A stretch of 64,000 nucleotides of DNA from an uncultured Bacteroidota bacterium (GTDB lineage Bacteria > Bacteroidota > Ignavibacteria > UBA10030 > UBA6906), in assembly GCA_963700635.1 (NCBI GenBank), contig CAVOYH010000003.1:1860014-1924013 (forward strand), given 5' to 3'. Position 1 is the stretch's first letter. Every line of letters starts with the position of its first letter. The notes beneath the pieces are model-generated. The model was not told where the DNA came from. It saw nothing but the letters and a program-made list of their open reading frames with translations, and searched no databases. The position numbers and the translations under genes are program-made. Below are positions 1 through 64,000 of the stretch, one piece after another.

Positions 1-1
1 C

Positions 2-1009
2 TCACGGACAGGCTCCGGAGAGGCGCAATGGCTCGGTGACCTGCTGCTGCACGGTTCACACGAAGGCGTTGACTTCAGGAGCATTCCTCCCCGGCGACGT
101 GTATACGAACTGCTGTACTACGATCCATCGGTGGTAGGAAAGCAGCCCGGTCCCGGGATCCGACTGTTCGAGGATGGAGGGCAGGCATTCTGCCGCGGGA
201 CTGGCGCGTCTCCGTGGAGTGTCACGTTCCGGGCTGGGCCGCCGATCGGCGTTCAACGATATCGAGCCGGCGAACGCGGAGCGTACGGACACGGCGATCC
301 GATGAACGGATCCTTCCTCGTCTCCCGGGAGGGTGGCTTGGTGATCAGCGGTCCGGGTCCCACCTACCGTCGGACAACATCACTGCACAACACGATCACG
401 GTAAACGGGAAAGGGCAGATCGGAGACTCCACCGTCTGGCTCCCCGACTTCATTCCCCCGCATATGCTCTGTCCTCTTCCTGAATCCCGGATCGTCAACG
501 GCTGCCTGTCTCTCTCCGTGGACCTTGCGCCGGCATACCTCCCGTATCTGGGTGTTCTCCGGTGTCGCCGTACCCTGTACATCGATCCAGACAACCTGAT
601 TCTGGGCGTGGATGACGTCGCGTGTAATTCCGTATCGACCATCGCCTGGAGTATTCACTCGTGGGGAGGCATTGAACAACTCTCCGGATCACGTCCAACA
701 GGCTTCCGGATCGCCGGCGGCTCGTCAGGGGTCTGGTTTTTCTCCCCGGAGTTACTATCATGGAAGACCGGGTGGACGGAACTGGTTCCGGCCTATCCCA
801 ATGATGGCAGGCGCGACCTGTTTCTCCGGGGGGAAGTTAAAGGACGCGAGGCCCGGTTCGTATGGGCACTGGTCCTCGGGCGTGAGGGAAGCCCCCCCCG
901 GTGGAAGGAAGACAACAAGAGACCGGCGTTTGTCCTTGCAGACGGAACCGTTCTCCGCTACAGGAACACCCACTTTTCCCCCGAGCTGGATTATGATCAG
1001 GCACCTTGA
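2..1009 (+). CDS. Heparinase II/III-like protein (C-terminal part; gene begins upstream of window)
   Basis: Frame is open from base 2 (SRTGSGEAQWL...LLYYDP). HGDPMNGSFLV and HNTITVNGKGQ resemble the H-x-D-x-N-S-F and HNT motifs of Hepar_II_III C-terminal domains. Confidence 0.7.
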   Translation, partial: SRTGSGEAQWLGDLLLHGSHEGVDFRSIPPRRRVYELLYYDPSVVGKQPGPGIRLFEDGGQAFCRGTGASPWSVTFRAGPPIGVQRYRAGERGAYGHGDPMNGSFLVSREGGLVISGPGPTYRRTTSLHNTITVNGKGQIGDSTVWLPDFIPPHMLCPLPESRIVNGCLSLSVDLAPAYLPYLGVLRCRRTLYIDPDNLILGVDDVACNSVSTIAWSIHSWGGIEQLSGSRPTGFRIAGGSSGVWFFSPELLSWKTGWTELVPAYPNDGRRDLFLRGEVKGREARFVWALVLGREGSPPRWKEDNKRPAFVLADGTVLRYRNTHFSPELDYDQAP

Positions 1010-3434
1010 TCGACTTGCTGATCGCGCATGCTGGATCGCGGGCGACCGTGTCAACGCGCTCATTGCAGTTGAGGCCAACGGGATCGCCGAACTCGGGTTC
1101 CACGGTCTTCAACCTGTGAGCCGGAACTCGAGGATGTTTGTCCGGCCGTCAGGCACTCTCTCCATTTCGGTGCGGGGCAGGGACGGGGGGGAGTATCCGC
1201 TGACGCCCTCGTCGATTGACTGGCAGCCGTACGGTATTCACAGCTGGAGTGAGGTGCGCGGGCAAACCGTGCATGTGACGATCGTGGCAGGGAAACGCTT
1301 CTTGCGTGTTGCAGCCCATCGGTCGGGGGGAGACCAGCTGATCCTTGTGTTGCGGTTCTCCCTGAGCTCTTGCTTTCGAGCGGTCCGGGGTGATCGTGTT
1401 TGGAGTCAGCCGGAAGTTCGTGGTGGCTGGCTCCACCTGCATTGTCGTGACCGCATCATGCTCAAGGAATGGATACGACAGACCGGGCCGTATGCGGGGG
1501 ACTTCCTCATTCCCGAGCCCTGGCGCCGGCTGCTGTTTGCCCGGAGCGTGCGGTCAGGGCTGGCATCTCATCAAGACCTTCGTCCGGAATTCAGGGACCT
1601 CGATGTTCCGCTCTATGACGCTGACACATGGATCCGTATGGGAGGGGAGGGGGTGGTCGTGGAGAGCAACCTGGAGGAGTTTATCTTTTTCGCACCACTC
1701 GCTGCTCCGGTACGGGGAGTGGGGGATTTCTTCATCGAATTCAGCGAATGTTCTGGTGCCTTTGAAGATCCGGGGGTTCTTTCGCTCCAGACCGCGGAGA
1801 CCCAGAACCACTACGAACGCCTGGAATCACGATATGTCAGGTTCCGCCTTCCAGGATATCCATCGCTCCAGCAAGTGCTGACCTCGGTTCCGGGGATCGT
1901 TCGCTCTGCCACCGTCCAGGATTTCGGGATGACACGGGCCTCCCCGGGGGCATATTACTGGATCTGGGCATGGGACAATCTTGTGGTCGGGCAGGAGGCG
2001 GTTCGCTGGGGAGAGACGGAGACCGCATCGGACATTGCCCGGTTCATTACGACACACCGCGATGCAGGCGATGCGATTCCGGCCCGATGGACCCGATCGG
2101 GTCTCCCTCTCGATACTCCCCCGCAGGGCGCGCTGGAATTTCTTCTCCTACATCTGGCCACCGTGGTGGCGGCGGAGTCAGGGATTACGCAGGGAATGCT
2201 CGACATCTATCCTGTTGCGGCCCGCTTTCTCAGGCGATGCAGTCAGGACAATCCGGATGACGGGATGCCGCAAAACATCAGCTTTTATCCTGACAACCCG
2301 GCCGCGTTTGGCCGGACAGAACAGAGCGTGGTTGCGCTCGAGGCCGGCGCACTCTACAGCTTCTGCCGGCTCATGGAAAATGCCGCGTGCCTGCTGCATG
2401 ACGACACCACGGCGAATGTCGCCCGCACGCTTGCCGGGCGGATCGCCGGACATTTCCTTCCCCGGTTCTGGGACGATACCAGGGGTTTCCTCCGTGATGC
2501 ATTTGACCGGCAGACGGGGGAATCAGTTGCAACCTTTCCTCTCTTCACGCTGCTCTTCCTTCAAACCCCTCTCGGCCTTGCCCTCATCCGACCACATCTT
2601 GCCCGACTCGCCGCATTCATGCGGACGCACCTTCAGTCGGTCCGGGGAATTCGGATGCTTCCGGTCTGGGACATCCATCGGACTGCTGAGGTCGCTCTGT
2701 CTTCGTGGTATCCACACTGGGACATCTATCTTCTTAAACTCTACCGCCGGGCGGGCGAGCGAACCGGCATCATGGAATGGCTCAGGTCGGCCGACGACAC
2801 GGTGGTGCACCTTGGCTATGTGCCTGAATATCTGGTCATCGATGATACGGCGGAAGAAACGAACCCTGGTCGATGGTTGCACCACGGTGCGGCGTCAAAT
2901 CTGAACTGCGCAACCGGTTGGTTTCGCGCAGCGCTTGAGGGAGTCTACGGGCTGGAATTCGACCCGGGCGGAATGACGGTGCTTCCCCTGGACCTGCCAT
3001 TGGATCAGCTCGAGGTTCGCCGACTGCGGCACCGGAGCTCGTCCTGGCATGTGAAGATCCAACATCGTGGACCGGCATTGCAGGAGCTGCGTATCGATGG
3101 CACCCTTCAGAGGGGGTGCACAAAAATCCCTGTCACCACGCATGACGGCACGACGCACCTCCTTGAGGTACTCTACGGGAGCGGATACACAGGTCCGTCC
3201 TTCTCTGAACTCATCAACGGGGAAGTTCTGGAATCCCACGGCGACGAGAGACACGCACGGGTCCTGGTCAGGGCCCTGGGCATGATGGACATCGCCGTCG
3301 CCTCCGGACCTGCCGTTGACTTTGCTGTCGATGGGAAACGGATTCCTTTGGCGACAGACTTCTCCAGCGGCGGCGGTTACGTCCAGGTCCCCCTTTTCGG
3401 GGTCCATGAATTGACACTTTCACTCACATCCTAG
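993..3434 (+). CDS. Putative six-hairpin (alpha/alpha)6 glycoside hydrolase (GH63/MGH1- or debranching-like)
   Basis: Start moved to ATG 993, which overlaps the upstream gene end. YYWIWAWDN and FWDDTRGFLRD segments are typical of six-hairpin glycosidases. Sits in a sugar operon. Confidence 0.6.
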   Translation: MIRHLDRLADRACWIAGDRVNALIAVEANGIAELGFHGLQPVSRNSRMFVRPSGTLSISVRGRDGGEYPLTPSSIDWQPYGIHSWSEVRGQTVHVTIVAGKRFLRVAAHRSGGDQLILVLRFSLSSCFRAVRGDRVWSQPEVRGGWLHLHCRDRIMLKEWIRQTGPYAGDFLIPEPWRRLLFARSVRSGLASHQDLRPEFRDLDVPLYDADTWIRMGGEGVVVESNLEEFIFFAPLAAPVRGVGDFFIEFSECSGAFEDPGVLSLQTAETQNHYERLESRYVRFRLPGYPSLQQVLTSVPGIVRSATVQDFGMTRASPGAYYWIWAWDNLVVGQEAVRWGETETASDIARFITTHRDAGDAIPARWTRSGLPLDTPPQGALEFLLLHLATVVAAESGITQGMLDIYPVAARFLRRCSQDNPDDGMPQNISFYPDNPAAFGRTEQSVVALEAGALYSFCRLMENAACLLHDDTTANVARTLAGRIAGHFLPRFWDDTRGFLRDAFDRQTGESVATFPLFTLLFLQTPLGLALIRPHLARLAAFMRTHLQSVRGIRMLPVWDIHRTAEVALSSWYPHWDIYLLKLYRRAGERTGIMEWLRSADDTVVHLGYVPEYLVIDDTAEETNPGRWLHHGAASNLNCATGWFRAALEGVYGLEFDPGGMTVLPLDLPLDQLEVRRLRHRSSSWHVKIQHRGPALQELRIDGTLQRGCTKIPVTTHDGTTHLLEVLYGSGYTGPSFSELINGEVLESHGDERHARVLVRALGMMDIAVASGPAVDFAVDGKRIPLATDFSSGGGYVQVPLFGVHELTLSLTS

Positions 3435-3454
3435 CAGATACGCACGGAAACTCT

Positions 3455-5260
3455 ATGCTCGAACCGATCAAGCAGGTGAACATACTCGATATCGCTGTCA
3501 TCGTATCCTATCTCCTCATGCTGACCGGCGTCGGCATTTATCTGACGCGGTTCAACAAAACCGTTGACGATTTTTTCAAGGGGGGAGGGAAGATACCGTG
3601 GTGGATCTCGGGCTTGTCGACGTTTGTGGCCGGTTTTTCTGCATTCATGTTCGTTGCGGCTGCAGGATACACCTATAAGAACGGTCTCGGAGCCATGGTT
3701 CTGTTTACATCGGCCGTGTGGGGCTATGGTCTGGGGTTCCTGGTGTATGCTCGCCTGTGGCGCCGCTCACGCCTCTCGTCGCCCATGGAACTTCTTACAC
3801 GCCGTTTTTCCCAGGGGACGACATACTATTACACGCTCCTGTCCATTGTCCCGGCAGTTATGGGGTTGGGGTTGAGTATCTACATCCTGTGTATTTTTGT
3901 GGCAACGGCACTCGGCATCATGTCGGTGACAGTGAACGTCGGTTTCATGCAGCTTTCGGGGCTGGAAATCTCGATGATTGTTACCGGGGTAGTCATGCTC
4001 ATCTATACGAGTGCCGGGGGTCTCTGGGCGGTGGTCATCACCGATTCTCTCCAGTTCTTCATCATTCTGATCGTGTCCCTCCTGATCTTCCCGCTCACGT
4101 TTTTTGCGCTTGGGAACTCTTCAAACATCCTCGTTGGTTTTGAACGGCTGTTTGCGGAAGCCCCGGGCGGGTATCTTACACTGGTGGATGTGTTTACCCG
4201 TCCCTGGTTCTACCTCGCCTATCTGATAAGCTCACTCATCGGGTACAATGCCGCGTGGCACATCGGCCAGCGGTACTACAGTGTGCCGACGGAGATCGAC
4301 GCACGAAAGATGGCCCTGCTCTGCGCTGGACTGAGTATGGTGCTTCCCGTGTTGTGGATCGCTCCGACGATGGCGGCCCGGATAATGGTTCCCGATATCG
4401 CCGCGCTCTGGCCGCAGCTTGCAGAACCCGCGGAAGCATCATATGTCACGCTCGCACTGACGCTGCTTCCGAACGGCCTCATCGGCCTGACCCTCTCCGC
4501 GATCCTTGCAGCGACCATGACGTCCATCGACACGCAGCTCAACTATCTGGCATCAATTCTTGTCCGTGACGTCTTTGCGAAGATGCGATCGACGCTTACG
4601 CTCAAGGACGCCAGTGAGCGGGGTCTGCTTAATGCAGGGCGGATCACCGCATTCACGCTCGGCATCCTGGCGATTATCACTGCAATCATTGTCCAGCGCT
4701 CCAAGGGTGTGTTTGATTTTGCGCTGATGTACTATTCATGGTTTGCACCATCCATGCTGACGCCTGTTATGCTGGGGTTCCTCTATCGCCGTACTCCTTC
4801 CTGGTCGGCTATTGCAGCCGCGTCGGCAGGGTTGTTCGTCGTGTTGATAACCAACGTGTTTATTGATGTACGACCGTATCAATATGAGGTGAACATTTTC
4901 GGTGGGGTCGGGGTGACCGCGCTGGTGTTCTTCCTCTCTGCATTCTTTACCGAACGGGACGTCAGGGCCGGGCAGCAGAGAAACGAACTCTTCGCCGATC
5001 TCGTCAAGCCGGCAACGGATGATCGACTTCGGTGGTCGGCAAATGCCCTGTCATCGTATCGAATCGTCGGGCTTCTGACCGCATCGATCGGCGTCACCGT
5101 GCTCGGACTCGGACTTGTCCCGACAACGCCCGTTGTCCGGACCCTGACGCTCTTGCTTGGCTCGGGGACGGCGCTTCTCGGGTGGTCGATGATGTGGTAT
5201 TTCCGCCGCCAGTCGCGTCAACAGGCGGCTTCCGGAAAACAGGAGGAGCCTCATTCATGA
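3455..5260 (+). CDS. Sodium:solute symporter (SSS) family transporter
   Basis: Many TM helices. DFFKGGGKIPWW, YTSAGGLWAVVITDSLQ, QRYYS and LLPNGLIGL...AATMTSID are SSS signatures. Confidence 0.92.
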   Translation: MLEPIKQVNILDIAVIVSYLLMLTGVGIYLTRFNKTVDDFFKGGGKIPWWISGLSTFVAGFSAFMFVAAAGYTYKNGLGAMVLFTSAVWGYGLGFLVYARLWRRSRLSSPMELLTRRFSQGTTYYYTLLSIVPAVMGLGLSIYILCIFVATALGIMSVTVNVGFMQLSGLEISMIVTGVVMLIYTSAGGLWAVVITDSLQFFIILIVSLLIFPLTFFALGNSSNILVGFERLFAEAPGGYLTLVDVFTRPWFYLAYLISSLIGYNAAWHIGQRYYSVPTEIDARKMALLCAGLSMVLPVLWIAPTMAARIMVPDIAALWPQLAEPAEASYVTLALTLLPNGLIGLTLSAILAATMTSIDTQLNYLASILVRDVFAKMRSTLTLKDASERGLLNAGRITAFTLGILAIITAIIVQRSKGVFDFALMYYSWFAPSMLTPVMLGFLYRRTPSWSAIAAASAGLFVVLITNVFIDVRPYQYEVNIFGGVGVTALVFFLSAFFTERDVRAGQQRNELFADLVKPATDDRLRWSANALSSYRIVGLLTASIGVTVLGLGLVPTTPVVRTLTLLLGSGTALLGWSMMWYFRRQSRQQAASGKQEEPHS

Positions 5261-6177
5261 AACGCCCCATACGCGTCAGCAGCGTCCAGCTGCCGACGGT
5301 GGTTCCCGGAAAGAGTTTCGCGGAGAGACAACGGAACAATCTCCGCGGTATTCTGGACTCCCTCCGGACGGCGGGGGAGCGATCCAGCGACCTCGTGCTG
5401 CTCGGTGAATATGCCAATCTACACCACCGGACCTGGTCGACCAACCGGAAGGAATATGTGCCGGACCCGATTCCGGGAAAAACGACATCCGCCATTGCTG
5501 CATCCGCACGCAGGTACCGAATGAATGTGGCCTTTCCCATGTTTGGCGTCTGGCAGGGTGTGCTCTCAAGCTACGTCGTACTCTTCGATCGGCGCGGCAC
5601 GATTATCGGCTGCTACCAGAAATCACATCCCACGGAGCACGAACAGGAACTGGGAATCCGCCCGGGTGAGGATATTCCGGTCTATCAGCTTGATTGTGCG
5701 CGTGTCGGGATCATGACCTGTATGGATATTGAATATCCCGAGGTCGCCCAGGTGCTCATGCTCCGGGGTGCGGAGCTTCTCCTGTTTCCCCATGTCCAGG
5801 CAAGCTGGGGGGAAGTGGACTGGGAGATCCGCTATCGGGCGCGGGCGGTCGATACCGGTCTGCCCGTGGTCTCCGCCTGCTATGGATACGCAGAAGGAGA
5901 GTGGATGCCCGGCAAGATGATCGGACGAAGCAGCGTTGTGGGGCGCGACGGACTCATTCTCGCGGATCTTGGACGCCACGTCGGGGTGCTGACACACGAG
6001 ATTGATCTCGGGAAGGGACGGCGGACGCTCTTCTTCTTCAATACCGTCTACGACCGGACCAATGCTGTGATTGCGTCTCGACGGCCCGAGTTGTACCATG
6101 TACTTGTTGATCCGGCCCCGAAAGAGCTGGTACGGCGCCGGCTGCGTTCCCGTCCGAAAGGAGTGCGTCATGGCTGA
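5257..6177 (+). CDS. Carbon-nitrogen hydrolase (nitrilase/amidase superfamily)
   Basis: ATGA overlap with the SSS stop and an AGGAGG RBS. Catalytic triad E (LLGEY), K (YQKSH), C (MTCMDIEYPE). Ends with RRPELY. Confidence 0.88.
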   Translation: MKRPIRVSSVQLPTVVPGKSFAERQRNNLRGILDSLRTAGERSSDLVLLGEYANLHHRTWSTNRKEYVPDPIPGKTTSAIAASARRYRMNVAFPMFGVWQGVLSSYVVLFDRRGTIIGCYQKSHPTEHEQELGIRPGEDIPVYQLDCARVGIMTCMDIEYPEVAQVLMLRGAELLLFPHVQASWGEVDWEIRYRARAVDTGLPVVSACYGYAEGEWMPGKMIGRSSVVGRDGLILADLGRHVGVLTHEIDLGKGRRTLFFFNTVYDRTNAVIASRRPELYHVLVDPAPKELVRRRLRSRPKGVRHG

Positions 6178-6964
6178 ATCTCTCCCTGTTGCAGTGATCA
6201 CCGGCGCAAGCAGGGGTCTGGGGCGGGGCATCGCCCGAAAACTTGCCGAGCAGGGCTTTTCACTCGTCATCAACTATGCGGGAAACGCAGAGGCCGCCGC
6301 TGAGACGGTTGAGGTGTGCAAGGCGCGACAATCCCATCTTGACCAGCGGTTCGTCGCCTTCCAGGCAGATATGGCGGTACAGGAGGATCGTCTTCGTCTC
6401 GTCGACCAGACTCTGAGTGGCCTCGGACGCATCGATGTTCTCGTGAACAATGCCGGTATCGGCCCGCACGTCCGTGCGGACGTCACCGAGACATCACTTG
6501 AATCGTTCCAGCACGTGCTCCAGGTCAACCTGGAAGGCCCGTTTTTCCTCACACAGGCGGTCGTCCGATACTGGCTCGAACAACGTCCCGATCCTGTCCT
6601 GCCGCATGGATTCAGCATCGTCAATATTTCCTCTGTTTCGGCCGATACCGCGTCGCTCAACAGGGGGGAGTATTGTATTTCCAAAGCCGGACTCTCAATG
6701 GTGACACAGCTCTGGGCCGTCCGCCTTGCGTCACACCGGATCCATGTCTATGAACTTCGACCCGGCATTATGGCGACAGACATGACTGCAGGTGTGAAAG
6801 AAAAGTACGACAGGATGCTCGGCGAGGGACTTGTGCCGCAGAACCGGTGGGGTCAACCGGACGATGTCGGCAGAGCAGTGGGTGCGCTCGTGCGGGGAGA
6901 CTTCGCGTACTCGACGGGAGGAGTCATCCACCTCGACGGCGGCATGCATCTCAGGAGACTCTAG
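6170..6964 (+). CDS. Short-chain dehydrogenase/reductase (3-ketoacyl-ACP reductase-like, probably a sugar oxidoreductase)
   Basis: TGASRGLG, NNAG and YCISK motifs. AAGGAG RBS before ATG 6170. Confidence 0.9.
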   Translation: MAESLPVAVITGASRGLGRGIARKLAEQGFSLVINYAGNAEAAAETVEVCKARQSHLDQRFVAFQADMAVQEDRLRLVDQTLSGLGRIDVLVNNAGIGPHVRADVTETSLESFQHVLQVNLEGPFFLTQAVVRYWLEQRPDPVLPHGFSIVNISSVSADTASLNRGEYCISKAGLSMVTQLWAVRLASHRIHVYELRPGIMATDMTAGVKEKYDRMLGEGLVPQNRWGQPDDVGRAVGALVRGDFAYSTGGVIHLDGGMHLRRL

Positions 6965-7031
6965 GGTATCCGATGGTCCCCTGATGGCGACCGGGGCACA
7001 ATCAACTTCTCATTCTTAACACAACATCCCC

Positions 7032-8405
7032 ATGATGCATATCCATACTGATCTGACACCTGCCGCACTTCAACCACAGCTACTCCGCCTGTTCGACCTC
7101 TCTGCGCGGAAACTCAGGCTCCTGCACGATTCCTGGGACCCGGCGCACGGGACGCCGGTGTTCACGGTCGCCGGACGCTATACGTCGCGGGGCTGGACCG
7201 AATGGACCCAAGGTTTCCAATTCGGATCAGGCATCCTCCAGTACGATGCCACGGACGAACCGGTGTTTCTGGAGATCGGAAGGAAGGCGACGGTCTCGCT
7301 GATGGCCACACACGTCAGTCATGTCGGTGTCCACGACCATGGCTTCAACAATATCAGCACATACGGCAATCTCCGGCGACTCATGCTGGAAGGCCGCCTT
7401 CCGATGAACGACTGGGAACGCACCTTCTATGAGCTCGCCCTCAAGGTGAGCGGAGCTGTCCAGGCGGCACGGTGGACTGACCTGGGCGGGGGGGCCGGAT
7501 ACATCTATTCGTTCAACGGTCCGCACTCCCTGTTTGCGGATACGGTTCGTTCGCTCCGGGTTCTGGCTGTCGCCCACCAGCTCGGCCACGTGCTGATGGG
7601 AGAAAAGGATAGGAAGATCTCGCTCCTGGAACGGCTCCTTGCACACGGGGCAGCAACCTCGACATACAATGTGTATTTCGGCGAGGGGCGGGACATCTAT
7701 GACATCCGGGGACGTGTCGCACACGAATCCATTTTCAATCTGAATGACGGCTCGTATCGCTGCCCGAGTTCCCAGCAGGGATATGCGCCGTTCACAACAT
7801 GGACACGCGGGCAGGCCTGGATTCTGTGCGGGTTCGCAGAACAACTTGAGTTTCTTTCGACGCTTCAGGATACGGCATTCCCGGCCGATCGTCCGAAAGA
7901 CGCCGTCCTGGAGCTTTTCGAACGAACGGCGGAAGCAGTAGCCGACTTCTACATTGAGCAAACGCCCATCGATGGCATCCCGTACTGGGATACCGGGGCA
8001 CCGGGGTTGGCCCGGATGGGGGACTACCGTGCGCAGCCTGCCGATCCGTTCAACGACTTCGAACCGGTCGACAGTTCCGCGGCGGTCATTGCAGCCCAGG
8101 GACTCCTGCGCTTCGGGGGGTATCTCCAGCAGAAAGGGTCATCGAAAGAGGGAACACGGTATTTCCAGGCGGGTCTGACGGTGGCGAAGAATCTTTTTGC
8201 TGAGCCCTATCTGTCTCTCCAGGATGATCACCAGGGGCTCCTACTCCACTCCGTGTATCATCGTCCGAACGGTTGGGACCACGTGCCGCCGGGGAGGAAG
8301 ATCCCGTGTGGCGAGGCAACCATGTGGGGGGACTATCATGCGCGTGAGCTCGCCCTGCTGCTGCTGCGGATGGGATCAGGCAAACCGTACCTGACGTTCT
8401 TCTGA
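7032..8405 (+). CDS. GH88-like unsaturated glucuronyl hydrolase family protein
   Basis: EWTQGF, HDHGF, TWTRGQAW, PYWD, DSSAAVIAA and WGDY motifs typical of GH88. Confidence 0.8.
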   Translation: MMHIHTDLTPAALQPQLLRLFDLSARKLRLLHDSWDPAHGTPVFTVAGRYTSRGWTEWTQGFQFGSGILQYDATDEPVFLEIGRKATVSLMATHVSHVGVHDHGFNNISTYGNLRRLMLEGRLPMNDWERTFYELALKVSGAVQAARWTDLGGGAGYIYSFNGPHSLFADTVRSLRVLAVAHQLGHVLMGEKDRKISLLERLLAHGAATSTYNVYFGEGRDIYDIRGRVAHESIFNLNDGSYRCPSSQQGYAPFTTWTRGQAWILCGFAEQLEFLSTLQDTAFPADRPKDAVLELFERTAEAVADFYIEQTPIDGIPYWDTGAPGLARMGDYRAQPADPFNDFEPVDSSAAVIAAQGLLRFGGYLQQKGSSKEGTRYFQAGLTVAKNLFAEPYLSLQDDHQGLLLHSVYHRPNGWDHVPPGRKIPCGEATMWGDYHARELALLLLRMGSGKPYLTFF

Positions 8406-8413
8406 GCACGCGT

Positions 8414-9397
8414 TCAGCTATTCACGGCACGGAAGAACGCTTCGAGATTCGCCATCGGAGCCGCTGCAGGAATGTCGCATCCCGACGAGACGACGAAATT
8501 CCGATACTGTTGTGTTTCCTGAAGAAGTGATGTGGTGCGGGCCCCGACTTCGGCCGCACTGCAGCCGACGAACACTTCGGAAGGATCGAGGTTGCCACAG
8601 AGGATCACGTCGCCCGGGACCTTTGCAAGACCCGCGACGATGTCCATCGGTTTCCCGAAGTGAACGATACGCGCCCCCGCCTCCAGTGATGCCTCCAGAT
8701 GTCCAATCCGCGCCCCGCAGTTGTGCAGGATAATGCGGAAGGAATCGTCATCCAGAGCATCCACGATTCTGTGTATGTACGGGGATGAGAACGCCCTGAC
8801 CGCATTGGGAGACATGAGTCCTGCTGTGGGCTCTGCAATGATAACCCCGTCCGCTCCCTGCTCCTTGAAGGCGCGCGCGTATGCCAACAGATACGGTGTT
8901 GTTTTCTCGAGAAGAGCATGTATGACATCGGGATCGCCCGCCGTTTCGGCGAGGGACTCGCTGACGCCGAACAGGCGCCCTGCCAGCGAAAATGGACCGA
9001 TCATGCCGGCCAGGACGCCGGCATCCGGACATGCCTGCCGGAGTTGCCGGACGGTTTCGATGTAGACAGCGCTGCGTGCCGTGCCGACGCCGGGGACCGG
9101 CAGCGACTGGATCCCCGCCATGTCCGCCACCAGCCTTCCAATCACAGTGGGTACTTCCCAATCAGCAATCTGGATCGTTGCGCCGAACTCCTCCGCTTCA
9201 ACGCTGAGGTCCATTGCGGACATGACGAATGGCATCCCAAATCGCTCGCGCAGTTTCAGCTGAGCGCGGACCTGGTGTTCGGCGTTGGAGACCATGGCGC
9301 GGACCGTGGTTCTGGCAAGAGAAGCCCCGGGAAACGTCAACACCGGCATCGCGAGCCGCCGGGTGGAAGCACGTATAGTTGTGGTGAGAGCATTCAT
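8414..9397 (-). CDS. URO-D / MtaA-CmuA family methylcobamide methyltransferase (MT2-like)
   Basis: VEAEEFGA, GPFSLA, Zn-ligand LHNCG ... SSGCD, and GNLDP motifs. Confidence 0.85.
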   Translation of the reverse strand: MNALTTTIRASTRRLAMPVLTFPGASLARTTVRAMVSNAEHQVRAQLKLRERFGMPFVMSAMDLSVEAEEFGATIQIADWEVPTVIGRLVADMAGIQSLPVPGVGTARSAVYIETVRQLRQACPDAGVLAGMIGPFSLAGRLFGVSESLAETAGDPDVIHALLEKTTPYLLAYARAFKEQGADGVIIAEPTAGLMSPNAVRAFSSPYIHRIVDALDDDSFRIILHNCGARIGHLEASLEAGARIVHFGKPMDIVAGLAKVPGDVILCGNLDPSEVFVGCSAAEVGARTTSLLQETQQYRNFVVSSGCDIPAAAPMANLEAFFRAVNS

Positions 9398-9413
9398 CCT
9401 GGTGTATCCTGAC

Positions 9414-10955
9414 CTATCCGTCGGTTGATTCGCTGTCTGCCTCTGGTGCTTCTGCTGGAAAGACCATCTCTTCTACGTACGTGTCCTGGAACCCCTCAAG
9501 TTCGCCGAGAGAAACATGCGTGATCCGGCTGGCGAGTGCATCAAACGCACCAGGCGGCAGAAAGAGACCCATTTTTGCGCCGCGGAGGGCGGTGTTCCCG
9601 GTGGGTTCAATCTTGCCGACAGGGAAGGGGAGCAGGCCAATTCTCCGGGCGCTGCTGATGTTGATATAGTTTCCGAACGCGCCGGCGAGAAGGACCGTGT
9701 GTACATCTTCGCCTGGTATGCCGAACTCCCGCAGCAAAAGGTGGATTCCTGATGCCACCGCCCCTTTTGCGAGCTGAAGCTCGCGGATGTCCGTCTGGGA
9801 GATTCGGACAGGGTAGCAGAGTTCGAGCTTGTGACTCTTGTCGCTCAGCCGCCCGCTGGGTTGAATGAGGCCGAGATCCAGCGCGCCCGCCACAGCATCA
9901 ACGAGGCCGCTTCCACAGATGCCTCGTGGGGGGACATCGCCGAGCACGTGGCAGACCAGCGCGCCCTCGTGGACGTCGACCGACGCGACTGCGCCTGTCG
10001 AAGCGCGCATGCCCATATAGATCCGCGCTCCCTCGAATGCAGGCCCCGCGGCGGTGGATGCGCACAGCAGGCGTTCCCGGTTTCCAACGACGATCTCCCC
10101 GTTGGTCCCCAGATCGACAAGCACCGTGGGGAGTTCACTCTCGTGCATATGCGTCGCGAGAATGCCGGCCAGAACATCGCTTCCAACGAAACCGCCAATG
10201 TTCGGAAGAAACCGTACTGCAGGGCCTCCCGGCACCTCCCAGCCGAGCTCCGACCCGGTAAAGCTCCGACTGCCGAGCTCATGAGATTCAAACGGGACGT
10301 GCGACAACGGTGTGACGTCAATGTCGCAGAAGAGATGATGCATGACGGTGTTGCCGACGAGGATAATTTCGGCCACCGGGCGGGGCTCCGGTCCCGACGC
10401 TTCGAGGAGGGCGTCGACCATTTTGCCGATCTGCTTCCGCACGGCGGTGGCGAGTCTGGTCCGTACTGTGGGATCAGTGCCTACGCCCACGCGGCTCATG
10501 ATATCCGCTCCAAATCTGGCTTGTGCATTCAGTGCGGTGCGGACAGCCAGAACCTCCCCGTTCTGAAGGTCGAGGAGCTGTGCGACAATTGTTGTCGACC
10601 CCACGTCGATGGCGATTCCTGTTCCGGACCGGGGTGTGAACACAAAATTCGCAGTATCGGCCAGAATCTGGGCTTCCCAGTGGGCCATTTCGAGGGTGAG
10701 GTCCCCATCGGCCCGGCACTGGCAGCTCAATCGCCACCCGGCCTCGAGCTCCTCTGTGCTCAGCATCTTCTCCTGGGCGGGCGTGACCGGCAGTGACCCC
10801 TCGAGGACCCGGACACGGCACCCTTTGCACCTGCCATGGCCACCGCAGGGAAATTCCACACCGTGGGAAAAAAGGAGGTCCTGCAATCGTGCGCCTGGCG
10901 GAGCTTCGATATCCGTGCCCAATGGGCGAAGGCGTATCCTGATTGTGTCACTCAT
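9414..10955 (-). CDS. ATP-dependent corrinoid reductive activator (RACE/RamA; 2Fe-2S + ASKHA/DUF4445)
   Basis: CGGHGRCKGC...RLSCQ ferredoxin. DVGSTT, GGFVGSD, DLGTNGE, STAAGPAFEG, GICGSG and LAGAFG motifs. Confidence 0.92.
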   Translation of the reverse strand: MSDTIRIRLRPLGTDIEAPPGARLQDLLFSHGVEFPCGGHGRCKGCRVRVLEGSLPVTPAQEKMLSTEELEAGWRLSCQCRADGDLTLEMAHWEAQILADTANFVFTPRSGTGIAIDVGSTTIVAQLLDLQNGEVLAVRTALNAQARFGADIMSRVGVGTDPTVRTRLATAVRKQIGKMVDALLEASGPEPRPVAEIILVGNTVMHHLFCDIDVTPLSHVPFESHELGSRSFTGSELGWEVPGGPAVRFLPNIGGFVGSDVLAGILATHMHESELPTVLVDLGTNGEIVVGNRERLLCASTAAGPAFEGARIYMGMRASTGAVASVDVHEGALVCHVLGDVPPRGICGSGLVDAVAGALDLGLIQPSGRLSDKSHKLELCYPVRISQTDIRELQLAKGAVASGIHLLLREFGIPGEDVHTVLLAGAFGNYINISSARRIGLLPFPVGKIEPTGNTALRGAKMGLFLPPGAFDALASRITHVSLGELEGFQDTYVEEMVFPAEAPEADSESTDG

Positions 10956-11701
10956 GGCGTATTGGGTTGTGCGGCAATGATGCGATCATCGTATGTGCTT
11001 ACGACGGTGTGGCCCGGAGGAACAACCAGAAAGTCCTCATCGTCCCACGGCCCATTGACCAGACGTTCCAGGAGACTCAGACTGCCCGGTATGGCATCGA
11101 ATGACCACCCATGTTCGGCGGCCCGCTCCCGCGCAACCTGTTCGAACTGGTTGCCTGGTTCAACCCCCATCCCGATGTAGGTGATCTGTTTGTAGTGCTT
11201 CGTCTGATCGCAGAGCGTGTCGTAGAGGTAGCGTGCGTTTTCTTCGCCGTATTTTTCTACGAGCTGTTCGAAGGTCATATCCATACTGTTCTTGTTCTGG
11301 ATGGAGAGCTGGCGGAGTTCTCCGCTCGGGTCTCCCCGTTCGATCCAGCCGGATGTCAGGAAATACGTGCCGGGGTTATCCTGGAAGTACTGCAGGTACC
11401 GTTTGCGGCTTCCCATGAAGAGGGTCATGCAGTCGTGGCCGCGGGGGATTACAAGGGGGAGGGTCCGTGTGCGGAGGCCGGCGATACCGTTGTTGCACAG
11501 GGCATATCCCAGGAGGAGCGCATCATATCCCGGGGTGTCGGCGGCATCGACGGCCACCTGGAGCCGTTCGACCATGCCGGCGGACCCGATGTCGTGCAGA
11601 CCCTTCGGGAGAAATGCAAAATCCACCTGGTGAGGCGAACGGGCGATAAGGGAGCAAAGTTCGCGGTAGAGGACTTCGCAGGATACGAGCTTCAGCTTCA
11701 T
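10952..11701 (-). CDS. DUF1638 domain protein
   Basis: SCEVL, LPKGLH, LLGYALC, HDCMTLFMGS, PGTYFLTSGW and GSLSLLERLVNGPW segments. Typical position next to a RACE gene. Confidence 0.82.
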   Translation of the reverse strand: MKLKLVSCEVLYRELCSLIARSPHQVDFAFLPKGLHDIGSAGMVERLQVAVDAADTPGYDALLLGYALCNNGIAGLRTRTLPLVIPRGHDCMTLFMGSRKRYLQYFQDNPGTYFLTSGWIERGDPSGELRQLSIQNKNSMDMTFEQLVEKYGEENARYLYDTLCDQTKHYKQITYIGMGVEPGNQFEQVARERAAEHGWSFDAIPGSLSLLERLVNGPWDDEDFLVVPPGHTVVSTYDDRIIAAQPNTP

Positions 11702-12567
11702 CCGATCGTTCGGATCAATGCTGAAACAAACTCAGGAGAGGTGCCACAACAGCCGCCCACAAAGGCGACTCCGGCTTGCCGTAATCCTCCGGCCAACGTC
11801 GCAAACTCGTCGGCAGTCGTCCGGTACACGATCTCCCCGTTGACCAGCTCGGGCAGGCCGGCGTTGGGTTTGATCCAGACAGGGAGTGATGTTGCTGCGC
11901 GAAGGCGGCGGGCGATGGGGATGTAGCCCTCCATGCCGAGGCCACAATTGGCGCCGATGACATCAGCGCCTGCTTCTGCCAGGGCTTCTGCGACCTGCTC
12001 CGGAGTGGAACCCATCATGGTCCGGTCCTTCTCTTTGCCCGAATCAAAGACCATGGAAGCGACAACGGGAAGTCCCGTACTCCGCGCGGCTGCGACGGCA
12101 AGCAGGGCCTCCCCGAGGTCCGACATTGTTTCGACCACCAGCGCGTCAGGACCGGCGGAGGCGAGGGCGGCGGCTTGTTCGGTGAAAGCCGTCGTCAGGT
12201 CTTCCTCCGTGACATCGCCGCTCATCAGCATCTTTCCGCTCGGACCGATGGATGCGAAGACCATGGCGTTTGTACCGGCAGCAGCGCGGGAAAGCCTGAC
12301 GCCGGAGGCATTGAGGTCCACAACCCTGTCCGCCAGACCGTGCCCGATGAGAGCAATCCGATTACTGCGGAACGTGTTTGTGAGAATGACCCGGCTGCCG
12401 GCATTGACATACCGCCGGGCAACCTCTGTGACCAGGTCAGGATGAGTCAGGTTCCAGCCGTCCGGACATTCGCCCGGGGGAAGGCCGAGGGCCTGGAGCT
12501 GAGTCCCCCATGCGCCATCAGTGATGACGGGAGTCGTTGTGAGAAGACGCTGAAGAGTTGGATGCAT
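11698..12567 (-). CDS. Stand-alone homocysteine S-methyltransferase (MetH N-terminal domain-like)
   Basis: DGAWGTQL, TNTF, GANCG, PNAGLP and GGCCGT Zn-binding motifs. Confidence 0.93.
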   Translation of the reverse strand: MHPTLQRLLTTTPVITDGAWGTQLQALGLPPGECPDGWNLTHPDLVTEVARRYVNAGSRVILTNTFRSNRIALIGHGLADRVVDLNASGVRLSRAAAGTNAMVFASIGPSGKMLMSGDVTEEDLTTAFTEQAAALASAGPDALVVETMSDLGEALLAVAAARSTGLPVVASMVFDSGKEKDRTMMGSTPEQVAEALAEAGADVIGANCGLGMEGYIPIARRLRAATSLPVWIKPNAGLPELVNGEIVYRTTADEFATLAGGLRQAGVAFVGGCCGTSPEFVSALIRTIG

Positions 12568-12582
12568 TGTGCCCCGATTTAT

Positions 12583-13218
12583 CTAGCCGGCGACCAGTTT
12601 TCGTGCGAGGGCAACGGCTCCGTTCGCATTCGTGCTGTAGCCGTCCGCGCCGATCTCTTCGGCGTATTTCTCTGTCACGGGCGCCCCCCCGATCATGATC
12701 TTCACGCGCGGGCGGACGCCGGCGGCCTTCACCGCTTCAATCGTCGTCTTCATCGAGTTCATGGTGGTTGTGAGAAGGGCCGACATGGCCATGAGGCCCG
12801 CTTGCTTCTCATTCAGCGCAGCGATGAACTTCTCCGGCGAGACATCCACGCCGAGATCAATCACTTCAAAGCCCGCGCCTTCCAGCATTGCCCCCACAAG
12901 GTTTTTCCCGATGTCGTGGAGATCGCCTTTCACCGTGCCGATGACGACACGACCGGCCGGCTGGGCTCCACTGGCGGTCAAAAGGGGTCGAATGAGTTCG
13001 AGCGAGGCCTTCATTGCCCGGGCCGAGATCAGGAGTTCCGGCACAAAGTATTCATTTGCTTCGTAGCGGCGCCCGACTTCATCCATGGCGGGAATCATGT
13101 GCTCCTGGACCATGACCTGAGGGTCCATGCCCGCTGCAAGCGCCTGCTGTGTGATTTCCCTGGCGGACTTGAAATTCCCGGTCAGGATCGCATCATACAG
13201 TTTCTTGAGTTCTTCCAT
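12583..13218 (-). CDS. Corrinoid (B12-binding) protein
   Basis: Four-helix cap (YFVPELLISARAM) plus GDLHDIGKNLV, DLGVDV, SALLTTT and IGGAP. Confidence 0.96.
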   Translation of the reverse strand: MEELKKLYDAILTGNFKSAREITQQALAAGMDPQVMVQEHMIPAMDEVGRRYEANEYFVPELLISARAMKASLELIRPLLTASGAQPAGRVVIGTVKGDLHDIGKNLVGAMLEGAGFEVIDLGVDVSPEKFIAALNEKQAGLMAMSALLTTTMNSMKTTIEAVKAAGVRPRVKIMIGGAPVTEKYAEEIGADGYSTNANGAVALARKLVAG

Positions 13219-13253
13219 TGATTGTCTCTCCTCTCAGAGGTAGTACAGGGTTG

Positions 13254-14303
13254 TTATTGCCGTCCATTTTCGTAAATCGTGTCATAGAGCGCAAGAATAT
13301 TCGCCGTCGGTGTTACAGGCTGCAGGTTATGGCAAGGCGCGCAGATCCACCGTGCGCCGGAGAAGATACGGATATTATCCAGTACTTCCGACCGGACTTC
13401 CTCCGGCGATCCGAACGGGAGCGTGTACTGATTGTCGACCGCTCCATGGAAGATGACTTTTTCGCCGAAATCGCGGACGAGCCCTTCCCGTTCCATTCCC
13501 GGGCATCGCCACTGGATGGGATTGAGGAGCTCAATTCCAGTGGTGTTGATAAGGTCGGGGATGATCTCGCGGGCGGCGCCATCCGTGTGATAGAAGATGT
13601 GAATGCCGTAGCGCCGCGCGAGGTCCGCCATCTTCTTCTGGCGTGGGAGAATGAACTTGCGGATCTCGGGAACCCCGAACAGCAGGGCGGTCTGACCGCC
13701 GAGGTCTTCGGCGACGTAGGTGACGTCGATACGCCCTTTCCCGATGTCGAAGGCCTTCTCATTGACAGTGTAGTGATACCGGAAAATGTACTCCAGGGCC
13801 GTGTCCACAAATTCCTGGTCGACGAGGAGATCCATCATTGCGAGCTCCATACCCCGGAGAGCGCAATACAGGAGGAACGGCTCGAATTCTCCCGAACGTA
13901 CAGCCCGGTGTGCCGGAGCAGCGGCAATATCGGACCGGAACCGGTCAAAATCGTGGTCGGCAGGGTCCGGCCATGCGTACGCATGCAGCTCATCCACTGA
14001 TGTCATCTCGGCAAAAGGATGATTTGCGAACTCATCGTACACACCCTCTCCATAATCAATCGATGTGCGCCGGAGGCCCCAGATATCCGCTTCGGGATCG
14101 CCAGGGTGGTGGTCGACCGTCCGTACAGGATTGATGTGCACGAGCCCATCGATGTGGAGGCGCGTGTACAACGTTTCCTTGTCGGCACACTGCAACTCCC
14201 GCAACAGGCGGGCCGTTACTTCGTCCGTTGCCCAGTAGTCAGTGGGAATACGATCAGATTTCTTGCCTGTAAACAGGGCCAGCCAGCGTTCCCGAGGAGT
14301 CAT
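13254..14303 (-). CDS. URO-D family protein (putative methyltransferase)
   Basis: MTPRER start, EDLGGQ, YHTDG, NPIQW, FHGAVDNQ and APCHNLQ motifs. Confidence 0.85.
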   Translation of the reverse strand: MTPRERWLALFTGKKSDRIPTDYWATDEVTARLLRELQCADKETLYTRLHIDGLVHINPVRTVDHHPGDPEADIWGLRRTSIDYGEGVYDEFANHPFAEMTSVDELHAYAWPDPADHDFDRFRSDIAAAPAHRAVRSGEFEPFLLYCALRGMELAMMDLLVDQEFVDTALEYIFRYHYTVNEKAFDIGKGRIDVTYVAEDLGGQTALLFGVPEIRKFILPRQKKMADLARRYGIHIFYHTDGAAREIIPDLINTTGIELLNPIQWRCPGMEREGLVRDFGEKVIFHGAVDNQYTLPFGSPEEVRSEVLDNIRIFSGARWICAPCHNLQPVTPTANILALYDTIYENGRQ

Positions 14304-14310
14304 GAAAAGT

Positions 14311-14339
14311 AAAATGCACCATTATTGTGAGAGAATCAA
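14311..14339 (-). promoter_or_regulatory. Putative sigma70 promoter of the corrinoid operon (apparently leaderless)
   Basis: Minus strand TTGATT-17 bp-CATTTT, 7 nt before ATG 14303. No SD sequence. Confidence 0.5.
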
Positions 14340-14361
14340 CACTTTTTCAGGGGCATTTCAT

Positions 14362-14390
14362 TTGTAAATCGGCGTTTCATTTGCTATTTT
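14362..14390 (+). promoter_or_regulatory. Putative sigma70 promoter of the divergent URO-D gene (apparently leaderless)
   Basis: TTGTAA-17 bp-TATTTT with an extended -10 TG, 6 nt before ATG 14397. No SD sequence. Confidence 0.55.
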
Positions 14391-14396
14391 TCGTCT

Positions 14397-15527
14397 ATGA
14401 TTACGCCCCGAGAGCGCGTCCTGGCTGCAATGAACGGAGGGATTCCGGACAAAGTGCCGTTTATGTGCCAGCTCAGCATCGGCCATATGCTGCTCGCGCT
14501 CGATGAGTCGCCTGCGGGGTTCTGGCACGATCCGGACACGTACGCCGAAGGCCTTGTCCGTTTGCGCGCACTGTACGGTTTTGACGGTATCCTGGTGAGC
14601 CTTCATGGCCATGATCCGGACTGGCGCACGCGGGTGAAAAAGTTCTGGATTACAGAGGAGGGGGAAGAGGTGCTCTGGGCCAACGGCGATCGCACCATCT
14701 ACCCCCTGAATGAGCTCCCCCGACACCAGCCCGCGCAGGACCCCGCCGCCCCGTTGCTGGAAGAGTACCCGCTGGACACTCTTCCCGATCGACTTGACTA
14801 CATCCCCGTTTCCCGGGGACTCCACTTTGCCCTCCACCTCGACCACCTATTCGACGTGTTCCAGGACCTCCGGGTCAGGACAGATGGCCGGTACTCGATT
14901 CACGGCGAAGTGACCTCTCCGCTCGACTACTACCTCGATATTTTCGGCATCGACGCCGGACTCATGGGGATGATTGACGATCCGGAAAAAGTCGAGCAGA
15001 TACTGCTGCATTTTGCCAGGCTTGTGGGGGACCTGGCAGGGCGAATGTGCGGAACGGGTGTTGACGCGATCAAAGTCTCCTCGCCCTTCGCCGGGGCAGG
15101 ATTCCTGTCGCAGGACTTCTATCGCCGGTTCGTTCTCCCGGCTGAAACCGTGGTTGTGAGCGCCATCCGCTCTCACGGTGTCCACGCCTATCTCCACACT
15201 TGCGGCGCGATCGGCGACAGGCTGGAGCTGATGTTTGCTTCCGGGGCGTCGGGGATCGAATGTCTGGATCCGCCTCCTCTCGGCAATGTGGAACTCCGGG
15301 AGGCGAAGACGCGTACCCGGCATCTCGGCTTCATCAAAGGCAATCTCGATTCGGTCAATACTCTCCTCAATGGATCGCCTGAGCACATTGTCGCTGATGC
15401 GCAGGAACGCCTTGCCATTGGCAGGGAAGGGGGAGGATTTATCCTGAGTACCGCGTGTTCGGTTGCACCGGGCGTGAAACCGGAGAGCCTTCTTCTTGTC
15501 CGGGACGTTGTGGAACGGTGCGGATAG
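14397..15527 (+). CDS. URO-D / MtaA family protein (putative methyltransferase)
   Basis: TPRERVLAA..G..PDKVP start, LHTCG, KGNLD and GGFILSTACS motifs. Confidence 0.85.
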   Translation: MITPRERVLAAMNGGIPDKVPFMCQLSIGHMLLALDESPAGFWHDPDTYAEGLVRLRALYGFDGILVSLHGHDPDWRTRVKKFWITEEGEEVLWANGDRTIYPLNELPRHQPAQDPAAPLLEEYPLDTLPDRLDYIPVSRGLHFALHLDHLFDVFQDLRVRTDGRYSIHGEVTSPLDYYLDIFGIDAGLMGMIDDPEKVEQILLHFARLVGDLAGRMCGTGVDAIKVSSPFAGAGFLSQDFYRRFVLPAETVVVSAIRSHGVHAYLHTCGAIGDRLELMFASGASGIECLDPPPLGNVELREAKTRTRHLGFIKGNLDSVNTLLNGSPEHIVADAQERLAIGREGGGFILSTACSVAPGVKPESLLLVRDVVERCG

Positions 15528-15564
15528 CTCCGCGATGGAGTTCGCACGTGAAAGGATTCTCTGT

Positions 15565-17997
15565 ATGTCGACGACGACACTGTGGAAGACTGCTCTGGCA
15601 TGTGTCTGTGCAACAACACTCATGCGGGGAGGGACATTGACGTCTTCGCGCAACGAACAGCCGGGCTTCCTTTCCGTCCCCCAACTCACCAGAGCCGGCA
15701 TCGTCTGCACGAATAGCTTTGGCTCTGCGCTGTACAGGCTCGACGGGTCAACAGTTGTGGAGATCGCTTCCGGGCCTGGCGTGGGTCTCTATTATACCAT
15801 CTCCCCTGATGGGGCACGGGTTGGTTTCAAACGAATTACGGATGAGGGCCTTCAGGTGCCGTCGATCCTCGACCCGGCGACGGGGAAGAGCGAATCGCTC
15901 ACCGCACCCGTACGGCAGGCAGGGCAGGTCAGCTTTACGGATGACGGGAGGATGGCGTTCACAATCGGGTCCGAGATGGTCGTCACCGACGGAGTCATCG
16001 AACACCGCTATGACCTCGGCCTCTACGCAAACATCGCTCCGATATCTCCCGACGGTTCGATCGTGGCGTACAACGATGCCGACGACCAGATATGGGTTCT
16101 TTCATTGCAGTCGGGGAAGCGTGAAAAGATCAGCGTTCCCGGGCGGGGGTATTTTTCGCCCCTCTGGTCCCCTGACGGGGCCCGCCTTGTGTTCCGCGGA
16201 CTCTCAGGGACCATGCATGTGTACGACCGGACGCCGGGAAACGTCATTGACATAGGGCAAGGCGACCATCCGGCCTGGATGTCTGACTCCCGTTCGCTGC
16301 TCTTCTATCGAACGACAATCGAGAACGGCCGGCTTGTGGAATCTGATCTTTTCACCATCAGGGCGGATGGGACAGAAGAACGGCAGCTGACCAGAACGGC
16401 TGGTATTCTTGAGATGGATCCCGCTCCGGCGGGGGATGGTACGTCCATTCTGTGTCAGACGCATGCCCTGAACCAGCTGCTGACGGTGCCCATGGCCACG
16501 GGACCGTCGCTTGCAAAGGCCGCTCCTTCGGTTCTTGCAAACGGAAAGGGGCTTTCCATCGTGCCGCGGTTTCCTCCGGCAGTTCAGCAGCCGGACGTGA
16601 TTCTCGATATCCCCTATGTTCATCAGGTCTATGACACACCGGACTGGTTTAATGGCCACTGGGCATGTGCCCCAACCCAGGCCATCATGCTCCTGGCATA
16701 CTACAATGTGCTTCCCCCCTGGACCATCGTCTGCAGCTGGCCGAGCCGCCATCCAACGTCCTGGGGAAACTACGTCGCCGATCGGTATCGATTTCGTCAG
16801 GTAGAATACAGCTTTCTTGCGGACGACCCAAACCAAAGCCCGGCCATGGGGGGATACGGTTACATGTGGACAGGGACATCGAGCCCGCACTCCCGTATGG
16901 CAAGCTACTTCAGGAACCATGGACTCACAGCGACCCAGACCGAATCGACACCGTATAGCACGGCGGCCGCGGAAGTCGGCGGCGGGTATCCCTTCAGCAT
17001 GTGCGTGATGCTCACGGATGCCGGGCATCTGGTCCTCGCGCACGGGTTCGGCGCTGAGCCGCACACGTTTGTGTTCAATGATCCGTACGGGAACAAGAAC
17101 CTGGGGTACATGAACACCGCAGGGAAGAACGTCCTGTACGATTGGCCGGGTTTCAATAACGGGTATCAAAACCTGACCGGAGTAGCCTGGTGCATTGCGA
17201 CACGGTCAGTTGCTCCGGCGGTGTCTGATTCCATCGTTGATGATCTCCAGTTCGGGAACGGGTTCACTCTCGCCACAGCTTCGCCGGCGTCCATGGGGAG
17301 GTGGCGGGATCTGACACGGGGATACCAGGGGCATCTCTGGTACACATACACGCAGACCGGTGTGGCCGACACGTGCTTTGCAGAATGGCGGCCCGCCCTG
17401 CAGGCAGCGGGTGCCTACGCGGTCGATGCCTTCATCCCGCTCAGCAATGCCACGCACGCGGTCTACCGGATCGTGCACGCCGAAGGATCGGATACCGTCG
17501 TCATCGATCAGAGCCCGTACCGCGAGGCCTGGGTCCCTCTGGGCATCTACTCCTTCGATGCCGGGAATTCCGGTCATGTGTACCTCGGAGACGCGTCCAC
17601 CGTCGCCGGGCAGGAAATCGTCTTTGATGCACTCCGGTGGAGCCGGGTGGTGACGGCTATGAGCGGGGACATGGTGTCGTTCACCCCGGCTCGATGGGTC
17701 TTACACCAGAATTATCCGAATCCGTTCAATCCGGGCACGACCATACTCTACACGGTCGGCCGAACGGACGAAAGGGCCGGTACGGAGCGTGGCGGGAGAA
17801 GTGTGGGGGATGGTGTGGTACGGCTTGGGGTGTATGATGTGCTGGGAAGGGAGGTGGCGGTGCTGGTCGACGGCGTGGTCTCTCCCGGTGAGCACAGCGT
17901 CGTGTTCGACGCAGGTGGTCTCGCCGGTGGTGTGTACTTCTACAGGCTTCAGACGCCGGCGGGGAGCCTCGTCCGCACCATGCTTTTCGCGAAATAA
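15565..17997 (+). CDS. Secreted TolB/PD40 propeller + C39-like cysteine peptidase + golvesin-like domain + T9SS CTD
   Basis: AAGGA RBS and signal-like N-terminus. SPDG/WSPDG repeats. PYVHQ..ACAPT (Cys), GHLV (His), NDPYG. AEWRP...WVPLG.Y.F...DALRW golvesin-like segment. QNYPNPFNP...GVYFYRL CTD. Confidence 0.75.
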   Translation: MSTTTLWKTALACVCATTLMRGGTLTSSRNEQPGFLSVPQLTRAGIVCTNSFGSALYRLDGSTVVEIASGPGVGLYYTISPDGARVGFKRITDEGLQVPSILDPATGKSESLTAPVRQAGQVSFTDDGRMAFTIGSEMVVTDGVIEHRYDLGLYANIAPISPDGSIVAYNDADDQIWVLSLQSGKREKISVPGRGYFSPLWSPDGARLVFRGLSGTMHVYDRTPGNVIDIGQGDHPAWMSDSRSLLFYRTTIENGRLVESDLFTIRADGTEERQLTRTAGILEMDPAPAGDGTSILCQTHALNQLLTVPMATGPSLAKAAPSVLANGKGLSIVPRFPPAVQQPDVILDIPYVHQVYDTPDWFNGHWACAPTQAIMLLAYYNVLPPWTIVCSWPSRHPTSWGNYVADRYRFRQVEYSFLADDPNQSPAMGGYGYMWTGTSSPHSRMASYFRNHGLTATQTESTPYSTAAAEVGGGYPFSMCVMLTDAGHLVLAHGFGAEPHTFVFNDPYGNKNLGYMNTAGKNVLYDWPGFNNGYQNLTGVAWCIATRSVAPAVSDSIVDDLQFGNGFTLATASPASMGRWRDLTRGYQGHLWYTYTQTGVADTCFAEWRPALQAAGAYAVDAFIPLSNATHAVYRIVHAEGSDTVVIDQSPYREAWVPLGIYSFDAGNSGHVYLGDASTVAGQEIVFDALRWSRVVTAMSGDMVSFTPARWVLHQNYPNPFNPGTTILYTVGRTDERAGTERGGRSVGDGVVRLGVYDVLGREVAVLVDGVVSPGEHSVVFDAGGLAGGVYFYRLQTPAGSLVRTMLFAK

Positions 17998-18024
17998 GTC
18001 TCTCGTACTCTGCCCGGAGGACGG

Positions 18025-18849
18025 TCAGGCCTGGTAGAGAACAGGGTTGAGCACGCTGGCTGCGGCTTCGCCGGGGCGCTGCCCGGGGAAGAATGCCTCC
18101 ATGTCGACTAGCCGATATTTGTTGTCCGGTTCCATGATCTGAGCGCCGTCTTCATAGTAGATGACAGTCATCACTTCGCGGACCAGGGATGAAGCATTGG
18201 GATGCGCTGCATGGGCCGTCCATCCGGCATGGAACGTCGCGTCCCCCGCTTTCAGATCATAGCTCGCGATCGGAAAACCACGCTCGCGCACGAGTTCGTC
18301 GAAATACCGGTCCGAAGCCTCCGAGATTGCGACATCGCCGAGTTGTCCGTGCAAATGCGATCCCCCGGCGAAGAGCATCGTTCCCATGTCGCGGGTCAAA
18401 TCAATCAACGGCATCCACATCGTGATGGTCCGCGGAGTTGCCAGTGGCCAGTAGAGCTGATCCTGGTGCCATGGAGTGCCCTTCCCCTGGGGAGGTTTGA
18501 AGAGCGCCTGGTCATGATAGAGCCGCACCGATCGAACTCCCATCAATCCGGCGGCGGTGCGGGCAAACCGCTTCCCGATGACGAACCGCAGTGCGGCATC
18601 GTGCAGACGCCAGACGTTCGTGACCTGAACGAAGAGGCTGCTGTAGTCTTCGCCCCCTTCCCGCGGCTTCTTCTTGGGCGCCCGGTTCGCAAGTGTCTGT
18701 GCAATGAATGGCCGGTATGCACGGATCTCCTCCTGTGAAGCGAGGCCTCGCAGGAGAACGTGGCCGTCGGCCTGATACTGTGTGACATCCCTGTCGTTCA
18801 GAGGATACGTGTCATTCAGTGCCGGCAAGGAACCGAAGGTTTCTGCCAT
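18025..18849 (-). CDS. Phytanoyl-CoA dioxygenase (PhyH) family Fe/2OG oxygenase
   Basis: DQALFKPP, TPWHQD and AGDATFH..WTAH motifs. Confidence 0.9.
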   Translation of the reverse strand: MAETFGSLPALNDTYPLNDRDVTQYQADGHVLLRGLASQEEIRAYRPFIAQTLANRAPKKKPREGGEDYSSLFVQVTNVWRLHDAALRFVIGKRFARTAAGLMGVRSVRLYHDQALFKPPQGKGTPWHQDQLYWPLATPRTITMWMPLIDLTRDMGTMLFAGGSHLHGQLGDVAISEASDRYFDELVRERGFPIASYDLKAGDATFHAGWTAHAAHPNASSLVREVMTVIYYEDGAQIMEPDNKYRLVDMEAFFPGQRPGEAAASVLNPVLYQA

Positions 18850-18925
18850 CGTCTGTCTCCTTTTGCTGCCCGTTGGTCGTAGAACGTGTCCGTCAAGATA
18901 TGAATCCAGGAGGTTCGCTGCAAGG

Positions 18926-19741
18926 ATGAAAACTCCTTCGCATCATCCGGTGCCTGCGTTTTTCCTTTTCTGCCGGTGGTGGTGTGTCGTGGGCCTCTGT
19001 CTCTCCCTCTGGCATTCCGCGAGCGGGCAGGATCACAGGATGTACAGCCATGGGGCCTGTATAAGGGAGGACACAACACGGCACACGCTCTACCTGATGT
19101 TTTCCGGGCATGAATTTGATGATGGGGGGGAGTACATCCGGGAAGTCCTCCGGGAGGAACGTGTGCCCGCGTCGTTTTTCCTGACGGGCGACTTCTACCG
19201 GGACTCCTCGCATGTGGTACTGCTCAGTGGACTGCTGGCGGACGGACATTTTCTGGGCGGGCACTCTGACCGGCACCTGTTGTATGCATCCTGGGAAGAC
19301 CGCGAGTCTACGCTTGTCAGCGAAGAGACATTTCTGGCCGATTTGCAGCGCAATTACGAGGCCATGCAGAACCGGGGCATTGCCCGGTCGGAGGCCCGCT
19401 TCTTTCTTCCTCCGTATGAATGGTACAACCGGCAGATTGCAGACTGGATCGGGGAGGAAGGGCTTGTCCTCATCAATTATACTCCGGGCACGCGTTCCAC
19501 TGCGGACTATACGACACCCGGCATGGGAACTCGCTACGTTGGCAGCGACTCGATTTACCGGAGCATCCTCCTGGCCGAAGAACGATTATCATCGGGCTTG
19601 AACGGATTCTTCTTGCTCTTGCATATCGGCACGGATCCTCAACGCACCGACAAGTTCTGGTTTCGTCTGAGGGACCTTGTGCGGGAACTTCGCCGCCGCG
19701 GATACACCTTTGCCCGATTCGAGGGGACCCCGGGCCGCTGA
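18926..19741 (+). CDS. Polysaccharide deacetylase (NodB/CE4-like), secreted
   Basis: ASFFLTG, GGHSDRH, FLPPYEWY and LLLHIG motifs. Hydrophobic N-terminal segment. Start position uncertain. Confidence 0.8.
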   Translation: MKTPSHHPVPAFFLFCRWWCVVGLCLSLWHSASGQDHRMYSHGACIREDTTRHTLYLMFSGHEFDDGGEYIREVLREERVPASFFLTGDFYRDSSHVVLLSGLLADGHFLGGHSDRHLLYASWEDRESTLVSEETFLADLQRNYEAMQNRGIARSEARFFLPPYEWYNRQIADWIGEEGLVLINYTPGTRSTADYTTPGMGTRYVGSDSIYRSILLAEERLSSGLNGFFLLLHIGTDPQRTDKFWFRLRDLVRELRRRGYTFARFEGTPGR

Positions 19742-19845
19742 GCCCACTCCGGGGAGCGCAACATTTGCCCATCGGCATCGTACTCATGTGTGAAGACCGG
19801 GATTTACCGGCGACGGTATCAGTCCTATCTGCAAGGACAACAGCC

Positions 19846-20619
19846 ATGGTGTACGAACGAGCGGTGCGTGTGGTGATCGCGACGGGGGATGAGAATCAAC
19901 GAGAGAGAGTCCACCGGATAGTTCGTTCCATTCCCTCCATGAGTATTGAAGGCGTATGCAGCTCCGCGGATGAAGCGCGGGCGCTCATAGCCTTCAGTCA
20001 CCCCCAAATCCTCATTATTGACACGGATCTCCCGGGAGGGGGCGGGTTTCAACTCCTCGGGATGGGTCCGGACCGGCCAATGGTGGTGTTCACGTCGCTA
20101 TCGGACAGCGACGCTCTGGCCGCCTTTCAATTCCACGCAGTGGACTATCTCCTTCATCCTGTTGATGCTCAACGTCTTACGGATGCGCTCGCCCGCGCGT
20201 GCGTACTGTGCAACCAGGCCGCCCAGGACGCGGCCGGCGATGCCGCCATCGACGAGTTGAGACGGAAACTTCCCGCTGCACACGCCGCGCGCCGCCTTAT
20301 GGTGAAGTCGGCCGGGAAAATCTGTTTCCTGAAGGCCGAAGAGATCGACTGGGTTGAAGCAGAGCGGGACTATGTTCGCATCCATAACGGCGCACGCAAA
20401 CATCTCCTCCGCAGTACGTTGTCGGGCATGGAACAGCAGCTCCCGGCCGAACGGTTCCTGCGCATTCATCGGTCGACCATCGTCAATGTCGACAGAATCC
20501 GGGAGATGCAACCCTTAAGCTATGGCGAATACGCGGTGATCCTCCATGACGGTACGCGCCTGACCTTAAGCCGCTCGTTCAGGGAAAGAGTTTTTGACCG
20601 GCTGGTGTCTGCAGCTTAA
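19846..20619 (+). CDS. LytTR-family response regulator with atypical receiver
   Basis: C-terminal FLRIHRSTIVN...LTLSRSF LytTR domain. Receiver has ATGDE in place of VVDDE and YLLHP in place of YLLKP. Confidence 0.88.
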   Translation: MVYERAVRVVIATGDENQRERVHRIVRSIPSMSIEGVCSSADEARALIAFSHPQILIIDTDLPGGGGFQLLGMGPDRPMVVFTSLSDSDALAAFQFHAVDYLLHPVDAQRLTDALARACVLCNQAAQDAAGDAAIDELRRKLPAAHAARRLMVKSAGKICFLKAEEIDWVEAERDYVRIHNGARKHLLRSTLSGMEQQLPAERFLRIHRSTIVNVDRIREMQPLSYGEYAVILHDGTRLTLSRSFRERVFDRLVSAA

Positions 20620-20623
20620 CTCG

Positions 20624-20699
20624 CCATTCCGCATTTCGTCGTACCATTACGCATCTCATCGCACCACCCTTTGCATCCCGGCCGGAATTGGGGTACTAT
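20624..20699 (+). promoter_or_regulatory. Direct-repeat (LytTR-type) site plus sigma70 promoter of the sensor kinase
   Basis: CCATTCCGCATTTCGTCGTA / CCATTACGCATCTCATCGCA (16/20 identical, 20-bp period), then TTGCAT-17 bp-TACTAT. Confidence 0.65.
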
Positions 20700-20746
20700 T
20701 CTCGCATGGTACAGCATTTCGCATATTGGACAGGGAGATCGTCCTG

Positions 20747-23700
20747 ATGAAGGGCCCTTCCCGTTTTCTTCTCCTTGCAGCCGTTGCGCTGGGTTCTGCA
20801 TCGCTACTCGCGGGAAACCAGACGATCGGTCTCGATCCGTCAAGGGAAATATCTCAATACGCACACAGGGCCTGGACGAAACGCGACGGCCTGCCACAGA
20901 ACACCGTCGGTGCAATTGCCCAGACCGCCGACGGATACCTCTGGTTTGCCACCCTCGAGGGTCTTGCACGATTCGACGGTTCCACCTTCCGTACGTTTAA
21001 CTCCCGCAATACGCCGGCATTGAAAATGAACTACGTTACGGCCCTGCATGTTGCCCGTGACAGCACGATGTATATCGGGACGTTTGGGTCTTCAATCCTT
21101 CTCTGGCGGCAGGGCGAATTCAAACGGGTGGCCGGTCCATCGGAACTCGATCACATGCAGATCCATCAATTCTGTCAGGATCGGGCCGGAGATGTGTGGG
21201 CGGCGGGCAGCATGGGGCTGATTCAGATCCGCAAAGATTCCGTCCTCAAAATTTTCACGGCGTCCGATGGTCTGCCGCACAATGTGATCACGGCCGTGCG
21301 GGAGGACTTCGAAGGGAGACTGCTTGTTGTGACGCCCGCCGGAATCTGGGTGCGTCAGGGTGACTGCTTCGATCCCTGGATGAAGGGCCTTGATGCGAGT
21401 TCCGACAAGGGATACGGATTTACCTTTTCTCTGGCGGACGCCATCGGTGCGGTCCCGACTGACCTCATCGTAGGAGCCGACAGCTCGATCTGGATCGGGA
21501 CGCGGGAACGAGGGCTGTTCCGATATCACAAGGGGAAGCTGCATGCGCTTGGGAGTCCCGCGAACATGGGTGCAGGTCCCATCATGCGCCTTCTGGAGGA
21601 CCGTCGGGGAACGATCTGGATCGGCACGGCCGAAGGAGGGCTTTCCCGGTATCTTCATGGACGGTTTTCCATGTTTACGCCGGAGGACGGGCTGTCTGCA
21701 GGCGAAGTCATGAGTCTCTTCGAGGACCGCGAAGGCAATCTGTGGGTCGGGGTGTCGACGGCGGGGGTGAACCGGCTCACCAACAGCAAGTTTACCACAT
21801 TCCGGGTGGGCAAGAGTGTCAGTGATAATATGGTCTGGGGTGTCGGCCCGGGTCCGTCCGGCAGCGTCCTCGCCAGCACGGCCTCCGGTATGCTCTTCGT
21901 CTTGAAAGGTCAGCAGTTCGTTCCGGCACGTGAACTTAAGGCATCGTTCCGCGGAGTGGCGAGAGCATTTCTGCGCGACCGGGGCGGAACGGTGTGGATC
22001 GGCAGCTCCGAGGGTCTCTTGAGCATCTCCGGACGCACTGTGCGCCGCTACAGTGCCGCACCGACATTCAGCCTGACCGAAGACAGATTCGGCAGGATTT
22101 GGGGGGTGGGGCCCAAGGGGGCGTTTGTCGTACGCCGCGGGACACTTGAGTATGTCGACGCCGGGGCAAAGATTCTCGACACGGGTCTTCGGCAGATTCT
22201 CTATGACGCGCGGCTGGACGTTCTCTGGCTCGTGAGCACAAGCAGGGGAGTTGTGAGGATGCAGCTTCCTCCCCTGACAGGATCCCCGATCATCGTTGAT
22301 CCTGCGTCGCTCCGGTGGTTTCACGTGAACGAAAACACGACAACCGGCTGGGTCATAACGGTGAGTCTTGACTCACTGGACGGTGTCTGGGTAACAACCC
22401 TTGGGGCGGGGTTTCATCACATCCGCGGAGATTCGGTTCACAGTATGGCCGCCGCCGAAGGGCTACCGGAAGAGGGCATCTTCTCTGCGCTTCAGGACGA
22501 TCGGGGATGGCTCTGGATGTCATCCAACAACGGCATCCACCGGGTGCGCGTCGACGATCTTGCTGCAATGTTCCGTGGCCGCCGAGAAACGGTGACCTTT
22601 GAGTCGTTTGGCATTAGCGATGGGATGTACAGCGATGAATGTAACGGCGGATTTCAGTCAAGCGCCTTTAAGACTTCCGACGGGCGTCTCTGGTTTCCAA
22701 CCACTGCCGGGGTCGTCATGGTAGACCCGAACAGGCTCGCAACCAACACCGTTCCACCGGCGGTTGCCATCGAACACGTGCGTGTGGACAACCTCGAGGG
22801 GATTCTTTCGACAGGGGCCGACTATCCCCCCGGAAACGGCGACCTCGAATTCCATTTTATAGCGTTGAGCTACAGCTCTCCGGAACGGGTCCGCTACCGA
22901 TATATGCTCGAAGGGTTTAACCGGAACTGGGTTGACGCCCAGAACCGTTCCGATGCGTTTTACACGAATATTCCTCCGGGCTCCTACCGGTTTCGCGTTA
23001 TTGCTGCGAACGGTAGCGGCGTGTGGAACGAGGCCGGAGCGTCATATGCGTTTCGGCTCCGACCGCACTTCTACCAGACAGTCTGGTTCTTCCTGCTGAT
23101 TTCCCTCGGTGTGGCGGGAATCGTGGTGGCGGGCTTGTTTCTTTACAAGCGTGACCGGGATCGGGAACTCCAGGCATCCCAGCTGGAGTCGCAGCTGGCA
23201 CAGGCCCAGATTCAGATCCTGGAGATGCAACTCCAGCCTCACTTTCTGTTCAACACGCTGAACGGAATCATGGTCCTGATCAGGCAGGACCCCGACAGTG
23301 CAAGAAGGATGATTGCCCGGCTGAGTGACTTTCTCCGCCTGACCCTCGAGAGCGCCGGCATACAGGAGGTCCCGCTTCGCCGGGAGCTGGAATTCCTGGA
23401 TCGGTATCTCCAGATCGAGCGTCTCCGGTTCGGTGAGCGGTTGCACGTGGTGCAGGACGTGTCGGCAGACCTGATGGATGCCCTGGTTCCGAACCTCATC
23501 CTCCAACCGCTCGTCGAGAATGCCATTCGTCATGGCGTATCCAAGCGCAGAGGCGCATCCCAGATCGCCATCGCAGCGGAGCGGACGAACGGGAGCCTGA
23601 CCATTCATGTGCGCGATAACGGTGTCGGGATGACCATGCGGGACGGGCAGCCGCCCAGGGAGGGGATCGGGCTGCGGAATACGCGACAACGCCTTCAACA

Positions 23701-23803
23701 CCTGTATGGTCGTGCGCAGGGCTGTACGCTCGTGAGCATCCCTCAGGGGGGTGTCGACGTTGTTCTCACCATTCCGTTTCACAAGAACGGCACTCTTCCA
23801 TGA
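20747..23803 (+). CDS. LytS-type sensor histidine kinase with Reg_prop beta-propellers and Y_Y_Y domain
   Basis: Signal peptide. DGLP..V.AI.Q..DG.LW and EDREGNLW repeats. YRYMLEG...YTNIPPGSYRFRV. One TM. QLQPHFLFNTLN, LQPLVENAIRHG, DNGVG, GIGL.N motifs. Confidence 0.93.
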   Translation: MKGPSRFLLLAAVALGSASLLAGNQTIGLDPSREISQYAHRAWTKRDGLPQNTVGAIAQTADGYLWFATLEGLARFDGSTFRTFNSRNTPALKMNYVTALHVARDSTMYIGTFGSSILLWRQGEFKRVAGPSELDHMQIHQFCQDRAGDVWAAGSMGLIQIRKDSVLKIFTASDGLPHNVITAVREDFEGRLLVVTPAGIWVRQGDCFDPWMKGLDASSDKGYGFTFSLADAIGAVPTDLIVGADSSIWIGTRERGLFRYHKGKLHALGSPANMGAGPIMRLLEDRRGTIWIGTAEGGLSRYLHGRFSMFTPEDGLSAGEVMSLFEDREGNLWVGVSTAGVNRLTNSKFTTFRVGKSVSDNMVWGVGPGPSGSVLASTASGMLFVLKGQQFVPARELKASFRGVARAFLRDRGGTVWIGSSEGLLSISGRTVRRYSAAPTFSLTEDRFGRIWGVGPKGAFVVRRGTLEYVDAGAKILDTGLRQILYDARLDVLWLVSTSRGVVRMQLPPLTGSPIIVDPASLRWFHVNENTTTGWVITVSLDSLDGVWVTTLGAGFHHIRGDSVHSMAAAEGLPEEGIFSALQDDRGWLWMSSNNGIHRVRVDDLAAMFRGRRETVTFESFGISDGMYSDECNGGFQSSAFKTSDGRLWFPTTAGVVMVDPNRLATNTVPPAVAIEHVRVDNLEGILSTGADYPPGNGDLEFHFIALSYSSPERVRYRYMLEGFNRNWVDAQNRSDAFYTNIPPGSYRFRVIAANGSGVWNEAGASYAFRLRPHFYQTVWFFLLISLGVAGIVVAGLFLYKRDRDRELQASQLESQLAQAQIQILEMQLQPHFLFNTLNGIMVLIRQDPDSARRMIARLSDFLRLTLESAGIQEVPLRRELEFLDRYLQIERLRFGERLHVVQDVSADLMDALVPNLILQPLVENAIRHGVSKRRGASQIAIAAERTNGSLTIHVRDNGVGMTMRDGQPPREGIGLRNTRQRLQHLYGRAQGCTLVSIPQGGVDVVLTIPFHKNGTLP

Positions 23804-24570
23804 CACCGATCCGCACGCTCGTTGTGGATGACGAACCTCTCGCCCGGCAGGGCGTCCGCAGCCTCCTCGAGGAGGATCGCGATATCGATGTGATCGGAGA
23901 GTGTAGCGATGGCGTGGAGGCACTGGAGCGGATCCGGGCCGACCGACCGGCCCTTGTCTTTCTGGATGTGCAGATGCCGGAGATGAATGGATTTGACGTA
24001 CTGGCGGCCCTCGAGGCTGACGAAATGCCCATGGTGGTTTTTGTCACGGCGTATGACCAGCATGCGCTCCAGGCATTTCGCTATCATGCCCTTGACTATC
24101 TCCTGAAGCCCTTCGAAAACGAACGGTTTCTGGAAGCCCTCGGTCGGGCGAAATCCCAGGTGAACCACAAGAGCGTCCCGAAGGTGACGAAACAGATTCT
24201 GGAGATGCTTGATAGTACGCGCCCCGGCCGGAGCGGCCTTGGAAGGATCATGGTCCGCAGCGGTGGAAGAATCACTTTCGTCAGGGTGGAGGAGGTGGAT
24301 TGGATCGAGGCCCAGGGGGACTATATCTGCCTGCACAGCCAGGGAAAGAAGCATCTCGTCCGGGAAAAAATCAGCGAGATGGAGGAACAACTCTCACCCG
24401 CCGCGTTCCTTCGGATCCACCGTTCCACGATGGTCAATGTCACGCGCATCAAGGAGATGCAGCCGCTCTTTCACGGGGAGTACGCCGTGGTGTTGCATGA
24501 CGGCACACGGTTGACTTTGAGCCGGTCGTTCCGTGACAGAGTCTTCGACCGCCTCTCAGGGACCGTGTAG
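23800..24570 (+). CDS. LytTR-family response regulator (canonical)
   Basis: VVDDEPLAR, FLDVQMP, FVTAY and YLLKP, then a LytTR domain. ATGA overlap with the kinase. Confidence 0.95.
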   Translation: MTPIRTLVVDDEPLARQGVRSLLEEDRDIDVIGECSDGVEALERIRADRPALVFLDVQMPEMNGFDVLAALEADEMPMVVFVTAYDQHALQAFRYHALDYLLKPFENERFLEALGRAKSQVNHKSVPKVTKQILEMLDSTRPGRSGLGRIMVRSGGRITFVRVEEVDWIEAQGDYICLHSQGKKHLVREKISEMEEQLSPAAFLRIHRSTMVNVTRIKEMQPLFHGEYAVVLHDGTRLTLSRSFRDRVFDRLSGTV

Positions 24571-24580
24571 ACCGGGCGGA

Positions 24581-24615
24581 CGCGGATGGCGCCCGGGAGG
24601 TTGGGGCCATCCGCG
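24581..24615. terminator. GC-rich hairpin between convergent genes
   Basis: CGCGGATGGC (24581-24590) pairs perfectly with GCCATCCGCG (24606-24615). No U-tract. Confidence 0.45.
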
Positions 24616-24634
24616 CTGAGGGTCCTGCCCGGGT

Positions 24635-25087
24635 TCACCGGCCGCCGTATTCGACGGGTGCAGCCGGTTCGACTGCGATAAACTCGAACGAGCCGGGTTC
24701 TACGTACTGGTTGTAGAACCATGCGCACAACGTGCGCACTTTCTCGCTTTCATCGAACTTTGCGGCCTGTTTGACTGCATATGCTCCCCGCGGATCTCCG
24801 ATCCGGCACAGCGAAAGCGCCGCAATAATGCGGGACGATTCCTCGTCGCCATCGCGCAACATCCGCATAAGCGGCACCACCGCCTTCATTGCCTTCTCCT
24901 CCCCCAGCATAAAAGCCGCGCTCTCCCGCAATCCGCGGTTGCCCGACGTCAGGCCGTTCATCAGGTTGGTAACCACAAGGTCTTTCGTCGCACTGGGCGT
25001 CACCAGGACCTTGTCGGCCGCGCCTGCCGTTGCGGCGACTGCGGCGACCATGCACACGGCTGCACACTGCTTGACGATTGCGTTCAT
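24635..25087 (-). CDS. Small secreted HEAT-repeat protein
   Basis: GGAGGG RBS, then ATG 25087 and a signal peptide. LRESAAFMLG...AVVPLMRML...RIIAALSL..IG HEAT/PBS-lyase-like repeats. Confidence 0.78.
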   Translation of the reverse strand: MNAIVKQCAAVCMVAAVAATAGAADKVLVTPSATKDLVVTNLMNGLTSGNRGLRESAAFMLGEEKAMKAVVPLMRMLRDGDEESSRIIAALSLCRIGDPRGAYAVKQAAKFDESEKVRTLCAWFYNQYVEPGSFEFIAVEPAAPVEYGGR

Positions 25088-25307
25088 CGTTCCCTCCTTG
25101 ACGTGGTACTGTGTGATCGTGGCGTTCTCTCTGAATATACCCTTCTCTCCTTGTCCGGGATGCGAAATTGGGTTGGATGCGTCGCTGCATGAGACCAACG
25201 TCACAATTCCCACGATGAGCCGGCTCCCATCCGTTGCTCCTCATCCTCCTTGTTCCTCGTGCACGTTTCGTCTTCTTCTCTCGTTCGCCGCCTTGTGCCC
25301 AGATACT

Positions 25308-25376
25308 CCACTTCATCCCCGCAAATATGCACCTCGTCGCAAACCCTTTGTCCAGCCTCCCATCCTGTCGTACCAT
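25308..25376 (+). promoter_or_regulatory. Direct-repeat (LytTR-type) site plus sigma70 promoter of the TonB receptor operon
   Basis: CCACTTCATCCCC (25308) and GCACCTCGTCGCA (25329), 21 bp apart, then TTGTCC-17 bp-TACCAT. Same layout as the kinase promoter. Confidence 0.55.
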
Positions 25377-25656
25377 GGTGTACCGTGTTAGCCTGAATCG
25401 CATGTCCCGGCGGAACGGCCTCTGGAGGATCATAGAATCCTGGTGAGTGGAGACAGAGAGCCGTTTCGCGGGAATGCGAGGGCAGCCGGAGGGAGGTGAT
25501 GCGCAGAGAGTATTGATACGCCTTTCATGTTCACCATTCCCCGTTCCATCTGTCCTCATCCCGGTCGTATGAGGGTACGACCGCCTGTGGCGGACTCTGT
25601 TCCGTTCACAGGCAGGGGAGGGCAATCCATATCCACATTTCCCAGGGAGAGTCCCC

Positions 25657-28600
25657 ATGAGTAAGAGACTGGTGCTCCTTGCGACGGTGTTGCTCGTCGT
25701 GCCGACGGTGCTGTTCGCCTCTGGCAAGATCCGTGGCAAGATCCTTGACAAGGACACGCGCGAGCCGCTGGTCGGAGCAAATGTCGCCGTCGCTGGCAGC
25801 ACGTATGGTGCAGCAGCAGATGTCAACGGCGACTACGTTATTCTGAATATTCCGGCTGGTGTCTATGCCCTCAAAGCGACGTTTGTCGGTTATGCTCCGA
25901 CGACCATATCGAACGTCCGTGTGAATAACGACTTGACGACGTCCATGGATTTTTCACTGTCGACCGAGGCTGTGGCACTGCAGGCTGTTGAGATCGTTGC
26001 AGAGCGGCCGCTGGTGAACAAGAGCGCGACGAATGCCGTACGCATCACTACTGCGGATGATATCGCTGCGCTTCCTGTGCGCGGTATCAACAACATCCTT
26101 GCCCTCTCACCCGGAGTCGTGTTCCAGGATGGCGCCGTGTTTATCCGGGGCGGACGTCTTGATGAAACCGGCTACTATCTGGAGGGCGTCAATATCCGGA
26201 ACCCCCTCACCGGGGCCCGGGCTGTGACGCTTGTGCAGGACGCGATTGAGGAAATCCAGGTCCAGGCCGGCGGCTACAATGCCGAATTCGGCGGCGCGAA
26301 CGCGGGCATTATCCAGCAACAGCTCCGCTCGGGCACGTCGAGCTGGAAGGCGAGCGTGCAGTACATCACCGACAACGTCGGCCTGAAGGGGCGAAGCAAG
26401 GCGTTTGACGGCACGAAAGCGCTCGGCGCAAACTGGTTCGGCTATAACGACTTCACCGCAAGCCTCAGCGGACCGGTGCTCAGTGAACGGTTCAAATTCT
26501 TCGGTCTGTTCAACTATCAGTACCTGCGCGACCAAAATCCCCAGCCCTATCCGGGCATCAATATCGGGAAAGTCGTTGGACAGACGGGGGACACGCTCGA
26601 CCTGGTCTATCCTGCCGGCTCCCTGCTGAAGAACCCCCGGCAGGACTTCACGTACACCGGCACACTGACGATGGATTTTTCCCCGATCACTGCGCGTCTG
26701 GCCGGCACCTTTACGTCGACGACCCAGCATAATCTCTACAATTCCCACCGGAATGCCGGCGCCATCGCCAACCTGCTGAACTCTGCACGGACAGAGGAAA
26801 ACCGTCAGACAAACGGGGCGGGAAGTCTGAGGATAACGCACCTCCTGAATCCCACAACATTCTATGAGGTGACGTTGGGATACTTCCGGCAGACGCAGAA
26901 GCAGCTTGACCCGTACCTGGAGGACGATTTCCTCCACTACGGCGACAGCGTTGCCAACGCGAACGTCGGATGGGTATGGGAACGGTCAGCGAATGATGTC
27001 GCCAGCGGGCAGACCGGACGATATCTTCGTCCGACCCGAAAGGTGCTGTACGACTTCGGGTTCAATGCCCCTGGGGACATCCTTGCTGCCTACGTCAAGT
27101 TCCGCCGTGAGAACATCAGTCTGAACGGTGCGTTCTTCACCCAGGTCGGGAAGGAGCACTCCATCAAGATCGGCGGTGACTTCCAGCGGTACACCATTCG
27201 CAACTTCTCATTTTCGAATGAAGGCGTGTTCCCCATCGCCGGGCTCCTTGCCAGCAACGCTGCGCTTCCCGACAGCGATCCGAACAAGCTTGCGCCGGAG
27301 CAAATCCTCATCAACCGCGGTGTCAACAACTACGGGTATGATGTGTGGGGAAATGAGACGAACGTGGCCGGCATCACGGGTCCGAAACACCCCGTGTTTG
27401 CCTCCGCATACGTGCAGGATAAGATCGAGTACAATGACCTGGTCGTCAATGTTGGATTGCGCTGGGACTACATCAACATCGACAACTACGTGTTTCTTGA
27501 CGCCACGAAGCCGGACCTCGCAATTAATCCCTACAGCGGGGCTATCGATCCTTCGGGACTTGCGAAGGCGGGCGCTTTCCAGGCGGTCAGCCCTCGAATC
27601 GGCCTCTCCTTCCCCGTGACCGACCAGACGGTGTTCCATACCCAGTTCGGGCAGTTTGTGCAGCAGTCGCGACTGGCCGACGTGTATTCAGGCATGTATT
27701 CTACGGCGTCGAATGTTCGTGGTGGATTCTACATCCACACGCCCGTCGGGTACGATGTGCGTCCGACGCGAACCACGCAGTATGAGATCGGATTCACACA
27801 GCAAGTCGGTGACTTCGCGTCATTCGATATCACCGGCTACTACAAGGACATTAAGGACCAGGTGGTGTACGAGCAGTGGAATACCGATCCGACATCGGCA
27901 CTTGGGGCGTACTTTGCGCTGGCCAACGGTGACTTTGCCACCACGAAAGGCGTCGAGGTCACGTTCAACATGCGGCGAAAAAAACGCCTCCAGGTGAATA
28001 CGTCGCTCTCCTTCCAGGATGCGCAGGGCACGGGCTCGTTTCCGAACTCCGCCCGCGGCATTGTGGGTGCGCCGCTCGATGGAGTGACGCAGTTTAAACC
28101 GCTGTATGTCTCTCCTCTGGAGTACAACAATGCGATCCGCGGCAACGTGAACATCGACTATCGCTTTGGGGCAGATGATGGCGGACCGATTCTCGAGCGA
28201 CTGGGTGCGTCAGCCCTCTTGACCTTCAACAGCGGTCACCCGTATACACGCGGGATTGGCGGTGCGGACCTCGAAGGCGAGGCCCGCAGCCGTACGCCGG
28301 TGGAGCCCTTGAATGCATCCACCACCCCCTGGATTTTCCAGGTCGACCTGCGCATCGACAAGACGGTGAGGCTGTTCGACGCAGTGAACGCAAACTTCTT
28401 CGTCTATGTCATCAACCTGTTCGACACGAAGAACATCCAGAACGTGTTCTTGCGGACCGGGTCCACGGACGATGACGGCGTGCTGAGCAATCCAAACCTC
28501 GGCGCTCCCCTCATCCAGACCTACGGCCAGAAGTACGCCGATGTCTATCGTGCGATCAATATCGACTATTACGAGCGGTATCAGAACGCTGTGGGCCTGT

Positions 28601-28665
28601 CGACCGTACCGTACTTCTACGGTCCGCCGAGACAGGTCCGCGTCGGTTTCCGCCTCGAGTACTAA
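25657..28665 (+). CDS. TonB-dependent receptor with N-terminal CarboxypepD_reg-like domain
   Basis: Signal peptide. GKI.G...D..T.EPL.GANV, IRGGR..E, GGYNAEFG, SPRIGLSFP and C-terminal PRQVRVGFRLEY. Confidence 0.93.
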   Translation: MSKRLVLLATVLLVVPTVLFASGKIRGKILDKDTREPLVGANVAVAGSTYGAAADVNGDYVILNIPAGVYALKATFVGYAPTTISNVRVNNDLTTSMDFSLSTEAVALQAVEIVAERPLVNKSATNAVRITTADDIAALPVRGINNILALSPGVVFQDGAVFIRGGRLDETGYYLEGVNIRNPLTGARAVTLVQDAIEEIQVQAGGYNAEFGGANAGIIQQQLRSGTSSWKASVQYITDNVGLKGRSKAFDGTKALGANWFGYNDFTASLSGPVLSERFKFFGLFNYQYLRDQNPQPYPGINIGKVVGQTGDTLDLVYPAGSLLKNPRQDFTYTGTLTMDFSPITARLAGTFTSTTQHNLYNSHRNAGAIANLLNSARTEENRQTNGAGSLRITHLLNPTTFYEVTLGYFRQTQKQLDPYLEDDFLHYGDSVANANVGWVWERSANDVASGQTGRYLRPTRKVLYDFGFNAPGDILAAYVKFRRENISLNGAFFTQVGKEHSIKIGGDFQRYTIRNFSFSNEGVFPIAGLLASNAALPDSDPNKLAPEQILINRGVNNYGYDVWGNETNVAGITGPKHPVFASAYVQDKIEYNDLVVNVGLRWDYINIDNYVFLDATKPDLAINPYSGAIDPSGLAKAGAFQAVSPRIGLSFPVTDQTVFHTQFGQFVQQSRLADVYSGMYSTASNVRGGFYIHTPVGYDVRPTRTTQYEIGFTQQVGDFASFDITGYYKDIKDQVVYEQWNTDPTSALGAYFALANGDFATTKGVEVTFNMRRKKRLQVNTSLSFQDAQGTGSFPNSARGIVGAPLDGVTQFKPLYVSPLEYNNAIRGNVNIDYRFGADDGGPILERLGASALLTFNSGHPYTRGIGGADLEGEARSRTPVEPLNASTTPWIFQVDLRIDKTVRLFDAVNANFFVYVINLFDTKNIQNVFLRTGSTDDDGVLSNPNLGAPLIQTYGQKYADVYRAINIDYYERYQNAVGLSTVPYFYGPPRQVRVGFRLEY

Positions 28666-28685
28666 TCGCGAAGGAACTGCTCACG

Positions 28686-31600
28686 ATGAAACGCCTATTG
28701 CTCATCTGCATGGCCGTCGCCCTGGGAGTGGCCCTCGGCATGGCACGTGAATCAGGAACGAAGAGGGGAGGCAGCGACCGGCTTCAGAAAACGACCGGTT
28801 CGCCCGTCTATACTTTCCTCAACATCAACAACATTTCAACAGTCTATCGGAATGATGGAACTGCTGACATCGACGTCGCCCAGCAGAACTCCGGCCTTGT
28901 ATTTCCCAAAAGGGAGCCGGAAGACCGCCATGTACTCGAGCGGTCTCCTGTGGGGCGCAAAGATTGCCGGCGATCCTCAGGTCCGCGTCGGCGGGTCCGG
29001 ACACAGGTCTGGACTGCAGCCGGGAAAGGTCCTGCCCGGCGGGGCACCGGAAAACCCGAATGCGGCGCATGTGCGGATCTACAGGGTACGGCCGGACTAC
29101 AAAACCGGCGACCTGAGCGCAGAGATTGCTGATGAACATCTGACAGCGGAGGCGATCCGCGCTCGTTACGAAACCGATTGGAACGATTGGCCGTGGAAAG
29201 ACGGAGCGCCCTACAAGGATGTCGACAGCAACAATGCGTACGATCCAACAGTCGATGTGCCCGGCTTCCCGGGGTCAGATCAGACCGTCTGGTTTGTCGC
29301 CAATGATCTGAATTCGACCAATACCGTGGACCTGTACGGGGCCCAACCCCTCGGCATCGAGTGCCAGGTCACCAATTGGGCATATGCTCAGGACGGACCG
29401 CTGGGGAGCATGATCTTCAAACGCTTCCTGATCATCAACAAAAGCGTGAACACCTTCGATAGCATGTACGTTGCCATGTGGTCTGATCCTGATCTGGGAT
29501 TCGCGGATGACGATTTCGTCGGATGCGACACGTCTCTCAGCCTGGGATTTGTCTACAATGCGGCTGTCGTCGATGCAACGTACGGGGCATTGCCTCCTCC
29601 GGCGGCGGGATTCGACTTCTTTCAGGGTCCCCGGGTGCCCGCTCCCGGCGAGACCGCCAAGTTCCTCGGGAATGATATCGAGGGATTCCGCAACCTGCCG
29701 ATGACGTCGTTCTTCTACTTTATTCGGGCCGACCTCACGCTGGCAGACCCGGTGCAGGGAACGCCGGAAGGGTCCACCCAGATGTATAACTTCATGCGTG
29801 GCCGCGTGGGTTTGACCGGTCAGTACTTTTCGGATCCTCAGGGCAATCCCACCACGTATGTCCTCACCGGTGATCCGGTTGCTGGAACGGGGTGGCTGGA
29901 CGGACAGCAATATCCCTCGGGAGACAGGCGCATGGGTCTGTCGGCAGGGCCGTTCACGATGGCGCCGGGCGACACGCAGGAAGTCGTCGTTGCGGAGATC
30001 TGCGCGGGCGCCATTCCCGGCGTCGACCGTCTGACGGCTGTCAATCTGCTGAAATACTTCGACAAGGCCGCTCAGTTGGCGTATGACAATGGGTTTCAGC
30101 TGCCGTCGCCCCCTCCGGCACCGAAGCTGACGACTACCGAGCTTGACAAAGAAATTCTCCTGAACTGGGGGAGTGATCCGGGAGCCGTGCAGGCGACCGA
30201 AGGTGCCGACGCCCGCGGTTTCAAGTTCCAGGGATACAACGTCTACCAGCTCCCATCCCAGGGCGCCACAGTGACCGAAGGAAAGAAGATCGCTGTCTAT
30301 GATATCGCTGCCGACGGGATAACCCGCATCACAGACCAGGTGTTTGACGGCAGCATCGGCGTGGTCTCGAGTAAGGTGGTACAGCTCGGGACGGACAGCG
30401 GCATCAAACGGTTCCTGAGAGTGAGAGGGGACGCTCTCAAGGGGGGTGTCCCCCTCGTCAACGGCATTCGGTACTTCTTTGCGGTCACGGCATACAGCTA
30501 TTCGAGCGATCCGAATGCGGTGCCGAACAATCTGGAAAATCCGCTCCAGACGGTCACGGCGATGCCGCACTCCACCAATCCGGGCGTGCGCTACGCAAGT
30601 GCGGCGGGCGATACCATTCACTCCGTCAACCATACCGGATCCAGCGACGGCAGTGTGCTGCCGCTTGTTGTCGATCCCGCCAGGACCACGGGGAGCACCT
30701 ACACCGTGGTGTTCGAAGACAATGCCGGTACCATCGTCTGGAAGCTGGTGAACACGACGCGCGGGGATACATTGCTGCGCAATCAGACCAATCAGTCGGG
30801 CGACGACGACTACCTCGTCGTCGACGGGGTGCAGGTGAAAGTCCTCGGTCCTCCGCCTGGAATGAAGAATTGGGATGTTCCCAACGGAACCCGTCGGTGG
30901 ACGTGGGCAGGCGGGGCGGATGGGTTTGGCATGGAGGGATTCAGCGGGGCCATGGGAAGTGCTCTGCACGGTTGGGGCGACGGGGTGGCGGACGATCAGC
31001 TCCGCAATGTTCTGCTCAGGCTCGCTGCTACCGATACAGCCGGGAACGTTCTGGATCCGCTGGATCCCGACTGGTCCTATGCATACCGCTACGTGCGGGG
31101 TGCCCAGAATGCACCTGCAAAACCGGAGTTCGCCCCGTTTATCACAAACACTTCGGGGAGTTATGCGTACCAGGGCTATGCAAAGAGCATCCCATTCGCC
31201 GCATACAACACTGAAACAAATCCGCCCACCCGGCTCATGGTTGGCCACGTGGAGAACAATGCCGCCGGCGGTCTCGTCGATGGTAAATACTGGCCGCCGT
31301 TCTACGGCGATGCCGACAACACGGCGTCGAGCGGGCCAAGGGAGTGGTTTTTGGTGTTTGACGTTCCCTACAGCGAGACTCCGGATCCGCGGCTGATGGT
31401 GAATATTCTGAACGAGGTCGGTGTGCCGATCATGTACTTCTGTACGCCGGCACGGCGGGCAGCGGTGGCATGGGATGCTGTGGATGAGTTCCTGATCGAA
31501 GCGAATCACATCAATTCAACCGCAGACGTGTTCAGCTTCACGGCGCCGACCGTTACGTATGAGGCCTCCACCGCGAAGTCGGACGTTGGCCGTATCAATG

Positions 31601-31905
31601 TGTTCCCGAATCCGTACTATGGCGTGAACACGGAGGAGATCAACAAGTACAACCGGTTTGTCACGTTCTCACACCTCCCCCAGGAGGCGATCATCAGGAT
31701 CTACAATCTGGCGGGTGTTCAGGTGCGTGAAATCCGGAAAAACTCCGCAACGCAATTCGAGCGATGGGATCTGGCCAATGAATCCGGCCTTCCGGTGGGT
31801 AGCGGCCTGTATATCGCTCACATCGAAATGCCGGGCCTTGGCGGCGCCACGAAGATCCTAAAACTGGCGATCGTCCAGGAGCAACAGATTCTTGATCGGT
31901 TCTAA
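28686..31905 (+). pseudogene. Large T9SS-secreted protein (about 1072 aa if joined) interrupted by a +1 frameshift near 28902-28914
   Basis: The signal peptide and RBS are in the 28686 frame, reading up to ...SGLVFPK. The body continues as GSRKTAMYSSGLLWG in the 28747 frame and ends in a T9SS-type CTD (VFPNPY...IRIYNLAG...WDL.N..GSGLYI). Could be a real frameshift, a recoding site or an assembly error. Confidence 0.8.
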
Positions 31906-31925
31906 TGTCAGAAGGAAAACACGAA

Positions 31926-32960
31926 ATGAAAACGACAATACGTGTCTTATTCGTCCTGGCACTGGTCGCCGGTCTCGTGTCTGCTGCGATGGCAGGATCG
32001 GGCAACCGGGGTGGAACCAGCGGAGCTGCAGAACTGCTGATTCCTGTTGGGGCCAGGGATATCGCGATGGGTGGCTCTACCATCGCCACCACGCGCGATA
32101 TTGAAGCGCTCTACTGGAACCCGGCGGCTATCGCCCATATGCACAACTCGGCCTCTGTGTATGTGTCGCACATGAGCTATATTGCCGACATCGGTCTCAA
32201 CTACGGGGCCGTGGCTGGTAACTTTGAGGGCTTTGGAGTGCTCTCCCTTTCCCTCAAGACGCTTGATATCGGCGATATTCCGGTAACGACCACCACGGAT
32301 CCCGACGGTACGGGGAGAACGTTTACCCCCCAGTTCTTTACCGTCGGACTTACCTACTCACGGCTCCTGAGCGACCGGATAGCTGTGGGGTTCACGTCGA
32401 AGATCATCTCGGAGCGCATGGGTGATGTCAGCGCATCAGGCGTGGCGTTCGATGTCGGCGTCACCTATGACAACCTGGCAACGATCGATGGTCTCAGTAT
32501 CGGTATCGCGGTGAAGAATATCGGACCCTCGATGCGATTCGACGGGGCCGGCCTTCTGACGCAGGCCACGGTGGACGCACAGAACCGGCCCGCAGGCCTG
32601 TACCAACTACAGGCGGCGCCATTCGAACTCCCCTCAGCGATCGAGTTTGGCCTGGGATATAAGCGGCACCTTGACAATGCCAATGCGCTTCTCGTCTCCG
32701 GGGCATTTCAAAGCAACAACTTCTCGGATGACGAGTACAAGCTCGGGCTGGAATACTCCTTCCAGGATCTCTTCTTCGTCCGTGGCGGATACAATTTCGC
32801 CCAGCGTGAAACGGAAGAACGGGAGTTCCTGTTCGGTGCGACCGCCGGAGCGGGTGTGAAATATGCTCTTGGCTCGATGGACATTACCGTCGACTATGCT
32901 TACCGTCAGGTAAAGACGTTCGATGCCAATCATATCTTCTCCGTGAAACTCGGGTTCTGA
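31926..32960 (+). CDS. PorV/PorQ family outer-membrane beta-barrel (T9SS shuttle-like)
   Basis: Signal peptide. GAAELLIPVGARDIAMGG and ALYWNPAAIA motifs. C-terminal HIFSVKLGF. Confidence 0.88.
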   Translation: MKTTIRVLFVLALVAGLVSAAMAGSGNRGGTSGAAELLIPVGARDIAMGGSTIATTRDIEALYWNPAAIAHMHNSASVYVSHMSYIADIGLNYGAVAGNFEGFGVLSLSLKTLDIGDIPVTTTTDPDGTGRTFTPQFFTVGLTYSRLLSDRIAVGFTSKIISERMGDVSASGVAFDVGVTYDNLATIDGLSIGIAVKNIGPSMRFDGAGLLTQATVDAQNRPAGLYQLQAAPFELPSAIEFGLGYKRHLDNANALLVSGAFQSNNFSDDEYKLGLEYSFQDLFFVRGGYNFAQRETEEREFLFGATAGAGVKYALGSMDITVDYAYRQVKTFDANHIFSVKLGF

Positions 32961-32976
32961 TGCCGGTTTCCATGGA

Positions 32977-33019
32977 CCTCCCCCTTCTCGATCCGTTTGA
33001 GGAGGGGGAGGACCGTTTT
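32977..33019 (+). terminator. Probable intrinsic terminator of the TBDR-cargo-PorV operon
   Basis: CCTCCCCCTTCTC / GAGGAGGGGGAGG 13-bp stem with one G-U pair, followed by ACCGTTTT. Confidence 0.65.
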
Positions 33020-33101
33020 CGGGATGAGGGGTGATAATGACGGGAGGGGCGAAGCGCACCCGTGGAGCCCCTCGTACATCGCGTACTGCGAAGAGTGTGG
33101 G

Positions 33102-33590
33102 TTACCGGGAGGCGTGCCGGGGGGCGGATGGGATCAGAGGATTTGCGCTGTCATTGATTGGCAACCAGTCATCGCCAACCCCGTAAATGTGTCTGAGATG
33201 CCAGAGGACACCGGGCTTGGGAAGGCACACATCTTTTTCCCAGCGTTCCACGGCCACCCAGGAATAACCGATGTGATCCGCAGCCTGGCGCAGCGTCATC
33301 CGTGCGCCGATCCGTGCGCCACGCAATCGCTGTCCGAAGGACGCCCCGAACCGGCGTTCGCCGATCACAACATCAAGAGCATGACGAATCTCACTCTGTT
33401 TCTCTTCTGAAACAGGCGTCTTGCCGTAGAGCACCTGCCACACATACTGCCGCGAAACGCCAAGCTGCATCGCCAGGTCGGTGATGGTGATTCCCCAGGG
33501 ACGCATCGTGGCGCGGAGGTCGCGGCTCCAGGAGGCGTTTGCCGCGGGGCGGGGGGCGGAAAGCCGGAGAATGTGCGCAGTCTGTTCCAT
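33102..33590 (-). CDS. Transcriptional regulator with two XRE/Cro-type HTH domains
   Basis: ITITDLAMQLGVSRQYVWQVLYG and FGQRLRGAR..ARMTLRQAADHIGYS..AVERWEKD..LP. Start uncertain. Confidence 0.75.
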   Translation of the reverse strand: MEQTAHILRLSAPRPAANASWSRDLRATMRPWGITITDLAMQLGVSRQYVWQVLYGKTPVSEEKQSEIRHALDVVIGERRFGASFGQRLRGARIGARMTLRQAADHIGYSWVAVERWEKDVCLPKPGVLWHLRHIYGVGDDWLPINDSANPLIPSAPRHASR

Positions 33591-33695
33591 ATGTCTCCAC
33601 GATACACTGTCCGGAACACACTCTCAACGATTTCGCGTCAGGACGCAGGAGCATGAGACGAAATGCGGGAAATCTGCGATATTCTCCACGGCTTC

Positions 33696-33724
33696 TTGAC
33701 TGAAACCTTCAGGAGTGTTATTCT
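33696..33724 (+). promoter_or_regulatory. Putative sigma70 promoter of the LolA-like/ABC operon
   Basis: TTGACT-17 bp-TATTCT. Confidence 0.6.
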
Positions 33725-33765
33725 GTACCATACGAGAGGTTGTTTCACTCCCGGGATGACCACAC

Positions 33766-34512
33766 ATGAAACGTGCACACCTGATTCTCCCTGTCCTCTT
33801 CTCCATCCTGTTCACCGTGCCTGGCGTCGCCCAGGACCCCCTGGACATCGTCCGGCGGGCCGAGAATGCGATCAAGGGGAAGACCAGCTACGGGATCTTC
33901 CGGATGGAGGTGGTGACGGAAGATTATCAACGGACCATGAGGATGGAATCATGGAATGTCGGCACCGAAAAGGCGCTTGTCCGCATCATCGAACCGAAAG
34001 CCGAGGCCGACAACCGGACACTGAAGATCGGAAACGAGCTCTGGATGTACCTGCGGACAACCGAGACAACCATCAAGATTCCACCCTCCATGATGCTGCA
34101 GTCGTGGAGCGGTTCGGACTTCACGTACGACGACCTCGTGCGGGAAGCCGACCTGACACGCGACTATGATATCTCGCTTGAGGGAAAGGATTCTGTGGAG
34201 CATCAGGCAACATGGCGCCTGCGTCTGGTTCCTCATTTGGACGCCCCGGTGGTGTGGGGAAGTATTATCTACTGGATACGAACCTCCGACGTCCTCCCGG
34301 CCAGGATCGATTATTATGACGAGCGGGGCACGCTCATCCGCACCATGATGTTTCACGATTTCCAGACGATGGGGGGCAGAAAAATCCCGGTCGTCCAGCG
34401 GATGGTGAGTGCTGTAGAGAAAGGCCGCTACACGGAAATCGTCATAGAGAAGATGGTATTCGACAAGCCCATTCCGAACCGGATTTTCACGTTCAAGGGT
34501 CTGGAGCGATGA
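33766..34512 (+). CDS. Outer-membrane lipoprotein-sorting (LolA-like) protein
   Basis: Signal peptide. LWMYL...IKIPPSMMLQSWSGSDFTYDDL family signature. Confidence 0.88.
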   Translation: MKRAHLILPVLFSILFTVPGVAQDPLDIVRRAENAIKGKTSYGIFRMEVVTEDYQRTMRMESWNVGTEKALVRIIEPKAEADNRTLKIGNELWMYLRTTETTIKIPPSMMLQSWSGSDFTYDDLVREADLTRDYDISLEGKDSVEHQATWRLRLVPHLDAPVVWGSIIYWIRTSDVLPARIDYYDERGTLIRTMMFHDFQTMGGRKIPVVQRMVSAVEKGRYTEIVIEKMVFDKPIPNRIFTFKGLER

Positions 34513-35747
34513 GCGACTTCCTGCTGATTCTTCGTCTTGCCTGGCGCAATCTCGGCCGGAATAAGCGACGGGCCGCCCTGACGGCAATTGCCGTCTTTTT
34601 CGGCCTCGCCCTCGCCGTCATGCAGAGGGGCCTGCAGGAGGGGACATACGACGAGAATATCCGGAGTTTCGTCCGCATGGCATCCGGATACGTCCAGATC
34701 CAGCGGGAAGGCTACCAGGACAACCCGGCCCTCCGGAAGAACGTCATCCTGGACGGTGAAATGCTCGCACGCATCGCCTCGACCCCCGGCCTGGTCAATT
34801 TCGCTCCCCGCATCCAGGCCGATGGACTCATCAGTCATGGGGAGAGGACGCATGTGGCGTACCTTTTGGGCGTCGACGCCGCACGCGAGCAGGTCGTGTC
34901 AGATTTTGCAAAACGGGTTGCCACGGGAACATTTCTTGATCCGAACGACCGTGCAGGGGTTGTCCTGGGCCAGGTCTTGATGAAGAATCTCAACGTTCAC
35001 CTCGGGGACTCCCTGGTTGTGCTTGCCCAGGGAATCGACGGGGTGCAGCGCGACATGTTTGTGCACATCGTCGGTGTGGTGAAGACTGCATCGACCGATT
35101 TTGACCGGACGGTCATGTTCCTTCCGTTGACCACCGCCCAGCGTGTCCTGGGGATGGAAGGACGCGTGAGTATCGTTGCCCTTGCCCTCGGGGATCTCCG
35201 TGACATCCCTGCCGCGTGCAATCACCTTCGTGCGCGAATGCCGGCAGGTACCGTTGCGCTGGCATGGGATGAGGTCATGCCAGACATGAAGGCAAATATC
35301 GAAGCGGATAACGCAAGTGGCTGGCTCTATCTGGCCATCCTGTTTGTCGTTGTGGCGTTCGGAATCCTCAACACCATGCTCATGAGCATTACGGAACGCT
35401 CCCGTGAATTCGGCATCATGCTTGCGATCGGCGTCTCGAACCGGACGCTGGTGGCAGTGGTGTTGATCGAGCTTCTCCTGCTCACCGTGATGGGCCTGGT
35501 TTTAGGGAATGCTGCAGGGTATGCCTTCAACAGCGCCATCATCACCAATCCCATTGAGCTGGGAGGAAACGAGATGGGGCGCATGTACGAAGAGTACGGA
35601 TTCCTGCCCATTCTTACCTCCTCGGTAGCGGTGTCGGTCTTTCTGAAATCGACGTTGTTCATCGGGATCGTCTGCCTCTGCGCCGGGATCTATCCCCTGG
35701 TACGTGTCTGGCGGCTGGAACCGCTGAAAGGAATACGGTACACATAA
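34509..35747 (+). CDS. ABC transporter permease (MacB/FtsX, LolC/E-like)
   Basis: LAWRNLGRNKRR start. NTMLMSITERSREFGIMLAIG motif. Confidence 0.92.
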   Translation: MSDFLLILRLAWRNLGRNKRRAALTAIAVFFGLALAVMQRGLQEGTYDENIRSFVRMASGYVQIQREGYQDNPALRKNVILDGEMLARIASTPGLVNFAPRIQADGLISHGERTHVAYLLGVDAAREQVVSDFAKRVATGTFLDPNDRAGVVLGQVLMKNLNVHLGDSLVVLAQGIDGVQRDMFVHIVGVVKTASTDFDRTVMFLPLTTAQRVLGMEGRVSIVALALGDLRDIPAACNHLRARMPAGTVALAWDEVMPDMKANIEADNASGWLYLAILFVVVAFGILNTMLMSITERSREFGIMLAIGVSNRTLVAVVLIELLLLTVMGLVLGNAAGYAFNSAIITNPIELGGNEMGRMYEEYGFLPILTSSVAVSVFLKSTLFIGIVCLCAGIYPLVRVWRLEPLKGIRYT

Positions 35748-36961
35748 TGTTGATCCGTATCGCCTGGCGAAATCTCTGGCGGAATCGCGTCCGCTCGGCC
35801 ATCGTGCTGACCTCGATCGTCGTTGGCGTTACCGCGCTTGTCTTTACGGATGCGCTCACCTGGGGCATGGTGCGCCAGATGCTCGACAACCGCGTTGCAA
35901 TGCATGTCGGCCATCTCCAGGTCCATGCGGTGGGGTTTCGCGACGACCCTTCGCTTGACAGGGTCATCGGCGATCCGATGCTCGTCGATCTGGCGGCCGC
36001 CCGTGATACAACCATTGTGGCGAGCAGCTTCCGCGTGACCACGTTCGGCCTCGCGGGGAGTGCGTACAATACGGCCGGTGCCGCGATCATCGGTGTCGAT
36101 CCTGCGAGGGAGCAGCACGTGACGAGTATCGCGCGCTCAGTAGTGGAAGGAGACTACCTGTCCGGTGACCGGAGGGAGATTCTCGTCAGCCGGCGAATCG
36201 CCGGCAGACTGCGGGTCACGGTCGGCGACAAGGTTGTCCTGACCGCTTCCCGGACCGATGGCAGCGTCGGGACCGATGTCTTCCGGATCTGCGGGTTGTA
36301 TACGACGTTCGACTCGCAATTCGACGCGACTCACATGTTCATTACGCTGGGTGCTGCCCAGGGGATGCTCGGGATGGGGAAGGCCGTCACCGGCCTGGTT
36401 GCGTTGGTGCGCTCTCCGGAGCGTGCGGATGTGGCTGCCGCAGAACTTCAAACCCGTCTTCCCGGTGGCCTGGAGGCCGTCAGCTATCGAACGCTCCTCC
36501 CGCTCATCGTTATGCAGATTGAAATGTACTCGCAGATGAGCTGGATCATCTATCTGATTGTCGGTATCGCGATGATGTTCGGCATCATCAATGTGATGTT
36601 GATGTCCGTGTATGAACGTATCCGGGAATTCGGAGTCATGATGTCCATTGGCATGGCAAACGCCTCCGTGTTCCGGATGGTCATGTTCGAGGCCTTTCTG
36701 ATCGGTGCCTTCGGGTCAGTCGTCGGTTTGGTGTTGAGCTGGGGAATCACGTACCCGTTCGCAATCAATGGGATAGACCTCGGCTCATTTGCATCGGGCT
36801 TCTCACAGTACGGGGTCTCCCGCATCATCTATCCGCACTTCGCCCCGATTATGGTCATCAATGTTCTTGCGGTCGTTCCCGCAGTTGTGATGGTGGGCGC
36901 CGTGTATCCGGCATTTCGGGCCGTTCGACTTAAACCCGTGGAGGCAGTCAGACACGTATAA
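35747..36961 (+). CDS. ABC transporter permease (MacB/FtsX, LolC/E-like)
   Basis: IAWRNLWRNRVRS start. NVMLMSVYERIREFGVMMSIG and YPAFRAVRLKPVEA motifs. Confidence 0.92.
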   Translation: MLIRIAWRNLWRNRVRSAIVLTSIVVGVTALVFTDALTWGMVRQMLDNRVAMHVGHLQVHAVGFRDDPSLDRVIGDPMLVDLAAARDTTIVASSFRVTTFGLAGSAYNTAGAAIIGVDPAREQHVTSIARSVVEGDYLSGDRREILVSRRIAGRLRVTVGDKVVLTASRTDGSVGTDVFRICGLYTTFDSQFDATHMFITLGAAQGMLGMGKAVTGLVALVRSPERADVAAAELQTRLPGGLEAVSYRTLLPLIVMQIEMYSQMSWIIYLIVGIAMMFGIINVMLMSVYERIREFGVMMSIGMANASVFRMVMFEAFLIGAFGSVVGLVLSWGITYPFAINGIDLGSFASGFSQYGVSRIIYPHFAPIMVINVLAVVPAVVMVGAVYPAFRAVRLKPVEAVRHV

Positions 36962-36991
36962 TACGTACAGCACGAGAAGGAAGTCGCTCTC

Positions 36992-37693
36992 ATGGTCCAG
37001 GAAACACTCGAAGTGGTCCGAGCGGAAGGAGTGGGCAAGGTATACAATGACAGGTCGGTTCCGGTGCAGGCGCTGAAGGACGTGACATTGACGGTGTCGG
37101 CCGGTGCATTCATTGTTCTGGCGGGCCCGTCGGGTTCCGGAAAGACCACGCTGTTGAATATCCTGGGCGCACTTGATGCGCCGTCGGAAGGAAAGGTGTT
37201 TCTTCAGGGAGAAGACCTTTCGGGAAAAAGTCGCAACGCCCTCGCACGACTCCGCCTGCACAGGATCGGCTTCATCTTTCAGGCATACAATCTGAACCCT
37301 GTGCTCAGCGCATTCGAGAATGTGGAATTTCCGCTGGTGCTCCAGGACGTTCCGTCCCGTAAGCGTCACTCGATGGTCGAAGGGCTCCTGCGCGAACTGG
37401 ACATTGCGCACCTGGCCGATACGCGCCCGAACAACATGAGCGGCGGGCAGCAGCAGCGGGTTGCCGCCGCCCGCGCGATCGTGACCACACCGCTTCTGGT
37501 TCTGGCCGACGAGCCGACCGCAAACCTGGATTCCGTCACTGCTGCGAAACTCCTGGATCTGATGGAGGATATTAATCAAAGCCGGGGAATCACATTTCTT
37601 TTCTCCTCCCATGATCCGCAGGTCATCGAGCGGGCCCGGCGCCTGGTACGATTGCGGGATGGCAGGATGGAGAGTGATGAAACGGTCCGGTAG
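36992..37693 (+). CDS. ABC transporter ATP-binding protein (LolD/MacB-like)
   Basis: [28 protein letters not shown] and SSHD motifs. Confidence 0.95.
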
Positions 37694-38849
37694 ACCGGCG
37701 CTGAGTCTGTGCATGATCGCCGCTCTCGCCGCCTGTGCCAATGCGCAGGACCTTTCGTTATCGGGGATTGATGGGTATGTCCTCACTCTTCCCGTGTATC
37801 AGGGACGTTCAGGCGGTGCATCATGGTCGGGAAGCGGCACGGAATCCGGGGGGGTTCTGTTGACGAGGGCGCGACTCCGCGGCGAGACGGATGTGACCCG
37901 CACGATCAGACTCCAGATCGAATATGAGCTGGCAGCCATCGCGTCCACCCTCCCGTTCCCTCCGGGAAGTGAGAACAGGAGAATCCCGCGCCAGTGGATC
38001 CGGCTCGATCAGTCTCTGCTCACCCGTCCGTCACTCGTCGTGCGGCACGGCATTGATCGGCTGTATGGCAAGTACGAAGGAGACGTGATCGCTTTCATCA
38101 TCGGACGCCAGCTCATCAGTTGGGGGACCGGAAGGGTCTGGCGCCCCACCGATCTCTTCAATCCCCTCAACCCCGCGGACTACGGAAAAATAGAACGGGA
38201 CGGCGCCGATGCAGCCGCCGCGCGATGGTATGCAGGAGATTTCACCGACCTTCAGGTCGTCTACAACCCCGACCGGACGACACGATTCGACAACTGGGGT
38301 GCCCGATTCCGGACGAATGCCTCAGGCGTGGATTTCAGTTTCATGACGGGTAGCATCGGCGACATGTGGCGGGTGGGTATGGACTTCGCCGGCAATCTCT
38401 TCACTGCAGGCATCCGGGGGGAAGCTCTCTGGTCACGACCCCGAACGCCAGATTCCGTGCGCACAACCGCGGTAGCGTGGATGCTGGGAGTCGATCACCA
38501 GCTCACTCCCGCTCTGTACGCATTGCTTGAGTACTACCATGACGGCGCCGGAGCTTCATCCTCCGGGTTGTATCGATACGATCGTCTTGCGGCAGGGGAA
38601 ATCATCAATCTCGGGTCGGATTATCTCGTCGTCATGAGCACGTACCTGGTCAACCCCCTCCTCCAGGTGAGCGCGACTGCGAATCTGAATGTCCGCGACG
38701 GTAGTGCCTACGTGATGCCCGGAGTCTCCTATTCCCTTGCCCAGAATCTCCAGGGGGGGCTATCGGCCATGATCACTCTTGGGCCATCCGGGAGTGAATT
38801 TGCATTATATCCGGTTGCCGCATTCGCGCGGATCCAGTACTTCTTCTAA
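37677..38849 (+). CDS. Putative outer-membrane beta-barrel associated with the ABC exporter
   Basis: Signal peptide. IDRLY...GRQLISWG.G..W.PTDLFNP segment. C-terminal ARIQYFF beta-signal. Confidence 0.7.
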   Translation: MKRSGRPALSLCMIAALAACANAQDLSLSGIDGYVLTLPVYQGRSGGASWSGSGTESGGVLLTRARLRGETDVTRTIRLQIEYELAAIASTLPFPPGSENRRIPRQWIRLDQSLLTRPSLVVRHGIDRLYGKYEGDVIAFIIGRQLISWGTGRVWRPTDLFNPLNPADYGKIERDGADAAAARWYAGDFTDLQVVYNPDRTTRFDNWGARFRTNASGVDFSFMTGSIGDMWRVGMDFAGNLFTAGIRGEALWSRPRTPDSVRTTAVAWMLGVDHQLTPALYALLEYYHDGAGASSSGLYRYDRLAAGEIINLGSDYLVVMSTYLVNPLLQVSATANLNVRDGSAYVMPGVSYSLAQNLQGGLSAMITLGPSGSEFALYPVAAFARIQYFF

Positions 38850-38874
38850 GCTCCTGAACCCCCCCCACCAGGCT

Positions 38875-41800
38875 TCAGCGAACCTTCAGGTAGGCCATCA
38901 TAGACCGCATGAGGGCCGTCCGCCCCCTGTGGTCGAGTATGGTCTCGAACGGGAAGCCGAGGACGACGATCCGGGAGCCGTCGTTGACCCCGACGGCGGC
39001 GCTGAACAGGTTCTCCTCGTAGCGCAGCAGTGTGGTGCCGCCCCGTACAGGTGCGAGCGATTCCGGCGACTCGACGGCGTAGATACTGTCATTCAACTCA
39101 GTCGAGAATACGAGTGTGACTCCCTGGGGAAGGAAGGCCGTATCGCTGGTGATGACGCGCCCGGTGCGGGATGCATGGTCGCCGACCCAGGAGAATTTCA
39201 GTACCTCTCTCGCGAACCGCATTCCGGTGCTGTCGGCAGGGAGCGTTGACCAGAGATCCACACCCATGTGACTTCCCGAGACCATGAGTGCTCCGCCGGC
39301 CTGGGTGAACGCGCCAACCGCGTTCCGGAGAGCAAGAGGAAATGCGACGAATCGCAGACCCAGGATCGTGTCGAGATCCGGGCGTACGCGAGGGGTGGCT
39401 CGCTCTTCACCCATCAACAGATCAACGCACGCGTACCGGCCGAGGTCAACGAGCGTGTCCATGACCGCTTCGTCGCTGCACGATGCGAACGAGTAGCCGA
39501 GATCACGCAAAGCCCATCCGTGGACGATGGGAAAGTCGAAGGTATTTCCCGCGATCAGGCGTGTTTCGTCGTCGGCAAAACTCGCACCGTGTCCCGGGCT
39601 GTCATTGGATCGGAACGGGGAGTCGGGCCGGAAATCATACTGGAGGCCCGGGAAATTATAGTCAATACGGTCCGGTACGCCGGCATCCGTGAGGTTGAAG
39701 AATCCGGAGAACCCGGGGGCGGTGGCGCATGCCGGGGGGGCTATCCGGTCAAACGCGTTTACAATCAGGACGGTGGGCTTTCCGCTCGACATTCTGCAGA
39801 CCGAGACCACCTCCGAGGGCATGCTCTCGCCTCCGTCATTGAGTGCGGAAACGCGGAAACTGTACACCGTACCAGGAGAGATGTTCCGGACCACGAAGGT
39901 TGGAGCGTCCACCAGTTGCCCGTTATCAAATCCTTCGTCTTCCTCGCGTGTATATACAGCATAGCGATCAGGTACGGCTGTGGGTTCGAGCGGATCAGGG
40001 ACCGGCCGCCAGCGCAGGTGAACGTCACCGCCGGGCATCAGCTCTGCGGAGAGATGGGAGACGGGGAGCGGTTGCACGACTGTACGGGAGTGTGCTGGAT
40101 CGGCGAGAAAGCGAAGGATGGATTTGTAGATCGCGCGCGCCACATCGAACCGGAATGCGGGATCCAGCATGAAGCGGGAGTCGAAGAAGTTCTGGTGTGA
40201 GAGAAGCTCCAGAAGAACCCCGGGGAAATTCGGTCTCACGGCCTCACTGTAGTCGGCGTTGCGCAGCTCCCGGCGCTTCCAGGCCGGATCGTACAGGAGA
40301 CGGATGTCGTTGACGATCTGGGTCTGCATCAGATCGGCAAGGTCCCGGTTCGCCAGCCGGGATGTCCCGTCCGGGAAAACCCGTGCCGAATCATACCCTT
40401 CCACGCTGTAGATCAACAGCGTACCGATTGCCGTATCCCCGGAGGTTATCCCCGCGTCGGTGTGAAAGGCCAGGGAAAGGTCGATCGGAATGCCGAGCCC
40501 CTTCACCGACCGGTCAGGATTGGGGCCAAACGGCGCACCGGTCAGATAGTTGCCGTATTCTGCGCGGCTCTGATAGTCGTCCCGGTAGTCATTCATATTG
40601 TTGTTCAGGCTGTAGACCAGCGTATCCGGCATTCCGGCAAATTGTAGGTAATACCGTGCTCCTTCCATAAATCTCGGTCTCCCGCTCGTTGCGCCGTTGC
40701 GCTCGACGATACCCATTCCCCCTCCGAACTTGACCGCGTCGGCGCTGACATGGAGATTGGGGATGGCACTTGTGCTGGTGAGAACGACGGATCCGCTGTC
40801 GGCGTGCTTTCCCATCCGGAAACCGAAGGTCCCGAGAAGATGCCATGTGCCGCCGCCAACGCGCTGGTTCACGCGAAACGACGTTGATCCCCCCGAATGG
40901 TACACAGTGTACCGGGCGTCTGCTGCACTGCTGTCGGTGGCCGCGTAGGAGACCGAGACGGTATACATGCCACTGCGGGGAATGTCGGGCGTCCAGCGCA
41001 CGCGCGCGGATCCGTCACGATCGGTTGTTGTCCAGCGGGACGTTCCTTGGAGAAAAGGGTTGACGTTCGGCGGATAGGAGAGCGCCGGGGCGAATCCCGG
41101 TGATGACGTCCGCCAGCCCTGGTTCGGTGAGGTGTGGGCTTCAGCGTATCCGGATTGAGCGCTATCGTTATCCACCAGCACCTCCATGGTCTGGGTGTCA
41201 CGCTCGCGCGGCACGAAGACACGCGCTCCTGCATGCTCCAGCATGGGTATGAGGTAGGGGATCGTGAACGAGAGGGGACCCAGGTCTTCCACTGACTGGA
41301 AGAGCCGCGGGCGTTGCCATTCCCACCGTTGCGCGGTTGCATTATAATACCAGCCGTGGCTGTGCCACACGAGGAGGTTTCTGTTCTGCAGTCCGCGGGA
41401 GGGAAAGGCCGGCTGACTGATATTCAGAACGACGGGTTCGTGGAACGGGAATGGCGTCTTTGGGAGCCGGCGTACGTCAATCTTCGACGGATCGGTGCGG
41501 TAATAATTGGGCACCAGCTCTTCAATCGGAGTGCCCAGCGAGACCACAATGAATCGGTATCCCCGGTACAGGTCGCCGAACATCTCACGGAGTGCCATGT
41601 AGATGGTGTCGACGGATTCCGGCCGGAATGGTCTGTATGCGAATTCCTTGCTCAGGAAGAACCGCACGGTTGTTGTCGTGTCATCAACCAGCACAGAATC
41701 CACTTTGGTTCCCGGGGGAACGAGGAAGGGAACGTCATGCTGGAGGATGGCGTCCGTAAAGGTCCGAGCTCTGTCGACTCTGAGCTGCTCCGTGGAAACG

Positions 41801-41922
41801 CAGCCGGCGAGGATGCTTGCCAGAACACACAGCACCACCGCGCGGGCTGGCGCGCAGGCTGCACGTGAAGGGCCTGTCGCAAAGGGCCGGGCGGTGCGAG
41901 ACTCAAGAATGCGGATATGCAT
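38875..41922 (-). CDS. Lipoprotein with Amidase_3-like fold, inserted golvesin-like domain and FN3 (often annotated 'xanthan lyase')
   Basis: Lipobox ILAGC. WHSHG, EDL, AFHTDA and LLELLSH Zn-amidase motifs. WTP.IP..G.Y.V...ADAVKFG golvesin-like segment. LRW.P...YSFRVSALN.GGES FN3. Confidence 0.72.
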   Translation of the reverse strand: MHIRILESRTARPFATGPSRAACAPARAVVLCVLASILAGCVSTEQLRVDRARTFTDAILQHDVPFLVPPGTKVDSVLVDDTTTTVRFFLSKEFAYRPFRPESVDTIYMALREMFGDLYRGYRFIVVSLGTPIEELVPNYYRTDPSKIDVRRLPKTPFPFHEPVVLNISQPAFPSRGLQNRNLLVWHSHGWYYNATAQRWEWQRPRLFQSVEDLGPLSFTIPYLIPMLEHAGARVFVPRERDTQTMEVLVDNDSAQSGYAEAHTSPNQGWRTSSPGFAPALSYPPNVNPFLQGTSRWTTTDRDGSARVRWTPDIPRSGMYTVSVSYAATDSSAADARYTVYHSGGSTSFRVNQRVGGGTWHLLGTFGFRMGKHADSGSVVLTSTSAIPNLHVSADAVKFGGGMGIVERNGATSGRPRFMEGARYYLQFAGMPDTLVYSLNNNMNDYRDDYQSRAEYGNYLTGAPFGPNPDRSVKGLGIPIDLSLAFHTDAGITSGDTAIGTLLIYSVEGYDSARVFPDGTSRLANRDLADLMQTQIVNDIRLLYDPAWKRRELRNADYSEAVRPNFPGVLLELLSHQNFFDSRFMLDPAFRFDVARAIYKSILRFLADPAHSRTVVQPLPVSHLSAELMPGGDVHLRWRPVPDPLEPTAVPDRYAVYTREEDEGFDNGQLVDAPTFVVRNISPGTVYSFRVSALNDGGESMPSEVVSVCRMSSGKPTVLIVNAFDRIAPPACATAPGFSGFFNLTDAGVPDRIDYNFPGLQYDFRPDSPFRSNDSPGHGASFADDETRLIAGNTFDFPIVHGWALRDLGYSFASCSDEAVMDTLVDLGRYACVDLLMGEERATPRVRPDLDTILGLRFVAFPLALRNAVGAFTQAGGALMVSGSHMGVDLWSTLPADSTGMRFAREVLKFSWVGDHASRTGRVITSDTAFLPQGVTLVFSTELNDSIYAVESPESLAPVRGGTTLLRYEENLFSAAVGVNDGSRIVVLGFPFETILDHRGRTALMRSMMAYLKVR

Positions 41923-41933
41923 AGGCCTTCAAT

Positions 41934-44597
41934 TCAGAATGCAATGGTGAAGCCCACACTGGGCAGGAAAGGAATCATTGTTGTTTGTATGGTCTGGTTC
42001 TGCAACGTCGATCGCTCAAGGTAGTATTCCTGGATGGCAACATTCCTCCGGTTGTAGACGTTCATGATGTCCAGGTACAGACTCCATTCCCATCCCCACC
42101 AGTCTGTGTACGTGGTGGCCCGCAGGTCGAGACGGTGATAGTCGGGCAGCCTGCCGCTGTTGAGGTTCCGCAGTCCGCCACGGTCGGTAACAAACACGAC
42201 GCCCCGCCAGTCGGTGTCGATTGCGGGCGTTACCTGGCCTGTCACGGAATCGCGCACGTCATACATCCTGGGCGTAAACGCCACGGGCGGCGTGTTGGGA
42301 AACCCGCTGCCATACGTGAAAGTGACGTTGATGTCGAGCCAGGAAGCCATCCGCCATCCCAGCACGACCGAGAGGGTATGGCGGCGGTCGAAATCAAAGG
42401 GATATGTCCACCCGTGTCGTTCCCGTGTCGCTTTTCCGTACGCGTAAGAGATCCAGCCATGAATACCGCTCTCTCCGCCTGCGAACACTTTCTGGAGGAC
42501 GATCTCTCCGCCGAACGAGGAACCGCTCCCGCTGTTATCAGGAAGTGTTGTGAGCGAGTCTCCCGGAACAGCAGACGGAAGCGTCCATCCATCCGGGCTG
42601 GTAATGTCCTTTCCTTCAATGCGCTCAGTTCGATACACCGTCCCGGTCACGATCTTCGGGAACACGAGGTCCCGGAAACTCTTTGTATATCCTTCAAGGC
42701 GTAGTTGCCATTCCGGTGTCACCATGGTTTCCCACGACAGCGCCGTATGGACGGCCCGCTCCGCTCTGAGCGCCCGTGCGTGCCCTGAGGAGAGGTCGTA
42801 CGTGGTGTTGGAAAGATAGATGTCATAGCCGGGGAGGAACGATTTCTCATATCCTGGTGACTGATAGTAGATACCCCACGCGGCGCGAAGCCGGGTGGAC
42901 GGGTTCCATTCGTACACGACCGAGACGCGGGGGGAGATATACGCCCGGCGGAGGATGCCGAGATAGTCCGCACGAAGGCCCGGTTCGATGGTGAAGTGTT
43001 CTCCAACCCGGTAGGTGTCCTGAACGTACGCACCGATCTGATCACTGTTCACAGACGAAGCATAGGCATCGGGCAGCATTGAAAACCGGAAATTCGACCT
43101 CCGGATGGCGAAGATGCGAGGGTCGAACCGTACTCCCAGATCGATGTCGTTGAGAAGGCGTTTGTACGCAATGCCGCCCTCGATCGTGTGGTCTGATGAT
43201 GCCTGCCACGTCAACGTCGCGTCGAGCGCAAATTTCCGAAAGAGAAAATTGTAGGCGCCCGCCGAGCGAAGAAGCCGGGGTGCGTCAATGCCAGCGCGTA
43301 CCAGGGAGTCTTTGAGCCGTTCGTACTCTTCCGATGACATGTTGAATCCAAATGATATGGCGGCATTCTGTTGCCCCTTGAACGTATTGGAGCCCCCATT
43401 CTGGTAGAAAGAGACTGAGTACTGGCCAATGAGGTCGGGGGAATGCGTCCATGTCCACTGCAAGCCCGCCACATCATTGAAGGTCAGGTCGTCGAGCGTG
43501 ATCTCCTTGATCGATCCCGCCGCCGGGGCTTCGTTCAGGGTTGCCCTGTCACGATTCGTGATCCCGGTAAAGACGATCTTGTGCCGGTAATCCGGCTGCA
43601 ACGAAAGCCGGAACTGGAAATCCTGAAAGGTCGGAAGAATAACCTCGCCCTTGGCAATGCCGGAGGACCGGACGATCGGACCGGCGATGAGATCATAATA
43701 GGTGCGGCGTGTGGAAAGAAGCCATGAGCCGTTCCATGGCGGAGCATTTTCTGTGTAGTATAGATCGGCACGTGCGGAGTCCTCCTCTTCCCGGGTCTCG
43801 AGGAGAAAGGCCCCTTCTGCGACCATATTCAGATTCGTCAGGCTCAGGTTGGCGCGTGCGGAGAACGGCCCGCGCGTCAGGCTTCCGTCGCGGTTGGTGA
43901 CGTCGACCACCGCGGAAAGGCGGTCAGCATACCGCACGGGAAAGCCTCCCGTGAAAACGGAAATGCTGCGCACGGTCTGCGGGTTGAACATAGACATCGC
44001 CCCGTACAGACGGTACGGGTTGTAGATCTCTATGCCGTCCATCACAATGAGGTTCTGGTCGGGTCCGGACCCACGAATGATCAGTTGTGAGGAGAAATCA
44101 TTGGCCGACGTAATCCCGGGTGACGACTGGAGGGTTCGCAGGACATCTTCCCCGGCCCCTGCTCTTCGTTGAACGTCCCGCGGCGGCATTGAGGTGAGGG
44201 TAAACGCGCTGGAGGGATCGGTACCGCTCCGTATCCCGGCCGTAATATCGATTCCCTGGAGAGAGTAGACCATCGGGGTCAGGACAAACACCCGTTCGGT
44301 GGAATCCGCACGGGAGACCGTGACCTCTTTCCGCAGACGCCTGAAGCCGACGAGGCGGACTTCGACGGTGCAGAGTCCCGCGGGAACGCCGCGCAGAAGA
44401 AACCTGCCGTGCACATTGCTGAACGTCGCCTGTAAACTACCACGCAGGCCGATATGTGCCCCGGTGATGAGGCCGCCCTCGGGATCGACGACACGCCCCC
44501 GGAGTGTGATCTGGGAGAATGCTGTCGATCCCGCTGACAGCACATGGAGAGCGACCAGTGCGGACACAGCCCATTGTTGAATTCGAAACCGCTTCAC
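41934..44597 (-). CDS. TonB-dependent receptor
   Basis: Signal peptide and CarboxypepD_reg-like N-terminus. GEDVLRTLQ..PG, IRGSGPDQNL..DG, GGFP.RY.DRLSAV, RLPDYHRLD and C-terminal F. Confidence 0.92.
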   Translation of the reverse strand: MKRFRIQQWAVSALVALHVLSAGSTAFSQITLRGRVVDPEGGLITGAHIGLRGSLQATFSNVHGRFLLRGVPAGLCTVEVRLVGFRRLRKEVTVSRADSTERVFVLTPMVYSLQGIDITAGIRSGTDPSSAFTLTSMPPRDVQRRAGAGEDVLRTLQSSPGITSANDFSSQLIIRGSGPDQNLIVMDGIEIYNPYRLYGAMSMFNPQTVRSISVFTGGFPVRYADRLSAVVDVTNRDGSLTRGPFSARANLSLTNLNMVAEGAFLLETREEEDSARADLYYTENAPPWNGSWLLSTRRTYYDLIAGPIVRSSGIAKGEVILPTFQDFQFRLSLQPDYRHKIVFTGITNRDRATLNEAPAAGSIKEITLDDLTFNDVAGLQWTWTHSPDLIGQYSVSFYQNGGSNTFKGQQNAAISFGFNMSSEEYERLKDSLVRAGIDAPRLLRSAGAYNFLFRKFALDATLTWQASSDHTIEGGIAYKRLLNDIDLGVRFDPRIFAIRRSNFRFSMLPDAYASSVNSDQIGAYVQDTYRVGEHFTIEPGLRADYLGILRRAYISPRVSVVYEWNPSTRLRAAWGIYYQSPGYEKSFLPGYDIYLSNTTYDLSSGHARALRAERAVHTALSWETMVTPEWQLRLEGYTKSFRDLVFPKIVTGTVYRTERIEGKDITSPDGWTLPSAVPGDSLTTLPDNSGSGSSFGGEIVLQKVFAGGESGIHGWISYAYGKATRERHGWTYPFDFDRRHTLSVVLGWRMASWLDINVTFTYGSGFPNTPPVAFTPRMYDVRDSVTGQVTPAIDTDWRGVVFVTDRGGLRNLNSGRLPDYHRLDLRATTYTDWWGWEWSLYLDIMNVYNRRNVAIQEYYLERSTLQNQTIQTTMIPFLPSVGFTIAF

Positions 44598-44609
44598 GAC
44601 CTTCCCGCG

Positions 44610-45167
44610 CTAGAAATACACCTCCAGACCGAGGGCGGGACTGGCGAGCCCGAAATACGACAGCTTGCTCTTGCCCGACATTCCGATATCGAAGAAGCGC
44701 ACCTGGCCGGTGATGGACACAGTCCGGGCGAGGTCATACGAAATGCCGGCACTCCCCCAGAGCGAGGAGTTGGTCTCGCTCTCGCTTGAACCCTGATTCC
44801 CGCTGGTTCCCGGAAGTTTTACATTGTAGGTAATGATGGCAACGCTGAGCTTGAAAAACGGGCGGATATCCTTCATCCCGCCAAAGAGGATTTTGCCGTA
44901 CGGGGCTATCTCAAAAGCCGTCACGTTGTCGAATGCTTTCGAATCACCGGATGACGAACCGGTCAGGAAGCCGAGCTGGAGTCCCGCATGAATTGATGGA
45001 GTGACAACATACGCACCGGACAACCCATACACAGGGACGGGCACCAGGCCTATGCTGACGGCTTCGCCGACGGTAAAACCGATACCGAATTGTTTCTGAG
45101 CCCGGGTGGGGACGGCGAGGATTGAAAGAACGAGAAAAAGGGAGCCGATGCTGGTGAAACGTTTCAT
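44610..45167 (-). CDS. Small outer-membrane beta-barrel protein
   Basis: Signal peptide, alternating amphipathic strands, C-terminal LGLEVYF. Confidence 0.7.
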   Translation of the reverse strand: MKRFTSIGSLFLVLSILAVPTRAQKQFGIGFTVGEAVSIGLVPVPVYGLSGAYVVTPSIHAGLQLGFLTGSSSGDSKAFDNVTAFEIAPYGKILFGGMKDIRPFFKLSVAIITYNVKLPGTSGNQGSSESETNSSLWGSAGISYDLARTVSITGQVRFFDIGMSGKSKLSYFGLASPALGLEVYF

Positions 45168-45270
45168 GGAACCTCCATTTGTTCAAGAAGAAAAGGAACG
45201 AGTGGGACCCGCACACAGCGGGGAACCGTTGGGTGGGCTGGCACGCGGATGACGCCAGGCCCGAAAGCTG

Positions 45271-46251
45271 TCAGTCCTGAGAGCCTGAGTAGAAGTTTCT
45301 GTCCCAGGAATGGTGACGCAATTCAGCCATGATGGTTGCCGACAACGGACGACCGTCCGAACATGCGCAATTGCGCTGGACGTTCTCGACCGAGCGCATC
45401 CCGGGAATGACCGTGGACACAGCCGCCGGATGGAGACAGAAGCGCAGAGCGAGTTCAGGAAGCGTTGTGGCTTCCTCTCCCAGAAGTCCCCGCAAACGTT
45501 CGTTCCGCTCAAACACCTGGCGCTTCCGATCACCCTTGAAATAGCGATTTCTCCAGTCGCCTGCGGGAAACGTGCACTCAGGCGTGATCGTGCCCGTGAG
45601 CCCCCCCTCGTCGAGCGGGACACGAACAATCACACCCACACTGTTCTCCGCGCAGAGCCGGAAGAGATCTTCCTCGGGCTTCTGATCAAAGATGTTGTAG
45701 ATAACCTGGACGGCATCGATCTTGCCTGATGCCACGGCGCGCAGGGCATTGCCGGGCTGATGGTCGTTGATCGAGATTCCGGCGAACCGTATCTTCCCTT
45801 CCGCCTTCAGCGCACTGATCGCCTCATACCATTCGGAGACGTCAGTCCAGTCGTCCTGCCAGACATGGAATTGCTGGAGATCGATGCAATCGACGCCCAG
45901 ATGGCTGAGGGACTTCTCGGTGCAGTCGACGATGTGTTTGAACGGGAATGCGTCGGCGATGGTGCTCCCCGGACGGGCCGGCCAGACCATGTTTTTGGGA
46001 GGAATCTTCGATGCCACGTATAGACGCTCCGATCGGGAGCGCACAAACTGTCCAATAATCTGCTCACTATGCCCGTTGCCGTACGCAAGCGCGGTATCAA
46101 AGAAATTGACTCCGAGGTCTGCGGCCCGATGAAGCGCCCTGAAGGATTCTTCATCATGCGCCCCGATCCACATGGACCCGCCGATCCCCCAGGCGCCGAA
46201 CCCGATTTCCGAAACGTCAAACCCGGTTCGGCCGAGGTTCCGATAGTGCAT
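45271..46251 (-). CDS. Aldo/keto reductase
   Basis: [34 protein letters not shown] and VIPG motifs. Confidence 0.94.
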
Positions 46252-46286
46252 TCCATCTCCTGATTGGTATTCTGTCTAACAAAGAC

Positions 46287-46315
46287 AGTATAGCAAGGGG
46301 CGCCGATAAACACAA
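46287..46315 (-). promoter_or_regulatory. Putative sigma70 promoter of the aldo/keto reductase gene
   Basis: Minus strand TTGTGT-17 bp-TATACT with an extended -10 TG. Confidence 0.55.
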
Positions 46316-46323
46316 GCATCCCC

Positions 46324-46352
46324 TTGTGCATTGCCGATTCGTTTCTTAGATT
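46324..46352 (+). promoter_or_regulatory. Putative sigma70 promoter of the FHA-SLT gene (apparently leaderless)
   Basis: TTGTGC-17 bp-TAGATT, 6 nt before ATG 46359. No SD sequence. Confidence 0.5.
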
Positions 46353-46358
46353 TGGCTT

Positions 46359-47804
46359 ATGGAGCGAACCCCCACCAACGCCATCAAGGGCGTCATCCGG
46401 CCCCATATTCTCGTGACCCTGGAACGGGAAGGTATTCCCGAACTTCGCCTCAAGTTCTACGACAGGTTCACGATTGGCAATGATCCCTCCTGCGACGTTG
46501 TTCTCACGGATACTGACGTCAGCCCACAGCACGCCGAAGTATGGTATGAGAAGGGCGGCTGGCATATCCGCGACCTCGGGAGCACCGGCGGCACATACCT
46601 CGAGGGAAAGCAGATCACGGAAGCGACGCTCGAAGGTGAGTCGCGCGTTTTGTTCGGCGTCGGAGGGCAGGTCCTTGCCCTGGATGTAAATGAGCTTCCC
46701 CACCATGTCGTGACACGCCAGCTCCGGCAGGTCTTCAAAGCTTCCGGCTATGTCCCGGTGACGTTGTATCGTACGGTTCTTCAACGCCTCATGCGGAGGA
46801 TGCTGCGCCTGCAGTCCCGCAAGTATGTGCGTATCATCGGTGCGCTTGCAGTTGTCTCCCTCCTGGCCGCCGGGTATGCATACATCAAGCACGAACAGGT
46901 GAGCAAACAAGAGGCGCTGGCCAGGGACGTCTTCTATGAGATGAAGGATTTCGAACTGACACTCTCGAGGCTGGAAGACCGGATCAGGACCAGAGGAGAT
47001 TCGCTCGGCGAAACGGAAATCGCAGCGTCACGGAATCGAATGCGTCAGCTGAACGAGAGCTACGACAAATACATCACCGAACTCGGTGTGTACCACGAAG
47101 GCATGGACGAGAAGGACCGGCTGATCTATCGCGTTGCACGGGTCTTCGGCGAATGCGAGCTGTCCATGCCCCGCGATTTCGCCGATGAGGTGAAGAAGTA
47201 TATCAAGATCTGGAAGTTGTCCAATCGGCTGCCCAGTGCCATCCGGCATGCTGAGGAGAAGGGATACCCCCTGCGAATTTCGTCGGCTCTCCTCACCCAG
47301 AACCTCCCCCCGCAATTCTTTTTCCTGGCGCTTCAGGAAAGCGAATTCGACAGCTCCGCGTGCGGTCCGGCGACGCGGTACGGCATTGCGAAAGGGATGT
47401 GGCAATTCATTCCGAGCACGGCGCTGCAATACGGGCTCCGCACGGGCCCGCTGGTGGCCCTTCCCAGAATGGATCCTCGGGACGAGCGTCACAAAGTCGA
47501 TCGCGCCAATGCAGCTGCAGCCCGGTATCTTCGCGACATCTACAGCGGCGAAGCCCAGGCCTCCGGATTGCTTGTCCTTGCATCCTACAACTGGGGACAC
47601 AACGCAGTCAAGTCCTTGATCCGCTCTCTCCCTGAAAATCCACGGGAACGGAACTTCTGGAAATTCCTTGAGACCTATCGAAAGCGGATCCCCAAAGAGA
47701 CGTACGACTATGTCTTTCTGATCTTCTCGGCCGCAGTGATCGCCGAAAACCCCGGGTTATTCGGTTTCTCCTTCATCAAGCCCGTTTTTGAAGGGGCATC
47801 CTGA
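46359..47804 (+). CDS. FHA domain - TM - lytic transglycosylase (SLT/MltD-like) fusion
   Basis: FHA: FTIG....CDV...VSPQHA...IRDLGSTGGTYL. One TM (IIGALAVVSLLAAGYAYI). SLT: LALQESEF, AKGMWQFIPSTA, LASYNWG, PKET.DYV. Confidence 0.88.
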   Translation: MERTPTNAIKGVIRPHILVTLEREGIPELRLKFYDRFTIGNDPSCDVVLTDTDVSPQHAEVWYEKGGWHIRDLGSTGGTYLEGKQITEATLEGESRVLFGVGGQVLALDVNELPHHVVTRQLRQVFKASGYVPVTLYRTVLQRLMRRMLRLQSRKYVRIIGALAVVSLLAAGYAYIKHEQVSKQEALARDVFYEMKDFELTLSRLEDRIRTRGDSLGETEIAASRNRMRQLNESYDKYITELGVYHEGMDEKDRLIYRVARVFGECELSMPRDFADEVKKYIKIWKLSNRLPSAIRHAEEKGYPLRISSALLTQNLPPQFFFLALQESEFDSSACGPATRYGIAKGMWQFIPSTALQYGLRTGPLVALPRMDPRDERHKVDRANAAAARYLRDIYSGEAQASGLLVLASYNWGHNAVKSLIRSLPENPRERNFWKFLETYRKRIPKETYDYVFLIFSAAVIAENPGLFGFSFIKPVFEGAS

Positions 47805-47846
47805 TTCGCTTGTCTTTCCCGTACTGAACCACGCTAAGAAAGCACC

Positions 47847-49349
47847 ATGACGGATATTCACCTCCTCGCGTTTGATTTCGGCGCAAGCAGCGGCCGGGCA
47901 ATCAGCGGGTCATTCGACGGTACCCGCCTGTCGGTTGCGACAGTTCACCAATTCTGCAACGCCGGGGTCGACCTCGGGGGGCACCTCTACTGGGACATCC
48001 TGCGGTTCATAGGGGAGATGGAGGATGGCATCCGCAAAGCGGCGAGGGATCTCGGACGGCCGCCATCGTGTCTTGGAATCGATACCTGGGGAGTGGATTA
48101 CGGACTCCTTGACCGGGACGGCGATCTTCTCGGAAATCCGTATCACTACCGTGACGTCCGGACAACGGGGATCGATGATGAGGCTTTTGCCCGGATGCCC
48201 CGGGAAGAAGTGTTCCGGCGGACGGGCCTGGCATTCCAGCCCTTCAACACACTGTTCCAACTCCTCGCAATGCGCCTGCAGAAACCGGAGATTCTGGACC
48301 GCGCCTCAACGCTGCTCATGATGCCCGACCTGCTTGCGTACCTGCTTACCGGCTCCATAGGAACAGAGTATACTGACGCAAGCACAACCCAGCTCCTTGA
48401 GGGTGGAACGCGACGCTGGAGTGGAGATATCCTTCGTGCGATGGACCTTCCCTCCTCGATCTTTACACAAATCGGCGAACCCGGGACGGTGCGAGGCACG
48501 CTGCGGGAGCAGGTCAGCCTTGCTGCGGGAATCCCGCAGATCCCCGTCATTGCCGTAGCAGGGCATGACACGGCATCCGCTGTCGTGGCAGTCCCCCTCC
48601 GCGGCCCGCACTCCGCATATCTGAGCAGCGGGACCTGGTCGCTCCTGGGGGTGGAAACCGATAGTCCCGTGCTCACGCCGGAAGTGCTGGAAGCGAATTT
48701 TACGAATGAAGGAGGGTTCGGGGGACGGTACCGGTTCCTCCACAACGTAATGGGATTGTGGATCGTGCAGGAATGCAAACGGGAATGGGAAGCGGGAGGC
48801 GATGCCGTCGGATATGATGAACTGGTCCGGCTCGCGGAACAAAGCCCGCCGCTCCGGATGGTGATTGATCCTGACGACACTTCATTCTACGCTCCCGGGG
48901 CCATGGAACACCGCGTTCGCGCGTACTGCAGGAAGACGGGCCAGCAGGAGCCTCAGACACATGGCGCCCTGGTGAGATGCGTCTATGAAAGTCTGGCGCT
49001 GAAATACCGATGGGTCGTGGAACGCCTGGAGAGCATCCTGGGGAGCACCATCACCGAACTTGTCATTGTGGGGGGCGGTGCACGAAACACCCTTCTGAAT
49101 CAGTGCACGGCGAATGCGTTGAACCTGCCTGTCATAGCAGGACCGTCCGAGGCGACGGCGGTCGGCAATCTACTCGTGCAGTTGTTTTCCCTGGGGGAGG
49201 TCAGTGATCTGCAGCAGATGCGGGCAATCGTGCGCGCGTCCTTTCCAGAACAGGAATTCCGGCCGTCTGGGGGGCAGCTATGGGAGGATGCCTACGAGCG
49301 GTTCCTTCGCCTGACGGAATTGCACAGGACGACCCCGGGAAGGTCCTGA
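47847..49349 (+). CDS. rhaB: Rhamnulokinase (FGGY family)
   Basis: AFDFGASSGR, GIDTWGVDYGLL, YRD.RT, GHDTASAV, YLSSGTWSL and FTNEGG motifs. Confidence 0.85.
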   Translation: MTDIHLLAFDFGASSGRAISGSFDGTRLSVATVHQFCNAGVDLGGHLYWDILRFIGEMEDGIRKAARDLGRPPSCLGIDTWGVDYGLLDRDGDLLGNPYHYRDVRTTGIDDEAFARMPREEVFRRTGLAFQPFNTLFQLLAMRLQKPEILDRASTLLMMPDLLAYLLTGSIGTEYTDASTTQLLEGGTRRWSGDILRAMDLPSSIFTQIGEPGTVRGTLREQVSLAAGIPQIPVIAVAGHDTASAVVAVPLRGPHSAYLSSGTWSLLGVETDSPVLTPEVLEANFTNEGGFGGRYRFLHNVMGLWIVQECKREWEAGGDAVGYDELVRLAEQSPPLRMVIDPDDTSFYAPGAMEHRVRAYCRKTGQQEPQTHGALVRCVYESLALKYRWVVERLESILGSTITELVIVGGGARNTLLNQCTANALNLPVIAGPSEATAVGNLLVQLFSLGEVSDLQQMRAIVRASFPEQEFRPSGGQLWEDAYERFLRLTELHRTTPGRS

Positions 49350-49545
49350 CTCCCCCCTCATTTCCGGTTTCTCATCCTCCTCGTCGGTGAGTCTCCCCAG
49401 TGATGCCAGGGCGGAAACCTCCCCGCCGGCGAATCGCTCTACGCACCACCCGGTGCTTCCGATGTGTGATCATGCGGTTCGGCACAGCAATCCTTCCGCC
49501 GAAGGGCGTATCTTGAACCTGATCATACACTCCGGGAGACCTGCT

Positions 49546-49701
49546 GTGGGGATAGTGTCGTACATTGTGGTGGGGCTCGTTGTCTACACTGCCTGCGTTG
49601 CCTTCTTCATCAGGCTTATGGGGCTTCTGCGGGACAGGGACGGAGTCGTTCTCCGGAGAGAGGGAGCCGGGCACATTCCCCAGCACAACGATCTCTTCTG
49701 A
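49546..49701 (+). CDS. Putative small single-pass membrane protein (51 aa)
   Basis: GGGAG RBS, then GTG 49546. Hydrophobic IVSYIVVGLVVYTACVAFFIRLMGLL followed by a charged tail. Confidence 0.45.
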   Translation: MGIVSYIVVGLVVYTACVAFFIRLMGLLRDRDGVVLRREGAGHIPQHNDLF

Positions 49702-49715
49702 GCGATGAAGCAGCC

Positions 49716-51608
49716 CTAGCGGACCAACAGCATTTTTTCTGAGTACGATGCCGCGCCGGCCGTAAGGCGGTAGAGGTACACTCCGCTGGCGAGTTTTCCC
49801 CCATCGAAACGCACCGCGTGCTCGCCGCGGTCAAGAGTGCCGTCGAGCACCACCGCAATCCTCTCCCCAAGTGCCGAAAACACCTCGAGGCGCACGCTTC
49901 CTGGCTGTGCCATTGAGAAGGAAATTGTCGTCGAAGGGTTGAACGGATTCGGATAGTTTTGACGCAAGAGCACCGCGGTCGGGATACCGGTCGGCCGGGA
50001 GGTCACCGTGGCAAAAACGGCAGTCCCGACAACAGGCAGATCCACGTAGGAGGGGGTCGACGAATCCATGAGGAGGGATGTGACGCTTCCGGCAAAATAC
50101 GGGATGATGTCGGCACGGTTCCCGTCGTACATGTCAAGAGAGGTGAGTTCGATGCCGATGCGATGGTGAGGGGGGAGCAGGTGGGAGAGAGCCTGACACT
50201 CGATGTCGCGTGACGCTGTCGTTCCTGGTATGTTGCTCAGCTCGCCGAAATGGCCACGTGTGATGAGTCTCCAGACCTCTCCGGTGTCGGCCATGGCAAC
50301 ATCGAAAAGGCGCACATGCGCCTGGAACCGAAGCTGCCCGGAGCGAAGTTCGAGGTGTGCCGTCGGGATTCCGGTGACCTCAAGAGTATCGTCAAGAAGG
50401 GGAGAACGGAAACGGACCGTGGTGTATTGAAAAGCGTTCTGGAAAGCCGGACCGCTGTAGTCGTCGTTCCATCCCATGGTGCCGGTGTAGGTGGGGTCAT
50501 ACGTCAGTGTGAACTCCGCGGCGGAGGATGTGGAGGGAGGGGAGAAGCGTAACTCCGGTTCCGCGAAGTAGAGCCTGAACGTCTGGTGTGGCTGGGGAGG
50601 CCATCCGATCGTCTGATGATGGGGCCACCCGGGTCTGTCATCGGCGTACACTACCAGCGGCTGGTCCGACTGAGGGAGTGGAATGTCCTTGAGCCAGCGG
50701 TCAAACCAGTTCTTCATAAAATCGATAAGAGAAAGGTACTCGCCCAGGTTGAGGGGTTCGCCGTGTCCGTTGGTTCCAAGATAGGTCCAGACAGGAATGC
50801 CGCGGCTGGAGAGACGGTTGACGGCTCGTATCGGGCCATTGCAGGGGAAGAGCACGTCAGCCCAGCCTGCCGATTGGACTACCGGGATCCGTACACTGTC
50901 GAGAAGATGTTCGAGGTCCCGGGACTCCGCGAATGCGCGTACGCTGTCGTACTGCTCGGTGATTACAAAATCCCTCACCCGATCACGCAGCGGATCATAC
51001 CGGACACTGCCGAGGGATAGTTCGAACTGCATCTGCTGTTTAATGCAGTTCTCGGGAAGAAGATCGAGGGAAAAGGAGGGGGGGCCGACGATTGTTGCGG
51101 CGGCTGCCACGCCGGGGATATTGTCCGTTGCAGCCATCCAGGCATGGATGCCTCCCTGTGACCCGCCGACGACGCCGATCCTCTCAGGGTCGATGAGCGG
51201 AATCGTCCGGAGAAAGGCGACAACGGCTCGGAGGTCTTCTTTCTCCCGGGGGCCCATGGTGGTTGACAGTCCCCCGGAACTCCCCTGTCCCCGCACGCTG
51301 TATGCGAGGCTTGCATATGCAAACGTCGCGAGGTACGAACCCACGATTTCCATATCCTGCCGCTTTCCTCCATACCCGTGGATCAGAATCAGGCCGGGAT
51401 ACCCGGTGGGAGGGGGAGCGGTCTGCGGGTAGGTTACGCTGGCGTCGAGCATGACCCCGTCGTTCATGGTGATCAGAGTATCGATCGTTGTCTGCCCCGG
51501 GCTGGCGAGTGGTGAACCCACAACCAGAAATGCAGTGAGGGTAGTGATCAATGCTGAGTGCAGACTCCCTTTCGGGACCCGATGTGCACGATGAGAACTG
51601 TTTTTCAT
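49716..51608 (-). CDS. CocE/NonD (peptidase S15) family hydrolase with T9SS CTD
   Basis: DGV.LDA, HGYGG, RGQGSSGG and GGSQGG nucleophile. PepX_C-like domain. QNYPNPFNPSTTI...LASGVYLYRL CTD. Confidence 0.88.
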   Translation of the reverse strand: MKNSSHRAHRVPKGSLHSALITTLTAFLVVGSPLASPGQTTIDTLITMNDGVMLDASVTYPQTAPPPTGYPGLILIHGYGGKRQDMEIVGSYLATFAYASLAYSVRGQGSSGGLSTTMGPREKEDLRAVVAFLRTIPLIDPERIGVVGGSQGGIHAWMAATDNIPGVAAAATIVGPPSFSLDLLPENCIKQQMQFELSLGSVRYDPLRDRVRDFVITEQYDSVRAFAESRDLEHLLDSVRIPVVQSAGWADVLFPCNGPIRAVNRLSSRGIPVWTYLGTNGHGEPLNLGEYLSLIDFMKNWFDRWLKDIPLPQSDQPLVVYADDRPGWPHHQTIGWPPQPHQTFRLYFAEPELRFSPPSTSSAAEFTLTYDPTYTGTMGWNDDYSGPAFQNAFQYTTVRFRSPLLDDTLEVTGIPTAHLELRSGQLRFQAHVRLFDVAMADTGEVWRLITRGHFGELSNIPGTTASRDIECQALSHLLPPHHRIGIELTSLDMYDGNRADIIPYFAGSVTSLLMDSSTPSYVDLPVVGTAVFATVTSRPTGIPTAVLLRQNYPNPFNPSTTISFSMAQPGSVRLEVFSALGERIAVVLDGTLDRGEHAVRFDGGKLASGVYLYRLTAGAASYSEKMLLVR

Positions 51609-51830
51609 TGGTGATTTCCAGGGTCAGGATGGGACGGTGGAGAGAAGCTCTTCTTCAATCTATGGCCGATGCGAGAGAAAGTCAATGTTCAGGAAGCCGG
51701 TCAGATTCTCACGAAAATCTATCAGAAAAGGAGTTTGTGATCGCAAGAATACCACATTCACCGTATTGCTTCTCAGGCCCCTACAATCTACCTTTCGCCA
51801 CCACTATAATAGATACGGCATGCCCATTTC

Positions 51831-52799
51831 ATGCACATCAACATCCTTGCACCCGTCCACGGGTTCGGCCTTCGCCGATCCACGACCATCCTTTCCAGGG
51901 CGCTTCGTGAGGCAGGATGTGATGTAGACGTCACCGCATTCAGAGCAACGGCGGCATCCCGGACGGTGCGTATGGCGACGAAGCTGTTCAGTGCCGTTGC
52001 ACATCGCCCATTGTACGATGTGAACATCTTCATCGAATCGGTGGACCCGAGCTGGTTCCGGCTTGCCCGCGTCAATTGTTTCCTTCCGAACCAGGAGTGG
52101 GTCCGGCCCGAGACGGTCCCGTATCTCCGGCAGTTTGATACGGTTCTCTGCAAGACCAGGCTCGCTGAGAGGATCTTCACGCAGCTTGGTTACCCCACCC
52201 GGTTCATAGGATTCACAAGCAACGATCAGCTCGACCCGCGCTCGCTGCATGATTATCATGCATTCATTCACATTGCCGGTTCGAGCATGTTGAAGGGGAC
52301 GCACGTTCTCCATCAGACATGGGAGCGGCATCCCGAGTGGCCGATGCTGAGGATCTTCTGGCATGCGCAGGGCGTCGTTCCGGTTCAGGCCGCGAACATC
52401 AACTGGATAGCCGCATCCGTCGATGAACAAATCCTGCGCCGGTTTCAGAACAGCCATGCCGTTCATTTCTGCTTTTCAGAAGTTGAAGGGTTCGGGCATT
52501 ACATTGTTGAGGCGATGAGCTGCCGGGCTCTGGTGCTGACCACGGACGCCCCCCCGATGAACGAGCTGGTGACCCCCGATCGCGGCATTCTCGTGCCGTT
52601 TGCATCGGAGATCCCAATGCGTCTGGGGACGAAGTTCATTGTCGACCCCGGAGCGATCGAGGCCGCTGTGGGGCGGCTTCTGGGGATGGGTATCGAAAGC
52701 AGGCGGGTGATGGGCGAACGGGCGCGTGAGTGGTATCTTCAGAATGACCGTGCGTTTCGGGAACGCATTGCCGGGGTGATAGCCGGCTGTTCTCATTGA
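51831..52799 (+). CDS. Glycosyltransferase (GT-B, GT4-like)
   Basis: KGT and SEVEGFGHYIVEAMS...TDAPPMNELV motifs. Confidence 0.85.
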   Translation: MHINILAPVHGFGLRRSTTILSRALREAGCDVDVTAFRATAASRTVRMATKLFSAVAHRPLYDVNIFIESVDPSWFRLARVNCFLPNQEWVRPETVPYLRQFDTVLCKTRLAERIFTQLGYPTRFIGFTSNDQLDPRSLHDYHAFIHIAGSSMLKGTHVLHQTWERHPEWPMLRIFWHAQGVVPVQAANINWIAASVDEQILRRFQNSHAVHFCFSEVEGFGHYIVEAMSCRALVLTTDAPPMNELVTPDRGILVPFASEIPMRLGTKFIVDPGAIEAAVGRLLGMGIESRRVMGERAREWYLQNDRAFRERIAGVIAGCSH

Positions 52800-52870
52800 G
52801 GCGCGGCTGCCCGGGGAGAGTCTGTCCTCGCACATCCCGCCTCGCTCTGCTCTGCGGGAGTCTTGAAACG

Positions 52871-52922
52871 AAAACGAAGTTAGCTGTGCCCGCGTTGCGG
52901 GCTTGCTAACTTCGGTCGTTTT
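52871..52922. terminator. Probable bidirectional intrinsic terminator between the GT gene and the tRNA pair
   Basis: CGAAGTTAGC/GCTAACTTCG outer stem and GCCCGC/GCGGGC inner stem, flanked by AAAA and TTTT. Confidence 0.7.
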
Positions 52923-52927
52923 GGGAG

Positions 52928-53000
52928 TAGCCTTAACGGGAATCGAACCCGTATTTCAGCCTTGAGAGGGCTGCGTCCTAAACCGTTAGACGATAAGGCC
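52928..53000 (-). tRNA. tRNA-Glu (CTC)
   Basis: GGCCTTA acceptor stem, CAGCC-CT-CTC-AA-GGCTG anticodon arm, GGTTCGATTCC T-arm. CCA not encoded. Confidence 0.96.
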
Positions 53001-53005
53001 GGCTG

Positions 53006-53076
53006 CTGCCCCGCAAGGATTCGAACCTCGATAAGCAGATCCAGAGTCTGCTGTCTTGCCATTAGACGACGGGGCA
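53006..53076 (-). tRNA. tRNA-Gln (CTG)
   Basis: TGCCCCG acceptor stem, GCAGA-CT-CTG-GA-TCTGC anticodon arm, GGTTCGAATCC T-arm. CCA not encoded. Confidence 0.96.
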
Positions 53077-53094
53077 ATCGCAAAAAGCAAACCC

Positions 53095-53123
53095 AATTTA
53101 CTCAATTCCACCGAAAGTGTCAA
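53095..53123 (-). promoter_or_regulatory. Sigma70 promoter of the tRNA-Gln/tRNA-Glu operon
   Basis: Minus strand TTGACA-17 bp-TAAATT. Confidence 0.75.
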
Positions 53124-53149
53124 CGGGTCCAGGCTGCAGGGTCGTTTCG

Positions 53150-53178
53150 TTGCTTTTCTTCACCCCATGCTCTATCTT
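53150..53178 (+). promoter_or_regulatory. Putative sigma70 promoter
   Basis: TTGCTT-17 bp-TATCTT upstream of 53227. Confidence 0.5.
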
Positions 53179-53226
53179 GCATATCCACGCCGCGGTGATG
53201 GAATTCGCACACATACAATTGGCTGC

Positions 53227-54042
53227 ATGAAATCGACTCTCGTTCTTGTCCTTGTGCTCATCTCACTTCTCCCCGCCCGGGCGCAAACGGACGGCGACTC
53301 GACCCTCTCGGTCCATGTGTTTCCCGGCAGCAAGATCTTTCGCCCCTTCACCGCAGACGCCTTGAGCCACAACATTTCCCTTTCCCGCCTCATCGACAAC
53401 CGGGATTGGATCGGGACGATCGGGGCTTCGGTTCCCCTGGTGACCGTCAAACCGCCGGGTGAGGTGACGTTCCAGCTGTCTATCGCGGTTTCGGTCTTCA
53501 ATAGACTGATCAAGCCGCCGGGACTCACCGTGTATACGATTGACTACAAGGTTGACTTCCCGCTCGATCTCCGGATCCACGCACTGGCCCTCCGTTTCGC
53601 CTACGGCCATTACAGCTGCCACTTCGTGGACGATGGGATCGAGATCATCGGGAAGCGCTCGATCCAGTCGGTGAAAGACCACCTCTGGATGGGCGCGGCC
53701 TATGACATACGTTCCCTGGGCGGGCACGTGTATGCGGCAGGTTTCTATTTCTTCAACAACTCTCCCGTGCGGAGTGCCCACTGGCAGTTTCAGGGAGGAG
53801 TCGAAGCGGGGAATATCGAAGTGACGGATTTTGCCAGGATCTATGCAGCGATTGACCTGAAGTTCAAGCAGGAGGTACACTGGGGCTCCACCCGGAGCTT
53901 TCAGGTGGGGCTTCGTCTCTTCCCGCACGCAAGCCAGAGCCTGCGCGTGGCCTATACCCTCCGACAGGGATACGACGAGCGCGGGCAGTTTTTTGATCGC
54001 ACCGAGGAGGCAAACATGATTTCGCTCTTTGTCGACCTATGA
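53227..54042 (+). CDS. DUF1207-like outer-membrane protein
   Basis: Signal peptide from ATG 53227. FRPFTAD and GHYSCHFVDD resemble the DUF1207 H-S-H-x-D motif. Confidence 0.55.
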   Translation: MKSTLVLVLVLISLLPARAQTDGDSTLSVHVFPGSKIFRPFTADALSHNISLSRLIDNRDWIGTIGASVPLVTVKPPGEVTFQLSIAVSVFNRLIKPPGLTVYTIDYKVDFPLDLRIHALALRFAYGHYSCHFVDDGIEIIGKRSIQSVKDHLWMGAAYDIRSLGGHVYAAGFYFFNNSPVRSAHWQFQGGVEAGNIEVTDFARIYAAIDLKFKQEVHWGSTRSFQVGLRLFPHASQSLRVAYTLRQGYDERGQFFDRTEEANMISLFVDL

Positions 54043-54902
54043 CAAAGACTCTGAGAACGTGCGGTGTCGTCGTCATTCTCCTCTGTGCATGGAGCACGAT
54101 GCATGCTTCGGATTCCACGGCTGTTGTTGTCGCCGACAGGGGAGAGCCCTCATCCGTTCGCAAGATTGTCTCGATCGGACTCGTGGGGGGAAGCTTCGTC
54201 CTTTCAAATATCTGGGCGTTCGATGAATGGTGGAAAGGGAACGCGAGTCCATTTCACCTCCTGAAAGAAGGGTGGTTCGACGATTACTCCCTCGGCATCG
54301 ATAAACTTGGCCATTTCTATACGTCGTATTTCTACTTTCGCTTGTTCCACAACATCCTCCTCTGGGGCGAACACGATGCGGACGATGCGTACTGGTGGGC
54401 GGCGGGGACATCCGCCCTGTTCGCCGTCGGGGTGGAAATCGGTGACGGCTTCACGAAGTACGGATTCTCCTATGAGGACCTCTCGGCGAATCTTCTCGGG
54501 TTAGGCTATGCCATGCTTCAGGCAAGGACTCCGGTCCTGCAGAATTTCACATTCAAATGGAGTTACATTCCGGCCCCGGGAACCACTTCAGCCGCCCGGT
54601 TTGCCCGCCATTACGACTATCATACATACTGGATCGCGGTCAACGTGCACGAATTGTTGCCCGAGTCGATGAAGGAGTACTGGCCGGAGTTTCTCCAGAT
54701 CGCAGCGGGTTACAGTGTTGCCGACGGTCAGACCCGGCGGGAAGCGGTGATCGGTCTTGATTTCAATCTGGAAGTATTCCGGATATCCAATCCGGAGTTG
54801 CAGCTCGTTCAGAAGACGGCAAACATGCTGCACGTTCCGGCACCCGGGATCAAGTTCGGGCAACAGCGAACGCCCCAGTACCAGCTCTTCTACACCCACT
54901 AG
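54039..54902 (+). CDS. DUF2279 / YfiM-like protein
   Basis: IDKLGHFY..Y, EIGDGF, FSYEDL.AN..G and YDY.TYW motifs. Confidence 0.75.
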   Translation: MTKTLRTCGVVVILLCAWSTMHASDSTAVVVADRGEPSSVRKIVSIGLVGGSFVLSNIWAFDEWWKGNASPFHLLKEGWFDDYSLGIDKLGHFYTSYFYFRLFHNILLWGEHDADDAYWWAAGTSALFAVGVEIGDGFTKYGFSYEDLSANLLGLGYAMLQARTPVLQNFTFKWSYIPAPGTTSAARFARHYDYHTYWIAVNVHELLPESMKEYWPEFLQIAAGYSVADGQTRREAVIGLDFNLEVFRISNPELQLVQKTANMLHVPAPGIKFGQQRTPQYQLFYTH

Positions 54903-54980
54903 TCCGATTGAAGTATTTGTGTCTTGGGGCCCTGCTTTCGTCGTTTTCCCGGTATTCCGCTTCCCCCGTGCGTGCCTTTC

Positions 54981-55009
54981 TTGACTTTCCCGCGCAAATG
55001 CCCTAAGTT
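54981..55009 (+). promoter_or_regulatory. Putative sigma70 promoter of the OmpA-family gene
   Basis: TTGACT-17 bp-TAAGTT. GGAGG RBS downstream. Confidence 0.6.
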
Positions 55010-55051
55010 CATGCACGTTCTTCTTTATTTCTTTGAGCAGGAGGCTCATCC

Positions 55052-56593
55052 ATGTCCCGATACGCACTCGCCCTTCTCAGCGTTAGCCTCTGGTTCATGA
55101 CGGCAACCGGGGGACTGCACGCTCAGAATACCGCCGGAAGATGGTCATTCGGCCTTTCCGGTGGGGTCAATTTGTGGGTCAACGACCTGAACCAGATGAA
55201 AATTGGACCGAGTGGCGAGATGAGTATCCGATATGGCATCTCTCCTTCATTTTCCCTCGGGCTTCTCGGGGGCCTTGAAGAGGTGAAATCAGGGCAGACG
55301 CCTCCGCTCCCCGACCTCGCCTACACCTATCTGAAGCTCAATGCCTATCCTGTGACGCTCACAGGGTGGATCCATCTGCTCCCCGGAGCGAATTTTTCTC
55401 CCTTCGTGCGGCTCGGCGGTGGCATGATGTTCTATCACCGGAAAACCGGGAACAACGCCCCCGCTCCCGATACCAAACTGAGAGGAACGCTCATCATTCC
55501 GGTGGGGGTGGGCTTTGAAGCGTTCACTTCCCGAAATTTCTCAGTGGTCCTTGACATCGGCGCCGCAAGCATCGGGAATGCCGTCGATCTACGCGATAAT
55601 TCTTCTCCTGATATGCTTCTCACAGCACGTGCGGGATTCCAATGGTATCCTGGATCGAGCGACGAGGAGGATGATGACGACGACGGCCTTAGCAATGGAC
55701 AGGAACGCAGACTCGGGACCAATCCTCGAAACCCCGATTCGGACGGCGACGGTTTGACCGACGGAGATGAGGTGAAACGGTATCGGACAAACCCCTTGCG
55801 TGTGGATTCCGACGGCGACGGGCTTTCTGACGGCGAGGAAATCAACAAGTACAAGACTGATCCCGCGCGGTTCGACTCCGATGGGGACGGGCTCTCCGAC
55901 GGCGATGAACTCCTCAAGTACAACACCGACCCCACACGGGTCGACACCGACGGCGATGGCCTCACCGATGGCGACGAAGTCACGCGACTCAAGACCGACC
56001 CCCTGAAAGTCGATACGGACGGGGACGGCCTCTCCGATTGGGACGAAGTGAAATCATACCGGACCGATCCGACGAATCCTGATACTGACGGGGACGGCAT
56101 TATTGACGGCGAGGAAGTCTCAAAATACAAGACGGACCCGAACAAGGCTGACACAGACGGCGGAGGACTCATCGACGGCGCGGAGGTTATCCGCGGCACC
56201 AATCCGCTCGATCCGCGTGACGATGTCATGAAGGATACGATCATCCTTGAACGCGGCAAATCCGTTGTCCTGCCCGGCATCAACTTCAGTTCGGGCAACG
56301 CCACACTCGACCGGGATTCGGAGGAAATGCTGGAGCGGGCATTTGCAGCCCTGGTCTCAAATCCGACAACGCGTGTGGAAATCGCCGGCTATACGGACAA
56401 CGTCGGCTCCCGCATCAACAATGAACGGTTGTCACTGAGCAGGGCAGACGCAGTCCGCGCCTGGCTCATCGCCAAAGGAATCGCGGCGTCGCGTTTGTCG
56501 GCCAGAGGATACGGGATGCGCGACCCGATTGACACCAATCTGACCCCCGAAGGGCGCGCCCGTAACCGTCGGATTGAATTTCACGTACGATAG
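55052..56593 (+). CDS. OmpA-family protein: N-terminal beta-barrel, Ca-binding Asp-rich repeats, C-terminal peptidoglycan-binding domain
   Basis: Signal peptide and barrel. D.DGDG repeats. IAGYTD.VG...N..LS..RA.AV and NRRIEF motifs. Confidence 0.93.
   Translation: MSRYALALLSVSLWFMTATGGLHAQNTAGRWSFGLSGGVNLWVNDLNQMKIGPSGEMSIRYGISPSFSLGLLGGLEEVKSGQTPPLPDLAYTYLKLNAYPVTLTGWIHLLPGANFSPFVRLGGGMMFYHRKTGNNAPAPDTKLRGTLIIPVGVGFEAFTSRNFSVVLDIGAASIGNAVDLRDNSSPDMLLTARAGFQWYPGSSDEEDDDDDGLSNGQERRLGTNPRNPDSDGDGLTDGDEVKRYRTNPLRVDSDGDGLSDGEEINKYKTDPARFDSDGDGLSDGDELLKYNTDPTRVDTDGDGLTDGDEVTRLKTDPLKVDTDGDGLSDWDEVKSYRTDPTNPDTDGDGIIDGEEVSKYKTDPNKADTDGGGLIDGAEVIRGTNPLDPRDDVMKDTIILERGKSVVLPGINFSSGNATLDRDSEEMLERAFAALVSNPTTRVEIAGYTDNVGSRINNERLSLSRADAVRAWLIAKGIAASRLSARGYGMRDPIDTNLTPEGRARNRRIEFHVR
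55670..56224 (+). repeat. Eight tandem ~69-bp (23-aa) Asp-rich repeats, D(S/T)DGDGLxDGxEvxxyxTdPxxx (thrombospondin-3-like, Ca-binding)
   Basis: Directly visible in the translation and the DNA (repeated GACGGCGAC/GACGGGGAC). Confidence 0.9.
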
Positions 56594-56602
56594 CGGTGGA
56601 TT

Positions 56603-56631
56603 TTGACTTTATCACGCCGTTTTGGTACGTT
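56603..56631 (+). promoter_or_regulatory. Putative sigma70 promoter of the psd-pssA-purSQ-tat-gatA operon
   Basis: TTGACT-17 bp-TACGTT with an extended -10 TG. Confidence 0.6.
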
Positions 56632-56681
56632 AAGAGAATGGAACACATTCTGTACCCCGAACTCCCGCAAGGAACGCGGGC

Positions 56682-57341
56682 GTGATCACCCGATACGGCT
56701 ATGATGTCGTCGTGGTGGTTCTGGCTCTTTCCCTCGTGGGCATCCTGGCAGCCTGGGTGCTGGTGGATGCCCGGATCCTGAAGACGATTCTGATCCTTCT
56801 CCTGGCTGCGTCCCTGGCATTCACCCTCTATTTCTTCCGCGACCCGGAGCGGCAAACGCCGGATGGGGCTCAACTGATCATCGCCCCGGCTGACGGCAAA
56901 GTGGTGCTCGTGAGCGAGACCAGGGAAGACGAGTTTCTGCACGGAGAGGCAGTCCAGGTCAGCATTTTCATGTCACCGCTCAATGTTCACGTGAACAGGT
57001 ATCCGGTCACCGGCATTGTCCGGTTCTTCCGCCACGTCCCCGGCGAGTACCTTGTGGCGTTTGACGAAAAGTCGTCGCTGCGCAACGAGCGGACGTTGAT
57101 CGGCATTGAGCATGCCGGAGGGAAGATCCTGTTCAAACAGATTGCGGGGTTTATCGCCCGCAGAATTGTCGCCCCGATCGAGATCGGGGATTCGGCCGTA
57201 GCCGGCAAACGCTTTGGCATGATCAAGTTCGGTTCGCGTGTGGATGTCCTGATGCCCCGCGGGATCGAGCTTCGTGTGCGGCCCGGGGACAGGACCGTAG
57301 CGGGTGAAACGGTGCTGGCTGTGATTCCCCAGAACGGATGA
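56682..57341 (+). CDS. psd: Phosphatidylserine decarboxylase proenzyme
   Basis: FFRDPER, APADGKV, IFMSPLNVHVNR and IKFGSRVD (GS cleavage site). Confidence 0.95.
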   Translation: MITRYGYDVVVVVLALSLVGILAAWVLVDARILKTILILLLAASLAFTLYFFRDPERQTPDGAQLIIAPADGKVVLVSETREDEFLHGEAVQVSIFMSPLNVHVNRYPVTGIVRFFRHVPGEYLVAFDEKSSLRNERTLIGIEHAGGKILFKQIAGFIARRIVAPIEIGDSAVAGKRFGMIKFGSRVDVLMPRGIELRVRPGDRTVAGETVLAVIPQNG

Positions 57342-57345
57342 ACGG

Positions 57346-58113
57346 ATGAAAATTACGCGTGCAGTCGTCCCGAGCCTGTTCACGGTGCTGAACATGTTCT
57401 CGGGATTCATGTCCATCATCCACGCCAGCAAAGGGGAATTCCTCCCAGCAGCGTGGTTCATCATCCTGGCGGCCGGTTTCGATTCGCTCGACGGCGTGAT
57501 GGCCCGGATCACCAAATCCACGTCGCAGTTCGGAGTGGAGATCGACTCCCTGTCCGATGTCGTCTCGTTCGGCGCGGCGCCGGCCTTCCTGGTGTACCAG
57601 TTTGCGCTCGTCTCCCTCGATGGTTTCGGAATTTTTCTGAGCTCACTGGTGATGATCTTTGCCGGGCTCCGTCTGGCACGGTTCAACACGCAGCTGGTAG
57701 GGTTCGACAAGGACCACTTTCTCGGGCTCCCCGTTCCCGCTAGCGCCATCACGATTGCATCGTTCGTCCTGAACGTGGTGAATGGCGTCGATGGATTTGT
57801 CGGCAGGGGCCCTGACGTGCTCCCCTGGCTCTGTGTGGTTCTGTCGCTGCTGATGGTGAGCAAGGTCCGGTATGATACCCTACCGAAGATCTCGCGGCGC
57901 GCCATCAGAAAGGAACCCTGGAAGTTTGTCTTTGGTGCGCTGGCCATCGTGGTCGTGGGCGCGACGGGAGGGAACGCGATCTTCCCCCTCCTCGTGGTCT
58001 TTGTCGTCCTCGGTATGGTCCGCTCCGTGATTGCCATAGTGAAGCGGATGCTCCATGTCGGTCCGACTTTTGATGATGAAGAACAGGTCGGCCATTCACG
58101 CGTGGATACCTGA
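57346..58113 (+). CDS. pssA: CDP-diacylglycerol--serine O-phosphatidyltransferase
   Basis: DSLDG.MAR...S.FG.E.DSL.D..SFG.AP and RLARFN motifs. Adjacent to psd. Confidence 0.93.
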
Positions 58114-58128
58114 ACGGAAGGAAACGTT

Positions 58129-58380
58129 GTGCTGCGAGCGCGAATTCAGATCACCTTGCGTCCATCCATACTCGATCCCCAGGGGAAAGCCGTTGCCCAC
58201 GCCGTGGGATCTCTCGGCGTCACCGGCGTGCAGGATGTACGGATGGGAAAATACGTGGAAGTGACGTTCAACGGTCTCACGGAAACCGAGGCACGGAAAG
58301 CGACGGAAGAAATGTGCACGAAACTCCTTGCCAATCCCGTTATGGAAGACTACCGGTTTGTGCTGGAGAACGAAGAATGA
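58129..58380 (+). CDS. purS: Phosphoribosylformylglycinamidine synthase subunit PurS
   Basis: [14 protein letters not shown] and [10 protein letters not shown] motifs. Confidence 0.96.
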
Positions 58381-59144
58381 CGCAGCAACAGGTCCGATTC
58401 GGGGTGGTGGTGTTCCCTGGATCCAATTGTGACTACGATGCGTATTACGCAGTTCGCAAGCTTCTGGGGCATGATGCACAGTTCCTCTGGCATAAAGATG
58501 CCGACCTGCACGGAGTGGACGTCGTCGTTTTGCCGGGAGGTTTTTCCTATGGCGACTACCTCCGGTGCGGCGCGATCGCACGCTTTTCCCCCGTGATGCG
58601 CGAAGTGACCCGGTTCGCGGAGGAGGGCGGGATCGTCATTGGCATCTGCAATGGCTTCCAGATCCTTCTCGAAGCGGGGCTCCTGCCTGGAGTCCTTCTG
58701 AGGAACTCGTCGTTGCGATTCGTGTGCAGGATGGTCCGTGTCCGAGTGGAGAATCCGTTTACTCCGTTCACAGGCACCTGCGCGCAGGGAGACGTGCTTG
58801 CCCTGCCTGTTGCCCACGGCGACGGAAACTACTTTGCGGATGCAGAAACCATCCGTCAGCTTGAGGAGCGGCAGCAGGTTGTGTTTCGTTACTGCGATGA
58901 CCAGGGTGCCATAGCGCCGGATGCCAACCCGAACGGCTCGCTGTCCGGTATCGCTGGAATCGTGAACGAACGCGGGAATGTGCTCGGGATGATGCCCCAT
59001 CCTGAACGGGCAGTGGATCCACTGCTCGGTTTGACTGACGGGCGGAAGATTTTTGATGCAGTTCTCGAACATGTCCTCTCCCGCGTTGCGCCAACCGCAT
59101 ACCGGGCGGAGGGATCGGTGGTTATGGAACACCTGAGGAGATAG
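58377..59144 (+). CDS. purQ: Phosphoribosylformylglycinamidine synthase subunit PurQ
   Basis: [25 protein letters not shown] and GMMPHPER motifs. Confidence 0.96.
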
Positions 59145-59149
59145 CACCA

Positions 59150-59350
59150 ATGGGAAACATCGGCACAACGGAAATCCTGCTTATCGTCCTGGTTATCGTG
59201 ATCTTTTTCGGAGCGCGAAAAATTCCCGAACTCGCCCAGGGTCTTGGAAAAGGCATCCGGGAGTTCCGGAAAGCTGCCAAGGACATCCAGGACGATATCG
59301 AGACCGATACCAAGAAGATCGACAGTACCAAGTCTGACCCGAAAGGATAA
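59150..59350 (+). CDS. tatA: Twin-arginine translocase TatA
   Basis: EILLI...FFGARKIPELAQGLGKGIREFRKA. Confidence 0.92.
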   Translation: MGNIGTTEILLIVLVIVIFFGARKIPELAQGLGKGIREFRKAAKDIQDDIETDTKKIDSTKSDPKG

Positions 59351-59355
59351 GAGCT

Positions 59356-59538
59356 GTGTTGTTCGACAACATCGGCGGCTCCGAGCTCCTGGTCATCATG
59401 CTTGTGCTGTTCATCTTCTTCGGTCCGAAGAAGCTGCCCGAGGTGGGGAAGAACCTCGGCAAAGCGATGCGGGAGTTCAAGAATGCCATGCGCGGCGTAA
59501 AGGAAGACCTGGAACGATCCACCCGGATCGATCCATGA
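59356..59538 (+). CDS. Twin-arginine translocase TatA/TatB family subunit
   Basis: FDNIGGSELLVI...FGPKKLPEVGKNLGKAMREFK. Confidence 0.88.
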   Translation: MLFDNIGGSELLVIMLVLFIFFGPKKLPEVGKNLGKAMREFKNAMRGVKEDLERSTRIDP

Positions 59539-61004
59539 CTGCAGTTCCCCATTCCTACGCGGATGTACGAGCCTTACTCGAGACCGGCGGGGCGTCGTGC
59601 GAAACGATCACCGATGCCCTGCTCGGGGCTATCCATGATCAGAAGCATCTGAATGCATTCCTGGAAGTGTACGACCAGCGCGCCCGCGCCCGGGCGCGGG
59701 CAGTTGATCGCAAGCTGGCCGACGGGAACGCTGGTCCGCTTGCAGGGATGGTTATTGCCATCAAAGACGTTCTCTGCATGAAACAGGAGCGGGTGACCTG
59801 TGCGTCTCGTATGCTCCAGGATTTCGTGGCTCTGTATGATGCAACGGTGATCGAGCGGCTCGAAGCGGCCGATGCCATCCTCATCGGCAAAACGAACCTC
59901 GATGAGTTTGCCATGGGGTCCTCCACCGAAAATTCTGCGTTCGGCCCCGTCCTGAATCCCCTGGATACGACCCGTGTCCCCGGTGGATCCAGCGGCGGCT
60001 CCTGCGTGGCTGTGGCAGGAGGGATGGCCCACGCAGCCCTGGGAACTGACACAGGGGGATCCATTCGACAGCCTGCAGCCTTCTGTGGGATTGTTGGCCT
60101 GAAGCCGACCTATGGCCGGGTTTCACGCTACGGTCTGATAGCTCTCTCTTCGTCGTTTGATCAGATCGGTCCCTTCACGACTACCGTCAGCGACGCGGCG
60201 CGCGTCCTCCAGATCATCGCCGGGCATGACGAGCGCGACTCAACCTCCGCCACGGTGCCGGTGCCCGATTATCTGGCCGCCCTCCACGGCGACGTCCGCG
60301 GCATGCGATTTGGCCTCCCGCGGCAGGCGTTCGCCGAAGGACTGCACCCGGAAGTCCGCGAGGCTATCGAAAAAACCGTGGACGTGCTGCGGGCTGAAGG
60401 GGCCCTCGTCTCGACAGTCGATCTGCCCCATGCACGCTATCATGTGGCAACGTACTATATCCTGATGACGGCTGAGGCGTCATCAAACCTCGCGCGGTAC
60501 GACGGCGCCCGGTATGGATACCGCGCGCGTGATGCGCGTGACCTCGCAGACCTGTATGTGCGCTCGCGAAGCGAAGGATTCGGCCCCGAAGTGAAACGGA
60601 GAATCATGCTGGGAACGTACGTGCTCTCGGCGGGATACTATGATGCGTACTACCGCAAAGCGCAAAAAGTCCGCCGGCTGATCCAGGATGATTTCTTCAC
60701 GGCGCTCGGGAGCGTGGATTGCCTGCTGATGCCGACGACGCCGACCACCGCCTTCCGCCACGGGGAGAAAATTGATGACCCCCTGACGATGTATCTTTCC
60801 GATGTCTACACCGTCTCGGCGAATCTTGCCGGGGTTCCGGCAATCAGTATTCCCTGCGGGCGCGATCGTGCGGGACTTCCTATCGGCCTCCAGCTGATCG
60901 GGAAACAGTTTGACGAAGCGACGATCCTGAACGCCGCGTCTGCGATCGAGCGAATTGTCCCGGCCGCCGCCGCCGGAAGCACCAGAGACGAGTTTCGTTC
61001 CTAA
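59535..61004 (+). CDS. gatA: Asp/Glu-tRNA amidotransferase subunit A
   Basis: GKTNLDEFAMGSSTENS, PGGSSGGS, GTDTGGSIRQPA, EASSNLARYDG and EVKRRIMLGTYVLS motifs. Confidence 0.97.
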   Translation: MTAVPHSYADVRALLETGGASCETITDALLGAIHDQKHLNAFLEVYDQRARARARAVDRKLADGNAGPLAGMVIAIKDVLCMKQERVTCASRMLQDFVALYDATVIERLEAADAILIGKTNLDEFAMGSSTENSAFGPVLNPLDTTRVPGGSSGGSCVAVAGGMAHAALGTDTGGSIRQPAAFCGIVGLKPTYGRVSRYGLIALSSSFDQIGPFTTTVSDAARVLQIIAGHDERDSTSATVPVPDYLAALHGDVRGMRFGLPRQAFAEGLHPEVREAIEKTVDVLRAEGALVSTVDLPHARYHVATYYILMTAEASSNLARYDGARYGYRARDARDLADLYVRSRSEGFGPEVKRRIMLGTYVLSAGYYDAYYRKAQKVRRLIQDDFFTALGSVDCLLMPTTPTTAFRHGEKIDDPLTMYLSDVYTVSANLAGVPAISIPCGRDRAGLPIGLQLIGKQFDEATILNAASAIERIVPAAAAGSTRDEFRS

Positions 61005-61037
61005 ATTCCTTACTCACCACTCTTCATATGACACCCT

Positions 61038-62060
61038 ATGAGCATTCTTGTTGACAAGCGCACCCGCCTCGTGGTCCAGGGGATCACCGGAGGTGAAGGA
61101 ACGTTCCATACACGGCAGATGATGGACTATGGCACCAAGGTGGTTGCGGGCGTCACCCCGGGCAAGGGGGGCTCGCAGTACAAAGGGACCGACGCCGAGC
61201 CGTTCTCGAAGCCGGTGCCTGTGTATAATACCGTCGCCGACGCAGTCCGCGCCACGAAAGCCAACACCTCCGTGATATTCGTTCCGGCGGCATTCGCGGC
61301 AGACGCCATCGTCGAAGCCGCTGATGCAGGGATCGCGGTTGTCGTCTGTATCACTGAAGGGATCCCCACGCGTGACATGCTTGCGGCATACGACTATGTC
61401 CTCACGCGGGGGGTGCGATTGATCGGTCCCAACTGCCCCGGAATAATCTCGCCGGGCCTCTGCAAAGTCGGGATCATGCCCGGTTTCATCCACAAGAAGG
61501 GGACGATCGGAGTCATCTCGCGCAGTGGCACGCTGACCTATGAGGCGGTCTGGCAGCTGACAGAACGCGGAATCGGCCAGTCGACCTGCATCGGGATCGG
61601 CGGCGACCCGGTGATCGGGACCCGATTCATCGATGCACTCCGGCTCTTCAATGACGATCCGGGGACCGAGGGGGTGATCATGATCGGGGAGATCGGCGGT
61701 ACGGCAGAGGAAGAGGCAGCCGACTATGTCAGAAAAGAGATGAAGAAGCCCGTCGTCGGTTTTATCGCCGGGCGCACAGCCCCTCCCGGACGACGCATGG
61801 GTCATGCGGGGGCGATCATCTCCGGGGGAAAGGGAACCGCGCAGGAGAAGATGGCGGCGATGCGCAAAGCCGGTATTCACGTTGTCGAAAATCCCGCCCT
61901 TCTCGGGGAAACGATGGCGCGCGTGCTGGCGAAGACCGCTGGTACGAAACCCTCGCCTGCACGGCGGAAACCTGTGCGTCGGACAAGCCGCGGTTCCGCG
62001 ACCCGGCGCGTGGCAAAACGATCGATCCGGGGACGTTCGACCAGAAAAAAAAGCCGTTGA
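61038..62060 (+). CDS. sucD: Succinate--CoA ligase alpha subunit, with a basic C-terminal extension
   Basis: [30 protein letters not shown] and RMGHAGA (phospho-His) motifs. Confidence 0.97.
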
Positions 62061-62096
62061 CAATCAACAGATCGCAAACCCTGGACCTCAGACCCT

Positions 62097-62525
62097 ATGT
62101 CCCGTGAACGTACTCTCGCCATTCTCAAACCCGATTGTGTCCGCAAGAACCTCCAGGGCGACGTCCTCGCCCGGATCCAGAAGGCCGGCTTCACCGTGCT
62201 CGGCTTCAAAATGATCAGGCTGAGCCCCATCGCCGCCGGCGCCTTCTATGCCGTCCACGCAGGAAAGCCGTTCTATCAGGGTCTCGTGGATTTCATGTCG
62301 GGCGGTGCTTGTGTCCCTGTTGCCCTGGAAAAAGAAAACGCCGTCGCTGATTTCCGCGCACTCATCGGGGCAACAGACCCAAAGGACGCACAACCGGGAA
62401 CGATCCGGAAATTGTACGCCGACAGCAAAGGGGAAAATATCGTCCATGGCTCCGATTCGGCAGAGAACGGCATGATCGAGGTGGCCTTCTTCTTCTCCGA
62501 ACGCGAACTTTCCGAGAACCGGTAG
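62097..62525 (+). CDS. ndk: Nucleoside-diphosphate kinase
   Basis: [28 protein letters not shown] and NIVHGSDS motifs. Confidence 0.97.
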
Positions 62526-63064
62526 TGGGGCTCACCCCCTGGAAAACCCTCTCCCGGCACGTCCAGTTCAGGAATCCCTGGTGGTCGTACGGGAGAGACA
62601 TGGTTGAGCTGCCCAGTGGTAAGGAAGGGGAGTATCACTACGTGCACTCGCTGGGATCGGCCTGTGTGGTTCCGGTGATGCCCGATGAGTCCGTACTCCT
62701 CGTCAATCAGTACCGCTACCTGGGGCAGAGGGAGAGTCTGGAATTCCCATGCGGCGCCGTGAAAGAAGGCTCAAGCCACGACGAAACCGCATGGCATGAA
62801 CTTGCCGAAGAAACCGGTTACTCAGCCCGTACACTCTTGATGGCAGGGGCGTTCAATCCCTACAACGGGGTCACCGACGAGATGTGCCACGTGTATGTCG
62901 CCCGCGACCTTCGTCATGTCGGTGCGACGCCCGACGAGACCGAGCAATTCGAACTGGTGCGGCTCCGTTCCGAAGAAATTGATGCGCGAATCGCCAGCGG
63001 AGAGCTGTGGGATGGCATGAGCATTGCCGCCTGGCATATCGTGCGCAGCAAACACCTCCTCTGA
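62525..63064 (+). CDS. NUDIX hydrolase (ADP-ribose pyrophosphatase-like)
   Basis: LVNQYRY and a Nudix box LEFPCG...AWHELAEETG. Confidence 0.9.
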   Translation: MGLTPWKTLSRHVQFRNPWWSYGRDMVELPSGKEGEYHYVHSLGSACVVPVMPDESVLLVNQYRYLGQRESLEFPCGAVKEGSSHDETAWHELAEETGYSARTLLMAGAFNPYNGVTDEMCHVYVARDLRHVGATPDETEQFELVRLRSEEIDARIASGELWDGMSIAAWHIVRSKHLL

Positions 63065-63081
63065 TCATGCACAGGGACGCC

Positions 63082-63918
63082 ATGACAAACAGGCTGAAGA
63101 GCGTTGTGCCCCGGCCGATCTGGATGTCCCTCCGAAAAGTGTACTATCTCCCCCGGGACTTCTGGGATCGTCTGCGGGGAAAACGGAGCGCCCTCACGCC
63201 ACCGTCACGAATGGTGACGACAATCGGAGGCGGGGACTTCACCAAGGTGGGCATGGAGTTCCTTGATTTGTTCGTGCAACTCGGCAACCTCGCCCCCCAT
63301 GAGACGGTGCTGGACGTCGGCTGCGGCGTCGGGCGGATGGCTCTTCCACTCGCCGGGTACCTGAATCAACAGGGACAGTACGAGGGGTTCGACATTGCTG
63401 CGGATGAAATCCGCTGGTGCCAGAAGCACATCACCCCGCGCTTCCCTAACTTCCACTTTCAAACGTCGGATGTCTACAACACGGTCTACAATCCGACCGG
63501 CACGACGCCGGCACGTGCCTACCGTTTTCCGTTTTCCGACGCGACATTCGATTTTGTCTTCCTGACATCGGTCTTCACGCACATGCTCCCGGCGGATCTG
63601 GAGCGGTATTGTGCTGAAATTGCACGAGTGACCAAACCGGGAGGGCGATCGTTCATCACGTATTTCCTGCTCACGCCGGAGTCACGCCGGCTCATGGACG
63701 AAAAGAGGAGTTCCCTCGACTTCTCTCATGCACTGGATGGGTGTTGGACGACCGACCCCGCCGCACCAGAAGCGGCCCTGGCCTATCCCGAAGAAACTGT
63801 CCGGCAGCTGTACAGGCGGCACGGGATCACCGTAGAGGCAGTACGCTTCGGTTCCTGGTGCGGCCGCAGCGGCGGGACGACGTATCAGGATATCGTTCTC
63901 GGGTCGAAAGATTTATGA
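63082..63918 (+). CDS. Class I SAM-dependent methyltransferase
   Basis: VLDVGCGVGR, FDFVFLTSVFTH and RVTKPGG motifs. Alternative start at 63067. Confidence 0.9.
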   Translation: MTNRLKSVVPRPIWMSLRKVYYLPRDFWDRLRGKRSALTPPSRMVTTIGGGDFTKVGMEFLDLFVQLGNLAPHETVLDVGCGVGRMALPLAGYLNQQGQYEGFDIAADEIRWCQKHITPRFPNFHFQTSDVYNTVYNPTGTTPARAYRFPFSDATFDFVFLTSVFTHMLPADLERYCAEIARVTKPGGRSFITYFLLTPESRRLMDEKRSSLDFSHALDGCWTTDPAAPEAALAYPEETVRQLYRRHGITVEAVRFGSWCGRSGGTTYQDIVLGSKDL

Positions 63919-64000
63919 GGCGCACGGGCACGAAAGCATGGACCGTCATCCTGATTGTTCTCAGTGTCTCTCTTACCAGAGCGGGGACTCCCGTGCATAC
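63915..64000 (+). CDS. Start of a secreted protein (truncated by window end)
   Basis: ATGA overlap. MRRTGTKAWTVILIVLSVSLTRAG looks like a signal peptide. Confidence 0.5.
   Translation, partial: MRRTGTKAWTVILIVLSVSLTRAGTPVH

Follow-up and report, generated by a model that had tools for sequence, protein, structure and literature searches.

What does a cluster of B12-dependent methyl-transfer genes do when it ends in a homocysteine methyltransferase and holds no folate-binding subunit, and from what donor would it draw its methyl groups? These questions are raised by a locus in a 64,000-nucleotide stretch of DNA (the window) from an uncultured Bacteroidota bacterium. A preliminary description of this locus, made from the sequence, had likened it to a split methionine synthase whose folate subunit was replaced by three URO-D/MtaA methyltransferases.

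Genes of the cluster and the missing folate module

An ORF check placed six tightly spaced genes on the minus strand (8414-14303), which likely form one operon given gaps, in coordinate order, of 16, -4, -4, 15 and 35 nt. The first gene, uroD_B (13254..14303; 349 aa), encodes a divergent URO-D-fold protein. It is followed by genes for a stand-alone corrinoid protein (CoP; 12583..13218; 211 aa), a stand-alone homocysteine S-methyltransferase (HcyMT; 11698..12567; 289 aa), a DUF1638 protein (10952..11701; 249 aa), a RACE/RamA-type ATP-dependent reductive activase (RACE; 9414..10955; 513 aa) and, last, an MtaA-like URO-D protein (uroD_A; 8414..9397; 327 aa). A third URO-D gene, uroD_C (14397..15527; 376 aa), lies on the plus strand beyond a 93-nt spacer and is transcribed divergently, as had been reported. 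ORF coordinates and Pfam domains both agreed with the gene content first ascribed to the cluster.

CoP, the proposed methyl carrier, combines a B12 cap with a B12-binding domain (Pfam B12-binding_2, 1.2e-23; B12-binding, 1.9e-31). It retains D99-x-H101-x-x-G104, DxHxxG being unchanged in all 24 sequences aligned, and its top NCBIfam match was MtgC_2 at 216 bits, under the cut-off of 370. The top PDB match of HcyMT (Pfam S-methyl_trans, 5.9e-65) was the homocysteine domain of Thermotoga maritima MetH (1q7m; 282 residues, E = 2.9e-48). Its three zinc cysteines are intact (one in GANCG, two adjacent in GGCCG), and we propose that it is a methyl-corrinoid:homocysteine methyltransferase making methionine. 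RACE has an N-terminal 2Fe-2S domain (Pfam Fer2, 2.4e-10) together with Raco_middle (5.6e-45) and RACo_C_ter (8.7e-66), and its top NCBIfam match was AcsV (299.8 bits, under the cut-off of 800). The DUF1638 gene overlaps its neighbours by 4 nt at both start and end. Its product (Pfam DUF1638, 4.3e-37) was modelled as a two-lobed alpha/beta fold (pLDDT 87.6), for which the top match, to LacI/PBP-type domains, reached only Z 9.0. This protein is probably accessory to corrinoid reactivation; a DUF1638 gene was required by the split MetH of Phaeobacter inhibens, according to the available text of Price 2018 (PMC5764234).

None of the seven proteins of the cluster matched Pterin_bind (PF00809) or Met_synt_B12 (PF02965) in a Pfam search, in line with the reported lack of pterin-binding and MetH activation domains. 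The cluster has every component of a corrinoid relay that ends at homocysteine, but lacks a folate module. A search of the rest of the host genome for metH, metE and pterin-binding genes, a check proposed at the outset, found two canonical MetH, each complete with its pterin and activation domains, along with two core-MetE-like genes. It also found a folate-type operon (URO-D/pterin-binding/MetF/corrinoid) distinct from the cluster. The idea that the folate subunit had been replaced therefore fails at the level of the genome. Because canonical MetH and the folate-type operon are kept, we regard the cluster as an accessory system and not as the cell's methionine synthase; the same genes make cross-talk with methyl-THF possible.

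The parallel with split MetH, including RamA and DUF1638, holds against the available text of Price 2018. In Phaeobacter and Ruegeria, the stand-alone homocysteine enzyme MtgE receives methyl groups from the corrinoid protein MtgC, which is also loaded by the substrate methyltransferase MtgB and served by RamA and DUF1638 (available portions of PMC12478193 and PMC5764234). With this split MetH/MtgBCDE system, as set out in those portions (Price 2018; Mausz 2025), the window shares a PF02574 homocysteine methyltransferase, a corrinoid protein, RamA/RACE and DUF1638, and would share the use of one corrinoid protein for both substrate demethylase and methionine synthesis. However, it lacks an equivalent of the pterin-binding MtgD, its candidate donor enzyme is URO-D-fold and not of the MttB family like MtgB, its parts all lie within one operon inside a glycan locus, and its host retains canonical MetH, so the operon is not the essential synthase. 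The hosts of related loci are uncultured Bacteroidota/Ignavibacteriota-type bacteria, whereas those of MtgBCDE are aerobic Alphaproteobacteria.

Three URO-D proteins of two types

Only uroD_B among the three URO-D proteins looks like a donor enzyme. Its Pfam URO-D score is weak (8.5e-14), and a PDB sequence search at E<=0.01 gave no match. The top Foldseek match of its AF2 model (pLDDT 95.0, pTM 0.90) was MtaA (4ay7; E = 4.2e-13, TMq 0.71), with UROD structures ranking next. In the tree, uroD_B belongs to a well-separated, uncharacterized clade (38 rows, support 100), and identity was 65-83% among the 119 other proteins listed. Six residues (H239, D241, C267, C321, C324 and H325) were invariant in 38 of 38 sequences, and its His-x-Asp aligns to the His-x-Cys of uroD_A and uroD_C. 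The zinc site of uroD_B is accordingly predicted as His/Asp/Cys, the O type. According to Kountz & Balskus (2023; PMC10418091), URO-D-type S-methyltransferases have His-Cys-Cys, and O-methyltransferases swap Cys for Asp/Glu or non-ligands. This rule is drawn from a single preprint, which counts against a site-based reading, and it is not universal, as zinc is absent from CdmB and the Moorella O-demethylase.

The sites of uroD_A and uroD_C are His/Cys/Cys, the thiol type. uroD_A (Pfam URO-D, 2.2e-51) scored 125.9 bits against TIGR01463 mtaA_cmuA, under the NCBIfam cut-off of 235.4, and matched URODs and MtaA 4ay7 (2.1e-12) in the PDB; H225, C227 and C307 were invariant in all 32 sequences. We kept a set of 80 related loci and found orthologs of uroD_A in 16. 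Its close relatives adjoin HcyMT in GH38/GH3 arrays. This pairing with HcyMT even beside a different URO-D protein suggests a general, not donor-specific, role, and we propose uroD_A as the general second methyltransferase of the system. For uroD_C (Pfam URO-D, 3.9e-28), the sole PDB match was MtaA 4ay7 at 6.5e-10, with the His-x-Cys and distal Cys aligned. Its orthologs head the rhamnose-type loci, and its clade comprises the window's protein and 6 rows (support 100); the paralogous copy of the locus, on contig C4, lacks it. Thus, the earlier view of all three URO-D proteins as methyl loaders is plausible for uroD_B, with its His/Asp/Cys site, but is not supported for uroD_A and uroD_C.

Conservation and glycan context

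Testing gene order across genomes had been suggested, and the order uroD_B-CoP-HcyMT-DUF1638-RACE-uroD_A proved intact in 14 of the 80 loci, in other genomes, with partial or variant forms in 7 more. The whole locus, glycan genes included, occurs twice in the host genome (second copy on contig C4), the seven proteins that were compared being 66-91% identical. These recurrences, within and beyond the host, show that the arrangement is not due to chance. A CoP ortholog (ortholog-level score) follows uroD_B in 21 of the 80 loci, and HcyMT orthologs occur in 18. The linkage is not obligate, as no partner gene follows uroD_B in 16 of the 80 loci, each with 6 kb or more of sequence on either side. 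Planctomycetota genomes with a 'lone' uroD_B had a RACE gene in 5 of 5 cases, compared with 1 of 14 control genomes in the same search. All five also gave B12-binding cap matches, including some in open frames 157 to 266 aa long, and a small corrinoid protein lay within ~1 kb of RACE in two of the three regions fetched.

The layout of one variant operon, L034 (uroD_B-CoP-RACE-uroD_A), is exactly the MT I/CP/AE/MT II of three-/four-component systems. Anaerobes have such systems for O-demethylation and dehalogenation (Odm, Vdm, Mtv, Mto and CdmBCA), which resemble the window in their URO-D-superfamily MT I, corrinoid protein and ATP-dependent activase. They pass the methyl group to tetrahydrofolate (H4MPT in archaea), whereas the acceptor enzyme in the window is a homocysteine methyltransferase, and the context here is one of glycan and rhamnose genes, not acetogenesis. 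Similarly, the window and the MtaB/MtaC system with MtaA both include an MtaA-like URO-D protein, and their corrinoid proteins share a domain type, but the window has no MtaB, no coenzyme M context and homocysteine as the proposed acceptor.

Beside the operon, the plus strand carries a glycan array. Convergent with the operon is a distant GH88-like gene for an unsaturated glucuronyl hydrolase (7032..8405; PDB 1vd5, 1.3e-8). Its product had no Pfam match at 0.001, and its Atlas neighbours carry the names GH88 or unsaturated glucuronyl hydrolase; the gene is conserved with the operon (orthologs in 13 of 80 loci). Also present are an SDR oxidoreductase (6071..6964, start codon uncertain; adh_short_C2, 8e-48; 12 of 80 loci), a CN-hydrolase of the nitrilase/amidase superfamily (5032..6177; CN_hydrolase, 2.5e-33, residues 81-330; 7 of 80) and a sodium:solute symporter (3455..5260; SSF, 1.4e-32; 10 of 80). 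The CN-hydrolase ORF overlaps the transporter gene, so its real start is probably more downstream. A 940-aa protein (612..3434), with a paralog on contig C4, had no match in Pfam, NCBIfam or the PDB; its Atlas neighbours (Bac_rhamnosid6H, MGH1-like_GH or GDE_C) offer a lead only, to a possible six-hairpin glycosidase. A heparinase II/III-like gene starts upstream of the window (full ORF, G000:C3:1858668-1861022), which contains its 3' part (2..1009; Hepar_II_III_C, 1.6e-9).

In 11 of the 80 loci, a rhamnulokinase, rhamnose isomerase or GH78 rhamnosidase gene lies within 6 kb of uroD_B. Where rhamnose loci were fully resolved, uroD_B is directly flanked by rhaA on one side and GH78 on the other, with a RACE gene downstream. 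These rhamnose-linked copies make up one of five lineages within the Bacteroidota/Ignavibacteriota clade of the window's gene. All five rhamnose-type genomes searched have an HcyMT ortholog at another site. It adjoins GH38 in the three loci fetched, and in two of these GH3, another URO-D gene and a uroD_A relative come next. Neither rhaA nor GH78 adjoins the window's own operon, and the rhamnose link rests on orthologs from other genomes. The genomic context fits O-methyl sugars, one of the donors first suggested.

A proposed methyl relay and its alternatives

Our preferred reading, which we consider evenly poised between right and wrong, is that the operon encodes an accessory corrinoid relay for methyl groups, independent of folate and set within a glycan-catabolic locus, that runs from an O-methylated sugar to homocysteine. 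Entry of the methyl group from a non-folate donor and its exit on homocysteine, as originally envisaged, are probable. For the catalytic steps, the donor and the parts played by uroD_A and uroD_C, we infer the following. As a putative MT I, uroD_B, whose MtaA-like TIM barrel is divergent and has a His/Asp/Cys metal site, would remove the methyl group of an O-methylated compound freed in glycan breakdown and pass it to the Co(I) corrinoid protein; the best guess for the donor is an O-methyl deoxy-hexose, such as 3-O-methyl-L-rhamnose. HcyMT would then carry the methyl group from CH3-Co(III) to homocysteine, yielding methionine and regenerating Co(I), and RACE with DUF1638 would sustain ATP-driven re-reduction of corrinoid oxidised to Co(II). 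Most likely, uroD_A would hand the methyl group to another thiol or receive it from a methylthio compound, and uroD_C may be another accessory enzyme of this type.

A point against the relay is that methionine makes, in stoichiometric terms, a poor sink for catabolic methyl flux, and the presence of two candidate acceptor-side enzymes, HcyMT and uroD_A, is not fully explained by this reading. To our knowledge, cleavage of an alkyl methyl ether by the URO-D fold has no precedent, which also counts against the relay. MtaB shows that Co(I), assisted by zinc, can break an aliphatic C-O bond.

The substrates of known URO-D-type MT I enzymes are aryl methyl ethers or chloromethane, and the characterized URO-D-superfamily O-demethylases in the literature covered all use phenolic methyl ethers (including PMC10418091). 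It is conceivable, if unlikely, that uroD_B acts on methoxylated aromatics in the manner of the lignin-type enzymes OdmB, VdmB, MtvB and MtoB, with the methyl group going to homocysteine and not tetrahydrofolate. Its His/Asp/Cys site is compatible with any O-methyl donor, and many related MAG records are named for fen, peat, soil or lake sediment. Such habitats are rich in methoxy-aromatics. However, the annotated neighbourhoods contained no aromatic-catabolism genes but instead rhaA, rhaB, GH78, GH3, GH38, GH28 and the GH88-like gene, and uroD_B had no match to a characterized O-demethylase in the PDB or NCBIfam, a comparison that the OdmB, VdmB and MtvB sequences lie outside.

We think it quite unlikely that the operon is a true split methionine synthase in which methyl-THF is bound by one of the URO-D-fold proteins, uroD_A being the most plausible, which would load the corrinoid in place of the pterin-binding MtgD/MetH module. 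The six genes match the six functional slots (MtgB, C, D and E, RamA and DUF1638) given in the available text on that system, uroD_A accompanies HcyMT across contexts as a general module would, and it is the sole acceptor-side enzyme of L034. Kountz & Balskus (PMC10418091) left a UroD-type H4folate methyltransferase possible, but no URO-D-fold folate methyltransferase is known, and they call it 'undiscovered'. The invariant His/Cys/Cys of uroD_A indicates instead thiol or selenol chemistry, and with two complete MetH present a third folate-dependent synthase, duplicated in glycan loci, is hard to motivate.

The thiol-type sites would also suit a salvage of methyl-sulfur or methyl-selenium, in which uroD_A and uroD_C would transfer the methyl group of methylthio or methylseleno compounds to the corrinoid, from where it would be recycled into methionine, a reading that we judge very unlikely. 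By content and site, the locus resembles Type 1 mlp clusters, with several MtaA-like His/Cys/Cys URO-D paralogs, a corrinoid protein and RACE, no folate methyltransferase and a recycling of methyl into methionine proposed by Kountz & Balskus (PMC10418091). Yet the description of those clusters includes neither a PF02574 enzyme nor DUF1638, the main text naming DUF1638 zero times and homocysteine once; they are mostly from Firmicutes (73% of genera with mlp clusters) and are linked to sulfur/selenium genes (PMC10418091). No sulfur, selenium or methionine-salvage genes were found in the window's locus or annotated related loci; the window's neighbours are glycan genes, and its conserved lead gene, uroD_B, carries an O-type site.

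Finally, it is highly improbable that the main task of CoP and HcyMT is to handle methanol released by pectin de-esterification and supplied via an MtaB homolog encoded elsewhere, with uroD_B minor or not a methyltransferase, for although the genome has such a homolog (PF12176, 530 bits; next to GH97 and heparinase-like genes, no adjoining corrinoid protein) and MtaB directly adjoins uroD_B-CoP in L045 and lies in the same array as uroD_B in L078 (2 of 80 loci), MtaB is missing from the window and 78 of the 80 loci, and uroD_B stays the highly conserved first gene of the operon.

The relay from O-methylated sugar to homocysteine, if it operates, would give this bacterium a route by which such an operon takes methyl groups from a non-folate donor through B12 to homocysteine, one that has no earlier description in print.

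Composition of the operon

The operon runs along the minus strand from uroD_B (13254-14303), the first gene at its 5' end, through genes for a corrinoid protein (CoP; 12583-13218), a homocysteine S-methyltransferase (HcyMT; 11698-12567), a DUF1638 protein (10952-11701) and a RACE-type activase (9414-10955) to uroD_A (8414-9397), the last gene, with successive spacings of 35, 15, -4, -4 and 16 nt. The third URO-D gene, uroD_C (14397-15527, plus strand), is divergent and separated from the operon by a 93-nt spacer. Pfam confirmed every domain named in the preliminary description, as well as the absence of pterin-binding and MetH activation domains from the seven proteins: PF02965, the SAM-dependent activation domain, had no Pfam match in any of the seven, and Pfam RACo domains and DUF1638 are present instead. 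HcyMT is a stand-alone PF02574 protein (Pfam 5.9e-65) most similar to the Thermotoga MetH Hcy domain (1q7m; 2.9e-48), and its three Zn cysteines are kept in the alignment. CoP is a stand-alone PF02607 plus PF02310 protein that retains the histidine loop DxHxxG. All NCBIfam matches fell below curated cut-offs, so none of the seven proteins is a recognised equivalog of a named enzyme; scores against TIGR01463 (MtaA/CmuA; cut-off 235.4 bits) were 125.9 for uroD_A, 92.1 for uroD_C and 30.7 for uroD_B, and against TIGR01464 (HemE; cut-off 302.95 bits) uroD_A scored 61.3, with no listed match for uroD_B or uroD_C.

A sequence search of the PDB gave no match to uroD_B. AF2 modelled it with high confidence (pLDDT 95.0, pTM 0.90), and the top structural match was MtaA, a methylcobalamin:CoM methyltransferase (4ay7, TMq 0.71), by a small margin, as UROD structures followed at TMq 0.64-0.70. 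By fold and adjacency, uroD_B is thus a candidate MT I of the URO-D superfamily that adjoins a corrinoid protein and an activase. In the paralog alignment, uroD_A and uroD_C retain the His-x-Cys motif and distal Cys typical of MtaA-like proteins, giving a His/Cys/Cys site; the two may or may not be orthologs of Mlp2 and Mlp3. The uroD_B site has instead His239-x-Asp241 and Cys324, with Cys267, Cys321 and His325 likewise invariant. URO-D-type S-methyltransferases carry His-Cys-Cys sites, whereas O-methyltransferases swap Cys for carboxylates or non-ligands (Kountz & Balskus, PMC10418091). By that rule uroD_B would be O-type and uroD_A and uroD_C S-type, the rule having exceptions in CdmB and the Moorella enzyme, which lack zinc.

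The modelled DUF1638 protein adopts a two-lobed alpha/beta fold, with best matches to LacI/periplasmic-binding-type domains (Z 9.0) and Asp/Glu racemases (Z 7.8). These matches are generic, so no function can be deduced from the fold; residues C8, C69, H89, D90 and C91 are invariant in all 18 sequences aligned. With respect to regulation, Rfam at its gathering threshold found no riboswitch in the window, where it matched only two tRNAs, and neither promoter (4 versus 2.5 in shuffled controls) nor terminator scans (6 versus 6.4) showed an excess. A search of sequencing runs for this DNA matched no RNA run, and the best DNA run contained only 0.15 of the sampled words.

Several neighbours of the operon were recorded alongside it. 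Two genes encode large Golvesin_C-domain proteins (15496-17997, plus strand; 38875-41922, minus strand), the first of which also contains PD40 and Peptidase_C39_2 domains and adjoins the operon in 8 of 80 related loci and in a second copy of the locus in the same genome. After the locus, positions 19420-32960 hold a sensing and uptake set comprising two LytTR response regulators, a Reg_prop/Y_Y_Y histidine kinase, a TonB-dependent receptor with CarboxypepD_reg, a 1052-aa protein without a family and a PorV-like protein. A PhyH-family Fe(II)/2-oxoglutarate dioxygenase (18025-18849, minus strand) recurs upstream of uroD_B in 4 of the 80 loci and could represent an oxygen-dependent route for the same substrate.

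Methionine synthesis in the rest of the genome

The preliminary description held that three URO-D methyltransferases had replaced the folate subunit of a split methionine synthase, and had proposed a genome search for metH, metE and pterin-binding genes. That search found them, and the replacement did not hold up: the operon is an additional system in a genome (4.2 Mb, 6 contigs, 97% complete, 6.7% contamination) with five PF00809, six PF02574 and two PF01717 matches. Pfam identified two canonical MetH proteins, each split over two adjacent ORFs, one with the Hcy and pterin domains and the next with the B12 cap, B12 and activation domains (C6:126353-129882 and C3:1688848-1692376, with the pterin match interrupted in the C3 copy). 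The genome also encodes a fused Hcy-methyltransferase/MTHFR, a further lone PF02574 gene, a FolP-like gene and two short (core-)MetE-like genes; a core-MetE is reported to take its methyl group from methylcobalamin (PMC7005905). A separate folate-type corrinoid operon on contig C4 (C4:923925-928195; L103:3926-8196) encodes a URO-D protein, a 290-aa pterin-binding protein, DUF5981 (a small partner of MetF), MTHFR and its own corrinoid protein. The five PF00809 matches lie in the two MetH genes, the FolP-like gene and this C4 operon, and no PF00809 methyl-THF subunit was found in the window's operon or among annotated neighbours in related loci.

Given two MetH, the core-MetE-like genes and the folate operon, the window's operon is not the cell's methionine synthase. 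A role as sole methionine synthase is ruled out by the two canonical MetH, and with two core-MetE-like genes present as well, the operon is unlikely to be essential for methionine prototrophy. Cross-talk between it and the C4 folate-type operon is possible.

A second copy of the locus, complete except for uroD_C and with its 13 genes in unchanged order, lies on contig C4 (C4:36363-54604, within L014, C4:36000-55999): heparinase-like, 940-aa, SSF, CN-hydrolase, SDR and GH88-like genes, the six-gene operon and an 833-aa neighbour. Seven proteins compared directly are 66-91% identical between the copies, and phmmer found paralogs of the other six. A mixed assembly of two genomes was considered and rejected: contamination is 6.7%, and because both copies lie on megabase contigs (1.0 and 1.9 Mb) we read them as paralogs, which may serve related but different glycans. 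Counting matches to any of the three URO-D proteins at E<=1e-5, the genome has 25 such ORFs.

Distribution and glycan contexts of uroD_B

Among 8000 candidates scored, 3985 proteins were related to uroD_B at E<=1e-10. The window's own protein is among the 120 matches listed; identity to it is 65-83% for the remaining 119, and those with a name are called only 'uroporphyrinogen decarboxylase (family)'. The clade is patchy within phyla: at E<=1e-100, 5 of 301 genomes sampled in the window's phylum carry it, as do 11 of 301 sampled in that of a Planctomycetota carrier, with the starting genome counted in each case. In a FastTree phylogeny of 96 URO-D proteins, uroD_B orthologs formed one clade on a long stem (38 rows, support 100), with uroD_A and uroD_C orthologs in separate clades of their own. 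An IQ-TREE phylogeny of 40 rows placed the window's uroD_B in a Bacteroidota/Ignavibacteriota clade (support 96) of five lineages with unresolved branching, one of which comprised rhamnose-linked copies (support 99). Both trees come from quick methods, with supports obtained without bootstraps.

Species-representative genomes contain 376 stretches that encode a uroD_B relative, of which 80 loci were kept. The MAGs behind these 80 carry the labels Bacteroidota/Ignavibacteriota, Planctomycetota, Verrucomicrobiota, Lentisphaerae and Anaerolineales. To survey gene order, we classed each of their ORFs with phmmer, using the window's proteins and Pfam-verified neighbours as references. The full six-gene order, whose conservation the preliminary description had proposed to check, was present in 14 of the 80. 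Partial or variant forms made up 7 more, including uroD_B-CoP-RACE-uroD_A (L034), MtaB-uroD_B-CoP-DUF1638-RACE (L045) and two that end at contig ends (L019 and L024). The operon was accompanied by a GH88-like gene in 13 loci, SDR in 12, SSF in 10 and CN-hydrolase in 7. A further 11 loci were rhamnose-linked, 16 had no partner downstream of uroD_B despite at least 6 kb on both sides, and 32 had short flanks and no partner.

The fully resolved rhamnose-type loci (L036, L039, L042 and L046) run from a uroD_C ortholog and an Fe-S protein through rhamnulokinase and L-rhamnose isomerase (PF06134, ~1e-190) to uroD_B, followed by GH78 (alpha-L-rhamnosidase), an amino-acid permease and RACE, which places uroD_B directly between rhaA and the rhamnosidase gene. 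All five rhamnose-type genomes searched encode an HcyMT ortholog (56-60% identity) elsewhere. In each of three fetched loci this ortholog adjoins a GH38 alpha-mannosidase-like gene (L112:8203-13939, L113:4996-16385 and L114:2042-6876); in L112 and L113, GH3, a further URO-D gene and a relative of uroD_A come next. The arrangement hints at additional methyl-sugar modules sharing this acceptor enzyme. The AA_permease_2 gene lies between GH78 and RACE in 10 of the 80 loci (for example, L042:13866-15224); that it transports methionine or homocysteine is no more than a guess. Neither rhaA nor GH78 is present in the window's own locus, and the genome's rhaA is at C4:668697-670121. Elsewhere in the window, apart from other sugar genes, an FGGY kinase (47847-49349, plus strand) scored 474 bits when compared with rhamnulokinase from the rhamnose-type loci and has a paralog at C4:83836-85326.

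Other lineages also carry uroD_B among glycan genes. A verrucomicrobial (Verrucomicrobiia) array (L078) combines CoP, MtaB, HcyMT, a sulfatase and the uroD_B ortholog with seven further Pfam URO-D ORFs (E<=1e-5; the scan left out the ortholog itself). A Lentisphaerae locus has uroD_B-CoP near GH38, and planctomycetotal neighbours include GH28, a GH123-like gene and 3-keto-disaccharide hydrolases. Where Planctomycetota carry a lone uroD_B, a RACE gene was found in 5 of 5 genomes searched, compared with 1 of 14 control genomes, and in each of the same 5 genomes the B12-binding cap also matched, in part within open frames of 157 to 266 aa. Two of the three RACE regions fetched from Planctomycetota have a small corrinoid protein within ~1 kb, and one of these has DUF1638, a URO-D gene and HcyMT nearby too.

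A candidate methyl relay to homocysteine

We propose that the operon is an accessory, folate-independent relay in which uroD_B would load CoP with a methyl group from an O-methylated, glycan-derived compound, HcyMT would unload it onto homocysteine, and RACE and DUF1638 would repair the oxidised cofactor. We infer the donor half from genomic context and site residues; the acceptor half would follow genetic precedent in Phaeobacter and Ruegeria. Methionine synthesis in Phaeobacter depends on DUF1638 together with a corrinoid protein and proteins of the PF02574 and RamA-like types (Price 2018, PMC5764234), and in Ruegeria that corrinoid protein is shared with a betaine methyltransferase (Mausz 2025, PMC12478193). 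With no pterin-binding protein in the operon to act as an MT II methylating tetrahydrofolate, the acceptor-side candidates are HcyMT and uroD_A. As uroD_A ends the operon, stays with HcyMT beside a different URO-D in glycoside hydrolase arrays and is the sole acceptor-side candidate in L034, it is probably a general module of the system, one that may methylate a thiol, take up methyl from a methylthio donor or handle folate. A URO-D-type folate methyltransferase is treated as undiscovered by Kountz & Balskus (PMC10418091). MtqA of E. limosum and the Desulfitobacterium MT II were considered as precedents for such an enzyme and dropped, the source passages that describe them giving no fold.

Methanol may be a second donor to the same corrinoid protein. 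A homolog of MtaB, the methanol:cobalamin methyltransferase, is encoded at C3:83141-84592 (L115:7142-8590; PF12176, 530 bits) among GH97, heparinase II/III-like and catalase genes, with no adjoining corrinoid protein, which suggests that methanol may feed the operon's carrier; MtaB lies beside uroD_B-CoP in L045 and recurs in the L078 array. In the relay to homocysteine, methionine would be ill suited to absorbing a large methyl flux; the system therefore probably deals with a small stream or depends on the second enzyme.

The acceptor side resembles the MtgBCDE/split-MetH network and the donor side resembles anaerobic O-demethylases, but the operon lacks the pterin-binding module of the former and the folate-handling pterin-binding module of the latter. 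Its multiple-MtaA-like layout is that of type 1 mlp clusters, but HcyMT and DUF1638 are additional here and the surroundings are glycan genes. Our literature search, with subscription journals outside its coverage, found no account of such a URO-D/homocysteine-methyltransferase operon type or of corrinoid-dependent methyl-sugar demethylation, and no description of the removal of sugar ether methyls by anaerobes. We know of no precedent for alkyl methyl ether cleavage by the URO-D fold. Mosses, ferns, algae and bacteria all have glycans that contain O-methylated sugars, an example being 3-O-methylrhamnose in the arabinogalactan proteins of moss and fern. More broadly, and with somewhat less than even confidence, we suggest that anaerobic FCB/PVC glycan degraders strip sugar methyl ethers by O2-free Co(I) chemistry and pass the methyl straight to homocysteine, with methyl-rhamnose as the sugar here and other sugars handled by paralogous URO-D proteins.

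If the relay operates as proposed, it would give a function to a widespread, unnamed 'uroporphyrinogen decarboxylase family' clade (376 genome stretches) and would extend corrinoid methyltransferase chemistry to alkyl methyl ethers, a new substrate class. The logic of one corrinoid protein, many donors and homocysteine as acceptor, known from marine Rhodobacterales, would then spread to unrelated anaerobes. Glycan breakdown in peat, soil and sediment would be tied directly to methionine supply, and methyl groups on plant, moss and algal glycans would reach the methionine and SAM pools by a folate-free path, which would give the methyl cycle a new point of entry.
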